DNA from: a virus | Taxonomy: Duplodnaviria; Caudoviricetes | Reading direction: 5' to 3' (one strand) | Length of the DNA: 52,239 bases | IMG/VR virus record: IMGVR_UViG_3300009158_000066 | Location: 1-52,239 of that record | Shown here: piece after piece, positions 1 to 52,239 of the stretch | Layout: each line of letters opens with the position of its first letter | How positions within the stretch are numbered: the first letter of the stretch is position 1 | The notes under the pieces: generated by a model | The model's input: only the letters and a program-made list of their open reading frames with translations | Databases searched by the model: none | What the model was told of the DNA's origin: nothing | Made by a program: the position numbers and the translations under genes

Positions 1-3000
1 ACACCAACATTATCATGAGTACTATCTACATTAGTGAGTGTGTTGTTAAAAACTTTTATATCACATGACAACTCACTATACTCATCGGGTATTACACTAG
101 TAGAAAAAATAATCTGAAACGAACTATCATTAAGATATATTATTTGATAATTCTTACTATCAATTAGTGAGTTGTCTTCTGAACTTACAATCTGTATGGT
201 TGGTTTCTCAAGATTGAGATTATGCTGTATGATAAACGAAAGAGAATTATATACACTACATATAACACTTTGACGATATGTACCGTTTACGTTAACTTCA
301 TCAGTATTTACAACATTTTCAAATATTAATGACTTCAATGCTTGCCACTCTTGCATGTGATCAGGTTGTAATAAACTGAATAAATGCGCAGTCATATCAA
401 ACGATTCGTTCTTTCTACGCAATTCATAATCTGAAGTAAATAAACTTTTAACTTCAAACACATTAGTCTCACCAGCTAGTGTATATTCAGGAAAAGTTTT
501 TGCATATTTTTGATACCACTTATTACCTGTAAAATCACCTAAAGCATATAAACTTTTACGTTCGGGATTGCTGTTAATAGATACAACATTATCAGCTGCA
601 ATAAACTGACCGTGAGTAGAATTAGGGTATATTTTTACATTAGTAACATTACCTATTTGACTACTTTCTATTAATGTTATATTAGCATAAAAGCACACTG
701 TTTTATTATACTTTGAATCTACAACCCATAATCTTTCAAAAGCGTCAATTGTAAGACCTGTAATGTCTTCATTAGTGATTTCAACACTACTATATAATTT
801 AGATACCTTTTTAAGTGTGCCGTTCGGTTCAAGGTGCCATAATTTATTTTCTAATGTCTTGATATTCAAGTAACCAATATTACGCTTATCTGAAATATAC
901 CATACATTACTAGATTTATCTACACAGGCGTGCGTAGCAGCTGTACCTTCTAAATCTATAGTGCTTTTTATGTTACAATCTTGATCTATATGCAATAAAA
1001 CACTACGATTATAAGTCGATATATTTCCTCCCTCACCATATTCAATACAATTAATAATACAATATGCATTGTTATTATAATCAAAAACAATACTAGTACA
1101 TACTTTTATACCTTTATAGTTTGATAAAGCACCTGATAATCTTAATATCCATTTCTGTTTACCAGTTGTATCGTATTTTATAATACAACTCTCTTCTATA
1201 TTATTATAAGATACCCAAATATTATCTGTTTGATCAGTTTCAACTAACGGTGGTTTATAAGTAAAGTCACCGTCTTTTACATGGTTTACAGATTGAACGT
1301 TCACCATTACTCTAAAATATTGATTTAATATTTCTGCATTAGGTGGTAATGTTATTGTAACACTATTTGTGTCAACAACATTAATTTTAATATCTTCTAT
1401 TAAGTCGTATCTATAATAATTAAAGACTTGTATTTGAGGGTTTAATGTATTTAAGTTATGAGTTATTTTAATGTCTGATGCTGTTAAGCCTGTTATTGTT
1501 TTTTCATAATTATGTAATGAAGGAACAGCAGAAGTTAGTAGATTTAAATTACTATCAAATTTTAAAATATCATGTCTATTGAAAAGAGATACCCAAAAAT
1601 TATTTTTAGAATCAACACTAACATATGCAGGGGAAGAGCTTTGCTTGGAAAATTCTTCATAAGTTTGTGTAGTGCTTAAGAATTGAAATAATGTAACGCT
1701 ATTGTGCTCAATACTTTCACTACCATCTATATTATGAAAGCTAGCATAGTAATGTATAGTATCATTTGTTGAGTCTAAAACAACTACACCACTCCGACTT
1801 TTATCACTACCTCTCGTTACAGTTTGATTATATGGAAGTACAGCAATTGCATATGTACCAACCTCTCCGGGTAGTTGGTAATTAAAACTATTAGTCTCTT
1901 TGACACCTGAAACTAAAAAAGTATCAACTGTACCTAATATAGTATGAGGGAGCTTTTGATTTAAAGTGTAGTTAAGCTGTTCAGGTAGCGGTGCAAGTCT
2001 TACACGAGTTAATTTCTTCTCTAGACTATTATTAATCCACGCTACCGGTTGAGGTGTATATCTAGCTGGAAATACAAATTCTTTACTAGAAAGTGCCTGC
2101 TGCACAGTAATGTCAAATACGTCAACACTTGCACTCACTTTAACAAAAGCACTTTCTAACAACGGTGTACATTCTGTATATATAAAACCAGAAGACCTCA
2201 CACCTTGATGGTCTGTTTTTTGAAATCGTGGTTTGTTTGATAGTGTACTTGATGGTGCAACAGTAAAACTGCCAGATAATGAGTCTGATGTTAGTAATTT
2301 AATGTTTACAAATTTTGCATCTACTAATGAATTTGACTCAGGGTAATTATATGCTATACTTGTTGATGTTAAATCAGTATATAAGGTAGACGTGTTCTGT
2401 GCAGTTATAAGCAGAGGTATTTTAGTATCTGTCCATACGTATTTATGTATGTCTGTACTATTGTCGTATTTTAGCTTTAACGTGCCAGGGGGGATATAAT
2501 TCACCTGCCAGGCAAGCGTTGCTGTATTTACTTTACTATTAGCAAAACTAACATAAGAGTGTATAGTACTGTCTTTAAAAGTATCAAACCCGGTAGTTTG
2601 TAAGGTTACGTTTAAGAGTAATGGTTGCTCTTTGTGTGGTAAACCTGTACTAATATCGTCTATATACCTAAACTTACACGTACCTGTAACAGCATGAGTA
2701 ACAGCAACCATATTATCGTTTAAACTCGTTACTGGTTGAGTACTTACCTCCATTAATTCAATAACAGGTAACTCTCCGGTAGAATCTACTTCATCTGCAC
2801 AAAAGCGCCAAGTAGGCACGAGATCACGATACTTTACAGGTGCATATTTTGATGGTATAGATTTACTATTAATTGCAAACAAGTTTACAAATAAAGGTTT
2901 ATCTATTGTAGTGCTTGTCACACCTACAGTAAAAGTACCAGACATTTTACCTGGATCTCCATACACATAAGGTATATCAGTAAACTGTATAGCGTCTCGA

Positions 3001-3248
3001 ATCAAGTCTTCCACCTCTAAAACTCTCACAAACCTATACTCATTACCTTCTATATCTATAGAATTATATACTACATCATACACTCCCGCTTTATTATATG
3101 TATGTTCAACACTACCAACATCTCTATATATAGTACCATCACCCATATCCCACTCAATACGTAAGAGTATTTGAGATACATTCTCTTGTTGTAGCTTAAA
3201 GGTGGTTAGACGCGTGTTACCTGTATTTTTATTAATAGATATATTCAT
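1..3248 (-). CDS. Large virion/baseplate-associated protein, truncated by the window edge (>1080 aa): N-terminal PKD domain, beta-propeller-like repeats, two H-N-L modules
   Basis: Not in the ORF track, consistent with no in-frame stop before position 1. ATG at 3248-3246 overlaps the gp6 stop (TGATG). Manual translation gives MNISINKNTG...IEWDMGDGTIYRDVGSVEHTYNKAGVYDVVY (PKD signature WDxGDG...HTY...GxY), blade-like segments (FWVSLFNRHDILKFD, NIWVSYNN) and an open frame in the segments checked down to position 3. Confidence 0.8.
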   Translation of the reverse strand, partial: MNISINKNTGNTRLTTFKLQQENVSQILLRIEWDMGDGTIYRDVGSVEHTYNKAGVYDVVYNSIDIEGNEYRFVRVLEVEDLIRDAIQFTDIPYVYGDPGKMSGTFTVGVTSTTIDKPLFVNLFAINSKSIPSKYAPVKYRDLVPTWRFCADEVDSTGELPVIELMEVSTQPVTSLNDNMVAVTHAVTGTCKFRYIDDISTGLPHKEQPLLLNVTLQTTGFDTFKDSTIHSYVSFANSKVNTATLAWQVNYIPPGTLKLKYDNSTDIHKYVWTDTKIPLLITAQNTSTLYTDLTSTSIAYNYPESNSLVDAKFVNIKLLTSDSLSGSFTVAPSSTLSNKPRFQKTDHQGVRSSGFIYTECTPLLESAFVKVSASVDVFDITVQQALSSKEFVFPARYTPQPVAWINNSLEKKLTRVRLAPLPEQLNYTLNQKLPHTILGTVDTFLVSGVKETNSFNYQLPGEVGTYAIAVLPYNQTVTRGSDKSRSGVVVLDSTNDTIHYYASFHNIDGSESIEHNSVTLFQFLSTTQTYEEFSKQSSSPAYVSVDSKNNFWVSLFNRHDILKFDSNLNLLTSAVPSLHNYEKTITGLTASDIKITHNLNTLNPQIQVFNYYRYDLIEDIKINVVDTNSVTITLPPNAEILNQYFRVMVNVQSVNHVKDGDFTYKPPLVETDQTDNIWVSYNNIEESCIIKYDTTGKQKWILRLSGALSNYKGIKVCTSIVFDYNNNAYCIINCIEYGEGGNISTYNRSVLLHIDQDCNIKSTIDLEGTAATHACVDKSSNVWYISDKRNIGYLNIKTLENKLWHLEPNGTLKKVSKLYSSVEITNEDITGLTIDAFERLWVVDSKYNKTVCFYANITLIESSQIGNVTNVKIYPNSTHGQFIAADNVVSINSNPERKSLYALGDFTGNKWYQKYAKTFPEYTLAGETNVFEVKSLFTSDYELRRKNESFDMTAHLFSLLQPDHMQEWQALKSLIFENVVNTDEVNVNGTYRQSVICSVYNSLSFIIQHNLNLEKPTIQIVSSEDNSLIDSKNYQIIYLNDSSFQIIFSTSVIPDEYSELSCDIKVFNNTLTNVDSTHDNVG

Positions 3249-5089
3249 CATACAACTACAATCTTAGCAATAAGTTTATTAATATCGTAAAGGTAAGGAA
3301 ATTGAAATTTATGAAGTGTCTTTGAACCTGTTACATAACCATTATCTATACTTGTAGTGTAATTTGGATTCCAAACAATTAAAGAAAGACCATTGTATGA
3401 AACTTCAGCTCTATCCGTACGTGTAGTACGCAAACTTTCAACTCCATCAATACCACTGATCTGTGACTCTATATATCTTGCATCAATAGTTTGTCCCAGG
3501 GAGCAATTTAATTGACTGAAGTAGTCAGTAAATATTTTTCTTACGTCAGCTTTTATGCTTTCATCAGTGCGTTTAGCAAATTTATTTCTCACAACCTGCA
3601 ATACAGTTAAATCTTCAATAGAAGGGTCAAACGCTCTTGGTTCCTGTAAGTCTATAAAAATATTAGATACCCCTATAGCTACAGCCATATAAATTGGATC
3701 AATGAACATTATTTCTGTTGTAGCCATCTTTGTATCCTCAAGCGTCGAGGATATTAATTGTTTTTGTGTTGGTGTGACGTACACCTCCACGTAAGATGTT
3801 GAACGAGGCACTACTATTAAATATATGCTATTAAAATTACAAGAACTACCAAACGTTACTTGATTATACAAAGCACGACCTACAAATAAAGGGTTTTCAA
3901 GCCCAAGATCGTAGAAATATTTTATATATGTCTCCATATATTCGTTATTGTTGATAGCTATTGTATCTTGTATAAAGTTGCTGAAATTACTTTTTACATA
4001 ACTAGCATAATCTTGTGTGGTCACCAGACGATATTGTGCTCTATAACCTGCAACAGCTGACTCTTTAATCTGTTCAACTGTCTGAGGCACTTGTGATAGC
4101 GTAGATCGAGTTGAGTTTGTAACCATACAGTGGTTTATATTCGTATCATTAAGTAAATTTGATATATTGTATGTATCTTGTTGATCTTCTAAAATTTTGT
4201 TAAAAACAGGTGTGTTGTACCTTGCCATTCTTGAGCGGTCAAACGTGTACGTACCTACCTGACCGTTTGTTCCATCACTTACAAGGTAATATACACAAAC
4301 TCTATCAATAGTTTCAAGTTTTCGACCACTTAAATTATCACCAAACTTAAGTTCATATTGTTTATTCTCTGTAAATCTCAACTCATGCTTTAATGTAGGA
4401 CCACTCTCAAGGTAAAGACTAGCAGATTGTTCATATTTAAACCACTTATTTGAATCACCATGCTTTACATAAACATGTATATTATTGTGATCTATAAGAG
4501 CGTTCTCAGGTGTAATAAGATATAATATTTCGTTGTTGTTGCCGCTTGGAGTGAACAGTGAGCTTTCTACAAATCTACCTTGTACTAAAAATTTTGAACT
4601 ACTGTGATCTAATAAAATTTGAATACCTTCAACTGTCTTATTAAACAATATATCCTCTGTTACGCTGTATGTAATCTGACTTTGACCTATAGTTGAATAC
4701 CTCGGTATAATATAAGTTCTATCAGCTTCAAGGTTTTCATCAGCTTCAAGAACAAACGGAAGAAGACTTGACTGATAACCTAAAGGCTTATAATCTAATA
4801 TACGAACTATACGACTAAAATTTTCATAGATTTGAGCTTCTGAAAACATTGACTCTGTTGCTGTTTTATTGAGATAATATATTAAGGTATTGTATGCATA
4901 TGCAACAATATCTATTATACTTGCAAGGTTGCTGCCTATTTGATTTTGATCAGTAAAAATCCCCTGCTTGTTCATGCGCTCTATTATGAGCTGTCTGAGA
5001 GACACAGCATCAAAAGCAATATAAGTATCTTTTGGTAGTGGTAAATTGTCTAATGGTTGCTCGGATGCCATAAAGTTAATTATTGTCAA
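3248..5089 (-). CDS. gp6: Baseplate wedge protein, T4 gp6-like
   Basis: FTDQNQIGSNLASIIDIVAY, ESMFSEAQ, LDYKP, LKFGDNLSG, RLVTTQDY motifs typical of gp6; adjacent to gp25. Confidence 0.9.
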   Translation of the reverse strand: MTIINFMASEQPLDNLPLPKDTYIAFDAVSLRQLIIERMNKQGIFTDQNQIGSNLASIIDIVAYAYNTLIYYLNKTATESMFSEAQIYENFSRIVRILDYKPLGYQSSLLPFVLEADENLEADRTYIIPRYSTIGQSQITYSVTEDILFNKTVEGIQILLDHSSSKFLVQGRFVESSLFTPSGNNNEILYLITPENALIDHNNIHVYVKHGDSNKWFKYEQSASLYLESGPTLKHELRFTENKQYELKFGDNLSGRKLETIDRVCVYYLVSDGTNGQVGTYTFDRSRMARYNTPVFNKILEDQQDTYNISNLLNDTNINHCMVTNSTRSTLSQVPQTVEQIKESAVAGYRAQYRLVTTQDYASYVKSNFSNFIQDTIAINNNEYMETYIKYFYDLGLENPLFVGRALYNQVTFGSSCNFNSIYLIVVPRSTSYVEVYVTPTQKQLISSTLEDTKMATTEIMFIDPIYMAVAIGVSNIFIDLQEPRAFDPSIEDLTVLQVVRNKFAKRTDESIKADVRKIFTDYFSQLNCSLGQTIDARYIESQISGIDGVESLRTTRTDRAEVSYNGLSLIVWNPNYTTSIDNGYVTGSKTLHKFQFPYLYDINKLIAKIVVV

Positions 5090-5579
5090 TTGAATAAACT
5101 ACAAATTCTCTTGTCGAGTTAGATTGCTGTGAGCTCTGTACGTCCATACCTAAAGACATTGAACTACCTATTTGTTCACAAAAGATACTTATTATCACCT
5201 TAAAAAGAGACAAATCATTAAAAACCTGTACATCTACTTCAAGAACCTCGACCCGTAGCTCACTCCTTTTAATAGCTTCTTTTATATCAGTACCTAGCAA
5301 TCTACCTGTAATATCATTTACAGGCATAAAAAGATATTTGCGTAAATCTGCTCCATAATTAGGAAACAAAAATCTTTGACCTTTTTGAGTGTTAAAAAGA
5401 TTGTATAGTGAATTTTTAATGGCTTGATAATCAATACTTGCTACAATGTCAGGCCCTTCATAGAGCTGGGTAAAAACATCTAAATCTCCCTTGCGTGATG
5501 TTAGATCTAAATGTAAATCTTTATACACATACGGTTTTTGCTCATCTAAAAAATTAAAATCTCGTACTTTAATTGCCAT
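5076..5579 (-). CDS. gp25: Baseplate wedge subunit, gp25-like
   Basis: YKDLHLDL...AIKNSLYNLFNTQKGQRFLFPNYGADLRKYLF...ELRV, the GPW/gp25 signature. Confidence 0.9.
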   Translation of the reverse strand: MAIKVRDFNFLDEQKPYVYKDLHLDLTSRKGDLDVFTQLYEGPDIVASIDYQAIKNSLYNLFNTQKGQRFLFPNYGADLRKYLFMPVNDITGRLLGTDIKEAIKRSELRVEVLEVDVQVFNDLSLFKVIISIFCEQIGSSMSLGMDVQSSQQSNSTREFVVYSIDNN

Positions 5580-5594
5580 AAAAGGTGTTATATG

Positions 5595-5629
5595 TATTTA
5601 GTGTGAAAGTATGAGTGGTAGCATAAATA
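5595..5629. promoter_or_regulatory. Divergent pair of T4-type late promoter-like motifs (CTAAATA on minus at 5595-5601; CATAAATA on plus at 5622-5629)
   Basis: Resemble the T4 late consensus TATAAATA, each 10-16 nt upstream of a start codon; gp55 is encoded in the window. Confidence 0.6.
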
Positions 5630-5639
5630 ATCACACGCT

Positions 5640-6170
5640 ATGAGCCAAAAGTTTGATAAACTACTAAATGAATTTATGTCGAGGTACGAGACATACGGTT
5701 TCTCACCTGGTGATCAAGTAGTCTTAAAAAAAGACGCACTTAATCACAAGTACTTTCAAAGATGTGATAAAAAGTACATCGACACGTTAAAAGCATGCAT
5801 GAATGCAGACTTCGGCTACAATATGTTTCTTGCCTCTAGCCCTATTACACTCGACGGTGTATACGGTGTAGAAGATGAACCTATATGTATGGTGAGAGTC
5901 GAATTTGCACCCGGTTCATCAGGCGATCATATGAGAGTACCTTGCTCTGTACTACAAGTAGTTGATAGTGGTATAAACAGACCCTCTATACCCGATAAAC
6001 TAAAGCATAAAAATAGAGATTCTCTAAAACCTGAAGAAATAAAACACAATTCTGCCGTTAAATTTGACACCAATCTTATAAATAAAAATATCAAGCTTGC
6101 AGGTGGTGAAAAATGGGACGACGGTAAACCAGGTGGCGGAAATACACCAAAAAACTACACATCTAAGTAG
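5640..6170 (+). CDS. Hypothetical protein, probably late (N-terminal KFDKLLNE motif)
   Basis: 176 aa ORF with a late promoter-like motif upstream. Confidence 0.7.
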   Translation: MSQKFDKLLNEFMSRYETYGFSPGDQVVLKKDALNHKYFQRCDKKYIDTLKACMNADFGYNMFLASSPITLDGVYGVEDEPICMVRVEFAPGSSGDHMRVPCSVLQVVDSGINRPSIPDKLKHKNRDSLKPEEIKHNSAVKFDTNLINKNIKLAGGEKWDDGKPGGGNTPKNYTSK

Positions 6171-6245
6171 TTTTAACCTAGAGCTTTTATGAGCACGTCA
6201 TATAATAACACACTCGAGCTATCTACTGAAGGCGAGGCAAACACT

Positions 6246-8507
6246 ATGAGCGACATTACAATCAACGTTAAAAAAAGAAACGGTTCACTCGAGCCACTTA
6301 ATATCGATAAAATTAATAAAGTGATCAGTTGGGCTATTCAAGATCTTCATAATGTTAGTCTTTCAGACATAGCTATCAACGCAAAGTTAAATTTCGTTGA
6401 CGGTATTACAACAAGAGAGGTGCATAGCGCTTTGATCGATTCTGCATCTAACTTGATTAGTATAGAGAACTCTGAATATCAATATGTAGCAGGTAGACTC
6501 TTAAACTATCAACTTAGAAAAGATGTATGGGGTGGTAAACACGCACCGCGTCTTCTTGATGTTATAAAGACAGGTATACAAAATAAAATATATGAAGAAA
6601 GTATATTAACCAAATACACCGAAGAAGAGCTCAATAAAATAGGTGAATACATTGATCATGAACGTGATTTTGCGTTTACTTTTGCAGGTATAAAACAACT
6701 TTGCGATAAATATCTGATTAAAAATCGTGTTACAAATCAAATATTTGAAACCCCTCAGTTTGCTTACATGTTGATTGCACTATATGGTTTTGCAAATTAT
6801 ACAAAATCAACACGTTCAACATATGTTAAGAAATTTTATGATGCAATTTCAAGACATAAAATAAATTTACCTACACCTATTATGTCTGGGTTGAGAACCA
6901 ACTTGCAAAGCTATGCAAGTTGCTGTCTTATTGGTATAGACGATACAAAAGAGTCTATCACAGCAAGTGGTACAGCTGTTTCAATTGCTACAGCAAGTCG
7001 ATGCGGTATAGGTATTGATGTATCAAAAATACGTGCAATTGGTTCACCTGTTCATGGTGGAGAGATTGTTCATACAGGTGTTATACCGTTTCTTAAAATA
7101 TATGAAGCATCCGTTAAAGCTTGGCAGCAGAATGCAATTAGAGGTGGTTCTGCAACTGTAAATATACAATGGTGGCATTATGAAGTAGAAGATGTTGTTG
7201 TATTAAAGAATAATGCTGGTACAGATGATAACCGAGTTCGTAAATTAGACTACACTATAGGGTTGTCTAAGTTGTTCTATGATAGAGTCCTGAAGAATGA
7301 AAACATTACACTCTTCAACCCTGATGAGGTTAAAGATCTTTTCAACGCTTGGGGTACTGCTAAATTTGATGAAACTTACATTAAAAAAGAACAAGATACA
7401 AGCATTCAGATGAAGAAGGTTGTCTCTGCTAGAAAGTTGTTCTCTCTAATTGTAAAAGAACGAGTTGAAACAGGTAGAATCTATATAATGAACGTAGACA
7501 CTGCTAACGAGCATGGTGCTTGGCTTGATACAGTAACTATGACAAACTTATGTACGGAGGTTATGCACCCGACTATACCTCTTACTGATTTTCATGACTC
7601 TGAAGCAGAAATAGGTATGTGTATATTGAGTGCTGTAAATATGCTTGAGATTAAAAATTGGAGTGATCTTGAACGCGTATGTGACTTAATCGTACGCTTT
7701 CTAGATGAAATTATAGATAATCAAACATACTTTAATAAAGCTGCAGAGAATTTTGCCAAGAAACGTAGAAGTTTAGGTGTGGGTATTACCAATCTAGCTG
7801 CTATTCTCGCTAAAAATGGTTTAACATACGATGATCCAGCTGCTCCTAATTTTGTAGATGAATGGATAGAGCATTTACAGTACTTTCTATTAAAAGCTAG
7901 TGTGCAGCTCGCACAAGAACGTGGTAAGTGTGAGAAATATGATAGAACTAAGTACTCCCAAGGTATATTACCCATTGATACCTATAAAGAGTATATAGAT
8001 ACTTTCATAACAAGACCCCGCTCTCTTGATTGGGAGAGTTTACGTGCAGATATAAGCAAGCATGGTCTAAGACACTCTACCCTTACAGCGTTCATGCCAT
8101 GTGAATCAAGCTCTGCCATTCAAAGCTCAACTAACGGTGTAGAACCGGTGAGATCGTTGATGACGTACAAATCATCTAAAATGGGTAAACTACCTGTCTT
8201 GGCTCCGAACGCAAAGAAATGGGCTTATCAGTTAGCTTTTGATTTGCCTGATAATATTGGTTTATTGAATATAAACGCTGCAATACAAAAATATTGCGAC
8301 ATGGCTATTAGCACCAACGTATATTATAATTACACACACTACGAAAACGGCATGCTTCCAGACTCAAAAGTCATGAAAGAGATCATGTATGCGTACAAGA
8401 TCGGTCTTGTAAGTCTGTATTATAACAATACGGATGATGGTGATAAAGAGCAATTAACTAATACTGTCGAAAATAGTGATTGCGCGGGTGGTGCTTGTAA
8501 ACTTTAA
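6246..8507 (+). CDS. nrdA: Ribonucleotide reductase class Ia alpha subunit with ATP cone
   Basis: VKKRNGSLE ATP cone, PTPIM, ASCC, TNLCTE catalytic loop, MPCESS, C-terminal CAGGAC. Start 6246 is preferred over 6189 because a -10 box TATAAT lies at 6201-6206. Confidence 0.97.
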   Translation: MSDITINVKKRNGSLEPLNIDKINKVISWAIQDLHNVSLSDIAINAKLNFVDGITTREVHSALIDSASNLISIENSEYQYVAGRLLNYQLRKDVWGGKHAPRLLDVIKTGIQNKIYEESILTKYTEEELNKIGEYIDHERDFAFTFAGIKQLCDKYLIKNRVTNQIFETPQFAYMLIALYGFANYTKSTRSTYVKKFYDAISRHKINLPTPIMSGLRTNLQSYASCCLIGIDDTKESITASGTAVSIATASRCGIGIDVSKIRAIGSPVHGGEIVHTGVIPFLKIYEASVKAWQQNAIRGGSATVNIQWWHYEVEDVVVLKNNAGTDDNRVRKLDYTIGLSKLFYDRVLKNENITLFNPDEVKDLFNAWGTAKFDETYIKKEQDTSIQMKKVVSARKLFSLIVKERVETGRIYIMNVDTANEHGAWLDTVTMTNLCTEVMHPTIPLTDFHDSEAEIGMCILSAVNMLEIKNWSDLERVCDLIVRFLDEIIDNQTYFNKAAENFAKKRRSLGVGITNLAAILAKNGLTYDDPAAPNFVDEWIEHLQYFLLKASVQLAQERGKCEKYDRTKYSQGILPIDTYKEYIDTFITRPRSLDWESLRADISKHGLRHSTLTAFMPCESSSAIQSSTNGVEPVRSLMTYKSSKMGKLPVLAPNAKKWAYQLAFDLPDNIGLLNINAAIQKYCDMAISTNVYYNYTHYENGMLPDSKVMKEIMYAYKIGLVSLYYNNTDDGDKEQLTNTVENSDCAGGACKL

Positions 8508-8514
8508 TAAAAAT

Positions 8515-9579
8515 ATGAAAACAGTTCTTAATCTTAAAAATATAGACCATACAAAACAACCACTCTTCTTTGGTGAAGATTTAAGCCTTCAAAGATACGA
8601 TAAATTTAAATATCCTGTTTTCTTTGAATTATTTAAAAAGCAAGAAGAGTTCTTTTGGTGGCCTCATGAAATCTCACTACAAAAAGATCGTAATGACTAT
8701 GCTAAGTTAACCGACTTAGAGCGTTTTGTGTTTGATACAAATCTTAGATTTCAAATTCTAGGGGACTCAATGCTGAGTAGGTCTATACATCAGTTAAAGA
8801 GTATGGTAACTAATCCAGAACTTGAAATATGTATGAATACATGGTCACGCTTTGAAGGTATTCATAGCTACTCTTATTCATATTTGCTTAATAACGTATA
8901 TTCAGACCCCACTAGCTTCTTTGATAGTATTATTGACGATAAAGAGATAACTAGTAGAGCAGAATTAATTCGTGGCAATTACGATAAAATTCTAACAGAA
9001 ACATCTGGAGACGATATACGAGATAGAGTGTTTAACTGTATTCTCGCTACAAATGTAATGGAAGGTTTAGTGTTTTATGTTTCTTTTGCCTGTTCCTATT
9101 ACTTTGGTTATAGAGGTAAGATGGAAGGTAATGCTAAAATTATTAAATTTATTCAACGGGATGAATCTCAGCATTTTGCTATCACTCAAAACCTTATCAA
9201 GATTTTACGTGAAGAAGATTCAGAGGGTTTTAAGGATGTCGTAAAACGTAATGAGGATAAGATATATGCTATGTACGAGCAAGCAGCTCTAAATGAAATT
9301 GAATGGTCACAGTATCTATTCAGTAAAGGTGGTTTGCTTGGTTTAAATACGGACGTTTTAACGGGGTATACTAAGTGGTTGTGTGATAATAGGTTGAGAT
9401 CTCTTGGATATAAAAAGATCTTCAACCAGAAAGAGAATCCAATTGCTGGCTGGCTGGACGGGTATCTTGATAGTAGCAAGGTACAAAATGCTAATCAAGA
9501 AGCAGAGCAAGGTTCTTATAAGGTGGGAGCTCGCAATACAGATGTTGATGAAGGGACGTTTGACGGGTTTACTCTTTAA
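8515..9579 (+). CDS. nrdB: Ribonucleotide reductase class Ia beta subunit
   Basis: FFWWPHE, EGIHSYSY (metal ligands plus radical Tyr), EGLVFYVSF, RDESQH; ATG at 8515. Confidence 0.97.
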   Translation: MKTVLNLKNIDHTKQPLFFGEDLSLQRYDKFKYPVFFELFKKQEEFFWWPHEISLQKDRNDYAKLTDLERFVFDTNLRFQILGDSMLSRSIHQLKSMVTNPELEICMNTWSRFEGIHSYSYSYLLNNVYSDPTSFFDSIIDDKEITSRAELIRGNYDKILTETSGDDIRDRVFNCILATNVMEGLVFYVSFACSYYFGYRGKMEGNAKIIKFIQRDESQHFAITQNLIKILREEDSEGFKDVVKRNEDKIYAMYEQAALNEIEWSQYLFSKGGLLGLNTDVLTGYTKWLCDNRLRSLGYKKIFNQKENPIAGWLDGYLDSSKVQNANQEAEQGSYKVGARNTDVDEGTFDGFTL

Positions 9580-9599
9580 GAGTAATAAGTAATTTTAAT

Positions 9600-9633
9600 A
9601 AAGCCTGTTAGAAGAAATTCTAACAGGCTTTTT
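9600..9633. terminator. Intrinsic terminator, probably bidirectional
   Basis: AAAGCCTGTTAGAA-gaaa-TTCTAACAGGCTTT followed by T residues, between convergent nrdB and 9632..10666. Confidence 0.85.
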
Positions 9634-10666
9634 ATAGTTCAAAACTTATGTGAAAACCTTTACCGTCAAGGTTTTGTTGAATTGATACCCTATTGTTTAA
9701 AAACGTCAATGTGTTTGCAAGTATACTGTCAGAAGCACTAAAACCTTTGCACATATAAGGTTTGTCTGCATTTGTTAAGACCATATAATTAAAATTAAAT
9801 TTTTTCTTATATAATACAATCTGTATTCCACCACATAAAGCTTTCATAGCCATTTTAGTAGCACCGTTCGGCCAACGAGTTATTAAACCTTTTCTAAGAA
9901 AATCATATTGCTCAAGAGCGTTAGTTGCAGTAATAGTGCTTATAATATCACTTGAATAGATATTATATGTATCATTTACTGTGCTTGTATCTATAAGAAG
10001 TTCTTCACCTTCTTGAGAGGAAATTATACCAGATAGCACACAAAGAGTTATTGATAGTGTTCTTGCTGTTTGTTCGCTACGCAAGAATTGACTCTTAAAA
10101 CTATCATCAATAGATATCTTACTTGTTGCTAATAATCTACCACGAGTGCCCTTAAACTCTATACGAAGAGGCGTATACTGCTCTATTTCAACGTCACCTG
10201 CTTTTGGTTTGATACCACCAGAGAAAAAAGAAAAGAATATCTCTCCTTCTCCAATTCGGTTATGACCTCTTGCGCCATCAGTATCTGCTTTCCAGGCATT
10301 ATCATTTATATAATTAACATTTTTAACATTTGAAGTAAAACACGATACAACAGTATCTATAATATTAAAATCTTCTCTTTTATTAAACCACATTATTGTA
10401 GCTTTACGAAACTTTTCAAAGTTAAACGAAGTGAGATCTTCTGCTCGGATACCTAAATCTATACAAAGATTTGTAAATATTTGTACGTTTTGTTTGGTAA
10501 TATAACTATCTGAACTATTACTCAAAATACACTCAACTCTTTCACGAAGATTTTTATTTTTATCTAAAAAAGTTAACAAAAAAGGCTCTATAAGAGTGCT
10601 GTATGTTTCAGGATCAAAACTATAAACATCTTCATCAGAGGAAAGTGACTTTACAATGGATGTCAT
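9632..10666 (-). CDS. Hypothetical protein, possible PD-(D/E)xK-fold nuclease
   Basis: GEGE...AGDVEI...IEFKG gives the E...D...ExK arrangement of restriction-endonuclease-fold proteins. Confidence 0.5.
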   Translation of the reverse strand: MTSIVKSLSSDEDVYSFDPETYSTLIEPFLLTFLDKNKNLRERVECILSNSSDSYITKQNVQIFTNLCIDLGIRAEDLTSFNFEKFRKATIMWFNKREDFNIIDTVVSCFTSNVKNVNYINDNAWKADTDGARGHNRIGEGEIFFSFFSGGIKPKAGDVEIEQYTPLRIEFKGTRGRLLATSKISIDDSFKSQFLRSEQTARTLSITLCVLSGIISSQEGEELLIDTSTVNDTYNIYSSDIISTITATNALEQYDFLRKGLITRWPNGATKMAMKALCGGIQIVLYKKKFNFNYMVLTNADKPYMCKGFSASDSILANTLTFLNNRVSIQQNLDGKGFHISFEL

Positions 10667-10751
10667 CTATACATTAATATTAATTGTTAATAGAGTATTA
10701 TCAACAACCTCTCGCATTTGAATTTTATTAAAAATATATTATCATTTTCAA

Positions 10752-11327
10752 ATGAAAAAAATTGTTGGTATATGTGGGGTTGCGCGGAGCGGTAAGGATT
10801 CTCTTTTTAAGATAATTAAAAGCTCACTAGAACCGTACAATATAAACTGCTTGCGTATTAGCATAGCAGACAGTCTTCGACAAGAGTTATCTGAGTTTTT
10901 ACACAAGCAACTTGGTATATCCCCGTGGACAGAATGTCATAGTGAAAAGGAGATAATACGTGAGGTGTTGGTGTCGTGGTCTAGAGTGCGTAGATCTCTC
11001 GATAAAGATTATTGGATCAAACGCATAAACAGTCAGCTGCAAGACGGTTACAATATAATAACAGACGTTCGTTATGAAAATGAAATTGAATATATTAAAC
11101 GGTTAGATGGTAAATGTATTTTTGTAGAGAGACTAATTGATAGTGAAGGTACACCCTTGCGACCACCAAATAATGAAGAGCTTATCAATACTGTACCGCT
11201 TAAAGACATATGTGACTCTACTCTGACTTGGAATAACCTTGATAATTATACGCACAACCAATTAATAAGCATTGCTGAAAATCAATTGAGTTTGTTATTT
11301 AACAACAACAATCCATACTCTATCTAA
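10752..11327 (+). CDS. Deoxynucleoside monophosphate kinase (T4 gp1-like)
   Basis: GVARSGKD P-loop, ADSLR, DKDYW, IITDVRYENE. Confidence 0.85.
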   Translation: MKKIVGICGVARSGKDSLFKIIKSSLEPYNINCLRISIADSLRQELSEFLHKQLGISPWTECHSEKEIIREVLVSWSRVRRSLDKDYWIKRINSQLQDGYNIITDVRYENEIEYIKRLDGKCIFVERLIDSEGTPLRPPNNEELINTVPLKDICDSTLTWNNLDNYTHNQLISIAENQLSLLFNNNNPYSI

Positions 11328-11483
11328 TAACATGATATCGTACGTGCCTTTAGCGGTATCAAACCCTTCTGCTCTAAGGTACTGTTCAACAACGTGTAGT
11401 TCTTTTTGATAATCAGAAGATGTATAAAACTCACTATCAAAAGTGCCATCCTTCTTTAAAGGGTCAATTCTAATTTTATACAT
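11295..11483 (-). CDS. Small hypothetical protein
   Basis: 62 aa ATG-initiated ORF filling the gap. Confidence 0.5.
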   Translation of the reverse strand: MYKIRIDPLKKDGTFDSEFYTSSDYQKELHVVEQYLRAEGFDTAKGTYDIMLLDRVWIVVVK

Positions 11484-11529
11484 AACTTTATGATTGAATT
11501 AATTTCAAATACGTTTATATTTATAGCAT

Positions 11530-11739
11530 ATGCAAGCATCTAACCGCGATAACCCTATTGAAAACAATATTGCAGAGATTATACATACTCTAGATAAGAT
11601 ATCTCAGCGTCTACCTGTTACTCTTACTAAAGAATTAAGAGCTCTTACTAAAGAGCAATACACTCTCCTAACAGATAGTCTCAATAGACTTCAACACATT
11701 CAGCGCTTAAGCGCTGGGGATTTTAATAGTTTTGTCTAA
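11530..11739 (+). CDS. Small hypothetical protein
   Basis: 69 aa ORF. Confidence 0.5.
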   Translation: MQASNRDNPIENNIAEIIHTLDKISQRLPVTLTKELRALTKEQYTLLTDSLNRLQHIQRLSAGDFNSFV

Positions 11740-11750
11740 ATATACGTACT

Positions 11751-11915
11751 ATGGCGACTAAAACTCCAGACAAACGAATAAGTGATCTAGAGACAGAAAA
11801 CTTAAAACTTAAACAAAAAGTTGAAGTTCTTGAAAATATTGTTTCAAATATTAAAAGTATTTTAAAAACAAAAGTTGAACAAGTTCGCCACGCTTTAAAA
11901 GCTCATAAAAAATAA
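11751..11915 (+). CDS. Small coiled-coil protein (54 aa, not in ORF track)
   Basis: Manual translation MATKTPDKRISDLETENLKLKQKVEVLENIVSNIKSILKTKVEQVRHALKAHKK*; heptad pattern; CTAAATA upstream. Confidence 0.6.
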   Translation: MATKTPDKRISDLETENLKLKQKVEVLENIVSNIKSILKTKVEQVRHALKAHKK

Positions 11916-11946
11916 AACAGCAATTATTCTTAAAGAGCGAAATAGA

Positions 11947-12876
11947 GTGAGTCATGCATTTGACTCACTCTATTTGGGTTGTGTAAGACCTCTATGCTTG
12001 GAGTTTTTTAGTGTTGTAATTGCTGAGCTTGTAAAGAAAAAGACATCCCCTCTTATACTAGACATCGTCAAACAATATAAGAGTATATTAAAGCGTAGTA
12101 CATATAGAGTTACAAGAAATTTAAGACAATTTTTGTTTCTTAAATTTAAACGTTTTATTTATAGTAGAAAAAAATACTATAAGAGTTACGGATTTACTAT
12201 ACAGTTTTCTAAGACAAGCGCGTTTATATACAAAGATCCTACTGATACATGTATATTTACTATTAATTTTACTGAGCAAAAAGCTCAGGGGTTGACACAA
12301 TTATACTGTGATAGTAAAACAGGTGTGTTTGTGCATGAAATTACCTTCTCCAACCCTTGTGTTGAGTTTTATATGTCTATGCTCTGTATGCTCAATAAAA
12401 CACCATTATATTGTCTTAAAGATGTAATGTTTGAGCTTGATTCTATTTATATACACGAAAAACAACATGTATATGATGATGTTATATATAAGACTATTGA
12501 TACTAGTAGATCAGATGCTTATTACAATAAAATCTTAAAAAAAGACAGCGACTTCTACTACAGCAAATACTTACATCACCCTGTAGAGCTAGCAGCAAAC
12601 ATGCAGCAATTAGCATTTTTGCTACATATGCTCAGACCGTCAGGGACAATTGATGCTACTAGATTCTTAAACTTCTTTAAAAAATATAAGATATCAAAGT
12701 ATTCAAGATCTTTTTTACAATCTGAAGTATGTAAGTATAAAGTTTTATTTTCTCGCAATAAGAACCATACAAAATATTGGTTTAAATTCATGTTTAAGCT
12801 TTTAAATATGAAATACTATCAGCTTTACGGTAGAAATATACTAGTAAATGTAAATCAGTGCATATCAAGTATTTAA
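11947..12876 (+). CDS. Hypothetical protein with zincin-like HExxH motif
   Basis: YIHEKQHVYD followed by Y..HPVELAA (candidate third ligand); GTG start. Confidence 0.55.
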   Translation: MSHAFDSLYLGCVRPLCLEFFSVVIAELVKKKTSPLILDIVKQYKSILKRSTYRVTRNLRQFLFLKFKRFIYSRKKYYKSYGFTIQFSKTSAFIYKDPTDTCIFTINFTEQKAQGLTQLYCDSKTGVFVHEITFSNPCVEFYMSMLCMLNKTPLYCLKDVMFELDSIYIHEKQHVYDDVIYKTIDTSRSDAYYNKILKKDSDFYYSKYLHHPVELAANMQQLAFLLHMLRPSGTIDATRFLNFFKKYKISKYSRSFLQSEVCKYKVLFSRNKNHTKYWFKFMFKLLNMKYYQLYGRNILVNVNQCISSI

Positions 12877-12914
12877 ATACCCTTAAATAATATTTTTTTT
12901 GAATAAATATTAAT

Positions 12915-13232
12915 ATGCAACATTCTTTATTATGTGCTGCAGAGATATTTAAAGTTAATCAAGTTTATTACGCAAAATTAATACTCTTAAACTCAGTTAA
13001 TGATTTTTACAATTATGTTGATTCTCACAACTACTTAAAAGATGATGACTATACATATACTTCCCTTGATTGTGGAAGCTCGTGTACGTTAATACCTGGT
13101 AAATATACCAGGGCAAACACACAGCAATACCTTCATGAGTGGGTATGCAGTTCTAATAATATTCTAGATATTGAATTTAGTATGTTAGAACGTAACTTAG
13201 AAATTACAGTACGTGTAAAGATTACGCATTAA
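12915..13232 (+). CDS. Hypothetical protein
   Basis: 105 aa ORF with ATAAATA upstream. Confidence 0.55.
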   Translation: MQHSLLCAAEIFKVNQVYYAKLILLNSVNDFYNYVDSHNYLKDDDYTYTSLDCGSSCTLIPGKYTRANTQQYLHEWVCSSNNILDIEFSMLERNLEITVRVKITH

Positions 13233-14436
13233 ACGCCTCAACAACATCACGTAATATAAAGCGTCTTAAGTTTGCTTCAGCTCCCTCTTCATCATCAAAG
13301 AAAGCTGTTACTAACTTAAACAATTCAAATTGTCCTGATCCAAGCAAACTACTCAAATCACTAACAATCTGATTGGCTTCATTATGTAAATCTATAAACT
13401 TCTCTGTCGTTTTGAGTTTGTCTACAGAACTTACAGCTCCTGCTTTTACAAATTTACTTGTAGAGTCTGCTGCGGTGGCAAACATATGTCTTGCTTCATC
13501 AACAACATCTAAAAGACGTTTCACTTTCTGCCCTTCTGGTATATGTAAAATTTTACCAGTTACAGATTTAGAGCTGTTGTATTTAACTATGTTTTCTGCT
13601 GATCTTTGTTGCTCGTACCCTAATCTAGCTGCTGTATTGTTCAGCCATGAAGCAAGGGAGGATACTGCTGTTGAAAACCCAAAATACCTACCATTTTGAA
13701 CATTAGATATTGATTTTGTTTTTTGTTCCTGATATGCTTCATCTTTTTTTGTTTTCCACTTCTCAAATAATTCTGTTATAGTTTTTTGAAAATATTCAAG
13801 AGGTCGCGGTTGTGCTGAGTCGTCGCCTGATGCTTGAACTCTTTTGGCTTCATCATCTGCTAAGTAAGGTGCAACAACATCTACTACATAGGAAACAAAT
13901 TTATGATATATAATATCTTCCATCCGTTCTAACTGCTCAACAAGTCTAGCACTTTCTTCAATAGATGTTCCAAGGTGAGATAAATCCCCATCTTTAGTTG
14001 TTTCAGATTTATTAATATTGCGTGATATTTGCTGTCTTAAAGCTTGTGCGCGATTAAACCGAGACATATAAGGCTCAATAATACTTTCAGCATGACTTTT
14101 AGTTTCAGGGTCTTTATTAATAACACTAAAAACACCACCCAGTTTCTTGTAATACGCTGCCTGCATCTGCATCATCTCTCTTTGTGCTTGTTGTTGTGTT
14201 TGCTGAGAATATTCACCTTCTGTATCACCTTCTATCTTAGCACCAAAACGAGTTGCTGCTTTTTCAGGATCAAATTCATATCTACTATCTTGATCACGAT
14301 TGTATAAACCAACACCCTGAATAGCAGAAGATTTGCCGAAGCCTTTTGGTGCGCCGAAATATTTACCACCAGATAGACCGCCTTGACGTTCTTCTGCTTC
14401 TAAGAGAGTGTTTACAATGTGTTGAAAGCTTATCAT
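13222..14436 (-). CDS. Hypothetical helical protein, candidate internal head protein
   Basis: 404 aa; N-terminus MISFQHIVNTLLEAE; ATAATTA motif upstream. Confidence 0.7.
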   Translation of the reverse strand: MISFQHIVNTLLEAEERQGGLSGGKYFGAPKGFGKSSAIQGVGLYNRDQDSRYEFDPEKAATRFGAKIEGDTEGEYSQQTQQQAQREMMQMQAAYYKKLGGVFSVINKDPETKSHAESIIEPYMSRFNRAQALRQQISRNINKSETTKDGDLSHLGTSIEESARLVEQLERMEDIIYHKFVSYVVDVVAPYLADDEAKRVQASGDDSAQPRPLEYFQKTITELFEKWKTKKDEAYQEQKTKSISNVQNGRYFGFSTAVSSLASWLNNTAARLGYEQQRSAENIVKYNSSKSVTGKILHIPEGQKVKRLLDVVDEARHMFATAADSTSKFVKAGAVSSVDKLKTTEKFIDLHNEANQIVSDLSSLLGSGQFELFKLVTAFFDDEEGAEANLRRFILRDVVEAFNA

Positions 14437-14457
14437 AAGTACATATAATTATTCTAA

Positions 14458-14628
14458 ATGCTTAAAAAACTCTGGAGTATTTGGTGTAAAACAATGGGTC
14501 ATAAAATATCTAATGATTCACTTGAATCTGATATAGCTGCAGCTATTCGTACATTCTGGTGGGTTATTAATATAATAACTTGTTTTTTTATTATAGCTGG
14601 TATAATTAGACACTGGAACCATGGATAA
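14458..14628 (+). CDS. Small membrane protein (56 aa, not in ORF track)
   Basis: Manual translation MLKKLWSIWCKTMGHKISNDSLESDIAAAIRTFWWVINIITCFFIIAGIIRHWNHG*; hydrophobic segment and IRHW end resemble a small protein I recall from aquatic T4-like phages (not verified). Confidence 0.7.
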   Translation: MLKKLWSIWCKTMGHKISNDSLESDIAAAIRTFWWVINIITCFFIIAGIIRHWNHG

Positions 14629-14815
14629 TAATGAAATACTAAAGCTTCTACAGCTTCAAAACAAAGCGGTTCAAATAATTAAATCTATACAAAGCTCGTG
14701 TGATTTAAATCAAAGACAAACAAACATACGCACGATGAAAGTGTCTGAGAACATTTTATCTCAAATAGACAGTACTCTTAAAGAGATTGAAGCACTTAAA
14801 AATACAACGAAATAA
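14621..14815 (+). CDS. Small hypothetical protein
   Basis: 64 aa ORF overlapping the upstream stop. Confidence 0.55.
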   Translation: MDNNEILKLLQLQNKAVQIIKSIQSSCDLNQRQTNIRTMKVSENILSQIDSTLKEIEALKNTTK

Positions 14816-14854
14816 GTGTATTAAGACATAAAGATATAATATAATATGTAACAT

Positions 14855-15787
14855 ATGCAAAAAGCTTTATGTTACGATGATGTATTCCTAATGCCGCGAG
14901 AGTGTAAGCTTGCATCTCGCAAAGAAGCTGTTGTGTCAAGACAGCTTGGTAGCAACGTTTTTAAACTACCAGTAGTACCTGCAAATATGGTATCTACAAT
15001 TAACTATAACTGGGCAAAGCAACTCGATCAACAAGGTTATTTTTATGTTATGCATCGATTCAACAACACTACCGTTGATTTTGTTGATTATGCAGAACAG
15101 CAAAATTTTAATATTGTAAGTATTAGTACAGGGGTTTCTCAAGAGAGTGCTACTGAGATCAACAGCCTTCAAGGTAAAAAAGTTGACTACGTCACTATTG
15201 ATGTGGCTCACGGTCACAGTCGTGCTGTCAGCAAACAGATAGAGCTTATTAAAAGAGTACTACCAAATGCGTATGTAATTGCTGGTAACGTCGCTACATC
15301 TGAGGGCGCTCAATACCTTGAAGATAATGGTGCAGATGCAGTAAAAGTTGGTATTGGTTCGGGTGTTATATGTACAACAAAACTACAAACCGGTTTTCAT
15401 ATACCTATGTTTACATGTATACAAGACTGTGTTAGTGCTTTAAAGCGTTGTAGTGTAATAGCGGATGGAGGTGTAAGATACCCCGGTGATATAACTAAAG
15501 CGCTTGTTGCAGGAGCTGATATGGTTATGGCAGGCGGTATATTTGCTGGTTGTAGTGATTCGCCTGCAGGTGTAGTAGATGGTAAAAAGGTTTATTACGG
15601 CTCCACTAGCTTGGCTGCCAAGCAAAAAAACGACCATATAGAAGGTCGTACTATATCAATTGATGTGGAGGTAGATTTACAAACGCGTTTGCATGAGATT
15701 ACTCAGGCTCTACAGAGTTCAGTTAGTTATGCAGGTGGTTATAGTTTGTGTGCTCTTAGCGGTGTAGAATTTAAAATAAAAGCTTGA
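14855..15787 (+). CDS. guaC: GMP reductase (IMPDH/GMPR family, no CBS domains)
   Basis: LPVVPANM, YFYVMHRF, TIDVAHGHS, AGNVAT, KVGIGSGVICTT (catalytic Cys), IADGG, LQSSVSYAG. Confidence 0.9.
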   Translation: MQKALCYDDVFLMPRECKLASRKEAVVSRQLGSNVFKLPVVPANMVSTINYNWAKQLDQQGYFYVMHRFNNTTVDFVDYAEQQNFNIVSISTGVSQESATEINSLQGKKVDYVTIDVAHGHSRAVSKQIELIKRVLPNAYVIAGNVATSEGAQYLEDNGADAVKVGIGSGVICTTKLQTGFHIPMFTCIQDCVSALKRCSVIADGGVRYPGDITKALVAGADMVMAGGIFAGCSDSPAGVVDGKKVYYGSTSLAAKQKNDHIEGRTISIDVEVDLQTRLHEITQALQSSVSYAGGYSLCALSGVEFKIKA

Positions 15788-15819
15788 TCGTAGTGTATTT
15801 TAATATATTATTACGTTAT

Positions 15820-16029
15820 ATGAATAACTGCACAATAAAGACAATTGAAAATGTAACTGGTTCTTGCTCACGCGAAACTAAGATTGAGGCACTCAAGCGC
15901 TGTATTAATATGGACAAGTATAATCTTATTGGTATTGTAGATCGTACCTGCTCTGCAGTACTACAGCCTAAGTTCTATAATGTTAGAGATCGGTTTGGTA
16001 GGTTTGTACGTATTCGTTCTAAGCGTTAA
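15820..16029 (+). CDS. Small hypothetical protein
   Basis: ATG at 15820 just after TTGATC-N16-TATTAT; C-terminal RDRFGRF. Confidence 0.6.
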   Translation: MNNCTIKTIENVTGSCSRETKIEALKRCINMDKYNLIGIVDRTCSAVLQPKFYNVRDRFGRFVRIRSKR

Positions 16030-16049
16030 ATTTTGGTACCAGTCTAGTT

Positions 16050-16081
16050 AAAAGAGGGATTAAAATATCCCTCTTTTTTTT
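16050..16081 (+). terminator. Intrinsic terminator
   Basis: AAAAGAGGGAT-taaaat-ATCCCTCTTTT followed by a T-run. Confidence 0.85.
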
Positions 16082-16113
16082 GTAAAAAGTAAACAACAGT
16101 ATATATATTACAC

Positions 16114-17067
16114 ATGCATCGTAGAACTAAAGTAGTTTCTAAAGTTAAAAAAATAAACAAAAAGTTAAAAGTTACTAACGTAGATGCAAAGCGTACCAAC
16201 AAAAAAACTGTAGTAAACAACAAGAAAGTGCCGAAAAAAGTACCAAAAGCTAAAGTACTAAAGAAGGTGCCAAAGTCAGTAAAAAAAGTACCAAAAGCTA
16301 AAGTACTAAAGAAGGTGCCAAAGTCAGTAAAAAAGGTACCAAAAGCTAAGGTACCTGAAAAGATAAAAAAAGTACCTAAAAAAATAAAGACTGTCAAGAA
16401 AGTACCAATAACTAAGACACCTAAGAAGATTAAGAAAGTGCCAAAAGTTAAAGTACCAAAACTAAAAACGCGTAAAATACCTTTAAAAAAGAAAAAACGC
16501 AAGAAAAAGAAAAAGCTAAGAATAGCAAAGGTATATTATCAACTGACATGCTTGTTATCTAACAAAACATGTAGATACTCTCATGAAAGAGCTGTCAAAT
16601 TGATGCATAAATTAAAATTTAGCACTGTTGAAGAATTATGTAATAACTACATTTCAAGAGATGTATGTAAACTTCTTAAAACAGGACATACAGAGAGTGA
16701 AATTAGGTTAAAATATAATAATCAAAATGTAGTAGATGTTCCTTTCGCAATTATAAAAAAGTATATCAAGACTTTTTTTACATCGGAGCAAATGCTACGC
16801 AGAAGAAGACGTAAAGTTGTTAATGATGTTATTAATGATAAAGAACTCATAAACAAAAGTATAAGAGCAGAATATGCACCTGTAAAAGTAGATCTCAATA
16901 AACCTGAATGTGTTGCAGATATGACACATAATGTATGCTTGAGACCTGATATATTTCTCAATAATGATCGATTTTGTAACTACTGTAGTTTTTTTGAGAA
17001 TTGTGCATGTAATTTAAAGAAATGGAATAAAAAAATAGATGTTAAACGTAATAAAAGATTTAAATAA
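16114..17067 (+). CDS. Lys-rich histone-H1-like repeat protein with C-terminal Cys-rich domain
   Basis: Many KKVPK units in the first ~135 aa; C-terminal CLRPDIFLNNDRFCNYCSFFENCAC. Confidence 0.75.
   Translation: MHRRTKVVSKVKKINKKLKVTNVDAKRTNKKTVVNNKKVPKKVPKAKVLKKVPKSVKKVPKAKVLKKVPKSVKKVPKAKVPEKIKKVPKKIKTVKKVPITKTPKKIKKVPKVKVPKLKTRKIPLKKKKRKKKKKLRIAKVYYQLTCLLSNKTCRYSHERAVKLMHKLKFSTVEELCNNYISRDVCKLLKTGHTESEIRLKYNNQNVVDVPFAIIKKYIKTFFTSEQMLRRRRRKVVNDVINDKELINKSIRAEYAPVKVDLNKPECVADMTHNVCLRPDIFLNNDRFCNYCSFFENCACNLKKWNKKIDVKRNKRFK
16234..16354 (+). repeat. 48 bp coding tandem repeat, about 2.5 copies
   Basis: aaaaaagtaccaaaagctaaagtactaaagaaggtgccaaagtcagta at 16234 and 16282, partial copy at 16330; encodes KKVPKAKVLKKVPKSV. 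Confidence 0.9.
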
Positions 17068-17851
17068 ATTTAATTGTATTAAGTTCTTGGATAGTGAACA
17101 TAGATACTTTATAAACGGAAAACCTGCTACAACTTCAATTACATCAGTAATTAGTAAATGTAAAGCAGCGTTTGATAATGATAAGTGGTCAAAGCATAAA
17201 GCTAAACAACGCAATGTAGATCAAGAGGTTATTTTAAAGGAATGGCAAGATAACGCTCTCTTTTCAACTCAACTTGGTACACTATTACACAGTTATATTG
17301 AAAATTACTGGAGTAATAAAATTAAAAAATATGATCAACAAAGTATGATCAATATTTTTGGTGCAGAAAAACATACCGAAATGCGCAAGTTACTTGCTAC
17401 ATTTATTAAGTCATTCCACGGTATGTATGACCGTAGTCAACATATTGTGCCTATTAGGAGTGAGCTTGTTATAGGTGATTACGAGCGCAGCTGTATTTGC
17501 GGTATGGTTGATATGCTTGCATTTAATGAGCAAGAGAATTGTTTTGAAATATACGATTTTAAAACAAATAAAAAATTTACACATCGCAATCCATATAAGG
17601 AAAAATTTATACATCCTGCAATAGCACATCTTGATGTCAGTGATTTAAACTCTTATAGTCTACAGCAATCTTTCTATAAGCTTATAATAGAAAGATATAC
17701 AAACATTAGAATTAAAAACTGTTATCTTTTATGGTTTGATCGATCTACTTCAAGTTGTGAGAAGATATTGTGTACAGATCTTACAGAGTATTGTACACAG
17801 ATTTTAGATGGCTACTGTACATCTGAACTTAATTTAGATATGACACTGTAA
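17039..17851 (+). CDS. PD-(D/E)xK exonuclease (RecB-like fold)
   Basis: HRYF..SITSVI, GTLLHSYIE, SEL, CGMVDML...IYDFKT, YSLQQSFY. Confidence 0.85.
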   Translation: MLNVIKDLNKFNCIKFLDSEHRYFINGKPATTSITSVISKCKAAFDNDKWSKHKAKQRNVDQEVILKEWQDNALFSTQLGTLLHSYIENYWSNKIKKYDQQSMINIFGAEKHTEMRKLLATFIKSFHGMYDRSQHIVPIRSELVIGDYERSCICGMVDMLAFNEQENCFEIYDFKTNKKFTHRNPYKEKFIHPAIAHLDVSDLNSYSLQQSFYKLIIERYTNIRIKNCYLLWFDRSTSSCEKILCTDLTEYCTQILDGYCTSELNLDMTL

Positions 17852-18135
17852 CCTATCAAAGAACACACGTATACAGTAAATATATGTATATTGCACGTCA
17901 CTAATACTGATAATACAAAAGCTAAACATTTCCAACACGAGATTAATCTTGCAAAGAAACGTGTAAATCTATCGCCACCTTTATACTTTTGATATAAAAA
18001 TTCAGGATATGTAAGATTTTCTGGTACTTGAAGTATTTTACCTGTGAACAGATTATAGTAATAAAATACAAAATTTGTCCTAAACCATATAAATAAAACT
18101 GTTATAATAAAGAAAATTTTGTTAGAGTTAAGCAT
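17812..18135 (-). CDS. Small membrane protein with CxxC
   Basis: Hydrophobic segments; LISCWKCLAF. Confidence 0.6.
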   Translation of the reverse strand: MLNSNKIFFIITVLFIWFRTNFVFYYYNLFTGKILQVPENLTYPEFLYQKYKGGDRFTRFFARLISCWKCLAFVLSVLVTCNIHIFTVYVCSLIGYSVISKLSSDVQ

Positions 18136-18149
18136 AAATATATTTACCT

Positions 18150-18569
18150 ATGAAGTTTGATGTACTTGTTAAGAATTTATTTAATGAAGATGTTACTGAT
18201 GAGCAACCAGCTGCAGTTGCTCCTGAAGTACAGCCTGAGGCAGGAAGTGCAGATAATATACCTACACCTGACAGGTTTGATGATGTGAAGCCTATGCCTC
18301 AATCTCCAGGTGTAGATATTGAGGAAGTTAGGCAAAAGATAGCTGGGTTGGTAAAGATGGCAGATGCATTAAACGGTTTAGGTGACGAAGAGTCTCTACA
18401 GAGTTATTTTACTAGAGTTAACAGAGGTGCACTTGATGGTATCAGTAAAGTGGTAAAATCAAACATTGAAGCTGCAGCAGGTTATTTATTAGACACTGCA
18501 AATGCATTGAATACGATAGTTATACAAGCTAAGAGCAATAATGCTCAACAACAACGACAACAATATTAG
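18150..18569 (+). CDS. Hypothetical late protein, candidate internal head protein
   Basis: MKFDVLVKNLFNED start; CATAAATA at 18133-18140. Confidence 0.7.
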   Translation: MKFDVLVKNLFNEDVTDEQPAAVAPEVQPEAGSADNIPTPDRFDDVKPMPQSPGVDIEEVRQKIAGLVKMADALNGLGDEESLQSYFTRVNRGALDGISKVVKSNIEAAAGYLLDTANALNTIVIQAKSNNAQQQRQQY

Positions 18570-18611
18570 TTTTATCTTGCTTAACAGCGTAAAAGAATTT
18601 AAAATATACAG

Positions 18612-19637
18612 GTGAGTATATTACCCGTAGACTACGTCATTCAGAATTTATATACATACTGCAAAAGGCCTGTATATAAAAGAAATCAAAAAGTCTACAA
18701 TGCAGAATGCTGTATATGCAATGAAGGGGCTTCTGCTGGACGCAAAAGAAGGTTGTTTTACTTTCCTGATAAGCGATATTTTTATTGCTTTAATTGCTCT
18801 CAATCGTGGAAGGAAGTTCAGTGGCTTCAACAAGTAACTAATAAATCTTATACAGAGATACTTGCTGATACAAAAAATTACGCAACTGAATTTAAGCCAG
18901 AGACTGTTGTTGAATGTATATCTGAAACAATAGCAGATGTACGTCAATTACCTGACAATTGCGTTGACTTAGAAGATCAAAATCAAATTAACTTCTATAG
19001 TACTAAGAAAAGAGAGTACAAGAAGATTATAAACGCTATTGAGTATTGCACTCAGCGACAATTATTTACTTCTGTAAATCGTTGTAGTAAGTTTTATCTT
19101 TCTCTTGATGATAAGCTTCATACAAATAGACTTGTTATACCGTTTTTTGATCAACATAACACTCTTGCATGCTATCAGTCACGTGCACTCACTTCTACTC
19201 AGTTTCCGAAATATTTAACCAAAGAGGGTGAAAAATGTTTGTTCGGTGAAGATAGAATTAAAGAAGAAATACCTTATATCTTTATCTTCGAGGGGCCTAT
19301 TGATAGTATGTTTGTTCAAAACGGTGTTGCTATGGCAGGTACAGACTTAACAGAAAAACAGCAACACTTTTTAGATAACTGCATAGGTTATCAAAAAATC
19401 TTTATCTACGATAATGATAAAAATAATAACTCTCTTGCCAAGAAGATTAAAAATAAGCTAAAAGCAGGCCATAAAGTCTTTATATGGCCTGAAAAATTTT
19501 CTAAATTTAAAGACGTAAATGAAGTTTGCTGTAAGCTAAAACTTAACGAATTTAATTGGAAATTTATAGTGAGTAATTCTTTTTCTGAGACAGAAGGTAT
19601 TGTAAAGTATACACTATCTCAAAACCTAAGTAGTTAG
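18612..19637 (+). CDS. gp61: DNA primase, T4 gp61-like
   Basis: Zn finger CCIC...CFNC; RLVIPFF...YQSR; TOPRIM IFEGPIDSMF and YDND; KDVNE. Confidence 0.93.
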   Translation: MSILPVDYVIQNLYTYCKRPVYKRNQKVYNAECCICNEGASAGRKRRLFYFPDKRYFYCFNCSQSWKEVQWLQQVTNKSYTEILADTKNYATEFKPETVVECISETIADVRQLPDNCVDLEDQNQINFYSTKKREYKKIINAIEYCTQRQLFTSVNRCSKFYLSLDDKLHTNRLVIPFFDQHNTLACYQSRALTSTQFPKYLTKEGEKCLFGEDRIKEEIPYIFIFEGPIDSMFVQNGVAMAGTDLTEKQQHFLDNCIGYQKIFIYDNDKNNNSLAKKIKNKLKAGHKVFIWPEKFSKFKDVNEVCCKLKLNEFNWKFIVSNSFSETEGIVKYTLSQNLSS

Positions 19638-21043
19638 ATATTGCTCATTCCTTGAGCGATAGTCTTTAATCCTGACTCTACACCTTGTAACGTTTGTAGC
19701 CCGCTTGGAAGTTCTGCTGGTTTTGATATAGTCTCTAATCTTGCTAAAATATTAGCATATTCTCTACTTAGTCCGTATTTTTTAGATACAGAATTTATAT
19801 CTTTTATACTCTGAATAACATCAGCAGTGGCAGCTTTAAGCTGTGGGTAATTAACTATTTGATCTTCTCCACCTATATACGCTTCAAGAGATGTATTATC
19901 AAACTTAAAAATCCCTTCTAAGATATTGTAATACATTCTTGCAAGAATGTTTGCATCTAACTGACCTTCATTCACAGTTTTCTTGGTAGCAGAACTAAAA
20001 ACTGGAGCAGTACCTGCAGGGTTATTTTCAATAGCAGAATTATCTGCTGTTGGTGTAGCTGTTAAAGATGGGTCAATTAACGTCTTCCACTGGCCGAGAA
20101 CGTTTTTACAAAAAGTCAATAAACTTTCACTGATAGAACTTATATTGTCTATAATATTTTTAGACTCGGGGTCATCAGCTTTAAAATTCTTTCTTATACC
20201 AGCAAGCCATGGCGCCTTAAAAGTCTTGCCTGCTTGTGATGCAGTCTTAAGAAAGCTCATTGTCGGGTTGAACATAAAACCAGCACGTGTAAGATACTCT
20301 TGATATTCATGTAAGAACACACCATAACTATCTGCAGCTTTTGAGTTTTCTGTATCATTGTGATGAGATGCAATAGCTAGAGCTGTACCGTGCCATAAAC
20401 TATGTGAGATTATAGTGTTAATAGAGACTGCATCTGAAGTATCACCTCTTAAAGCTTTACGTATAAGAGCTGGTATACGTGGGTTGTCACCTACTTGGTT
20501 AAGAAAAGCTTCTTGGTTAGCACCATCTTTTTCGTATATATCAATAAACTCCTTACCTGGACCCGTGGGAGCAGCCCATCGCGTAAACAATGTTAATAAT
20601 ATCTCTTCTAGAGATCCAAAACCTGTAGGGGGAGAGGTACTAGCATATTTCGTGTTGTCAGGTTTTTGACCTGATACTAACAAATTCTTAATTGTATCTT
20701 TAGAAAGAATTGCTGGTAACTCTTTTTTGGTTGCATCAGTTAATGTAGCCCCCGGTATACTTTGCGGTGATGCAACAATTGCTTTATTATCTCCAAAAAA
20801 TATAGACAATATAATTAACGTAGGTGCATTGTTACCTGTACTTGAAATAGCGCTTTCTGGCACACGATAAGAACCAGAACCTGCTGTCATACCGACTTTT
20901 ATAGCATCATCACCTACACGTTTTATAGAATCTGGAGATATTGAGTTAAAATACTCAACAAACGATTTTGTCCATGAATCTATTATAGCCTCCGAAAGAA
21001 TATGTCGTTTGACTGCAAAACTATACAACTCATTAAATCTCAT
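19634..21043 (-). CDS. Hypothetical late protein, candidate internal head/ejection protein
   Basis: 469 aa; MRFNELY...ILSEA start; late motif in a hairpin loop upstream. Confidence 0.7.
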   Translation of the reverse strand: MRFNELYSFAVKRHILSEAIIDSWTKSFVEYFNSISPDSIKRVGDDAIKVGMTAGSGSYRVPESAISSTGNNAPTLIILSIFFGDNKAIVASPQSIPGATLTDATKKELPAILSKDTIKNLLVSGQKPDNTKYASTSPPTGFGSLEEILLTLFTRWAAPTGPGKEFIDIYEKDGANQEAFLNQVGDNPRIPALIRKALRGDTSDAVSINTIISHSLWHGTALAIASHHNDTENSKAADSYGVFLHEYQEYLTRAGFMFNPTMSFLKTASQAGKTFKAPWLAGIRKNFKADDPESKNIIDNISSISESLLTFCKNVLGQWKTLIDPSLTATPTADNSAIENNPAGTAPVFSSATKKTVNEGQLDANILARMYYNILEGIFKFDNTSLEAYIGGEDQIVNYPQLKAATADVIQSIKDINSVSKKYGLSREYANILARLETISKPAELPSGLQTLQGVESGLKTIAQGMSNI

Positions 21044-21076
21044 ACAATATATCTTTATTTATGAGATATATTGTAT
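21042..21076 (-). promoter_or_regulatory. 13 bp perfect hairpin overlapping the start codon, with late promoter-like CATAAATA (minus strand) in the loop
   Basis: atacaatatatct-ttatttatg-agatatattgtat. Confidence 0.7.
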
Positions 21077-21077
21077 T

Positions 21078-21695
21078 TTAGCTATAGATTAAACTACCAT
21101 CTTGTTCAGTAAAAAAAGCACCATCTGACTTGAGATACAACTTTATCATCTCACAGCGAAGATCAGGTGGTCCGTTTAGTGTTATAACAGCAGGACAATT
21201 GTCTAAAGGAAAGAATATATCCTTACCTCTTTCATATGTACCTACAACAGCGCTAAAAATATTATCGATTTCATCAATATACGCTTCGTCAATCTCTCTG
21301 TTTTCTTTTTCTTCTAATTTAATTTCTCTACTTCTTGGTACATAAAAAATAATATCATATTTTGATATTACATCGCGTATCTTGTATTTTGTAGTTATTA
21401 CAAAATCATCAGTGACCTTCTTATTAGCATGCAACCACAACGTATGTACAGCATTGTCTATAACACATCTATCTAATACTGTATTAGGTGTAGCTGTATT
21501 AATTTCTTCTATTAAAGCATCTAGAATAATAGATTGAGACTCTTTAGTACCTTGTTTATTAATATCTAGACCTTTCTCTAAAATTAAGTCTCTGTAAGTT
21601 TTTTCTGACTTCTTAAAATTAGGCCAATTTTTAATAAACTGTTCAATTAATGTAGTCTTACCACTACATGCACTACCCATAAAAGCTATTTTCAT
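21078..21695 (-). CDS. P-loop nucleotide kinase-like protein (AAA_28/NadR-type)
   Basis: GSACSGKTT, VLDRCVID, YDIIFY; directly downstream of queE. Confidence 0.8.
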   Translation of the reverse strand: MKIAFMGSACSGKTTLIEQFIKNWPNFKKSEKTYRDLILEKGLDINKQGTKESQSIILDALIEEINTATPNTVLDRCVIDNAVHTLWLHANKKVTDDFVITTKYKIRDVISKYDIIFYVPRSREIKLEEKENREIDEAYIDEIDNIFSAVVGTYERGKDIFFPLDNCPAVITLNGPPDLRCEMIKLYLKSDGAFFTEQDGSLIYS

Positions 21696-21714
21696 AAAGT
21701 TAACTTATAACAAA

Positions 21715-22533
21715 CTACACACCAGTACAACTACCCCATGCAGATATATGCAAACGTTGTAGACCTCTAATTCCATATTTTTTAGACATCTCTAAGATAA
21801 AATTTGTACGCTCGTGAAAGTCTTCCTGCTTATCCAAGCCAGGCATCATACAAACACTCTTGATAGTTATATCAAACGGTTCAATATAACTTGCAAACAC
21901 TTCTTTTATATCATCTTCTGTACTTACTACAAACTTAAAACTATGGTTCTTATGAGTCTTAATAATCTGAATAGCTTCAGGGTTGATTCTCATCTCTTTA
22001 GACATACCGCTATTATCTAATTTAGCAGAACAGTTTATTTGATCTAGTCTATTCAATAATGCATCGTCAATACGTATTGTACCGTTTGTCTCAATTTCAT
22101 TAAATGTATTACCTTCTGGGTCAAACCACTCAAGAAACTCTACAATAGCTTTTTGATGCTTGGGTATTGTAGGTTCACCACCAGTCCATATCAAATGAAC
22201 CAACCCATTCTTAACGTTCTCTAAGATGCCTAAAGAAACCCAATCATCAACAAGATATTGAAACGGCTTGTAATTACCCTTGACCCATACAGGTGCACTA
22301 TCACACGTCCATGTAGCCTTACCTTCACGCTGAAGGGCTCCAATCAGATTACCACCAGCAACATATTCTTCAGTACTCTTCATCTCTTTTGTAAGAGATA
22401 TAATCTCTTGTGCAAGTAAACCGCAGCGAAGATTGCAGGATTTTAACCTTATAAAGTAAGCAGGTATACCTGTTGATATACCTTCACCTTGAACACTATA
22501 AAAACTCTCAGATATCTCTAGATGATCTTTCAT
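21715..22533 (-). CDS. queE: 7-carboxy-7-deazaguanine synthase (radical SAM)
   Basis: ESFYSVQGEG..G.PAYFIRL..CNLRC, WTCDS, TGGEP, IETNGT, SAKL, FKFVV, MMP, RLH..W. Confidence 0.9.
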   Translation of the reverse strand: MKDHLEISESFYSVQGEGISTGIPAYFIRLKSCNLRCGLLAQEIISLTKEMKSTEEYVAGGNLIGALQREGKATWTCDSAPVWVKGNYKPFQYLVDDWVSLGILENVKNGLVHLIWTGGEPTIPKHQKAIVEFLEWFDPEGNTFNEIETNGTIRIDDALLNRLDQINCSAKLDNSGMSKEMRINPEAIQIIKTHKNHSFKFVVSTEDDIKEVFASYIEPFDITIKSVCMMPGLDKQEDFHERTNFILEMSKKYGIRGLQRLHISAWGSCTGV

Positions 22534-22536
22534 ATA

Positions 22537-22851
22537 TTAATCAATATTAGACACTTGAGAAGTAACATCTACAACTTTTATATTTCTTTTGAAATGTTCT
22601 AATATATCTTTCGTCCACTCATCCTCAAACACAGGGGCTTCTCCTTTTTTAGTTCGATATGCATATGCTTGAATTTTCTCAAGATCAATATCATCTATTT
22701 CTTTTTCAATAACTTTTGAAACACCCACCATATCTCTCAAGTCATCTGAATCCCAATCAGCTGTAATATCTGATGTACAGCTGAATAGTAGTGATTGAAG
22801 CAGTAAGTTAGCTTGTCTATTTGTTAATTTTAGTGTTACACGATCGCTCAT
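22537..22851 (-). CDS. Hypothetical protein
   Basis: 104 aa ORF immediately upstream of queE. Confidence 0.65.
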   Translation of the reverse strand: MSDRVTLKLTNRQANLLLQSLLFSCTSDITADWDSDDLRDMVGVSKVIEKEIDDIDLEKIQAYAYRTKKGEAPVFEDEWTKDILEHFKRNIKVVDVTSQVSNID

Positions 22852-22877
22852 GTAAGTTAATATACTATAAATATATA

Positions 22878-23243
22878 CTACTTCAACGTCAGGATGTATT
22901 TAAATTTATTTAAATGTCCAACTATCTCGTCTCGTATGTTTAAAAGATCTGTATCTTTTGTAGTATTTAATAAAGAAGGTAGTTCGATCTGAAGAGTATC
23001 AATAGTCATATCTATCAATTCAGATATCCTTACATTGTCTATATCTATAATATCAAATGTGTTTTGTTGAAAGACTAATCTACCATATTTCCCTTGATAC
23101 GTCTCGACTAGAGTGTCAAGCGATTCACCTAAATCAGCATAAGCAGTGCCGTAGGCTACATGTCTACTGTATGCTTTAGTCTGCCAATGCAATATACGTA
23201 TCTGTTCCTGCAATTTTATTAACTGTACTACAACGTGTGTCAT
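22878..23243 (-). CDS. Ferritin/Dps-like four-helix protein
   Basis: LHWQTKAYSRHVAYG..Y..L...LDTLVETYQGKYGR...LLNIRDEI...LNKFKYILTL. Confidence 0.75.
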   Translation of the reverse strand: MTHVVVQLIKLQEQIRILHWQTKAYSRHVAYGTAYADLGESLDTLVETYQGKYGRLVFQQNTFDIIDIDNVRISELIDMTIDTLQIELPSLLNTTKDTDLLNIRDEIVGHLNKFKYILTLK

Positions 23244-23246
23244 ATA

Positions 23247-23972
23247 TTACCTTGGCGCCTGTGTTGTTGGCGGTACTTGACCTGTTGGTGCAGCTGATGC
23301 AGCTGGAGCTGTGGTTGCAGGTGTAGGGGCTGCAGCAGGAGGTGTGTTGGTAAGATTCTTATTGGTTGTAAGCATTTGATGTAGATCATCTGTAGTGTGA
23401 CCTATCATTTTTGCAAATGCAGACGCTGCAGCCTGTACTTCAGGCTTTTGTAGTAATTGAGCAGAATTTGGGGCTGCAGATGGTGCAGGAGCTGTTGTTG
23501 TTCCTGGTGCCGCTGGCTTTTGCTGTTGTGAGTTAGCATTCGCAGGTAGACCTGGTTGAGCTACTCCAGCTGGTAAATTTTCTTTTACGAGATAATCAAA
23601 ACGTTTACCACTTGCTGCAATTGCATTCATATCGTTTATATATGCAACCTTAAACTTATTGCAGCTTTCACAGAAACCGCGAAGCTTTAACCTAAATTGA
23701 TCACGCGATTCAGTTAAATTAGATATTGGTGTGTTACACTTTTCGCATGCAACTTTCATTTTACCAATCTTCTTTTTCTTAGCTGAGTGACCTTTTGCAT
23801 ACAAACTACCACCTTTTGCAAATGGATTGCCGCTCTTAGAGCTGCTTTTTGAGTCATCTTTATCTTCTTCACTATTTTTTTCTTTCTTAGCAAATGGATT
23901 TACTCCCTTTTGAAAAGGTACAAATCCCTTCTTCTTTTTTTCGTTTAAGTGTTCTTCAGATAAATTTCTCAT
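23247..23972 (-). CDS. Hypothetical protein with NPFAK repeats, CxxC...CxxC and Pro/Ala-rich tail
   Basis: 241 aa; CEKC and CESC pair; internal KRFDYLVKE. Confidence 0.7.
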   Translation of the reverse strand: MRNLSEEHLNEKKKKGFVPFQKGVNPFAKKEKNSEEDKDDSKSSSKSGNPFAKGGSLYAKGHSAKKKKIGKMKVACEKCNTPISNLTESRDQFRLKLRGFCESCNKFKVAYINDMNAIAASGKRFDYLVKENLPAGVAQPGLPANANSQQQKPAAPGTTTAPAPSAAPNSAQLLQKPEVQAAASAFAKMIGHTTDDLHQMLTTNKNLTNTPPAAAPTPATTAPAASAAPTGQVPPTTQAPR

Positions 23973-23983
23973 ATTACTTATTT

Positions 23984-24475
23984 TTATTTATTCTCAAACG
24001 TATCATTACTAGCAAAAATTGATGATTTAGATTTAAGTCTTTTCTTTAATGCTGTTAAATTATTGTTGATAACAAAGCGATTTAATGCATTTGCTGTAGA
24101 CTTTACACCTTCAAGACGTCTTTCAGCAGCGCAGGGTAACTCAACGTCGTCGCGGCGTGAGAGATAGAATACCGGTATTGGAGATGTCTTTTCTATCTTT
24201 TTAACTAGAATGTTCAAAAAGTCCAACTTTAACTGTTGACTTTTAAATTCTGACTGATAAAATACGATTGTAGATCTGAACTTTAGACTTTCACTGTTTA
24301 TTAGATCTAGAGAAGAAGTGACAAAATAGTGATATATAAGATTCAAAAGATCTTTATGAGCTTTTAGATTTAAATTCATTGAGCGCGCGGTCTGAAGCGC
24401 TTGTTTTGCTGCCTGCTCTAGGCACTTTATTCCATCAATAACAAGAACTCGGTGCTGAGGAAATGTTCTTTTCAT
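23984..24475 (-). CDS. Hypothetical protein
   Basis: 163 aa ORF. Confidence 0.65.
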   Translation of the reverse strand: MKRTFPQHRVLVIDGIKCLEQAAKQALQTARSMNLNLKAHKDLLNLIYHYFVTSSLDLINSESLKFRSTIVFYQSEFKSQQLKLDFLNILVKKIEKTSPIPVFYLSRRDDVELPCAAERRLEGVKSTANALNRFVINNNLTALKKRLKSKSSIFASNDTFENK

Positions 24476-24494
24476 ATATTGATTATATGAGATT

Positions 24495-25082
24495 TTACGA
24501 CTTTATAAAGTTAAAGATAGTATTTAGTGGAATATTATCGCGAATAGCCTGATCCATCACCTGTGCAAGATCGTTGAATATACCTGTAAGTTGCTCTTCA
24601 TAATAAAATAATTGCTCCTGCGGAATATTGCGTGTTGAAATTGTATTTTCTAATTGAAGTCTGGAAGTCAATATATCTACTTTTGTACCCAACATCTTTT
24701 TAATTGATATAATAGTTTGTGTTTCAGGGCTGTAAGATTTATGTTCTTCTATAGAATCTGGTCTCTTTATACAAGTACCTTCTTTATTAATTACACCTAG
24801 TTTATATGCATCAAATTCTTCATATGGTTTGGTTAGTAGTTGAAGAAGAATATTATTCATTAAAGCACTTTCTATGTGCTCTTTAAACATACCATTGAAC
24901 TGTATACCATGTACATGCATACCACCGGGGCCATATCTACATCCCTTTCCGTAGTTCATACTGCCACAGTAACTACACTTTTTAGGGTCATCTGGGTGGA
25001 CGTGTATACTGTTCGGGCTATATCTGCAACCTGAACCGAAATTACCGCTACCGCAATATACACATCTACTTTGTTGAGCCAT
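24495..25082 (-). CDS. Protein with duplicated Cys/His motif and a C-terminal domain of T4-like phage type
   Basis: CVYCGSGNFGSGCRYSP..IHVH and CSYCGSMNYGKGCRYGP..MHVH, then LLTKPYEEFDAYKLGVINKEG. Confidence 0.7.
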   Translation of the reverse strand: MAQQSRCVYCGSGNFGSGCRYSPNSIHVHPDDPKKCSYCGSMNYGKGCRYGPGGMHVHGIQFNGMFKEHIESALMNNILLQLLTKPYEEFDAYKLGVINKEGTCIKRPDSIEEHKSYSPETQTIISIKKMLGTKVDILTSRLQLENTISTRNIPQEQLFYYEEQLTGIFNDLAQVMDQAIRDNIPLNTIFNFIKS

Positions 25083-25083
25083 A

Positions 25084-25581
25084 TTATATAGTTTGATTAC
25101 TTAATATTTTTTCTTTATTATTCTCAATAAAATTGTCTGCTTTTACAAAAATATAAGCGTCTTTATAAACCATAAAGTTTTCTTGGTTGGAGTATAATTG
25201 TGTATGTTTCTTATCAAAAACAATAAATTCACCTTTATGATTTATCTTTATACATAAAAACCATAATGGTTTAGTTGTATTTTTAGCTTGTTCAAGCCAG
25301 TTGTTTAATTGCTCGCAATTATCAAAAAGACTGCTAAAAGCAAATTCTTTATAAAACTTACATTCAAAATCTACATGTGATAATTCATTAGGCACAATTA
25401 TATCACCTGAACATAAAAGAAGCTGACTACTTGTTAACTTATTAGCTCTAAAATTGTTTTTACCACCAACAAAAGCGCCACTATTAGGTATACGTTCAAA
25501 ATTAAGTTGAAAAATACTTGTCAATTTTTTTGCTAATGTACGCTCATAACTCTTCCCTTTGTTTTTATTGTAGTTACTCAT
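25084..25581 (-). CDS. Holliday junction resolvase-like PD-(D/E)xK nuclease
   Basis: KGKSYER, RIPNSGA, GDII, FECK, WLEQA. Confidence 0.8.
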   Translation of the reverse strand: MSNYNKNKGKSYERTLAKKLTSIFQLNFERIPNSGAFVGGKNNFRANKLTSSQLLLCSGDIIVPNELSHVDFECKFYKEFAFSSLFDNCEQLNNWLEQAKNTTKPLWFLCIKINHKGEFIVFDKKHTQLYSNQENFMVYKDAYIFVKADNFIENNKEKILSNQTI

Positions 25582-25823
25582 CTGTGATGCTTTTTCTTAT
25601 TCTTCTTATTGGTTGTTTTTTTAAGACCTTTATAGAGGGTAGTTGTTAATAGTTCTGGTTGAGATCTTTTAATTATCTTCCCACCACCAATAAGGCTAGC
25701 AACTCGTGCATCTCCATCGTTATACACTTTACCACTTGAAAAAACAGTATCACTAGGTGCCATACCAACACTTGCCATTGTTGTTTCTAATATTGCATTA
25801 ACTAGTTTGTCAAAATTTATCAT
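25578..25823 (-). CDS. Small basic late protein
   Basis: MINFDKLVNAILET start; TTAAATA upstream; Lys-rich C-terminus. Confidence 0.65.
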   Translation of the reverse strand: MINFDKLVNAILETTMASVGMAPSDTVFSSGKVYNDGDARVASLIGGGKIIKRSQPELLTTTLYKGLKKTTNKKNKKKHHR

Positions 25824-25895
25824 AACGATACTATTATTTAAGGTTGTTAGTTGAAATGTTTGGAAAAGCAGCTATTATTTAATTTATTAAATAAT

Positions 25896-26321
25896 ATGAC
25901 TGAACAGGAAACTCCAGCAGCAGAACAAACACTTTTTGAGCGTTATCATAACCAACTCACAAAGGTAGTATCTGTTGACGAGTTTAATATGAAACAAGTA
26001 CAGATGGATTTACCTGTACATAGACATTATTGGGTTGGAAGATTAATGCATCATAAATTTGAAATATCAAAATTACAAAAAACCCGTAAACAAGCTATAC
26101 ACAAGGTAGTTCAAAAGCTTCAAGATGAAAGTCCAATAAACCTTACATCAAAAAGTGCTTACAGTTCAGCAGAACAACATAGTGTTATTATTAAAATTGA
26201 TGAACAGATTACTGAGAATGAACTTCTTGTAGAGTATCTTTCAAAGATTGAAGCTAACTTTAGAAGCGTAAGTTACGATATCAAAAATTTAATAGAAATC
26301 ATTAGATTGGAAACAACATGA
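25896..26321 (+). CDS. uvsY: Recombination mediator, UvsY-like
   Basis: Helical ~140 aa protein ending YLSKIEANFRSVSYDIKNLIE, directly upstream of uvsW; ATG at 25896. Confidence 0.75.
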   Translation: MTEQETPAAEQTLFERYHNQLTKVVSVDEFNMKQVQMDLPVHRHYWVGRLMHHKFEISKLQKTRKQAIHKVVQKLQDESPINLTSKSAYSSAEQHSVIIKIDEQITENELLVEYLSKIEANFRSVSYDIKNLIEIIRLETT

Positions 26322-27787
26322 TAAACGTTATTTTTGATTTTGATTCAGGCAGAAAGAAAGCAATCCTCACATCAGACTGTTTGCAGGAGGTAAGGGAGTT
26401 CTTTTCTGTTGAAGATAAAACACAAAAATTTAAAAGACGTTTTTCTGTTGGTTGGAGACCTTCATCTAGAATATATGCAATTACACCTCAGGGTAGGTTT
26501 GATTTGAGATTGCATAATGAGATTTTAAGATACATAAAAAGTAAGCATGTATCTTGTAATGTTGAATATACAAATGCTTTTAAGACTGCAGGTAATATAC
26601 CTCGTCTTGATTCAAAAATTGTAACAACTTTAAAAATCCCTTTACGAGATTATCAACTTGAATGTGTTGAGCAAGCTCTTGATTTAGGTAGCGGTGTAAT
26701 TGTACTACCAACATCCGCGGGTAAGACATTAGTAATGGCTACTCTTGTATCTAGTATACAAGATCAATTATCATCAAGTTTTAAAACGCTAATACTTGTA
26801 CCAGATTTGCAATTAGTAATGCAATCTTGTAGTGACTTTATTGAGTATGGTATAGATGAATCAAGAATAACTAAATGGACTGGCTCTCATGAGCCTAACC
26901 CTGATGCAAGTATAATAGTTGCTAACAGTCAGATCTTGTTGTCTGAGAAACAAGATACAAGCATTTTAAAAAATATACAATTACTTGTTATAGATGAAGT
27001 ACATAAATTAAAGCAGTCTAATAAAATAAGTAAACTAGTTGCAAAAATACCTGCAAAAATGAGGTATGGTTTAACAGGTACTATGCCAGACGAGAACATA
27101 GATAGATGGCATATAATAGGTCAATTGGGTGATATTATATATAAAAAGAAAAGTATAGACCTTCGTGAGTTGAATTATATCTCAAGTGTGCGAGTAGTAA
27201 TACTTAAAATGATGTATGCAAATGTGCCATACATTGAAGCAAGCAATAGTTCAAATCCAACAGCTGCTTATGAACAGGAATTAGAGTTCCTTCAACACAA
27301 TAAATTTCGCAACAAGACAATACAAACGTTGGCAGATTCTTTAACAAAAAATACACTAATATTAGTAGATCGTATAGTTCATGGTGAGATTTTACTTGAA
27401 CAGCTAAAAGCAAATACCAAGAAAGAAGTTTACTTTATATGTGGGTCTGTCGAGCTTGAAGAGCGTGAGAGAGTTCGCAATTTAATGGAAACAAATGATA
27501 ATGTAGTGTGTGTAGCTATATCTAAAATTTTTAGTACAGGTGTAAATATTCGCAACTTACATTACATAGTATTTGCTAGTATTGGAAAAGCTAAAATAAA
27601 AATAATTCAAAGTATAGGGAGAAGCTTACGGTTACATTCAAGCAAGAAACAAGCGACTATATTTGATATAGGTGACGACATGCGGTACGGCAACAGTCAT
27701 CTTTTTGAAAGAATTTCACTTTACGATTCTGAGAGTATACCACACAGTACAAAAATTATTAAAGAACCCAATGAAAACAACAACTAA
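26318..27787 (+). CDS. uvsW: SF2 DNA helicase UvsW
   Basis: LRDYQ, PTSAGKT, DEVH, GLTGT, FSTGVNI, QSIGRSLR. Confidence 0.95.
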   Translation: MINVIFDFDSGRKKAILTSDCLQEVREFFSVEDKTQKFKRRFSVGWRPSSRIYAITPQGRFDLRLHNEILRYIKSKHVSCNVEYTNAFKTAGNIPRLDSKIVTTLKIPLRDYQLECVEQALDLGSGVIVLPTSAGKTLVMATLVSSIQDQLSSSFKTLILVPDLQLVMQSCSDFIEYGIDESRITKWTGSHEPNPDASIIVANSQILLSEKQDTSILKNIQLLVIDEVHKLKQSNKISKLVAKIPAKMRYGLTGTMPDENIDRWHIIGQLGDIIYKKKSIDLRELNYISSVRVVILKMMYANVPYIEASNSSNPTAAYEQELEFLQHNKFRNKTIQTLADSLTKNTLILVDRIVHGEILLEQLKANTKKEVYFICGSVELEERERVRNLMETNDNVVCVAISKIFSTGVNIRNLHYIVFASIGKAKIKIIQSIGRSLRLHSSKKQATIFDIGDDMRYGNSHLFERISLYDSESIPHSTKIIKEPNENNN

Positions 27788-28358
27788 AAAACAAACAGAT
27801 TCTCTCATAGATGACGATATAAGTTCAATAGATTTAGGTGACTTATTAGATAAACCAAAAAAGCGTATTAGGAGAACAAAGGAAGAGTTGAAACCTAACT
27901 ATGTTGATCCAAAAGAAATGGAAGAAAGTATAAAAGCATATTATGCATGTGGAGTAATACCTGAAAGTTTAGCAGATTCAATACAAAAGATTGCTACACG
28001 TTTGGGGTATGCACAGAATTTTATAAATTATTCCTACAAAGAAGAAATGATTGGTGACGCAGTAATCAAAATGATGACAGCGTTGATGAGAAATAGATTT
28101 AAAGTAGATAGTGGCTATAACCCGTTTAGTTATTTCACTAAAGTTGCATATAGAGCGTTTCAGAATCGGATCAAGCGAGAGAAGAAAGAACACGACACTA
28201 TGCGTAGATATCAGGCAGATGTTTATAGTGCTTTAGCAGAGGGTGGTATGTTGCCTGCTAGAAAGAATCGTAGAGAGTGTGAGGATGAAGGCAATAGTTA
28301 TTATGACGATGATCATGTAGAGGCTGAGACAGTTGAATTTGCTGAAGAAACAGAGTAG
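27771..28358 (+). CDS. gp55: Late transcription sigma factor gp55
   Basis: NYVD, IATRL...NFINYSYKEEMIGDA, NPFSYFT...AFQNRIKREKK; precedes gp47/gp46; ATG at 27771. Confidence 0.9.
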   Translation: MKTTTKKQTDSLIDDDISSIDLGDLLDKPKKRIRRTKEELKPNYVDPKEMEESIKAYYACGVIPESLADSIQKIATRLGYAQNFINYSYKEEMIGDAVIKMMTALMRNRFKVDSGYNPFSYFTKVAYRAFQNRIKREKKEHDTMRRYQADVYSALAEGGMLPARKNRRECEDEGNSYYDDDHVEAETVEFAEETE

Positions 28359-28390
28359 AAAAACACACATAAAGAGACTACCATCGATTA

Positions 28391-29446
28391 ATGGCAAAGT
28401 ATGATGATTTAAATATAGCTTGCATTTCTGATATTCATCTTGGAGTACATCAGGACTCAGCTCTTTGGCACGATCAACATATTAAGCTTGCAGAATGGAT
28501 AAGAGACACGCTTAAGTCTAAGAATATAAAAAATATTATCATTGCTGGTGATATTTTTCATAATCGTCATGAAATAAGCGTGTCTACTCTACATACAGCC
28601 AAGCGATTTTTTGATATTTTAAAAGATTTTGAAATTGATGCAATTACTGGTAATCACGATTGTTATTATAGAGACAACTCTAAAATCAATTCTATTTCAG
28701 TATTAGAATCTAATAACGTTAGAATATTTGATACGTTAGTACAGAAAAATATAGGTGGTAGATCTTTTGCGTTTTGTCCATGGGGTACTGAGCTCAGTGA
28801 TATACCTAATGTCGATGTAGTTGTTGGTCATTTTGAATTGTTAAACTTTAAAATGAATACCAATATGCATTGTGATCATGGCTGGGATGGATTAAGCCTT
28901 CTAGATAAATGTCATACTGTTTTAACTGGGCATTTTCACTTACGTCAGGAAAGAGTATATAAAGACAGTAAAGCGGTTATATACCTTGGTTCACCTCTTG
29001 AGCTTGATTGGGGAGATAGAGACGGTCAAAAAGGTATAACTATAATCAACACCAGAAAGCTTGAAACAACGCTTATAGAAAACACTGTATCATCAAAGCA
29101 TGTTAAGGTAAGTATATCTGAACTACAAAATGGAACAGTAGCTTTGAAAGCTCTTAAAGGTTCACTACATTCAAATTATGTAAAGATTATTGTAGATGTT
29201 AAATTTGACGGAGCTAATGTAGATGCTTTATTAACAAAGTTTAACTCGTATCAGCCTCTACAATTAAAAGTTGATTATGATGTACCTAGTGATATTACTG
29301 TTGTAGGTGAGCTTGAAGAAACAAGATTAATATCAATTGAAGATACATTGAAAGAATATATAGATTTACTAGAAGTACAAATTTCAAAGAAACATGTTTT
29401 TGATAAATGTGTAGAATACTACAAAACATTTCAAACTATTAACTAA
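28391..29446 (+). CDS. gp47: Recombination endonuclease subunit gp47 (Mre11/SbcD-like)
   Basis: SDIHLG, GDIFH, GNHD, GHFH metallophosphoesterase motifs. Confidence 0.95.
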   Translation: MAKYDDLNIACISDIHLGVHQDSALWHDQHIKLAEWIRDTLKSKNIKNIIIAGDIFHNRHEISVSTLHTAKRFFDILKDFEIDAITGNHDCYYRDNSKINSISVLESNNVRIFDTLVQKNIGGRSFAFCPWGTELSDIPNVDVVVGHFELLNFKMNTNMHCDHGWDGLSLLDKCHTVLTGHFHLRQERVYKDSKAVIYLGSPLELDWGDRDGQKGITIINTRKLETTLIENTVSSKHVKVSISELQNGTVALKALKGSLHSNYVKIIVDVKFDGANVDALLTKFNSYQPLQLKVDYDVPSDITVVGELEETRLISIEDTLKEYIDLLEVQISKKHVFDKCVEYYKTFQTIN

Positions 29447-29450
29447 TAAT

Positions 29451-31259
29451 ATGAAGCAAATTATTTTAAAAAATATAAAGATAGAAAATTTTCTATCTGT
29501 TGGTAGTAATGCTCTTGAACTACCTCTAGATAATAATGTAAATATTATTACTGGTAGAAACTATGATAAAGAAGATAGTAAGAATGGTGTAGGTAAATCT
29601 ACTATAACTGATGCAGTGCACTTTGCTTTGTACGGTACACCTCTTAGAGATATTTCAAAAGAACAAACTGTAAATCATACCACAGGTAAAAATTGCAAAG
29701 TAGAATTGTCTTTTGTAGTAAAGACAGAATGTACTCAAGATGAGTATGTGATTGTAAGAAGTATATCACCTACAAAGTGTTCTATTTACAAAAATAAAGA
29801 AAACGTAACTCTGTCAACCATGGCAAAGTCTACTGAGTATCTACAAGATCTTATAAATTGTAGTAGTAAAGTATTTCAAAATTCGGTAGTAATGTCAATT
29901 AATAATACTGTGCCGTTTATGGCGCAGAGTAAAGTTGATAAAAGAAAGTATATTGAAAACATGCTTCAATTAGAAGTTTTTTCTCAAATGCTTTTAAGAG
30001 CTAGAGAAGATTATAATGAATTAAAACATGGTTATGATTTAGCTAGATCTAAGCATACTAATAATCTTAATATGTTTTCTAATATTGAAAAGCAGATTAA
30101 TATTTTTGATATTGAAAAACAAGACAGTATTGCAAAGATTGAATCATCACTTGATGAAAAAAATAAAACTCTTGTAGAGTTAGAAAGTAGTCTATTAAAG
30201 TTAGGTAAGACGTCTGTTACTGTTCAAGATTTTACAGAAGATATTAAAAAAATTGAAGATAAGTGTGTTAAATTAAACGCTAAACGTAAAGAGCTAATAG
30301 AAAAGAAAGCACAAACACTTACAGAGAAAAAAATCTTAAAAGAACAATTAAAGCAATTACTTGACTCTACTAAACCGTGCCCTACATGCAAGAGAGCTTT
30401 TGATGTAGATAGTAATTGTGATCATCTAACAGAAAATTTAAAAACTCAAATTAATAATATTGATGAAACAGCTTTTAACGGGAAGTTAGAAGAACTTGAC
30501 GAACTATACGACAAACTTCGAACTGGTTTGAAGAGTATAGAAACAAAACAGAACGACAATAGAAACAGTGTATCTACATTTCAACGAGCTGAGGTAGTAT
30601 TAACTACAAAAATTGAAAATGTAAAAGAGTATATAACAGATTTAAATTTAAGTTTAAAGCAAAAACAATCTGATACAAACACGTTACTAAATGAACAAAA
30701 AGAACAAATACAAAAAGACATAAACTTATCTGAGATAGATGTCAATAATATTGAAAGTGAACTTAAAATACTAGATTGTGTAAAGTATGTCCTTTCTGAA
30801 GAAGGTGTAAAGTCATTTCTTATCAAGAAAATATTGAAAGTATTAAACAGTAAGATCAATTTTTATCTATCTCATTTACAAGCTCCTGTAAAGTGTGAGT
30901 TTAATGAATTTTTTGAAGAGTGTATTACAGATGAGAAGAAGAATGAATGCTCATATTTTAATTTTTCAGGTGGGGAGAGAAAGCGTATAGACCTAGCGTG
31001 TTTATTTGCGTTTATGGACATGAAAAGACTGCAAGGTGAAACAGTGTTTAATACTACGTTCTATGATGAATTGTTAGACTCATCGCTTGATGATAAAGGT
31101 GTAGAACTCGTCTTGGACCTACTTGTTCAACGTAATAAAGACTTTGGTGAAGGTAGTTATATAATAACACATCGAGGTCAGTCATTATTAAATCGTGTAG
31201 ACAAGATTATTAATCTTGAAAAACGTAACGGTGCAACCTATTTATTACAAGATATCTAA
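29451..31259 (+). CDS. gp46: Recombination ATPase gp46 (Rad50/SbcC-like)
   Basis: NGVGKST, CPTC zinc hook, FSGGE signature, YDELLD, ITH. Confidence 0.95.
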   Translation: MKQIILKNIKIENFLSVGSNALELPLDNNVNIITGRNYDKEDSKNGVGKSTITDAVHFALYGTPLRDISKEQTVNHTTGKNCKVELSFVVKTECTQDEYVIVRSISPTKCSIYKNKENVTLSTMAKSTEYLQDLINCSSKVFQNSVVMSINNTVPFMAQSKVDKRKYIENMLQLEVFSQMLLRAREDYNELKHGYDLARSKHTNNLNMFSNIEKQINIFDIEKQDSIAKIESSLDEKNKTLVELESSLLKLGKTSVTVQDFTEDIKKIEDKCVKLNAKRKELIEKKAQTLTEKKILKEQLKQLLDSTKPCPTCKRAFDVDSNCDHLTENLKTQINNIDETAFNGKLEELDELYDKLRTGLKSIETKQNDNRNSVSTFQRAEVVLTTKIENVKEYITDLNLSLKQKQSDTNTLLNEQKEQIQKDINLSEIDVNNIESELKILDCVKYVLSEEGVKSFLIKKILKVLNSKINFYLSHLQAPVKCEFNEFFEECITDEKKNECSYFNFSGGERKRIDLACLFAFMDMKRLQGETVFNTTFYDELLDSSLDDKGVELVLDLLVQRNKDFGEGSYIITHRGQSLLNRVDKIINLEKRNGATYLLQDI

Positions 31260-31265
31260 ATAAAT

Positions 31266-32504
31266 ATGGAATATAAAGCTCACGAGTATAATGTAAGGAA
31301 CGTTATTGGTGCACCAATAGGTTTACCATTGAATATACCATCATCAATGTTGCTAGCGCCTGATTTTGCAGGAAATCAAAAAAAGAAATCTGATATTACG
31401 GATGTTCCAGGTGCTAAATTACCACGAGCTATAAATTACCTTGCTGATTACGGTGGTTGTGCTCTTTGGAGATGTTTAGGACCTAACTTTGTTATAAATT
31501 TATATGAAAAAGGTGTAGTGCATGAACTCACACAAATGGTTTTGGATGAGAGGTTTTATCATGGTATAAAAGCTGTTAAACTTCAACGTCAAGCAACACC
31601 TATACAGCTTCAATTTGCACAACAACTTAAAAAGTTAAGTGAAAAGATGGGGTTTAAAATAATATATGAAGTTGATGATATCGTCTTAGGTGAAGATATA
31701 CCTCTTTATAATAAAAATAAAGGTGCGTTTATGCCTACAGAAATACGCAATAGCATTATTGAGATAATGCAACTTGCAGATGAGATTACAGTTCCATCAG
31801 AGTTTATGAGAGATTATTATATCTCTAAGACAGGCAATACAAAAGCTACTTATATACCAAATTATCTTTTCAGGTGGTGGTGGGATAGATATTACAATCT
31901 TGGTGATAGAGTCAAGTTGTATGAAAGGAATAAAAAGAAACCAGTTATTGCAGTCTTTGCTTCCGGTACACATGTTGATGTAACCGGTAGAGCTAATTTT
32001 GTCGATGACTTTTCACCGGTAGTGCAGCAAATAATACACACCCGTACAATGTATAAGTGGGTGTTTTACGGGTCGTTTCCGTTTCAGGTTAAACCTTTCA
32101 TTGAAAAAGGTGAGATGGAATTTAGACCATGGACAAAATTGCCGGATTATGCTCGTGCTGTAGCTGAATCTGGCGCTCAGCTTACGTTTGCAGCATTATT
32201 AGATAATAATTTCAATAATGCTAAGAGTAATATTAAATTGACAGAAGCTGGGGCAGTTGGTATACCATGCGTATGCCCTGATCTTGCCCCATATAAAGAA
32301 GCCCTCTTGAAATACAAGACAGGTGATGAATTTATTGACTCAATAAAATGGGCTTTAAAAGATCAAACACGTTACGCAGATATATGCAAAAAATCTAGAG
32401 CTCATGCAGAAACATACTGGCTTGAGAGTGAATGTAATATAGAAAAAACGGTTGAGGCTTATTTTACCCCGTTTGGAAGCAAGGAACGTAAATATCTTAT
32501 CTAA
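31266..32504 (+). CDS. Glycosyltransferase, GT-B fold
   Basis: [45 protein letters not shown] (phage GT-B pattern). Confidence 0.8.
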
Positions 32505-33535
32505 TGAAAACAGCAGTAATAACAGGCATTACAGGTCAGGATGGGTCGTATCTAACAGAACAGTTACTTGAAAAAGGTTACGCTGTTCACGGTATGATGC
32601 GTAGATCATCATCATTTAATACACACCGTATTGAACATATTTACTCGCATGAGAATTTAAAATTACATTACGGTGATTTGACTGATACAGGTAGTATATA
32701 TTCTTTATTAGAGCTTATTGAGCCTGATGAAATATACAACCTGGCAGCGCAAAGTCACGTTAAAGTATCTTTTGATATACCAGAATATACCGCACAAGTA
32801 GATGCGGTAGGCACATTGAGATTTTTAGATGCAATACGTAAAGTTGGTTTAGAAAAGAAAACAAGATTTTATCAAGCATCTACCAGTGAGCTTTATGGTA
32901 AAGTGCAGGAGACCCCTCAGACTGAAAAAACACCATTTTATCCAAGATCTCCATATGGTGTAGCAAAAATGTTTAGTTACTGGAGTATTGTAAATCATAG
33001 AGAAGCTTACGGTCTTCATGCCTCTAACGGCATTCTATTTAATCATGAATCCCCAAGGCGAGGTGAAACGTTTGTTAGTAGAAAAATAACACGTGCAGCG
33101 ACTAGAATTGCAGTAGGATCACAATCTGTACTAAAGTTGGGTAATCTAGACGCTAAGCGTGATTGGGGATACGCTCCTGAATATACAGATATGATGTGGC
33201 GTATTCTACAGCAAGAAACTCCCGATGATTATGTTTGTGCTACAGGCGTGACTACTACAGTTAGAGATTTTTGCAAGTATGTATTTGATAGTCTTGGTGT
33301 TGAGATTGCGTTTAAAGGTACAGGGGTTGAAGAGGTTGGCTTCGACGTTAAGACAAACAAGACTTTAATAGAAATAGATCCTAGTTATTTTAGACCTACA
33401 GAAGTAGATCTTCTTTTAGGAGATTATACAAAGGCAAAAACAACATTAAATTGGCAACCAACAGTAAACGTAAGAGAACTTGCAAGTATAATGGTTGAGA
33501 GTGACCTCAAGCTAGCTAATAAAGAGAAAAATTAA
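32504..33535 (+). CDS. gmd: GDP-mannose 4,6-dehydratase
   Basis: [49 protein letters not shown]. Confidence 0.98.
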
Positions 33536-33536
33536 T

Positions 33537-34457
33537 ATGAAAACAGTATACGTTGCAGGGCATACAGGAATGGTTGGTTCAGCAATATGCAAACGTCTTG
33601 AGCAAGATGGTGTTATTGTTTTAAAAAAAACAAGTAAAGAACTTGATCTTCGAGATCAACTTTCTACAAATACCTGGTTGCAAGAATCAAAACCTGATGC
33701 AGTAATTATAGCTGCAGCTAAGGTTGGAGGTATACATGCAAATAATACTTACCCTGCAGAGTTCATATATGATAATTTAACTATAGCTTCTAACTTAATA
33801 CACTCTTCTTATAAAGTAGGTGTTAAGAAATTAATATTTTTAGGTAGTTCTTGTATTTACCCTAAATTTGCAGAACAACCTATCCAAGAAAGTTCATTAT
33901 TAACATCACCTCTTGAACCTACAAATGAAGCTTATGCAATTGCCAAGATTGCAGCTCTTAAACTATGTCAGTACTACAGAAAGCAATATGGTGTAGATTA
34001 TCATAGTGTAATGCCTTGTAATCTTTTCGGTGAAGGTGATAATTATCACCCAGATAACAGCCATGTGTTACCGGGGTTGATTAGAAGGTTTCATGAAGCT
34101 AAAATTGACAACAAACAAGATGTAATAATGTGGGGCACCGGTACACCGTTGAGAGAGTTTCTATTTGCTGATGATCTTGCAAAAATAATAGTCAAACTTT
34201 TAGCAAAAACAGATTTGCCTGATTGGTTAAATATTGGTTCTGATGATGAGTACACCATTAGAGAGCTTGCAGAGATGGTCAAGAACGTCGTAGGGTTTGC
34301 AGGAGATATAATTTTAGATTCTACAAAGCCAGACGGTACACCGAGAAAGAAGATGGATAACACTTTACTTAAAAACATTGTAGATGTTGAGTATACAGAG
34401 TTCACGAAAGGTTTAGAGCTTGCTTATAAAGATTTTCTACGTAGATATACTAAGTAG
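33537..34457 (+). CDS. fcl: GDP-L-fucose synthase
   Basis: GHTGMVGSA, AAKVGGIHAN, LGSSCIYPK, YAIAK, SHVLP, WGTGTPLREF, KPDGTPRK. Confidence 0.97.
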   Translation: MKTVYVAGHTGMVGSAICKRLEQDGVIVLKKTSKELDLRDQLSTNTWLQESKPDAVIIAAAKVGGIHANNTYPAEFIYDNLTIASNLIHSSYKVGVKKLIFLGSSCIYPKFAEQPIQESSLLTSPLEPTNEAYAIAKIAALKLCQYYRKQYGVDYHSVMPCNLFGEGDNYHPDNSHVLPGLIRRFHEAKIDNKQDVIMWGTGTPLREFLFADDLAKIIVKLLAKTDLPDWLNIGSDDEYTIRELAEMVKNVVGFAGDIILDSTKPDGTPRKKMDNTLLKNIVDVEYTEFTKGLELAYKDFLRRYTK

Positions 34458-34475
34458 AGCTCGTATAATATATGC

Positions 34476-37028
34476 ATGTATCGAAACGCATTTTACGATA
34501 ATAAAGAAGGAACAATAAGACTTCGAACTTGGACAGAAGATGGTAAGCGTATTGATACAGACGTGCCGTTTAGTCCGTTTTTGTATACAGAATCAGCAAC
34601 ACCTGCTGACGCAACTAGTATTTTTCGTACTCACTTAAAGCGTAGAGTTTTTAAGAATAACATGGAGCGTAGTAAATTTGTAAAAGAAACTTCTACGAGC
34701 CGTTTGTTCGGTAATATGTCTTGCGAGCAGCAGTTTTTACTTGAAGCGTTTAAAGAACAGGTAGGTGGTAAAGACTTTAGTAAATACCCATTAAAGATAT
34801 ATTCGTTCGATATTGAAACGTACTCCCCTAATGAGTTTCCAATACCTGAGTTAGCTAAAGACCCTGTAATACTAATTACAATACATAATAATCTAACTGA
34901 TGAAATTTTTAGCTGGGGTGTTGAAAAAGAATATAAACCTAAGAATGAACACGTAAAGTATTATTGCTGTCGTACAGAGTTTGAGATGTTTGAAAAGTTT
35001 ATGAATTTCTGGAAGATAGACCCTCCAGATATTTTAGTAGGGTGGAACTCTGAACGATTTGATATTCCATATATTATAAATAGAGCTCGTGGGTTGCTGG
35101 GTGATGAATTTATAAATCAACTTTCACCTGTTGGAAAATTATACTATAAACCTATTATGGATAATTTTGGTAGAAATACAGGAAAATGGATTATATATGG
35201 TTTGAGTTGTCTTGACTATATGGAGATATATAGAGCGTATGCAAAAGGTGAACGTGAATCTTATTCTCTTAACTATATCGGTGAGTATGAATTAAAGGAA
35301 GGTAAATTAGCAATCAATGCTACAAATCTCTCTAACCTTGCTAATGAAGATTGGGAAAATTTTGTAGACTACAATATTCAAGATGTACAGCTTCTTGTAA
35401 AACTAGAAGCAAAATTAAACTATCTTCGAATTGTACGCCTACTTGCGTATAAGGGTTGCACTAACTTTGAAGCAGCATTAGGTAAGATTGCTATTGTAAC
35501 AGGTGCAATGTATCTTCAGGCATACAAGCAGGGGTATGTTATACCCACCTTTAAAAATGAAGAGATTAGAGATACACTCGTTGGTGGTTATGTTAGAGAG
35601 CCAGAACGCGGTCTCAAAAAAAGTATAGTAAGTTATGACGTTAACTCACTATACCCAAACACAATTATAACTTTAAACATATCTGCAGAAACAAAGTTAG
35701 GTAAAATTGTGATTGGTGAATATGGTGTAGACGACAAACTGACAATTAGATTAGTAAACGGTAAGATACATGAGTTAACAGAAAAACAGTTTAAAGCTTT
35801 TATTAAAAAAGAAAAGATCTCAGTATCAAAAGCGGGGGTATTATATTCTCAAAAATATAAAGGTGTATGTCCGAATCTAATTGACACTCTTTATACTGAA
35901 CGTGTTGAAGCTCAAAAACAAAAGTTAACTCTTGAAAAGAAGAAAAAGTTAAATGAAGAAGAAAAAGCTACTGTAGAATATCTTGACACTCTACAGTATA
36001 CGATTAAGATTCTACTCAATTCAATTTATGGTACTTTTGCAAACAAATATAGTGCGTTTATGGATATTGACAACGCGTCGTCAATCACAAAAACAGGTCA
36101 AGCGGTAGCGAAAGAAGGAGCTAAGATACTAGACCAATTTATTCAAAAAACATATGGTGTAGAGTCTTCTTGTGTTATTGCAGGGGATACAGACAGTGTA
36201 TACATTACTATACAGCCAATTTTAGATAAATTAGAACTGCCGCTAGCTGTAGATAATTTAATAACAAAAAAAGTACATACAATTGTTGATGAAATTACAG
36301 AGGTAGTAAATAGGGAAATTAATAGTTGGGCTGGTACAGAATTAAATTCAAGCGATTCACGTTTTGTTTTCAAGAGAGAGGTAATTGCAGATGTAGGTAC
36401 ATTTTTGCAGAAAAAAAGATATATAATTCGTATCTTAGATAAGGAAGGGGTAGCAGTTGAAGGTGGTAAATTTAAGTATGTAGGTGTTGAGATAGCCAGA
36501 AGCACTATGCCTAAAAAAGTTAAAGAGATTGTTAAAGAAGTTTTAGAAAACGCTCTCTTGACTAACGACATTAAAGGTACCAATGACATTTATCGTCATG
36601 CATACGACACATTTATCTCATTACCGCTTGCAGAAGTAGCTTTTAGAAGTAGTATTCAGAATTACAATAAATACGCTGAAGGTGCTACCTTAGATAAATT
36701 TAACAAAGGTACACCATGTCACGTGAAAGCTAGTATAGCGTTTAATCTACTTTTAGAGAAGTTTAAATTGTCTGGTAAGTATGAAAAAATACAGTCAGGT
36801 CAAAAAGTAAAGTACTTCTACACAGCCAACAACCCCTATAGACTTGACGCTATTGCTTTTGTAACAGATTACCCAAAAGAATTTGAAAAGGTCAAGATTG
36901 ACTATGAGAAAATGTTTTTAAAAATTGCAGCTCCTCCGGTAGAGCGTTTATATGAAGCTTTAGATTGGAGACTACCTCAAATTGGTAAAGAAGTACAAAC
37001 TGATTTATTTGATCTATTCTGTATATAG
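34476..37028 (+). CDS. gp43: Family B DNA polymerase, gp43-like
   Basis: Exo I DIET, Exo II NSERFDIPY, Exo III YNIQD; SYDVNSLYP, KILLNSIYG, GDTDS, KKRY. Confidence 0.98.
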   Translation: MYRNAFYDNKEGTIRLRTWTEDGKRIDTDVPFSPFLYTESATPADATSIFRTHLKRRVFKNNMERSKFVKETSTSRLFGNMSCEQQFLLEAFKEQVGGKDFSKYPLKIYSFDIETYSPNEFPIPELAKDPVILITIHNNLTDEIFSWGVEKEYKPKNEHVKYYCCRTEFEMFEKFMNFWKIDPPDILVGWNSERFDIPYIINRARGLLGDEFINQLSPVGKLYYKPIMDNFGRNTGKWIIYGLSCLDYMEIYRAYAKGERESYSLNYIGEYELKEGKLAINATNLSNLANEDWENFVDYNIQDVQLLVKLEAKLNYLRIVRLLAYKGCTNFEAALGKIAIVTGAMYLQAYKQGYVIPTFKNEEIRDTLVGGYVREPERGLKKSIVSYDVNSLYPNTIITLNISAETKLGKIVIGEYGVDDKLTIRLVNGKIHELTEKQFKAFIKKEKISVSKAGVLYSQKYKGVCPNLIDTLYTERVEAQKQKLTLEKKKKLNEEEKATVEYLDTLQYTIKILLNSIYGTFANKYSAFMDIDNASSITKTGQAVAKEGAKILDQFIQKTYGVESSCVIAGDTDSVYITIQPILDKLELPLAVDNLITKKVHTIVDEITEVVNREINSWAGTELNSSDSRFVFKREVIADVGTFLQKKRYIIRILDKEGVAVEGGKFKYVGVEIARSTMPKKVKEIVKEVLENALLTNDIKGTNDIYRHAYDTFISLPLAEVAFRSSIQNYNKYAEGATLDKFNKGTPCHVKASIAFNLLLEKFKLSGKYEKIQSGQKVKYFYTANNPYRLDAIAFVTDYPKEFEKVKIDYEKMFLKIAAPPVERLYEALDWRLPQIGKEVQTDLFDLFCI

Positions 37029-37053
37029 ATCAAATAAATATCTTTTATAAGAT

Positions 37054-38730
37054 ATGCAAGACCTTTTACCGGAATATAAAACTGAATCAGGTTACATTTA
37101 CTTTACAATAACAAATGCAGGGTACATACAATTTGTTCTTAATTTCTGTAAAAGAAATAAAGAATTAAACACACTTAAAAAATTAATAATAGTTTGCACA
37201 GATAAAGAATCCTACAACCAACTAACCTACCTCGTTGATTGTATATGTGTATATTTTCCGTGCTTTATATCTAAAACTCTTGAATCCTGGCATACAACAA
37301 ACTATAAAGATATTGTTTTTAAGAAGCTAGATATCACAAAATGGGTTCTTCAATGGGCACAGTTAAACGATGTTAAACGTGTCGTGTACCTTGATACTGA
37401 TATGTGGTTGTATAAAGATTTTGTACCTGATCTTGAAAATTTTGTAGATAAAACATACGATATCGTAGATGTTATAATGCAAGATGGTGAAAATTATGCT
37501 GATGAACCTTTTGAACCTACATACACAATAACACCGACAACAAGTACGCTTGAGGTTAAGAAATACTGCACACGTCTATGTACAGGTCTAATGATACTAA
37601 AACCTAATAATACTGTTACAGATATGCTTGACTATAAGAGCAATAGACTTGTAGATTGGTCTAAGTACGTAGGTAATCAACCATTTTTAAATGACACTAT
37701 TGATGCTTATCAAATTACGGCAATAGCTCTACCAAGACGTCTAGCAATAAATGGTAGCATATTCAACACTAGCGATATAGCAAGTAGTAAGGATAAACTT
37801 GAACTCGAACTAAATAAACTGAAGTGTAGTGATACATGGTTATTACATTACACATATTCTATTGGTGTTGCAAAAATAGAAATGATGTCTTTATTAGGTC
37901 ACTGGGCTCTGTCTACTGCTGAAACTCAAGCTTTTTTAGGTAAAAGTACAGGTCGTCCAGATCTATATGTAAGATGCCCTGACGGATTTGCAAATCAGCT
38001 GAGAATTCTACTTGCAGGAGTTTATCTAATGCAAACTAATAGTATAAACAGCTTTACAATTGAATGGGTGTTAAACAATCATAATAATGTAAATTTTTTA
38101 GATTATTTTGAAAAACCACCAGGTGTTGTTATAAAAGATATTGATAGTAGTATTGACGATGAAAAAATTATTAAAACTTGTAGTTTTGAATACTTAATTA
38201 ACAAATACGCTAAACGAGGCACGCTATGGAATACAGCACTTAGTGTAGCTTTAAAGTATTTAATTATAAAAAGAGATGTACAACTAGAAGTTGATAGTTT
38301 CGTTAAACAAAACAAGATCAATGAATCCCTTGGTGTTCACGCAAGACGTACATGCAAGACAGCTCTACTAGAAGGTGTACACGATAGAAGTTTACCTCTT
38401 ACAAACACTGAAATTCTATCCATCTGTAGATCGTTTACAAAAGTGTATGTCGCAACAGATAATAAAGAAACACAAGACTACTTCATCAAGGAATTAAACG
38501 AATCCGTTGTAGTATACAAGCCTATCATACATGGAGCGGAGCATTTTCCGTATGATGAATATAGTAGAGATGGTGTACAGAGATACACAGACGGTAAGCA
38601 CAATATAATGGACTTCTTATCACTAAAACAGTGTAGAACTTTTTTAGGTAGCAATGAAAGTGCTTATTCGTTACTATTATTTCATTGGAGAAAAAATAGT
38701 AACGACTACCATGTCTTTGGTAAACTATAA
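37054..38730 (+). CDS. Two-domain glycosyltransferase: GT-A (GT77-like) N-terminus plus fucosyltransferase-like C-terminus
   Basis: N-terminal VYLDTD (DxD), CTGLM, NQPFLN, LHY; C-terminal DGFANQLR, GVHARRT, VYVATDN, D...L..C..FLGSNESAYS (motifs shared by GT11/GT23/O-fucosyltransferases). Confidence 0.8.
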   Translation: MQDLLPEYKTESGYIYFTITNAGYIQFVLNFCKRNKELNTLKKLIIVCTDKESYNQLTYLVDCICVYFPCFISKTLESWHTTNYKDIVFKKLDITKWVLQWAQLNDVKRVVYLDTDMWLYKDFVPDLENFVDKTYDIVDVIMQDGENYADEPFEPTYTITPTTSTLEVKKYCTRLCTGLMILKPNNTVTDMLDYKSNRLVDWSKYVGNQPFLNDTIDAYQITAIALPRRLAINGSIFNTSDIASSKDKLELELNKLKCSDTWLLHYTYSIGVAKIEMMSLLGHWALSTAETQAFLGKSTGRPDLYVRCPDGFANQLRILLAGVYLMQTNSINSFTIEWVLNNHNNVNFLDYFEKPPGVVIKDIDSSIDDEKIIKTCSFEYLINKYAKRGTLWNTALSVALKYLIIKRDVQLEVDSFVKQNKINESLGVHARRTCKTALLEGVHDRSLPLTNTEILSICRSFTKVYVATDNKETQDYFIKELNESVVVYKPIIHGAEHFPYDEYSRDGVQRYTDGKHNIMDFLSLKQCRTFLGSNESAYSLLLFHWRKNSNDYHVFGKL

Positions 38731-38898
38731 AAGTAAAAAAGTGTCAACGGTGTATGTTTCAAGCTGAGCTATTGTACATCTATATTTTTCTTCAGATGTT
38801 ATTAAGAGTTTAGTCTTTGCTTTACACTCATCTTTTGTCTCAGAAATTGTACTCCAGAGATATTTACAATCTATTTTAGATACATACATTATTTTCAT
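38725..38898 (-). CDS. Possible small protein (57 aa)
   Basis: Manual translation MKIMYVSKIDCKYLWSTISETKDECKAK...; fills the intergenic gap; no other support. Confidence 0.3.
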   Translation of the reverse strand: MKIMYVSKIDCKYLWSTISETKDECKAKTKLLITSEEKYRCTIAQLETYTVDTFLLL

Positions 38899-38927
38899 TT
38901 GAAAAAAAATTAAAAGTGAGGTATAAT
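38899..38927 (+). promoter_or_regulatory. Sigma70-like early promoter
   Basis: TTGAAA-N17-TATAAT ending 7 nt before the ATG at 38935. Confidence 0.7.
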
Positions 38928-38934
38928 TCTACTT

Positions 38935-39789
38935 ATGCTAGTAAGTCACGAAACACCTGTAGACATGTTGGATGTATCAAGATACTACAATGACTATGAT
39001 TATTGTCTTGTTCATCTTTTACCGGAAAACGAAAAATACAAAGATTTTTATATTGAATCTGTTAAGTTAGGTAGACATGTTCTACTTGACAATTCAATTT
39101 TTGAATTAGGAGAAGCATATGATAACACAAAATTTGCGCAGTGGGTTGTAGATCTAACCCCGACTGAGTACATTGTACCAGATGTTCTTGAAGAGACTCA
39201 TCAAACAATTAGTTCTTTTGTAAGCTTTACAGGGACATATAAAGACTTACCAGGCAAAAAGATTGGCGTTGTACAAGGAAAGACTTATGAAGAAATAGTT
39301 GAGTGTTATAAATTTCTTGCAGACAAAGTAGATAAAATTGCTATAAGTTTTGACTATAGCTTTTATCTCAATAGTAAAGAAGAAAACAACAATTATAAAA
39401 AATTTATTGTATCAGAATTAAATATTAGAGAAGATCTTATTGATAATAAATGGTGCGATTACGCTATTGGTAGAATTCAGCTTTTAAATAGATTGATAGG
39501 GGATGGTATTTTTGTTGAGAAACCTCATCACTTATTAGGGTGTAGTGTACCTTGGGAATTTAAAGCTATTAATAATACACTTGATAGCTTTTATTTAAAG
39601 TGTATTGAAACTATAGACACATCAAACCCTATAGTAGCAGGTATATTAGAGCATCCGTATAACATTAACTACGGTCTTTGTGAGAAGTGGTCTTATAAGT
39701 TAGTAGACTTTATTAATCATGTTCCGCATATCAAGCAAAAACAAATAATACAAAACAACGTATGGATGTTTAAGAATTTCTGTCGTTAA
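38935..39789 (+). CDS. TGT/DpdA-like TIM-barrel protein (7-deazaguanine insertion or nucleotide-forming enzyme)
   Basis: LLDNSIFE (cf. DSG.F), VPDV, GVVQG, HHLLG, IDTSNP follow the TGT/DpdA motif order; heads an operon containing queF. Confidence 0.7.
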   Translation: MLVSHETPVDMLDVSRYYNDYDYCLVHLLPENEKYKDFYIESVKLGRHVLLDNSIFELGEAYDNTKFAQWVVDLTPTEYIVPDVLEETHQTISSFVSFTGTYKDLPGKKIGVVQGKTYEEIVECYKFLADKVDKIAISFDYSFYLNSKEENNNYKKFIVSELNIREDLIDNKWCDYAIGRIQLLNRLIGDGIFVEKPHHLLGCSVPWEFKAINNTLDSFYLKCIETIDTSNPIVAGILEHPYNINYGLCEKWSYKLVDFINHVPHIKQKQIIQNNVWMFKNFCR

Positions 39790-39793
39790 TTTT

Positions 39794-40330
39794 ATGAAAA
39801 AATGGGTAGCTTTATTCTCACAAACAGGTACAGAGATCTTTAATCTAATTGAAGATCTTGCTATTAAACCTGATAGAATTGTTATTAATAATTCTGATCT
39901 AACAAATGTTAATAGTAAATTGTTAGATAAACATTTTGATGTATTGTGGGTTGTACCTAATAAGCCAAGCATTGAGGAGTATGATACCTTTCTTGATGAA
40001 AGTACAATCGTAACAATGCACGGTTGGTTGAGAATTGTGCCGCCTATAATTTGTGAGAGATATAAGATATATAATCTACACCCAGCTCCATTAACTCGTT
40101 ACCCATTTCTCAAAGGTAAAGATCCGCAAAAAAGATGTATAGAACAAAATCTAGAGTACGGTGGTAACACGTTACATGTGTGTTCGAGTGAGTTAGATTC
40201 AGGCAAAATTATATATGAGGATGAGGTTAGAATAAGAGGCTACAGTGTTAATGTAGCATATGATGCAATATATGCATCAGCATTTAAACTGTGGAAGAAA
40301 TTTCTAATAAATGAATTTAAAAGAAGTTAA
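39794..40330 (+). CDS. PurN-like formyltransferase (candidate preQ1 formyltransferase, DpdN-like)
   Basis: LFSQTGT, GWLRIVP, YNLHPAPL, GNTLH...ELDSGKI formyl-THF transferase motifs. Confidence 0.85.
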   Translation: MKKWVALFSQTGTEIFNLIEDLAIKPDRIVINNSDLTNVNSKLLDKHFDVLWVVPNKPSIEEYDTFLDESTIVTMHGWLRIVPPIICERYKIYNLHPAPLTRYPFLKGKDPQKRCIEQNLEYGGNTLHVCSSELDSGKIIYEDEVRIRGYSVNVAYDAIYASAFKLWKKFLINEFKRS

Positions 40331-40541
40331 AAGTTCAATACAGTTAGAGTTGCTTTATAAAATCTTGTCATGTATTTACAATGATGAACTAGAAACTTTA
40401 TTTGCGACAGAAAGTTATAGAGATATACATACCTTAGTCAAAAGTATGATTATTTACGACATGATATTTTACACTGCAGATAATAGATTGTTATTGACTT
40501 CTATAGGTAGAAACGTATTATTCAATTGCCCGTTATTTTAA
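40311..40541 (+). CDS. Small hypothetical protein
   Basis: 76 aa ORF within the operon. Confidence 0.55.
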   Translation: MNLKEVKSSIQLELLYKILSCIYNDELETLFATESYRDIHTLVKSMIIYDMIFYTADNRLLLTSIGRNVLFNCPLF

Positions 40542-40545
40542 ATTT

Positions 40546-41076
40546 ATGAAAATTGCACTTTCAGGTCTACACAGTCAAGGCAAGACAACGTTACTCAATA
40601 TCTTTGATAACAATCAAATTTTTAAAGATTATTATAAAGTGCCAAGCCCTACAAGAATACTTCAAAGTGAAGGTTTTGTAATAAATGAAAGCGGGGATGA
40701 AGTTACTCAAACACTCATAATGATGCAACATTATAAGAACGCTGTAAAGTGCGGTACAAAAGCTTTTTTTGATCGTTGTACTTTAGATGGCTTAGCGTAT
40801 AGTCTCTTTTTTAAAGAGAAATTAAAAGATAAAAAAGTGTATAGTTTAATTGTAGATTTATTTAAATTAACAATTCAAAGCTATGATGTTATATTTTATA
40901 TTGAACCAGAACTTGAACTACAGAATGACAATACACGATCTCTTGATCGTGTATTTTTTGACAATGTAAAACAAAACTTTGAAGACGTTATTGCAGAGTA
41001 CAAAATTGATGTTAAAAGAGTTAAAGGTACAATACAAGAACGTGTAGATTTTATACAGAAATTTATTAATATTTAA
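40546..41076 (+). CDS. P-loop nucleotide kinase-like protein (AAA_28/NadR-type)
   Basis: GLHSQGKTT, FDRCTLD.LAY, YDVIFY; similar motifs to 21078..21695. Confidence 0.8.
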   Translation: MKIALSGLHSQGKTTLLNIFDNNQIFKDYYKVPSPTRILQSEGFVINESGDEVTQTLIMMQHYKNAVKCGTKAFFDRCTLDGLAYSLFFKEKLKDKKVYSLIVDLFKLTIQSYDVIFYIEPELELQNDNTRSLDRVFFDNVKQNFEDVIAEYKIDVKRVKGTIQERVDFIQKFINI

Positions 41077-41078
41077 AT

Positions 41079-41987
41079 ATGAGTGATATACTAGACAATT
41101 CAGCTATTTCAAAAGTTCTAGGTCAGAGAGTATCTGCACCTGCTCGTTATGATAAATCTATTTTAGTCCGAGAACCTCGACAAAGTAATAGAACGTATTT
41201 AGGTATACGTGATAGTGCTTTACCGTTTGTTGGTAAAGATCTTTGGAATAACTGGGAGATTAGTGCGCTTACAACTAACGGTATGCCGATAACAGGTATT
41301 GCACAAATAGTATACGACTGTAACTCAAAGTATATTGTTGAATCAAAATCTGCTAAGTTGTATTTTAATTCTTTCAATATGACTCAATTTGGAGATTCAA
41401 GTACGGAGGTAATTAAAAATATTGAAGAGTGTGCTTCAAGAGATTTATCTGAACTACTTGAATCACCCGTATCTGTAAAGATATTTTCAGCATCAGCTCA
41501 TAATTCACGAGATACTGATTTGAAGGAATATTCAAAGTATATAACACTTGAAGACCAAGAAGGTGTAAATGAAATAAAATTTAACACATATAGTGAGAAT
41601 TCAGGTTTGCTTGTTATTAACAAGAGTAATACAACTCAAGAACAATACTTTAGAAGTACACTACTACGTTCAAATTGCCGTGTAACTAATCAACCCGATC
41701 ACGGAGATGTATATATCTACCTGAAATCAAAAAATAAAATTACACCAAAATCCCTTATTCAATATATAGTGAGTTTTAGAAATGAGTGTCATTTTCACGA
41801 AGAGATCTGTGAGGCTATTTATAAACGTATTCTTGATCTATGTGAACCTGAAGAGTTGAGAGTGTCATGCTATTATGTACGTCGTGGAAGTTTAGACATC
41901 AACCCTGTACGAGCTACTCATGAACATTTACTTGAAGATTATCTATTAAATACTAATATACGTTTCTGTAAGACACCTAGACAATAA
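41079..41987 (+). CDS. queF: NADPH-dependent preQ0 reductase, bimodular QueF
   Basis: DLWNNWEIS, VESKSAKLYFNSF, RSNCRVTNQPD (catalytic Cys/Asp), FHEEICE, RRGSLDINP. Confidence 0.95.
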   Translation: MSDILDNSAISKVLGQRVSAPARYDKSILVREPRQSNRTYLGIRDSALPFVGKDLWNNWEISALTTNGMPITGIAQIVYDCNSKYIVESKSAKLYFNSFNMTQFGDSSTEVIKNIEECASRDLSELLESPVSVKIFSASAHNSRDTDLKEYSKYITLEDQEGVNEIKFNTYSENSGLLVINKSNTTQEQYFRSTLLRSNCRVTNQPDHGDVYIYLKSKNKITPKSLIQYIVSFRNECHFHEEICEAIYKRILDLCEPEELRVSCYYVRRGSLDINPVRATHEHLLEDYLLNTNIRFCKTPRQ

Positions 41988-41992
41988 AAATT

Positions 41993-42373
41993 ATGAAGAA
42001 AAACGAAAAAGACAATAAAGAAACCTTGACAGTGTTTCTTGATACAATTGGTCGAACTATTCTTGGCGCTCTTGAAGCGGAAGATAGTAACTCAATTACT
42101 ATCAAGAACCCTGCAGTCGTAAACATTACTCCCAACCCTACAAACGGTCAGATATCTCTACAGTTACTACCTCTATTTTTTAGAGAGTTTCTAGCAGATA
42201 GTACCGAACCTACCAGGTGGGTGTATCAGAAGAGTTTAATAACTCGCTGTCAAGATATTACTCTTGACTTCAAGTTTCTAGCACAATACGGCCAAATTTT
42301 TGCACCAATTCAAGCTCAACAAGCAGAGCCTCCCAAGGGAGATGGTAATGTGATCAAATTATTTGATGAATAA
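41993..42373 (+). CDS. Hypothetical protein
   Basis: 126 aa ORF ending VIKLFDE. Confidence 0.7.
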   Translation: MKKNEKDNKETLTVFLDTIGRTILGALEAEDSNSITIKNPAVVNITPNPTNGQISLQLLPLFFREFLADSTEPTRWVYQKSLITRCQDITLDFKFLAQYGQIFAPIQAQQAEPPKGDGNVIKLFDE

Positions 42374-42400
42374 TTAAAACACAACACTAACAAACTCATT

Positions 42401-42434
42401 AAAACCTACACAATACAAAGTGTAGGTTTTTTTT
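42401..42434 (+). terminator. Intrinsic terminator
   Basis: AAAACCTACAC-aatacaaa-GTGTAGGTTTT followed by a T-run. Confidence 0.85.
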
Positions 42435-42467
42435 GATTTAACGAGAATGTAATATATCATACTACAT

Positions 42468-43565
42468 ATGGCTAAAGACTCTCTTAATCATCTTAAAGAT
42501 ATTTTCAAATCTGTCGACGATCTTAACCCTGACGCTGCTACTCTCGATGAAAGTACTCTTTCGTCTGCTGACGAATGGATTGATACTGGGTGTTATGCAT
42601 TAAACGCTATCATTTCAGGTTCTTTATATAAAGGTATACCTGTAGGGCGTATTGCAGGGTTTGCAGGACCATCGCAAGCTGGCAAATCACTGATAATGAA
42701 TCGCATCATGGCTAATGCTCAGAAGATAGGCTATGTACCTGTAATTTGGGATTCGGAAGTTGCAGTAGATAAGCGCAGCGCTGAAGGTGCAGGTATGGAC
42801 ACAAAACGGGTTAAGTATTACCCAGTAGAAACTATTGAAGATTGTAGAAATCAAATGTGTAAATTCTTTGATAATATTATTGCAGCAAATAATCCAGAGT
42901 TAAAATTTATCGTTGCAATTGATTCTCTCGGTAACTTAGCAAGTGCGAAGGAAATAAGAGATGCATCTGCAGGTAAGGATGCAAGTGATGTTGGTCAACG
43001 TGCAAAAGCAATCAAATCAATGATGCGTACTTTAACGTATAAAGCTGCAAAAGCAAAAGTACCAGTGTTGTTTAGTAATCATATATATGATAGTATGGAG
43101 ATGTTTCCTTCACTCGTTAAGACACAAAGTGGTGGGAAAGGACCTATATATCTTGCATCAGTATTAGTGCAGTTGAGTACTCGTAACGAGAAGTCTACTG
43201 AAAACCCAAATGAAGCGTCAGTAGCTATTTCAAATAATGTTTCAGGTGTAACACTTTCAGCAATGACTGTTAAAAATCGTTTTGTACCAAACTTTTTAAA
43301 GACTGAATTATATTTAAATTTCAAAACCGGTCTTGATAAATACTCAGGGCTATTTGAAATAGCAACAGCGTATGGAGTTTTAGTGAAAGCAGGTAATAGA
43401 TATACATTTGGTGAAGAGAATTTAGGTTATCGTAAAGATATTGAAAAAAATATTGAATGTTGGGAGAAGATAATGCCAAAACTTGAAGAAGTTCTGCAAG
43501 AGCAATTATGTTATAGCAATGATAAGACAGCTGAGTTGCAAAAAGAAGTTGACGATATAGCATAA
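42468..43565 (+). CDS. uvsX: RecA-like recombinase UvsX
   Basis: IDTGCYALNAIISG, GPSQAGKS, WDSE, IDSLGNL, NHIY, SGG, KNRF. Confidence 0.93.
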   Translation: MAKDSLNHLKDIFKSVDDLNPDAATLDESTLSSADEWIDTGCYALNAIISGSLYKGIPVGRIAGFAGPSQAGKSLIMNRIMANAQKIGYVPVIWDSEVAVDKRSAEGAGMDTKRVKYYPVETIEDCRNQMCKFFDNIIAANNPELKFIVAIDSLGNLASAKEIRDASAGKDASDVGQRAKAIKSMMRTLTYKAAKAKVPVLFSNHIYDSMEMFPSLVKTQSGGKGPIYLASVLVQLSTRNEKSTENPNEASVAISNNVSGVTLSAMTVKNRFVPNFLKTELYLNFKTGLDKYSGLFEIATAYGVLVKAGNRYTFGEENLGYRKDIEKNIECWEKIMPKLEEVLQEQLCYSNDKTAELQKEVDDIA

Positions 43566-43570
43566 TATCT

Positions 43571-44920
43571 ATGCAGAATACAAACATAGCAACAACGCTT
43601 GACCTTGACTTCTACGAAGGTGTAATTTTGCTAAATAGTCTCTTAAGTACAGACTATCTAGCAACAATAATAGATTTTGTTAAACCTGATTATTTTAATG
43701 ATAAAGACATTAGGGTAGTGTTTAGTACTATATCTAATTTCTTTCAAGAAAGAGGTGTAATACCAACACATACAGAAATAAAATCAAGACTCCTAACAGA
43801 AGAAGATAAAAAAGCATTTAATAATACAGCTACAAAGTTAAAACAACTCGATAAAACTTTTGAAAAGCAAGAACTTCTAATAAACACCGAGCGCTTTCTT
43901 AAAGAAAGATGTCTACAGAAAGCTATTATTGAAACTGCAGAAAAATTTTCAAAAGGTAAGATAGAACCTCAAGAAATTTTACAAGAGTTTGAAAAAGCTA
44001 GTGCTATCTCATTAAGTGAGAGTATGGGGCATTGGTATTTTGAAGATATTGATAAACATATCAAAGATCTCGTCACAACCTACAACCCACTACCTTTAGG
44101 TTGGAGATTTTTAGACGAACGTTTAGAGGGCGGACTTTATCCAAAAACGTTAACTTGTTTTTTAGGTCAAGTTAACGTCGGTAAGAGTATATTCTTGGGA
44201 AATATAGCTACAAATATAGTTATGAGAAATCATAACGTGTTGTTGATTTCTCTTGAGATGTCTGAGTTTATGTATGCTAAGCGAATAAGCTCTCAGATTA
44301 CACAGATACCACATAATGAATTAAAAGTATACACTGATGAGATTAAAGAGTCTGTAGAACATCTAAAGCGACAAATAGAAAGTAAATTGGTAATTAAAGA
44401 GTACCCACCAAAATCAATTACATGTAGACATATTGACGCATACATGACTAAACTAACACAACGCGGGTTTAAACCTGCTGTTTTAGTTATTGATTATATT
44501 AATTTATTAAAACCGGTTTCAAAGAACTTAAACTCATATGAGAGTGTTAAAGAAGTTGCTGAACAGTTAAGAGCTCTATCGTTTAAATACAATATACCGA
44601 TTGTAACAGCTTCTCAGCTTAAGAGAGATGCGTTCAATACATCCAACCCAGGTATGGAGGGGGTATCAGAAAGTATTGGTCTTGCAGCAACTTGTGATGT
44701 TATGTGCTCTATATGGCAGGAAGAAGAAGATAAAGAATTAGGTCTAGTTCATTTAGGTATGATCAAGAACCGATTTGGGCCAAATTATGGTACATGCGCT
44801 TTTAAAATTAAATATGACACACTCACTCTAACAGAGACAAGTGTTGATTATTTTGCAGCTGATAATGTAGAAAACGCTATTGAAGACGCATCAACTACAT
44901 TAGATAAATTGAGTGTTTAA
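43571..44920 (+). CDS. gp41: Replicative helicase gp41 (DnaB-like)
   Basis: GQVNVGKS, ISLEMSE, IKEYP, IDYINL, TASQ, KNRFG. Confidence 0.95.
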   Translation: MQNTNIATTLDLDFYEGVILLNSLLSTDYLATIIDFVKPDYFNDKDIRVVFSTISNFFQERGVIPTHTEIKSRLLTEEDKKAFNNTATKLKQLDKTFEKQELLINTERFLKERCLQKAIIETAEKFSKGKIEPQEILQEFEKASAISLSESMGHWYFEDIDKHIKDLVTTYNPLPLGWRFLDERLEGGLYPKTLTCFLGQVNVGKSIFLGNIATNIVMRNHNVLLISLEMSEFMYAKRISSQITQIPHNELKVYTDEIKESVEHLKRQIESKLVIKEYPPKSITCRHIDAYMTKLTQRGFKPAVLVIDYINLLKPVSKNLNSYESVKEVAEQLRALSFKYNIPIVTASQLKRDAFNTSNPGMEGVSESIGLAATCDVMCSIWQEEEDKELGLVHLGMIKNRFGPNYGTCAFKIKYDTLTLTETSVDYFAADNVENAIEDASTTLDKLSV

Positions 44921-44968
44921 GATATTATAAAATAACACACTATACTTTAAGTTGAACTAAAAGTACAA

Positions 44969-44993
44969 ATCGCCTAATTAACAATTAGGCGAT
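44969..44993 (+). promoter_or_regulatory. 11 bp hairpin overlapping the start codon of 44992..45309, with CTAATTA at the apex
   Basis: atcgcctaatt-aac-aattaggcgat; ATG at 44992. Confidence 0.6.
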
Positions 44994-45309
44994 GCTTAAT
45001 AGTAAAAATATTACAAATATTATACATAATAGTAACCCTGTTGAAACAACTGCTGGCAAGGAGTTTATAACAGGTTTACTAAAAGTTGGAGCGTTTCTGT
45101 CAATAGTTAGCGGCAAGAAGATAAATTCTTCTACTTTATTTACTATGATCCTTGAAAATAGCGACATTCGCTATATATTTGTGTCATTAACAGGTGCTTC
45201 AGACGAAAGAGAAGCACTATTGGGTATGCTATATATGTACCCTGCTCTTTTAAAGAGTAAAAATGTTAAAAAGACGTTTCAAAGATCCCTTAAAAATGAC
45301 AGAATTTGA
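44992..45309 (+). CDS. Hypothetical protein
   Basis: 105 aa ORF. Confidence 0.65.
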   Translation: MLNSKNITNIIHNSNPVETTAGKEFITGLLKVGAFLSIVSGKKINSSTLFTMILENSDIRYIFVSLTGASDEREALLGMLYMYPALLKSKNVKKTFQRSLKNDRI

Positions 45310-45973
45310 AAAGCAAATATACAACAGTTATCTTGCAATAACCCGACAGATAAAAAACAAACCGTTCAAAAAGAGAGCAAACTTTGAAAATTTTGAACAA
45401 ACACCAGAATATCTTTTAGTAAAAAGACTCTGTATTCTCTTTAGCAAACATAAAGAGATTGATATAAAAACTTACTTTGAAGCCCCATATAAAATATACC
45501 AAGATGCTTCATTTTTCGATTTAGGCTATTACTCAAGCCCTCGAGCTGTAAAAGCATACACTTTATATCGAAAAATATTAAACTCTAATAATCCTGATGA
45601 TTGTGTTGATGAAGTTAAAAAATCATTAGAGTTTTTAACTAAATTCTGTATTGATTCAAATATACAGCTTTTAGATTATACAAAACATTCTAGTGGTAGT
45701 ATACCTACATGGGTAGAACATCTTAAAAGAAATCAAATACACCCTTACACCTTAATGGAGTTTACAGGTATATATAAAACACTCAATACACTTACCCCTG
45801 AAGAACAAGAAATACTGCTTGGGTCTTTTGCTTCAGACTACTTTAAGTTTAGAGACAAGTATAATAACAGCAACACCCTCAAGCCGTTACTGCAAAAAGC
45901 TTTCTTTAAACTTCAGAATTTAATTTTTAAACGCTTGCAGATAAAGAAGGAGAATATACAATATAAAGAATAA
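45296..45973 (+). CDS. Hypothetical protein, possibly a gp59-like helicase loader
   Basis: Size, basic aromatic composition and position directly upstream of gp32 (T4 order 59-32); no definitive motif. Confidence 0.45.
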   Translation: MTEFEKQIYNSYLAITRQIKNKPFKKRANFENFEQTPEYLLVKRLCILFSKHKEIDIKTYFEAPYKIYQDASFFDLGYYSSPRAVKAYTLYRKILNSNNPDDCVDEVKKSLEFLTKFCIDSNIQLLDYTKHSSGSIPTWVEHLKRNQIHPYTLMEFTGIYKTLNTLTPEEQEILLGSFASDYFKFRDKYNNSNTLKPLLQKAFFKLQNLIFKRLQIKKENIQYKE

Positions 45974-45976
45974 ATT

Positions 45977-46891
45977 ATGAAATTTACTAACTCAATGTTT
46001 AACGATATTAAGACAGCAATGACTTCTAAAGGTGAATCAGCTTTTAAAGATGTCTTAAAATTTGAAGCAGGCAAGACGTATAACCTACGCCTTGTACCAA
46101 ACATCAACCAGCCAAAGAAAAGCATCTTTCATTATTATCATCATAGCTGGAATAGCTTGGCTAGTACTAAGTTTCTATCTACTGTATGCCCTACTACGTT
46201 TGGTGAATCATGCCCTATCTGCAGTCACGCTATCAAGACTTTTCGTAACGGTTCAAACGAAGAAAAAGAAAAGAACAAGCTTATTTCTAGAAAAGAAAAT
46301 TGGCTTGCTAATGTGTATGTAGTAGCAGACCCTTCTAACGCTGAGAATGTAGGTAAGGTCAAGATGCTTAGGTATGGTCGCGAATTGGCAAAGATTATCA
46401 ACGAAGCAATTGACGGTGAAGATTCTGAAGATTTTGGAGCCAAGATCTTTGATGTAGTGAATGGTTGTACCTTGCGCGTAAAGTGTGAAGCTCGTTCTGG
46501 AGCTCCGCAGAAGAAGCAGTTTGTTACGTACGGTTCGAGTAAGTTCGTAGCAGCATCAACGCTTGATGATATTGATGCTGGTCGTCTAGCTGAAATTCAC
46601 GCAAGTATCTTTGATCTTGAAGCTGTCAACAAGCTTGCTACCTCCCCTGAATTGCAGAGGATGTTAGACCAACATTATTTCTGCGTTGAAGATGCAGTGT
46701 CTTCAGAAGATGAAATTGTTGATGATGAAATACCTAGCAAGAAACCTGAACTAACTAAAAAGAAAGAAGTATCTAAACCAAAAACTCAGATTGATGATAT
46801 CTTCGAAGGAGTAAAAGAAGCTAAGAGTAAGAGTGAAGACGAAGACGATTTTTATGACGATGAATTGAAAGATATTCTCAGCAAAATGTAA
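45977..46891 (+). CDS. gp32: Single-stranded DNA-binding protein gp32
   Basis: LRLVP, HSW, CPTTFGESCPIC, NVYVVADP...GKV, YGSSKF, acidic C-terminal tail. Confidence 0.93.
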   Translation: MKFTNSMFNDIKTAMTSKGESAFKDVLKFEAGKTYNLRLVPNINQPKKSIFHYYHHSWNSLASTKFLSTVCPTTFGESCPICSHAIKTFRNGSNEEKEKNKLISRKENWLANVYVVADPSNAENVGKVKMLRYGRELAKIINEAIDGEDSEDFGAKIFDVVNGCTLRVKCEARSGAPQKKQFVTYGSSKFVAASTLDDIDAGRLAEIHASIFDLEAVNKLATSPELQRMLDQHYFCVEDAVSSEDEIVDDEIPSKKPELTKKKEVSKPKTQIDDIFEGVKEAKSKSEDEDDFYDDELKDILSKM

Positions 46892-46934
46892 CCTTTAACT
46901 TTATTAATTTTAGTAACTAACTTATATAAATTAT

Positions 46935-47768
46935 ATGCCACGTAAAAAAACAAACGACGACATACCAGACATTCAAAATACAATTGAGGGATTTCCAAAG
47001 AAATATATACCAAAAGTAGGTACTCGAGACGCCACGGTGCCTATCAAGATCATTCGTAAGGATGGAACTGTAAATGAAGGTAGTGGTAAGGTTAGTATGT
47101 ATACTGATCTTACACCTGAAGTAAAGGGTACGAATATGAGTCGGTATCGTATTCTTATTGAAGAGATTCTTCAGAAAGATGGTTATTATATTCATGAAGT
47201 AATTCCGAGTCTCCTTACTGAATGTAAGGAGCGTCTTAAGGCTGATAATGCTTATGTGAAGATTAACTTTGACTACTTTCTTAAGAAGAAAGCGCCAGTA
47301 TCAGGTGTAGAGTCTCATATGGATTATAGAGGCTGTATGGAAGGTAAATTGATCAATGGAGAGCAGAAGCTATATCTAAAGGTTAGTGTGCTGTATGCAT
47401 CGTTGTGCCCTTGTAGTAAAGAGATTAGTGATTATGGAGCTCATAATCAGCGAAGTGTTGCAGATGTAGTAGTAGAACTTGATGAGTCAAAAGGTGTTAT
47501 GTGGATTGAGGAGTTGATTGATATTGTAGAGCGTTGCAGTTCTGCACCTATCATTAACGCATTGAAGAGAATCGATGAAGCATATCAAACAGAACTAATG
47601 TATGAAAACCCTCGCTTTGTTGAAGATATGGTTCGCTTGATTGGTCAAGAGCTTGATATTGAGCTTGATAACCGTATCAAAGATTATAGTGTTGTAGTAA
47701 ATCACTATGAAAGTATTCATAGTTCAACTGCATGTGCAATTATTAACGCTGGTAGAACATTAACGTAA
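46935..47768 (+). CDS. folE2: GTP cyclohydrolase IB
   Basis: KGTNMSR, SLCPCSKEISDYGAHNQR, KRIDE, ENPRFVEDMVR, ESIH. Confidence 0.95.
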   Translation: MPRKKTNDDIPDIQNTIEGFPKKYIPKVGTRDATVPIKIIRKDGTVNEGSGKVSMYTDLTPEVKGTNMSRYRILIEEILQKDGYYIHEVIPSLLTECKERLKADNAYVKINFDYFLKKKAPVSGVESHMDYRGCMEGKLINGEQKLYLKVSVLYASLCPCSKEISDYGAHNQRSVADVVVELDESKGVMWIEELIDIVERCSSAPIINALKRIDEAYQTELMYENPRFVEDMVRLIGQELDIELDNRIKDYSVVVNHYESIHSSTACAIINAGRTLT

Positions 47769-47772
47769 TATT

Positions 47773-48150
47773 ATGGATGAATTTGCAGCAGCTTTAATGG
47801 CAAAATTAGTATCTGGCAACCTCCAAATGGTTGATGAATCTACTGTACAGAGATCTACATCCGGTCCAGCAAACAAACTAGACCCTCATTCATTTCTACG
47901 TCAGCAGCAGCAGCAACAGAAACAGCAGGAGCAGATTAATGCAAATGTGTATCAGCCTGATGCTCATACTGAGGTTAACGTACATACAGTTCATGCAATA
48001 CAAGAAGAACCTCAATCTAATATTGCAAGATCAAAGAAGTTAAACAATACGCTAAATGTAGATAGTGCTGATTCTCAAAAATTAATTAAAATTTTTACAA
48101 GTATTGATAAATCTTTAAAAGCAATTGTAACTCATCTAACAAAACAGTAA
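47773..48150 (+). CDS. Hypothetical protein with poly-Gln stretch
   Basis: 125 aa ORF. Confidence 0.65.
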   Translation: MDEFAAALMAKLVSGNLQMVDESTVQRSTSGPANKLDPHSFLRQQQQQQKQQEQINANVYQPDAHTEVNVHTVHAIQEEPQSNIARSKKLNNTLNVDSADSQKLIKIFTSIDKSLKAIVTHLTKQ

Positions 48151-48151
48151 A

Positions 48152-48886
48152 TTGAAAACAACATTAAAATTACATAAAGAGAGTTTCGTGAGTCACTTTC
48201 TCCTACCTTTAGGCAAGCTAACTGATAATGTAATTTTAAACCTTACATCAGATAAAGTTGTTGCAACGTGCAGTACACCAGACGCTGGGGTGGTAGTATG
48301 TGCGGAGTATATATCTGAGTTTGATGTTGATAAAAGTTTAACCCTCAATCTACCCGACGTCAAGAAGTTCTCAAAGCTTCTTGACGGTTTAGCAGATGAA
48401 TACATTACATTAACATTTAATAGCAATCATTTAGCGTATAAAAGCTCTAGTATTAAGTTTAATTACTTTTTATTAGAAGAAGGTTATGTACAGCGTTGCC
48501 CTGTAAGTTCAGCAAAGATACAAGGTCTTACACATGATAGCTGCTTTACATTAACCTCAGATAAATTAAACGAAATACTAAGGGGCCATAGTATTGCTTC
48601 TGATGCTAGCAAGGTGTATTTCTTTCTTCAAGATGGGGAAGTGTATGCTGAGCTAAATGATAAAGAACGTCAGAATATCAACAATATTATGTATAGTGTT
48701 ACAGATGAGATTGAAGGAGAAGAATTTAATACACTTGCATTAAATCTAGAGTCCCTTAGAATGCTAACTGGGTTAAGAAATAGTAAATTTGAAGTAAAAA
48801 TTAATAACAAATTAAATGTATTTCTTTTTGATATCATCGAAGAGAAAATAAATATACGATTTGCTATCTCAGCTCTTGTTAAATAA
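48152..48886 (+). CDS. gp45: Sliding clamp, gp45-like
   Basis: 244 aa two-domain alpha/beta pattern (LNLPDVKKF..LL, F.L....L..I); replication context; TTG start. Confidence 0.65.
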   Translation: MKTTLKLHKESFVSHFLLPLGKLTDNVILNLTSDKVVATCSTPDAGVVVCAEYISEFDVDKSLTLNLPDVKKFSKLLDGLADEYITLTFNSNHLAYKSSSIKFNYFLLEEGYVQRCPVSSAKIQGLTHDSCFTLTSDKLNEILRGHSIASDASKVYFFLQDGEVYAELNDKERQNINNIMYSVTDEIEGEEFNTLALNLESLRMLTGLRNSKFEVKINNKLNVFLFDIIEEKINIRFAISALVK

Positions 48887-48890
48887 TATT

Positions 48891-49253
48891 ATGTCTAACA
48901 AGATTACGACGTTAGGTTATATTGTAAAAAGACTCAAAGACAGTGGTTATTTTGTAAACAAATTATTTACTGATTATAGTGAGATTGACCCACGTGCTTG
49001 GTCAATTGTGATTGATCCAGGTGGGGCTAGTGTGTTTTGCACTTGTTATATAAATGATCCGTTTGTAGGAGAAAGTTATATAGAGCTTTATGATGGAGGT
49101 CAATTTGTACCAGGTAGGTTAAAGTTGAAGACAAGCTCTTATGAAGTTCTTATAGAGACACTAGTTAGATGTGGTATTAATAATAAAGCAACATCGTACA
49201 ATCGTCGTTGTGAACTAAACCAACAGCAAACAATTGACAATAACAATAAATAA
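48891..49253 (+). CDS. Hypothetical protein
   Basis: ATG at 48891; DPRAWSIVIDPG. Confidence 0.7.
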   Translation: MSNKITTLGYIVKRLKDSGYFVNKLFTDYSEIDPRAWSIVIDPGGASVFCTCYINDPFVGESYIELYDGGQFVPGRLKLKTSSYEVLIETLVRCGINNKATSYNRRCELNQQQTIDNNNK

Positions 49254-49258
49254 TTAAA

Positions 49259-49669
49259 ATGAAATCTGAGCAACCTGATCCAAAGAAAAATAAAAAGGTA
49301 GCTAAGCCGGAGGTTAAACCTAAAGCTCGACCAAAACGTACAGCTAAACGTAAGTTAACAGAAAAAATAAATGTAGTAGAAGACATAAATGTAACAGAGA
49401 AGATAGACATTCCTGCATATGTTCATGACGCAATCAAACAAGCATTTTTACGATACTATGATAAAGCGAGTATCAAAAAAGCTCAAGATTACGACTTAAC
49501 ACATATAGATGGTATACTCAGTGAGTATTTAGATAATTTTATTTTATTAGGTTTTGATACTCAAGGTCAAAAGGTATCTTTAATGCATGCAGGTACTCAT
49601 TGCGGTAAGGATGCCTTGCTTGAGCATTTACGATCAACACTAATACAAATGCTAGGCCCTGAGCATTAA
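49259..49669 (+). CDS. Hypothetical protein with basic N-terminus
   Basis: 136 aa ORF with ATAAATA upstream. Confidence 0.65.
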   Translation: MKSEQPDPKKNKKVAKPEVKPKARPKRTAKRKLTEKINVVEDINVTEKIDIPAYVHDAIKQAFLRYYDKASIKKAQDYDLTHIDGILSEYLDNFILLGFDTQGQKVSLMHAGTHCGKDALLEHLRSTLIQMLGPEH

Positions 49670-49701
49670 ATATTAACTAACATATATAGAAGTTAAAAAA
49701 A

Positions 49702-49735
49702 TAAAAGTTGTGATAAGTAATTATCACAACTTTTA
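49702..49735 (+). promoter_or_regulatory. 15 bp perfect hairpin immediately before the terminase ATG, with ATAAGTA at the apex (translation block and/or terminator plus late promoter)
   Basis: taaaagttgtgataa-gtaa-ttatcacaactttta; ATG at 49738. Confidence 0.7.
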
Positions 49736-49737
49736 CT

Positions 49738-51558
49738 ATGAACAACAAGGCAGACAATCTGCAAGACGCAGAAGATGAGGACAAGCTACTTGATGAAGCT
49801 CTCAATAAAGTTAACGAGCAACCTATTGATGACAAGCAATATTACAGAGGAGATAAAAAACTTTTAAAAGACGGTGCGGAGTTTGAATGGACTCCAAAAA
49901 TGATCAAAGAAGTAAGAGAATGCGCTGAAGATATTATATATTTCGCAGAAAAACATTTTTTTATAACTAACCCAGATAAAGGTAAGATTATAATTGAACT
50001 ATACACTGCACAAAAAAGAATTCTAAGAGGTTTACAAAACAATCGATTTGTTAGTGTTCTTTCCTGCCGACAAGCTGGCAAAACAACATTAATGACCATA
50101 TTTGCATTGTGGATGACATGCTTTAGTGACGATCAACGCGTTATTATTGTAGCAAATAACGAAAACACTGCAATTCGTGTATTAAAACGTATACGATTAG
50201 CTTACGAGCTACTTACACCTTTTCTCAAGCCGGGTTTAAAAGAATATGGTAAAACAGGTATTACATTTGCTAATGATAGTAGTATTGGTGTAAGTACAAC
50301 AACATCTACAGCAGCAAGAGGTGATACAGCTAATTGTCTTATTATTGATGAAGCTGCATTTATTGATCAAAATTTTATTAATGATTTCTGGAAATCTGTC
50401 ATACCTACTATTTCTCAAAGTAGGAAGTCTAAAATCTTTATGGTATCAACACCCAACGGTACAAACAATAAATTTTACGAAATATACTCAGGTGCTGAGA
50501 AAGAAGTCAACGGCTGGAAAGCTGAACGTATTGATTGGTGGGAGGTACCAGGTCGTACAGAGAGATGGAAGAAGCAAATAGTATCTGCGCTTGGATCTGA
50601 AGAAGCGTTCAGACAAGAATATGAAAACCATTTTGTTGATGATGGTGAAGGTGCAGTTGCTGCTGAAACCATTGAACGGTTAAAAGCAGAAAGAAAACCG
50701 CCTATATGGTCTAGTCAAGATAATAGTTATAAGGTCTTCAATACCCCATCACCTGAACGGTTGTATGTGATAGGAGTAGATGTAGGTGAAGGAATAGGGC
50801 GCGCAAGTTCAGTCGCGCAAGTGCTTGATATAACAGACTTAAAAAATATAGAGCAAGTAGCAGTATTGTGCCATTCAACTCTAGACCCATATCACTTTGC
50901 TAATAAATTATTTGCGCTTGCAAATACGTGGGGAACACCACCTCTTATGATTGAACGCAACAACTGCGGTGGTCAAGTTATAGACGCACTATATTACAAT
51001 CTAAGTTATACTAGAATAGTAAGTTACTCAAGACTATCAAACACTGGCTCTATGATGAGCACAAAAAGTCTAGGTATTTTCAGTCATAATAATCTTCGCT
51101 TGAACGCTATCAGTAATTTGCGTTATTGGTTAAACTCTCTACACGCAGTTAGAATTAATGACATAGATACAATTAAAGAGTTTGAAACGTTTGTGAAGCA
51201 ATCTAACGGTGTATATCGTAAACGTAACGATAGATTTTTTGATGACAGAATAATGAGTCTTGTATGGGGGCTGTATGCTCTTAATACAGATATATGCCAA
51301 CAGTTGTTTTCCGTTGACGAATACGATAATCAAGGTCTACCTTCATTAATATCTACAAATAATGATTATGATATAGATTTAAATACATTTAAAGTAAAAG
51401 ATCTTGATACCAATACAGTTGTAAGTATTGTTTCGCCTATTATTAACGAGCGGTTTAACAATAAAAAAGATGACCTCTTTAATGATGATAAGTTTCAGCC
51501 TAAGTACAATGAAGATATAGAAGACCTGTTCTTGCAAGGTTATACATTTTTTCAATAA
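49738..51558 (+). CDS. gp17: Terminase large subunit gp17
   Basis: LYTAQ, RQAGKTT, LIIDEAAF, STPNG, FRQEY, GVDVGEG, ERNN, DDRIM. Confidence 0.96.
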   Translation: MNNKADNLQDAEDEDKLLDEALNKVNEQPIDDKQYYRGDKKLLKDGAEFEWTPKMIKEVRECAEDIIYFAEKHFFITNPDKGKIIIELYTAQKRILRGLQNNRFVSVLSCRQAGKTTLMTIFALWMTCFSDDQRVIIVANNENTAIRVLKRIRLAYELLTPFLKPGLKEYGKTGITFANDSSIGVSTTTSTAARGDTANCLIIDEAAFIDQNFINDFWKSVIPTISQSRKSKIFMVSTPNGTNNKFYEIYSGAEKEVNGWKAERIDWWEVPGRTERWKKQIVSALGSEEAFRQEYENHFVDDGEGAVAAETIERLKAERKPPIWSSQDNSYKVFNTPSPERLYVIGVDVGEGIGRASSVAQVLDITDLKNIEQVAVLCHSTLDPYHFANKLFALANTWGTPPLMIERNNCGGQVIDALYYNLSYTRIVSYSRLSNTGSMMSTKSLGIFSHNNLRLNAISNLRYWLNSLHAVRINDIDTIKEFETFVKQSNGVYRKRNDRFFDDRIMSLVWGLYALNTDICQQLFSVDEYDNQGLPSLISTNNDYDIDLNTFKVKDLDTNTVVSIVSPIINERFNNKKDDLFNDDKFQPKYNEDIEDLFLQGYTFFQ

Positions 51559-51561
51559 GTT

Positions 51562-52149
51562 ATGAGTACAGAAAATCCAATTATTCAGTCCATATTAAAT
51601 CAAGGTGGTAAAGATAAATTTTTAGTTGTACTTGATGTACCGCCATTTTTGCGTGATTTAAAGTTAGGTAATGAAGTAGCAGGAGTCAAACCTTTACAAT
51701 TAACAGTGTATGGTAGCGTTGTACCTGCTGCAAATATACCAAACGTAGCCAACGGATATGCAGGTCAAATTCAACATGTAACTTCGATGCATCGTCCTGA
51801 ATTTACCCCACTCACGATAAACTTTGTAATAGATAACCAATATCACAATTACTATCTTATGTGGAAGTGGTTTGAAGGTTTAAACGATCCAAGAACGGGC
51901 ATATACACTGTAAACCTTCAAAATAGTAATGTACCAGCAAAAACAAGAGGTTTATATGAATATCAAGCAAATATGACGATATACGGTCTAGATGAATACA
52001 ACCATAAGGTTATATCATTTAATTACCTGCATGTTTTTGTAATTGGAATGGGTGGTATTGATTACAATTATCAAGATCAAGGAGTTTTAACAAGTAACGT
52101 AACATTTCAATTTGACCAACTTGTAGTCAGCTTATTGCCCGGAGCATAA
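51562..52149 (+). CDS. Tail tube terminator/completion protein, gp3-like (tube fold)
   Basis: FTPLTINFVIDNQYHNYYLMWKW...F.Y...SNVTFQF; upstream of the sheath gene. Confidence 0.7.
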   Translation: MSTENPIIQSILNQGGKDKFLVVLDVPPFLRDLKLGNEVAGVKPLQLTVYGSVVPAANIPNVANGYAGQIQHVTSMHRPEFTPLTINFVIDNQYHNYYLMWKWFEGLNDPRTGIYTVNLQNSNVPAKTRGLYEYQANMTIYGLDEYNHKVISFNYLHVFVIGMGGIDYNYQDQGVLTSNVTFQFDQLVVSLLPGA

Positions 52150-52195
52150 AATTCCACTGAAAAGAATAAATAATTTTACAAGTATTTAAAAACCC

Positions 52196-52239
52196 ATGAG
52201 AACAATTAATTCACCCGGCGTACAAATAACAGAAATTGA
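52196..52239 (+). CDS. gp18: Tail sheath protein gp18, N-terminal fragment truncated by the window edge
   Basis: MRTINSPGVQITEI, the SPGV...E.D sheath start; ATAAATA at 52166-52172. Confidence 0.75.
   Translation, partial: MRTINSPGVQITEI

Follow-up and report, generated by a model that had tools for sequence, protein, structure and literature searches.

An immuto-type deazaguanine cassette and accessory fucose genes around the DNA polymerase of a T4-like freshwater phage are probably independent units

INTRODUCTION

Do the genes for GDP-fucose synthesis and transfer that surround a phage DNA polymerase act together with the adjoining 7-deazaguanine genes on DNA, or do they only share a neighbourhood? 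The question is raised by an uncultured, freshwater, T4-like phage represented by a 24% fragment of 52,239 nucleotides (the window, meaning the whole stretch of DNA analysed). An earlier note had combined nine of its genes into a single candidate glycosylation or DNA hypermodification system. All nine open reading frames are present on the plus strand at the coordinates listed below, but they fall into separate units. We consider that the block probably comprises three independent units around the DNA polymerase: an fdPreQ1-type cassette, an accessory fucose module directed at a non-DNA acceptor, and a core GT-B glycosyltransferase. The GDP-fucose genes and the lean toward a non-DNA acceptor survive from that first reading, while the set of three glycosyltransferase domains, the novelty of the deazaguanine system, the DNA link and the argument from TAAATA motifs do not.

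RESULTS

The polymerase and its flanks

34476..37028, plus strand: gp43-type family-B DNA polymerase, polB (Pfam DNA_pol_B and exo1; phrog_262, E 1.6e-193)
41993..42373, plus strand: 126-residue core gene ahead of uvsX, outside the cassette (found after polB in 28 loci without dpdA3)
42401..42430, plus strand: terminator-like hairpin closing the unit (11-pair stem, then a T run)

Both flanks of polB, whose product is 31% identical to its closest cultured relative, are cargo sites. Heme oxygenase and bilin reductase genes occupy the same polB-dpdA3 junction in three related loci (L034, L045 and L046). No terminator was found between the sugar genes and the replication genes.

The deazaguanine cassette

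38899..38927, plus strand: sigma70-like site ahead of dpdA3, a consensus match only (TTGAAA-17-TATAAT, 11/12 positions)
38935..39789, plus strand: dpdA3, proposed DpdA3-subfamily DNA guanine transglycosylase (similarity to immuto DpdA3)
39794..40330, plus strand: dpdN, PurN-type formyltransferase, proposed preQ1/dPreQ1 formylase (Formyl_trans_N, E 1.5e-9)
40311..40541, plus strand: 76-residue open reading frame inside the cassette (sole match at 97% in L002, a near-identical contig)
40546..41076, plus strand: P-loop kinase-like protein accompanying DpdA3 (AAA_28, E 3.3e-12)
41079..41987, plus strand: queF, two-domain NADPH-dependent preQ0 reductase (QueF_N, E 2.5e-32; QueF, E 3.3e-20)
46935..47768, plus strand: folE2, GTP cyclohydrolase I type 2, first step toward preQ0 (PF02649, E 6e-68)
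21715..22533, minus strand: divergent QueE-like radical-SAM protein (from its five best NCBIfam matches)

Judged by homology and gene order, dpdA3-dpdN-kinase-queF is the known immuto-type 7-deazaguanine DNA modification cassette (PMC10516641) rather than the new system first supposed. The Flavobacterium phage immuto has the four genes in the same order, and identities range from 29% to 43%: 41.8% between our DpdA3 and the immuto protein annotated 'DNA guanine transglycosylase' (DpdA3), 40% for DpdN (E 1e-44), 29% for the kinase-like neighbour and 43% for QueF (E 2e-87). The DpdA3 product also matches phrog_19058 (E 2.6e-51) and belongs to a family of 1399 cluster representatives at E <= 0.001. 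Pfam and NCBIfam searches with 38935-39789 gave zero matches, and none of the sequence searches run revealed the TGT fold; one of 11 family members touched DUF6610 (E 0.0053). Two cluster representatives (P0172 and P0179) are natural fusions of DpdA3 with a DpdN-like formyltransferase. QueF scored 243.1 bits against TIGR03138, below its 293-bit cut-off. The complete four-gene cassette is found in 20 of the 30 viral loci with dpdA3, and seven more of the 30 break off inside it; in L017 and L026, where dpdN and queF are missing, the kinase gene stays with dpdA3. Both L003-L008 and immuto lack a match to the 76-residue open reading frame, and the small open reading frames inside the two cassettes are unrelated.

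Precursor supply appears to be encoded away from the cassette, as it is in immuto, whose cyclohydrolase is annotated FolE whereas the present one is FolE2 (224.9 bits against NF010200, above the 215 cut-off; 90% identity in L003). For the QueE-like protein, each of the five best NCBIfam matches is a QueE model (E 2.2e-18 to 7.3e-9) scoring below its cut-off; the protein shares 24% identity with immuto QueE (E 1e-10) and 61% with a relative's open reading frame adjoining QueD. At the site where relatives have QueD beside QueE, the window has no QueD, and QueC was found neither in the window nor in the records of five relatives (35-53% complete). In this the window differs from immuto, and the inserted base might therefore be other than fdPreQ1 or require preQ0 from the host.

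What is observed here is homology and gene order; the chemistry is carried over from immuto, where it was measured. As described in PMC10516641, the dG peak of immuto DNA is gone, with none detected, the DNA carries formyl-preQ1, and the genome is completely modified by DpdA3; the 324 Da nucleoside was assigned to fdPreQ1, at 345,000 per million nucleotides, whereas dPreQ1 was undetected.

The sigma70-like site is the best match between 28000 and 43000 (15 kb), is conserved in L002, and its second hexamer ends eight bases ahead of the dpdA3 start codon. The promoter proposed for this operon is real as a consensus match, but such sites occur overall at chance level (70 vs 70.3).

The fucose genes and their acceptor

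32504..33535, plus strand: gmd, GDP-mannose 4,6-dehydratase, accessory cargo (TIGR01472, 551.7 bits, cut-off 415; PF16363, E 5e-145)
33537..34457, plus strand: fcl, GDP-L-fucose synthase, accessory cargo (NF047922, E 3.3e-133, full length)
37054..38730, plus strand: bifunctional glycosyltransferase, GT8-like GT-A domain plus C-terminal fucosyltransferase-like (FucT) domain (Pfam, fold and profile)
37028..38725, no strand: presence/absence segment bearing the GT-A/FucT gene (13 bases instead in L002)

The window encodes Gmd, Fcl (443.9 bits against NF047922, below its 500-bit cut-off) and a fucosyltransferase-like domain, and a phage-made fucose glycan is therefore plausible, as had been proposed. 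In the fusion (model pLDDT 81.1), the N-terminal half matches Pfam Nucleotid_trans (E 1.4e-7), has DTD at residues 114-116 and adopts a GT8/glycogenin-like fold, with Foldseek matches to glycogenin, GlyE, Skp1 galactosyltransferase and LARGE1. The C-terminal half has a weak O-FucT match (E 0.0017), and its profile finds mainly fucosyltransferases among solved structures (POFUT2, 1.9e-4; POFUT1, 2.2e-3; FUT8, 0.02; NodZ, 0.3). Only 15 homologues of the fusion exist among 5.8 billion clusters, and none was found in cultured phages. Distant FucT homologues are located in phage glycan islands that lack dpdA3, together with GT2, GT90, GT61, RgpF, sulfotransferase and sugar epimerase genes; one adjoins an fcl gene (L104).

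Comparison of strains indicates that gmd-fcl and the GT-A/FucT fusion are accessory cargo. Neither gmd/fcl between GT-B and polB nor the GT-A/FucT insert occurs in any of 80 related loci. The GT-A/FucT gene is absent from L002, whose DNA is 98% identical, with 97.6% and 97.9% in the alignments to either side of the segment. Additionally, in a contig from lake metagenome run X2, position 37024 is linked to 38726 through 16 letters, and others from this run carry a 1520-base frame-breaking deletion inside gmd-fcl with dpdA3 remaining. The two joints have similar depth (7.67 and 7.2) and lie on separate contigs that cannot be phased to one genome; co-loss thus refers to one sample, the other three of four runs (X3, X4 and X6) containing both sugar loci.

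Among possible acceptors, we tentatively favour a phage or virion protein, place a host envelope glycan or protein behind it, regard DNA as very improbable and leave the remainder unassigned. The fold and profile matches of the fusion are mostly protein-glycosylating enzymes, and the separate occurrence of sugar genes and cassette, described below, agrees with the non-DNA lean of the earlier note. The late-type TAAATA motifs also invoked for that lean do not help: they are present (31257, 31261 and 37035, one base off the places first given), but TAAATA is not enriched and lies below expectation (98 found vs 124 +/- 10), as does the full T4 late octamer (8 vs 11.9), and the copy at 31257 overlaps the sbcC stop codon, four bases from the start codon.

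It is possible, if less likely than a protein target, that the module remodels the host surface, adding fucose during infection to an envelope glycan (lipopolysaccharide, capsule, S-layer or flagellin glycan) with the virion not the target. T4-like cyanophages P-SSM2, S-SKS1 and S-CAM7 carry gmd in sugar clusters, to which a cell-surface function is usually assigned; lipopolysaccharide transferases also belong to GT8, and a strain-variable module fits an arms-race trait. However, no lipid-carrier, flippase or polymerase gene lies nearby or in the islands examined, and the enzymes matched best by fold and profile act on proteins. Neither the fusion nor GT-B has a hydrophobic segment, which also speaks against an envelope role, although peripheral membrane glycosyltransferases lack one as well.

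The GT-B glycosyltransferase is a lineage core gene

31266..32504, plus strand: GT4-like GT-B glycosyltransferase, lineage core gene (Pfam Glyco_trans_1_2, weak, E 2.4e-4)

The structure model of this protein (pLDDT 81.6) has a GT4-like GT-B fold, with BshA, glycogen synthase, PimB', MshA, WaaG and PglA as top Foldseek matches. T4 alpha- and beta-glucosyltransferases are likewise phage-encoded GT-B-fold enzymes placed among replication genes. Yet all 37 Foldseek matches listed for the present protein are GT4-type, with the T4 enzyme absent; no hydroxymethylase partner was found in five relatives' records, and here sugar genes do not co-occur with base-modification genes.

Homologues number 577 (56-78% identity among the 120 matches listed), and a relative is encoded in 476 viral stretches. 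The order sbcC-GT-B-polB is kept in all 77 related viral loci extending to polB, and in 74 of them, at 46-76% identity, the two genes are at most 67 nt apart with no fucose gene between. GT-B occurs with the cassette (30 loci) and without it (28 loci), and in 80/80 relatives it comes without any fucose gene. GT-B is therefore part of neither the fucose nor the deazaguanine module and probably has an acceptor of its own, and the three glycosyltransferase domains do not form one set.

These counts make it improbable that the GT-B, GT-A and FucT domains work one after another on a shared acceptor to assemble a trisaccharide that contains fucose. Such a pathway could draw on the overlap of the GT-B end with the gmd start (ATGA at 32504), the shared orientation of the genes, and the presence of PimB', a GDP-mannose-using GT4 enzyme, among the fold matches; against it, GT-B stands directly ahead of polB in 74/77 relatives, a complete 217 kb relative genome has neither Gmd nor a FucT-like gene, and the X2 strain loses the sugar genes while retaining GT-B.

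Sugar genes and cassette occur independently

The fucose genes and the deazaguanine cassette look like neighbours rather than one system because near-identical strains lack the fucose genes. L003/L009 read sbcD-sbcC-GT-B-polB-dpdA3-dpdN-kinase-queF without gmd, fcl or FucT, and the cassette also stands without a sugar gene in L002, L004 and L005-L008. Sugar genes are absent from all 30 dpdA3-positive loci and from the complete immuto and CP220 genomes. A Gmd above cut-off was found in none of five dpdA3-positive records, none of four dpdA3-negative records (one a complete 217 kb genome) and neither of these two complete DpdA3 phages; most relatives' records are fragments, and these absences cover the recorded portions. 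Conversely, none of the loci examined for FucT homologues, 13 viral and 18 metagenomic, has dpdA3. Among cultured phages, DpdA3 matches (23 records) come from phages of Campylobacter, Cellulophaga and Flavobacterium and Gmd matches (84 records) from cyanophages and others, with zero overlap between the organism lists. Since the deazaguanine genes occur in related phages that lack the sugar genes, the proposed DNA link is not upheld, and the co-occurrence suggested as a check on it was not seen.

The case for fucose, or a fucose disaccharide, on preQ1 or another modified base, which would be a new glycosylated 7-deazaguanine, draws on the sugar genes flanking the polymerase and abutting the dpdA3 cassette, on terminator-free packing with replication genes (no less compatible with action on DNA than with another role), and on the primary amine produced by QueF. 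In T4, the genes for the DNA glucosyltransferases are in the vicinity of genes 43, uvsX and 47, and T-even phages likewise have DNA glycosylation genes that vary from strain to strain. Set against the distributions above, the absence of a ThyA-type hydroxymethylase from five relatives' records (one complete), the expectation that the DpdN formyl group caps the amine, as the fdPreQ1 without detected dPreQ1 of immuto suggests (PMC10516641), and zero occurrences of 'glycosyl', 'sugar' or 'fucose' in the main text of Cui et al., DNA fucosylation is very unlikely.

DISCUSSION

The closest known systems differ between the cassette and the fucose module. Immuto offers the nearest match for the cassette, but has a family-A polymerase, whereas the present T4-like lineage has a family-B enzyme. 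Campylobacter phage CP220 and its relatives share a DpdA3 (41.9% identity) followed by a homologous P-loop kinase (33%, E 1e-24). The part of CP220 inspected contains neither DpdN nor QueF; two loci of the present lineage, L017 and L026, resemble this simpler form. According to PMC10516641, CP220-group DNA carries the amido derivative dADG.

For the fucose module, PMC5408694 describes chlorovirus PBCV-1 as having its own pathway from GDP-mannose to GDP-L-fucose (GMD and GMER) and its own cytoplasmic glycosyltransferases, with gmd and gmer varying in presence among virus groups and fucose demonstrated on the major capsid protein. The present phage shares a virus-encoded pathway, glycosyltransferases and variable presence; chloroviruses, however, are eukaryotic giant viruses with a demonstrated capsid acceptor, while the candidate transferase here is a GT8/FucT fusion for which cultured phages gave no homologue. 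T4-like cyanophages (P-SSM2, S-SKS1, S-CAM7 and S-SCSM1) are also large myoviruses, with Gmd 61-63% identical, but no cyanophage record has a DpdA3 match, and the present sugar genes stand singly at the polB flanks rather than in a large island.

The most likely overall reading is an fdPreQ1-type DNA modification, by analogy with immuto, together with an independent fucose glycan on a protein or the host envelope. GTP would be converted to preQ0 with the help of folE2 and the queE-like gene, QueF would reduce preQ0 to preQ1, DpdA3 would insert the deazaguanine base into DNA in place of guanine, and DpdN would formylate the aminomethyl group, so that formyl-preQ1 would replace G and restriction would be blocked. 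Independently, the gmd and fcl products would turn GDP-mannose into GDP-L-fucose, and the GT8-like/FucT-like enzyme may add fucose and a second sugar, giving a short glycan on a non-DNA acceptor. The sugar genes would then be cargo that the phage can do without, placed at two variable sites on either side of polB and kept or lost together; were the host envelope their target, its remodelling could block superinfection or stop progeny from re-adsorbing to debris.

A putative deazaguanine cassette of known type in a new lineage

Our comparisons identify the deazaguanine genes of this uncultured phage as a putative cassette of the type known from the Flavobacterium phage immuto, found here in a new lineage. 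The nine genes that the earlier note had read as one block were all recovered where it placed them, all on the + strand. Its interpretation divides in two: the proposal that the phage makes its own fucose-containing glycan gains partial support, while that of a combined glycosylation and deazaguanine system is unsupported.

Features of the window
21715-22533 (-): divergent QueE-like radical-SAM gene
31266-32504 (+): GT-B, a GT4-like glycosyltransferase gene between sbcC and gmd
32504-33535 (+): gmd
33537-34457 (+): fcl
34476-37028 (+): polB, DNA polymerase
37054-38730 (+): fusion gene, GT-A/putative fucosyltransferase (GT-A/FucT)
38935-41987 (+): dpdA3-dpdN-kinase-queF cassette
40546-41076 (+): P-loop kinase-like gene (AAA_28) of the cassette; counterparts at L152 5819-6361 and L001 13472-13996
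41993-42373: orf126, a 126-aa gene before uvsX
46935-47768: FolE2, scoring above the curated cut-off

The cassette has the same gene order as that of immuto, with identities of 42% for DpdA3, 40% for DpdN, 29% for the kinase and 43% for QueF. Membership of the DpdA3 subfamily is indicated by 41.8% identity to the immuto protein over 99% of the length and by 41.9% identity to the group of the Campylobacter phage CP220, the proteins of both having been named DpdA3 by Cui et al. (PMC10516641). The protein matched at 41.8% is annotated as a DNA guanine transglycosylase. The DpdA3-like ORF had no match in Pfam or NCBIfam, and a tRNA-guanine transglycosylase fold was not recovered by Pfam, by phmmer against solved structures or by a family profile; one of 11 family members touched DUF6610 weakly (E 0.0053), and the Atlas neighbours of DpdA3, taken as leads only, include ones named transglycosylase or DpdA. 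With E values up to 0.001, the family counts 1399 cluster representatives.

DpdN matches its immuto counterpart over the full length (40% identity, E 1e-44), and dpdN adjoins dpdA3 in all 20 loci with a complete cassette. In two cluster representatives of 447 residues each, P0172 and P0179, found among the ten longest matches scanned, DpdA3 is naturally fused to a DpdN-like formyltransferase, and the C-terminal half of P0172 shares 34% identity with the window DpdN; these fusions provide an independent tie between DpdA3 and DpdN. QueF carries QueF_N and QueF domains, is 43% identical to immuto QueF, and scores 243 bits in NCBIfam, below the 293-bit cut-off. For immuto DNA, Cui et al. describe the loss of the dG peak and a 324 Da nucleoside, the formyl-preQ1 nucleoside fdPreQ1, at 345,000 per million nucleotides (PMC10516641). 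The same study, the sole relevant work on DpdA3 found in our literature search, named the formyltransferase DpdN and proposed that DpdA3 exchanges the base after replication (PMC10516641).

In CP220 (33%, E 1e-24), in immuto (29%) and throughout the window lineage, a P-loop kinase-like gene (AAA_28) lies downstream of DpdA3, and it is retained beside dpdA3 even in two loci without dpdN and queF (L017 and L026). The main text of Cui et al. (PMC10516641) contains neither "kinase" nor "P-loop". This DpdA3-linked kinase may be a hint that complete guanine replacement includes a step at the level of nucleosides or nucleotides. Reduced cassettes occur within the lineage, consisting of dpdA3 and the kinase without dpdN or queF (L017, L026) or of dpdA3 alone (L088), which suggests differing deazaguanine bases inside one phage lineage. 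The end of dpdN is overlapped by a 76-aa ORF (40311-40541), which shows conservation in the near-identical contig L002 alone and is possibly not a true gene.

The sigma70-like site proposed in the earlier note to precede dpdA3 holds up, as a consensus match only, in being the top match within 15 kb and in being kept in L002. Within 38899-38935, only 8 bases separate the end of the second hexamer of this site from the start of dpdA3, whose transcript would be nearly leaderless were the site used. A terminator-like hairpin lies downstream of orf126.

QueC was not found in the window or in the partial records of five relatives, nor was QueD found in the window, the record of which has a CheckV completeness of 24%; QueD is present beside QueE in four of the five relatives' partial records. 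In relatives (L146-L149), a cytidylyltransferase-like gene, QueD, a QueE-like gene and an AAA_28 gene stand in a row, and the window has QueE-like and AAA_28 genes at 21078-22533 (- strand) without QueD at that spot. It is possible that preQ0 is partly supplied by the host, and, since QueC and QueD were not found in this fragment, the final DNA base is a predicted one. The window also carries a GMP reductase-like gene (14855-15787, + strand; NF003966, E 1.8e-92, below cut-off), whose product could either drain the pool of guanine nucleotides or recycle it, in a phage whose DNA guanine is predicted to be replaced.

The phage lineage and its core glycosyltransferase

By gene content, the window, which spans an entire viral record of 52,239 bases, belongs to a distant T4-like myovirus, with a gp25-like baseplate protein, ribonucleotide reductase, primase, an sbcCD-like gp46/47 pair, UvsX, a gp41-like helicase, gp32 and a T4-type terminase. 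Among cultured phages, the gene block had no megablast match and the window has no close relative; polB is at most 31% identical to cultured-phage polymerases, its best matches being an unclassified phage and T4-like cyanophages. Near-identical or 94-97% identical DNA occurs in contigs of metagenomes that several studies took from lakes and other fresh waters, and no RNA runs are on record among the listed sequencing runs with the window stretch.

The GT-B gene has a weak Pfam match, and its predicted model (pLDDT 81.6) adopts a GT4-like GT-B fold. It has 577 homologues, with 56-78% identity among the 120 listed, and relatives in 476 viral stretches, of which the best 80 underlie the counts that follow. 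polB was reached in 77 of these 80 loci, at a distance of 67 bases or less from GT-B in 74 of the 77; in the window the gap measures 1971 bases. None of the 80 loci has gmd or fcl in the gap, and none has the fusion gene. Downstream of polB, the 58 informative loci comprise 30 with dpdA3 and 28 that run straight to orf126 and uvsX. Among the 30, all four cassette genes are present in 20, dpdA3 and the kinase only in two and dpdA3 alone in one, the other seven ending within the cassette. Since GT-B is found without the fucose genes, and both with and without dpdA3, it is a core gene of the lineage, tied to neither module. Its place is invariably between sbcC and polB, its N-terminal part carries an invariant motif with a Cys, and it is among the best-conserved genes of the lineage (46-76% identity in L009-L088, against about 40% for the adjacent sbcC). 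In cultured phages, tblastn gave only two weak matches to GT-B and no real homologue.

Sugar genes and cassette do not travel together

The earlier note had raised the idea that fucose is attached to deazaguanine-modified DNA. The co-occurrence pattern goes against this link: the dpdA3-positive relatives examined are without the sugar genes, and FucT homologues are without dpdA3 nearby. A scan of viral contigs for DpdA3-like proteins gave seven loci, all of which keep the dpdA3-dpdN-kinase-queF order. Three come from T4-like relatives (L002, L003 and L004), with dpdA3 directly after polB in each. L002, whose DNA is 97.6% and 97.9% identical to the window on the two flanks, has 13 bases in place of the window's 1698-base stretch with the GT-A/FucT gene, and in L004 polB runs directly into dpdA3. 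The order in L003, which is the contig of L009, is sbcD, sbcC, GT-B, polB, dpdA3, dpdN, kinase, queF, orf126, uvsX, gp41, gp32 and folE2, with no gmd, fcl or fusion gene.

Gmd above the cut-off was found in none of five dpdA3-positive relatives' records, in none of four dpdA3-negative ones (one a complete 217 kb genome) and in neither of two complete DpdA3 phages, immuto and CP220. DpdA3 matches among cultured phages fall in 23 records (Campylobacter, Cellulophaga and Flavobacterium) and Gmd matches in 84, mostly cyanophages, with zero overlap between the two organism lists. The FucT profile found nothing in four relatives' records (L022 left out), in a search run without a positive control, and the ThyA family was found in none of five relatives' records. 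The co-occurrence of a transferase with acceptor-base genes, the criterion for a T4-type DNA glycosyltransferase, was not seen.

With respect to the literature, "glycosyl", "sugar" and "fucose" do not occur in the main text of Cui et al. (PMC10516641), and a glycosylated deazaguanine is not announced in the titles or abstract openings of the phage DNA-modification papers from 2022 onward that our search found. We consider it highly improbable that a fraction of preQ1 residues escapes formylation and is then fucosylated by the GT8/FucT fusion enzyme, yielding a strain-variable fucosyl-7-deazaguanine. Such a base, if real, would add a further layer of protection, to be compared with the variable glucosylation of T-even phages. 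One strain in which gmd-fcl and the transferase are lost while the cassette is kept would be compatible with an optional add-on of that sort.

The sugar genes as accessory cargo

The GDP-L-fucose pathway pair is present, with gmd and fcl 1 base apart. Gmd scores 551.7 bits, above the 415-bit curated cut-off, and Fcl, which has a full-length best match at E 3.3e-133, scores 443.9 bits, below the 500-bit cut-off. The GC contents of gmd (37.0%), fcl (35.1%) and the fusion gene (32.6%), set against 33.3% for the whole window, give no sign of a foreign origin.

Strain variation was followed by aligning contigs of four metagenome runs (X2, X3, X4 and X6) from three studies to positions 31000-39500. 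One X2 contig (depth 7.67) links 37024 to 38726 and thereby shows the same form as L002, without the fusion gene. Another (depth 7.2) joins 32622 to 34143, a 1520-base deletion with 7 bases of microhomology that, by reading of frames, leaves out-of-frame gmd and fcl stubs; these stubs show that in the X2 strain the pair was lost, not gained. X3, X4 and X6 hold strains about 94-96% identical that carry gmd-fcl and the fusion gene, and all four runs cover dpdA3. Together the sugar genes act like a single dispensable unit, their co-loss coming from one sample (X2) with the two joints on separate, unphased contigs. Taken as a whole, the sugar genes are accessory cargo whose general kind is known, although one of the enzymes is unusual.

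The polB-dpdA3 junction, which holds the GT-A/FucT gene in the window, is a cargo site. At the same junction, a heme oxygenase and a ferredoxin-dependent bilin reductase are encoded in three relatives (L034, 13845-15052; L045, 13843-15032; and L046).

The earlier note had leaned toward late or virion glycosylation on the strength of late-type TAAATA motifs at the sugar genes, an argument that fails on counting: the hexamer occurs 98 times with 124 expected, and TATAAATA 8 times with 11.9 expected. At 31257 the motif runs across a stop codon and lies 4 bases from the start codon that follows. As the motif is not enriched, the idea of T4 late promoters was dropped.

The fusion enzyme and its acceptor

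The fusion protein has 558 residues and two domains, the first being a GT8/glycogenin-like GT-A domain with a DTD motif. Foldseek on the model of the whole protein matched the N-terminal domain only, and the C-terminal domain was therefore examined by sequence profile. Against solved structures, this profile recovered POFUT2 (1.9e-4), POFUT1 (2.2e-3), FUT8 (0.02) and NodZ (0.3), and 16 of the 17 matches listed are fucosyltransferases. The window protein itself matches Pfam O-FucT weakly (E 0.0017; 18.5 bits, below the 31.5-bit cut-off), and split homologues in L091 and L092 pass that cut-off with 36.0 and 31.9 bits. An invariant H-x-R-R stretch of the FucT-like family aligns with H-W-R-R of POFUT2 in the HMMER alignment; this arginine stretch, the conserved motif of the donor site, would have a role in GDP-fucose binding. 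The FucT-like domain is a candidate GDP-fucose user, to which its co-presence and co-loss with gmd-fcl and one homologue beside fcl point indirectly.

The enzyme is rare, with 15 homologues, and had no tblastn match in cultured phages. A viral-contig scan with the single fusion protein was empty, and an alignment-based scan recovered loci. The closest relatives, about 35% identical, come from 13 viral loci, where two neighbouring but separate genes stand in reverse order within islands that hold GT2, GT90, GT61, RgpF, SDR sugar enzymes, a hexapeptide acyltransferase and a sulfotransferase; none of the 13 has dpdA3. Other relatives (P0016 and P0018) have the FucT-like domain fused to other glycosyltransferase domains. 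Among the best 18 of 43 metagenome loci (L102-L119), fcl adjoins the FucT domain in one and dpdA3 is present in none; the remaining 25, which are weaker at 21-31% identity, were left out. Two of the glycan islands, L091 (7011-11535) and L092 (5760-11539), lie on large aquatic phage contigs (197-204 kb) and combine an O-FucT-like gene, GT90, GT61, a GT8-like gene and a sulfotransferase, a set of families more familiar from eukaryotes. In these islands the genes for the FucT-like and GT-A proteins are separate and in reversed order.

Because the fold and profile matches of the fusion enzyme are mostly to protein-directed enzymes, and hydrophobic segments are absent from both glycosyltransferases, we weakly favour a protein, of the virion or otherwise, as the acceptor over a glycan of the host envelope. 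As a precedent, the GMD/GMER pair of chloroviruses comes nearest, described as supplying fucose for capsid glycans (PMC5408694).

Implications

The flanks of polB in these T4-like phages are cargo sites, occupied by fucose genes or by heme oxygenase and bilin reductase according to the strain, and closeness to replication genes can therefore mislead. With its predicted function, a bifunctional GT8/fucosyltransferase that has its own GDP-fucose supply and is without a cultured-phage homologue emerges as a candidate for work on phage glycans. The putative immuto-type DpdA3-DpdN cassette can now be assigned to a large T4-like lineage of uncultured freshwater phages. Its presence in about half of the informative loci (30 of 58), always in one slot that polB and uvsX enclose, offers a natural with/without comparison for studying complete guanine replacement, and both the linked kinase and the naturally fused DpdA3-DpdN proteins may help to explain how DpdA3 achieves it.

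Follow-up and report, generated by a model that had tools for sequence, protein, structure and literature searches.

The window analysed here is a 52,239-nt stretch of a phage record (IMG/VR IMGVR_UViG_3300009158_000066; the contig is ~24% complete), in which four closely spaced genes, all on the + strand, occupy positions 38935..41987. According to the ORF list they lie at 38935-39789, 39794-40330, 40546-41076 and 41079-41987 and encode proteins of 284, 178, 176 and 302 aa, in agreement with a preliminary description of this DNA. Full-length homologues of each ORF were found in ~70 other phage contigs, and the four are therefore far beyond chance. The cluster sits among replication genes, between the DNA polymerase gene (polB) and uvsX, helicase and gp32.

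The sole gap within the cluster is occupied by a 76-aa ORF (40311..40541, + strand) that has no Pfam or PHROG match. A similar ORF of 83 aa stands at the same place in one related locus (L003), and tblastn gave no match to the 76-aa ORF in the other 79 loci. Downstream of the fourth gene, a 126-aa ORF without a family match (41993..42373, + strand) is the last gene before a terminator-like hairpin (42401..42430, + strand; an 11-bp stem and, 3′ of it, a T run). This ORF has tblastn matches of 39-56% identity in T4-like loci, including the QueF-less L020, L022, L024 and L025, showing that it accompanies uvsX rather than the deazaguanine genes. The 204-nt gap 5′ of the cluster contains a putative sigma70-like promoter (TTGAAA-17-TATAAT, 11/12 matches; 38899..38927, + strand). 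The preliminary description had placed all four genes behind this single promoter. The motif is indeed present, but its -10 box ends just 7 nt 5′ of the ATG at 38935, so either the mRNA is leaderless or the match is due to chance, and the number of promoter-like sites across the region (27) is not above that in shuffled sequences (21.5 ± 5.0).

The first gene (38935..39789, + strand) encodes a putative 7-deazaguanine transglycosylase of 284 aa. It shares 42% identity (E 1e-68) with gp65 of Flavobacterium phage immuto_2-6A, annotated as 'DNA guanine transglycosylase', 42% (E 2e-47) with gp056 of Campylobacter phage CP220 and 25.7% (E 2e-5, across 71% of the query) with CGPG_00065 of phiST; by this homology, its place among the DpdA subfamilies is in DpdA3. 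PHROG 19058, whose function is unknown, matches it at 2.6e-51. No Pfam or NCBIfam family was found at E ≤ 0.01, PF01702 (TGT) included, and the translation is devoid of the CxCxxC motif, part of the CxCxxC...H zinc site of tRNA-guanine transglycosylases. Searching PDB sequences with the DpdA3 family profile returned no TGT; its two rows (E 0.13 and 0.25) were both at chance level. The family gave hhalign probabilities of 1.4% with E. coli TGT and 0.2% with the DpdA of phage 9g, each a single-sequence template without depth. The AF2 model (pLDDT 94.5) gave a different picture: the best 50 PDB rows in Foldseek were all tRNA-guanine transglycosylases (best E 4.8e-7), and VIA-align superposed 221-230 residues at rmsd 3.0-3.1 on the archaeosine TGT of P. 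horikoshii (1iq8, Z 16.5), the DNA preQ0 insertase DpdA (7ui4, Z 16.2) and the Z. mobilis TGT (Z 16.2). Thus, the TGT barrel that had been read from motifs holds by fold, with Z ~16 and TGTs alone in the best 50 rows, but not by sequence, where a Pfam match is lacking. Compared with these enzymes, the phage protein shares the barrel but only 10-13% sequence identity, is ~100 residues shorter and lacks the zinc motif.

Three aspartates, D52, D83 and D228, each at the C-terminal end of a predicted strand, are invariant in 29/29 DpdA3 sequences; in TGT, we take Asp102 and Asp280 to be the catalytic aspartates. Charge and pI were considered as a sign of DNA binding and set aside as non-discriminating (median pI 5.31 for DpdA3, n=75; 5.64 for 9g DpdA; 5.97 for E. 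coli TGT). Three of the four longer DpdA3 homologues found are DpdA3-QueF fusion proteins, which fits preQ1 as the substrate of DpdA3. At eight positions in DpdA3, including the acidic residues E86 and D140, the 59 sequences linked to QueF differ from the 4 without it. The family is large, with 3850 clusters at E ≤ 0.001, and at least 590 of the 600 candidate IMG/VR stretches listed encode a DpdA3 relative.

The second gene (39794..40330, + strand) encodes a putative DpdN-like formyltransferase of 178 aa, which aligns over its full length (176/178 residues) with immuto gp67 at 40% identity (E 1e-44). Formyl_trans_N (PF00551) matches residues 72-147 only, at 1.5e-9 and 38.3 bits against a cut-off of 26.1. 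In hhalign, the DpdN family matched E. coli PurN with 96.7% probability (E 3.6e-10), and N94/H96/D135 were paired with PurN N106/H108/D144, which we take to be the PurN-type catalytic Asn/His/Asp. The three residues are invariant in 16/16 aligned DpdN sequences, and together with the PF00551 match they bear out the earlier description of a PurN-like formyltransferase. The N-terminal 59 residues, which include an FSQTG(S/T)E loop considered as a possible counterpart of the phosphate-binding loop of PurN, were left unaligned to PurN.

The fourth gene (41079..41987, + strand) encodes a predicted bimodular QueF of 302 aa, the nitrile reductase that converts preQ0 to preQ1. Both domains that had been described were found above their cut-offs (QueF_N 2.5e-32, QueF 3.3e-20), whereas the equivalog TIGR03138 matched at 3.9e-72 with 243 bits, under its 293-bit cut-off. 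The protein is 43% identical to immuto gp69 (E 2e-87) and contains SNCRVTNQPD (residue 198) and ESKSAKLY (residue 88), which we take to be the catalytic-Cys stretch and the QueF motif, respectively. Further genes for 7-deazaguanine synthesis are encoded elsewhere in the window. A FolE2-type GTP cyclohydrolase I, the predicted first step to preQ0, lies at 46935..47768 (+ strand; PF02649 6e-68; NF010200 224.9 bits, above the 215-bit cut-off), and a diverged QueE-like radical-SAM protein of 272 aa at 21715..22533 (- strand). The latter matches PHROG 2076 ('QueE-like radical SAM domain') at 1.3e-41; five QueE NCBIfam models match it piecewise, all under their cut-offs, and Pfam Radical_SAM reaches only 0.0027. 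Six-frame searches of the window gave 0 matches for QueC (PF06508) and QueD (PF01242), as had been noted before. QueC is absent also from the 5 closest partial contigs (35-53% complete) and present in 5/5 near-complete relatives, immuto among them; QueD was found in 3/5 partial relatives.

The closest characterised counterpart of the cluster is that of immuto_2-6A, whose DNA contains fdPreQ1 at 345,000 per 10^6 nt and no dG, a complete replacement (Cui, Hutinet et al., NAR 2023, PMC10516641). There, gp067 (PF00551) was named DpdN, its function being a prediction, and attempts to obtain DpdA3 activity in E. coli are reported to have failed. The four genes and their order are shared, with full-length homology at 42/40/29/43% identity to gp65/67/68/69, and both genomes encode a GTP cyclohydrolase and QueE. 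The two differ in that immuto has a family-A polymerase and FolE, whereas the T4-like phage studied here has a family-B polymerase and FolE2; here the cluster lies between polB and uvsX, another small ORF is inserted, no MazG-type or phosphoribosyltransferase gene is nearby, and the fragment lacks QueC and QueD. As judged by sequence comparison, the cluster is a diverged copy of an already published gene set, and the prediction re-finds a known system. The proposal of formyl-preQ1, or a base related to it, in this genome is supported by homology to the immuto cluster, for which fdPreQ1 was measured (PMC10516641); a different final substituent is possible, since identity to the characterised phage is only 29-43%.

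QueF, FolE2 and QueE are also enzymes of the tRNA queuosine pathway, and tRNA is the classical substrate of TGT-fold enzymes, which would suit a module that makes a queuosine-type tRNA modification, or merely boosts the host preQ1 supply, while the phage DNA stays canonical. We consider this very improbable. The 284-aa protein has neither the Pfam TGT match nor the CxCxxC motif, the cluster is embedded in replication genes from the DNA polymerase to uvsX/helicase/gp32, no tRNA genes were found across the window, and neither a preQ1 riboswitch nor any other RNA family was matched in Rfam at E ≤ 0.1 within 36000-48000. In addition, the closest characterised homologue cluster yields fdPreQ1 in DNA that contains no dG (PMC10516641).

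We interpret 38935-41987 as the core of a DpdA3/DpdN-type 7-deazaguanine DNA-hypermodification module in an uncultured T4-like phage, and put the probability of this reading, the full pathway included, at roughly 0.78. From the homology, fold, catalytic residues and gene linkage observed, we infer a chemistry in which GTP would be converted to preQ0 by FolE2 and the QueE-like enzyme, helped by QueD and QueC that are either host proteins or encoded outside the window, and QueF would reduce preQ0 to preQ1. DpdA3, as a trimmed TGT-fold enzyme, would then replace guanine with preQ1, and DpdN, as a PurN-type transferase, would formylate the aminomethyl group; exchange and formylation may come in either order, and DpdA3 may act on DNA or on a nucleotide. 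The virion DNA would carry fdPreQ1 for most or all G and would resist G-dependent restriction enzymes.

The third gene of the cluster (40546..41076, + strand) encodes a predicted P-loop kinase of 176 aa. AAA_28 (PF13521) matches it at 3.3e-12 (47.4 bits, cut-off 27) and PHROG 2107 ('thymidylate kinase') at 6e-18, and it is 29% identical to immuto gp68 and 33% to CP220 gp057. With its AF2 model (pLDDT 89.1), the best Foldseek matches, at E 9e-7 to 1e-5, are the ribosylnicotinamide-kinase domain of NadR, thymidylate kinases and deoxynucleoside kinases. The P-loop kinase of the preliminary description is therefore secure both by the AAA_28 match and by its nucleoside/nucleotide-kinase fold. The name thymidylate kinase, used in GenBank and PHROG 2107, was rejected: no such Pfam or NCBIfam model matched at E ≤ 0.01, and dNK stayed sub-threshold (16.7 bits against 27). 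Since the fold fits TMPK, dNK and NadR-RNK equally, the protein is best described as a kinase of this fold class. G7, G12, K13, T15, R37, I46-N47-E48, T54-Q55, R77, D81, D128 and R131 are invariant in 22/22 family members.

The kinase was present in 74/74 related loci with at least 560 nt downstream of DpdA3, within 1.1 kb of DpdA3 in 71 of them. It also occurs in fusions: P0126, one sequence from one 3-kb contig, joins a full-length DpdN to a full-length kinase, and P0125 joins the kinase to DUF5591. We interpret the AAA_28 kinase as an integral and constant member of the module, whose substrate is most likely a 7-deazaguanine intermediate, either a (deoxy)nucleoside or a nucleotide. It is not discussed in PMC10516641, whose supplementary data may list further immuto cluster genes. 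The window encodes a second AAA_28 paralogue of 205 aa (21078..21695, - strand; AAA_28 7.4e-7, PHROG 2107 1.9e-18), which adjoins the QueE-like gene and is 28% identical to the cluster kinase (E 2e-15). CP220 gp055, an HD + P-loop protein, was considered as a counterpart of this second kinase and discarded, being AAA_33 rather than AAA_28 and dissimilar to it.

CP220 and other Firehammervirus phages, which have the dADG system, provide a second comparison. In CP220, the DpdA3 homologue (42%) is followed directly by the AAA_28 kinase homologue (33%), and replacement of G is likewise complete (PMC10516641). Unlike in the present cluster, DpdA3 there has neither QueF nor DpdN beside it and has an HD + AAA_33 protein upstream; 7-amido-7-deazaguanine is the final base, and DpdA3 carries different residues at the 8 QueF-associated positions.

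The constant kinase bears on whether guanine is exchanged in DNA or on a free nucleotide. The superposition of the DpdA3 model on the DNA preQ0 insertase is in keeping with a base swap in finished DNA. In that case, the P-loop protein would be either an ATP-using helper of DpdA3 or a linked general pool kinase. The former would correspond in role to DpdB of the bacterial Dpd system, the ATPase that DpdA needs there. The latter is suggested by another AAA_28 paralogue that is found amid ordinary nucleotide genes, beside the dUTPase gene of Campylobacter phage IBB_35, so that the family also does general nucleotide work. However, a nucleoside/nucleotide-kinase fold and a fusion to the formyltransferase would be surprising in a helper ATPase, and a mere pool kinase would be an unexpected neighbour of DpdA3 in 71/74 loci from Campylobacter, Flavobacterium and marine T4-like phages. 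We regard exchange in finished DNA as a serious candidate whose chances fall somewhat short of even.

Alternatively, modification could be pre-replicative: DpdA3 would install preQ1 in place of guanine while the deoxynucleoside or deoxynucleotide is still free, DpdN would formylate this small molecule, the AAA_28 kinase, a phage dNMP kinase and host NDK would carry it to the triphosphate, and the family-B polymerase would incorporate it. The constant association of kinase and DpdA3, which extends to CP220 with its different final base dADG, and the fusion to DpdN in P0126 point in this direction, as does the modelled kinase fold, whose top rows are solely small-molecule nucleoside/nucleotide kinases. 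An RNR, a T4 gp1-like dNMP kinase and a GMP-reductase-like protein are encoded in the window. GMP reductase itself was rejected as a linked gene, being found in 0/80 loci within 10 kb of DpdA3; an IMPDH/GMP-reductase-family gene is present in 1/5 fuller genomes and is thus sporadic. Such a route has analogies in the hydroxymethyl-dC of T4 and in the Z-genome of S-2L and cyanophages with MazZ, DatZ and PurZ, where nucleotide kinases accompany the base-modifying enzymes and one base is fully replaced; we know of no enzyme in these pathways that is homologous to DpdA3. Furthermore, replacement is complete in the characterised DpdA3 phages but partial, at 30% or less, for the remaining subfamilies of DpdA, and cells infected with CP220 contained the ADG nucleoside (PMC10516641).

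Several observations stand against a pre-replicative route. Without exception, the enzymes closest to DpdA3 in structure use polynucleotide substrates, tRNA or DNA, the distant DpdA3 of phiST has no kinase match, and no dGTP-clearing enzyme was recognised among the ORFs of the window. The MazG-type pyrophosphohydrolase and the phosphoribosyltransferase carried by the immuto cluster would suit such a route, but this MazG had 0 tblastn matches in 80 loci and the window, and the phosphoribosyltransferase matched in 6/80 loci. MazG-superfamily models matched only 2/5 relatives (PF12643 0, PF08761 0, PF01503 2, PF03819 1) and none in one 100%-complete genome. Thus, NTP pyrophosphohydrolases occur in some relatives, as in the T4 and Z-genome pathways, but unlike there the DpdA3 module was not found to have a dGTP-clearing enzyme among its constant partners. 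The one paper on the system proposes post-replicative insertion (PMC10516641). The earlier remark that the kinase suggests a pre-replicative route was suitably cautious: the 74/74 loci, fusions and fold strengthen the tie between the kinase and the pathway, and the route it was taken to indicate is possible, though set against that proposal. We advance tentatively, and as less likely than not, that DpdA3 might be not a DNA transglycosylase but a TGT-fold exchanger of free deoxynucleosides or deoxynucleotides, with DpdN and the kinase completing an fdPreQ1 deoxynucleotide for the polymerase. If true, this would explain why 100% replacement is seen in DpdA3 phages only.

Taken together, the fdPreQ1 module described here would add one more, diverged case to a published type of anti-restriction DNA hypermodification, and it occurs in T4-like environmental phages, its DpdA3 family being very common in metagenomes. 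It would be unusual for a base to be replaced completely through the editing of finished DNA, and the conserved kinase offers a concrete, testable alternative. The cassette takes three forms, DpdA3-kinase, DpdA3-kinase-QueF and DpdA3-DpdN-kinase-QueF, which together with the residues that track QueF provide a natural series for substrate choice.

The cluster lies on the plus strand and comprises DpdA3 (38935–39789), DpdN (39794–40330), a small ORF (40311–40541), a kinase (40546–41076) and QueF (41079–41987). The ORF listing matched the positions claimed in the preliminary description exactly, and its formyltransferase, kinase and QueF calls were each supported by Pfam. In a DNA search, the sole match was Flavobacterium phage vB_FspM_immuto (immuto), which has the same gene order: gp65 DNA guanine transglycosylase, a small ORF, gp67 formyltransferase, gp68, annotated as 'thymidylate kinase', and gp69 QueF. 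The window proteins matched their immuto counterparts at 42% for DpdA3/gp65 (E 1e-68), 40% for DpdN/gp67 (E 1e-44), 29% for kinase/gp68 (E 5e-18) and 43% for QueF/gp69 (E 2e-87). According to the immuto study (Cui, Hutinet et al., NAR 2023, PMC10516641), the phage DNA contains 345,000 fdPreQ1 (formylated preQ1 replacing G) per 10^6 nt, lacks a dG peak and is resistant to restriction enzymes whose recognition sites contain G. The same study assigns the transglycosylase to a new DpdA3 subfamily that 'allows for complete replacement', names gp067 (PF00551) DpdN on prediction, and reports that DpdA3 tests in E. coli were unsuccessful. A literature search for 'DpdA3' and 'fdPreQ1' found no relevant paper besides this one. 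The earlier prediction of a formyl-preQ1-type system thus agrees with the homology and colinearity to the immuto fdPreQ1 cluster, and the window appears to carry a diverged version of the published DpdA3/DpdN fdPreQ1 system, in another phage lineage, and no novel type.

The sigma70-like promoter described for this cluster was present as a motif at 38899–38927 (11/12 matches), ending 7 nt upstream of the start codon; its role as a real promoter is unproven, as promoter-like sites in the region were no more frequent than in shuffles. A 57-aa ORF (38725–38898, minus strand) occupies most of the 204-nt gap upstream of DpdA3, with its start immediately adjacent to this motif's -35 element. At the other end, a terminator-like hairpin (42401–42430) was located 3′ of the ORF next after QueF. 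The small ORF between DpdN and the kinase encodes 76 aa in the window (40311–40541, plus strand), where it contains another promoter-like motif (40494–40521), and 83 aa in L003 (3671–3922), an IMG/VR locus encoding a DpdA3 relative. The two are recognisably similar and have no family match, and the insertion was seen in those two contigs only; in the other loci the kinase is directly 3′ of DpdN or DpdA3.

The 284-aa DpdA3 protein matched no Pfam or NCBIfam family and belongs to PHROG 19058, where its function is not annotated; a profile of 29 family members matched no solved structure by sequence. With its AF2 model (pLDDT 94.5), the best 50 Foldseek rows were all tRNA-guanine transglycosylase (TGT; top E 4.8e-7), and VIA-align gave Z 16.5 against archaeosine TGT (1iq8) and 16.2 each against Z. 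mobilis TGT and 7ui4, the bacterial DpdA that inserts preQ0 into DNA. The TGT-type barrel proposed for this protein is supported by fold, not by sequence families, and, judging from the model, its TGT nature shows only there. Compared with TGT, it is ~100 residues shorter and lacks the CxCxxC motif in its sequence. The family alignment contained 40 invariant columns, among them D52, D83, G202 and D228, which the model locates at strand ends, as barrel active sites would be, and the invariant aspartates may be equivalent to those of TGT. The window protein is 42% identical to gp056, the DpdA3 of Campylobacter phage CP220, and 26% to phiST DpdA3. With 3850 clusters at E <= 0.001, the family is very common in metagenomes.

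QueF has both domains by Pfam, and carries the QueF motif as ESKSAKLY and, within SNCRVTNQPD, the catalytic Cys. Alignment of 16 DpdN family members with E. coli PurN by hhalign (96.7% probability) paired N94, H96 and D135, which are invariant across the family, with N106, H108 and D144, the catalytic residues of PurN. Residues 1–59 of DpdN did not align to PurN and carry an invariant FSQTG(S/T)E loop, which fits a different acceptor substrate. In the predicted sequence of steps, which is well supported, QueF would reduce preQ0 to preQ1, DpdA3 would put preQ1 in the place of guanine, and DpdN would formylate it. That DpdA3 takes the free amine and that formylation follows the exchange would fit the existence of DpdA3–QueF fusions. 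Among metagenome gene calls, the source of all fusion proteins described here, four DpdA3 relatives of 498–2000 aa were found, three of which (clusters P0121, P0123 and P0124) are fusions with a full QueF; P0122 has an extra 310-residue N-terminal domain with no Pfam or PHROG match. The same order would fit eight DpdA3 positions that split 59 QueF-linked sequences from four QueF-less ones (CP220 and loci L022, L024 and L025), the latter representing two independent lineages only. Of these positions, E86 and D140 are acidic in the QueF-linked set only. At the level of sequence comparison, these positions tracking QueF are a lead, not a result.

The kinase is the sole part of the system outside the scope of the 2023 study, in the available text of which 'kinase' and 'thymidylate' each have 0 occurrences. 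Its linkage was determined by tblastn with window proteins (E <= 1e-5) in the best 80 of at least 590 confirmed IMG/VR DpdA3 relatives, which are the closest ones, not a random sample, and phylogenetically non-independent. Within these 80, the kinase was present in all 74 loci with at least 560 nt 3′ of DpdA3, and each of the six contigs without a match ends at most 544 nt from DpdA3. It was at most 1.1 kb from DpdA3 in 71/74 loci, and ~6.9 kb away, beside DpdN and QueF, in L058, L070 and L072. Where at least 2 kb of downstream sequence was present (63 loci), the order was DpdA3-kinase-QueF in 35, DpdA3-DpdN-kinase-QueF in 25 and DpdA3-kinase only in 3. In CP220, whose DNA carries dADG, the kinase homologue gp057 is directly 3′ of DpdA3 gp056. 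This pair and the linkage in the loci suggest that DpdA3 and the kinase form a constant core to which QueF and DpdN are add-ons.

A constant kinase with a small-molecule-kinase fold would suit a pre-replicative route, in which DpdA3 makes the exchange on the nucleotide. The kinase model (pLDDT 89.1) matched the NadR ribosylnicotinamide-kinase domain, thymidylate kinases and deoxynucleoside kinases (E 9e-7 to 1e-5), and the family retains the P-loop, a DR motif and a DDGxRS segment. The database name 'thymidylate kinase' is unsupported, as no thymidylate-kinase model matches. Three kinase relatives were found among proteins of 348–2000 aa. In P0126, one sequence on one 3-kb contig, a full kinase (35% identity, E 5e-24) is joined to the C-terminal side of a full DpdN (34% identity, E 5e-33), and this fusion also favours exchange on the nucleotide. 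In P0125 (8 member sequences), the kinase is followed by DUF5591, an archaeosine-synthase core domain called ArcS2 in PMC10516641, and P0127 is a kinase with an unassigned extension. MazG-type and phosphoribosyltransferase genes inside the immuto cluster point in the same direction, but immuto MazG had no tblastn homologue in the best 80 of at least 590 loci, and MazG-superfamily models matched only two of five relatives and nothing in one complete 209-kb genome. According to PMC10516641, complete replacement occurs in DpdA3 phages only, which also favours this route; against the pre-replicative route, however, the top structural relatives of DpdA3 all act on a polynucleotide, and a dGTP-clearing enzyme was not found in the window. 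We consider this route possible but tentative, at less than even odds.

Slightly more probable, at roughly 0.4, is the published reading, in which the exchange would be post-replicative, on finished DNA, and the kinase a helper or bystander. A second AAA_28 paralogue (21078–21695, minus strand; 28% identity to the cluster kinase) adjoins a QueE-like gene (21715–22533). Campylobacter phages also have two AAA_28 paralogues, the second of which adjoins dUTPase in Campylobacter phage IBB_35, indicating that the family also does ordinary nucleotide work. In contrast, the kinase fusions tie the enzyme to 7-deazaguanine chemistry and argue against general pool maintenance.

For preQ0 supply, the window encodes FolE2 (46935–47768; NCBIfam score above cut-off) and the diverged QueE-like radical-SAM protein (21715–22533, minus strand; PHROG 2076, 1.3e-41), which QueE NCBIfam models match piecewise, each below its cut-off. 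QueC and QueD were reported as absent from the window, and neither gene was found there. Among the five closest partial contigs (35–53% complete), QueC was present in none and QueD in three, and QueC was present in all five fuller relatives (immuto and four contigs, 81–100% complete). Missing sequence is therefore the likeliest cause of the gap; alternatively, the host may supply these steps.

The window covers an entire IMG/VR virus record, which is linear, 52,239 nt long, ~30–38% GC and ~24% complete by CheckV estimate, so that the analysed contig is about a quarter of the phage genome. By their sequences, its genes mark a T4-like myovirus: a family-B DNA polymerase, UvsX, UvsY-like protein, DnaB-like helicase, primase, gp32, sliding clamp, gp55-like late sigma protein, Mre11/Rad50-like proteins, ribonucleotide reductase, T4 gp1-like dNMP kinase, large terminase, tail tube and gp25-like baseplate wedge. 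No INPHARED phage exceeds 31% identity in the polymerase, cyanophage-type T4-likes being among the best matches, and the phage is thus uncultured and distant from named phages. A GDP-L-fucose island lies on both sides of the polymerase (31266–34457 and 37054–38730), with a glycosyltransferase (PHROG 7162), a GDP-mannose 4,6-dehydratase (TIGR01472, 551.7 bits, above cut-off) and a gene resembling GDP-L-fucose synthase, whose 443.9 bits fall short of the 500-bit cut-off. Immediately upstream of DpdA3, the island also encodes a 558-aa protein that matches Nucleotid_trans and, weakly, O-FucT; tblastn with it gave 0 matches in the best 80 of at least 590 DpdA3-related loci, and its target may be the virion, the host surface or DNA. 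Two further minus-strand genes encode a 241-aa protein (23247–23972) with a Cys-rich core between long low-complexity Pro/Ala/Thr-rich tails, and a 195-aa protein (24495–25082; PHROG 2086, function not annotated) with the CxxCGSxNxGxGCRY motif twice. A GMP-reductase-like gene (14855–15787, plus strand; NF003966, 1.8e-92, 310 bits, below the 344-bit cut-off) is not linked to DpdA3 (0/80 loci), and a gene of the IMPDH/GMP-reductase family was present in one of the five fuller relatives. Because the phage is predicted to eliminate G from its DNA, this enzyme could drain the guanine nucleotide pool.
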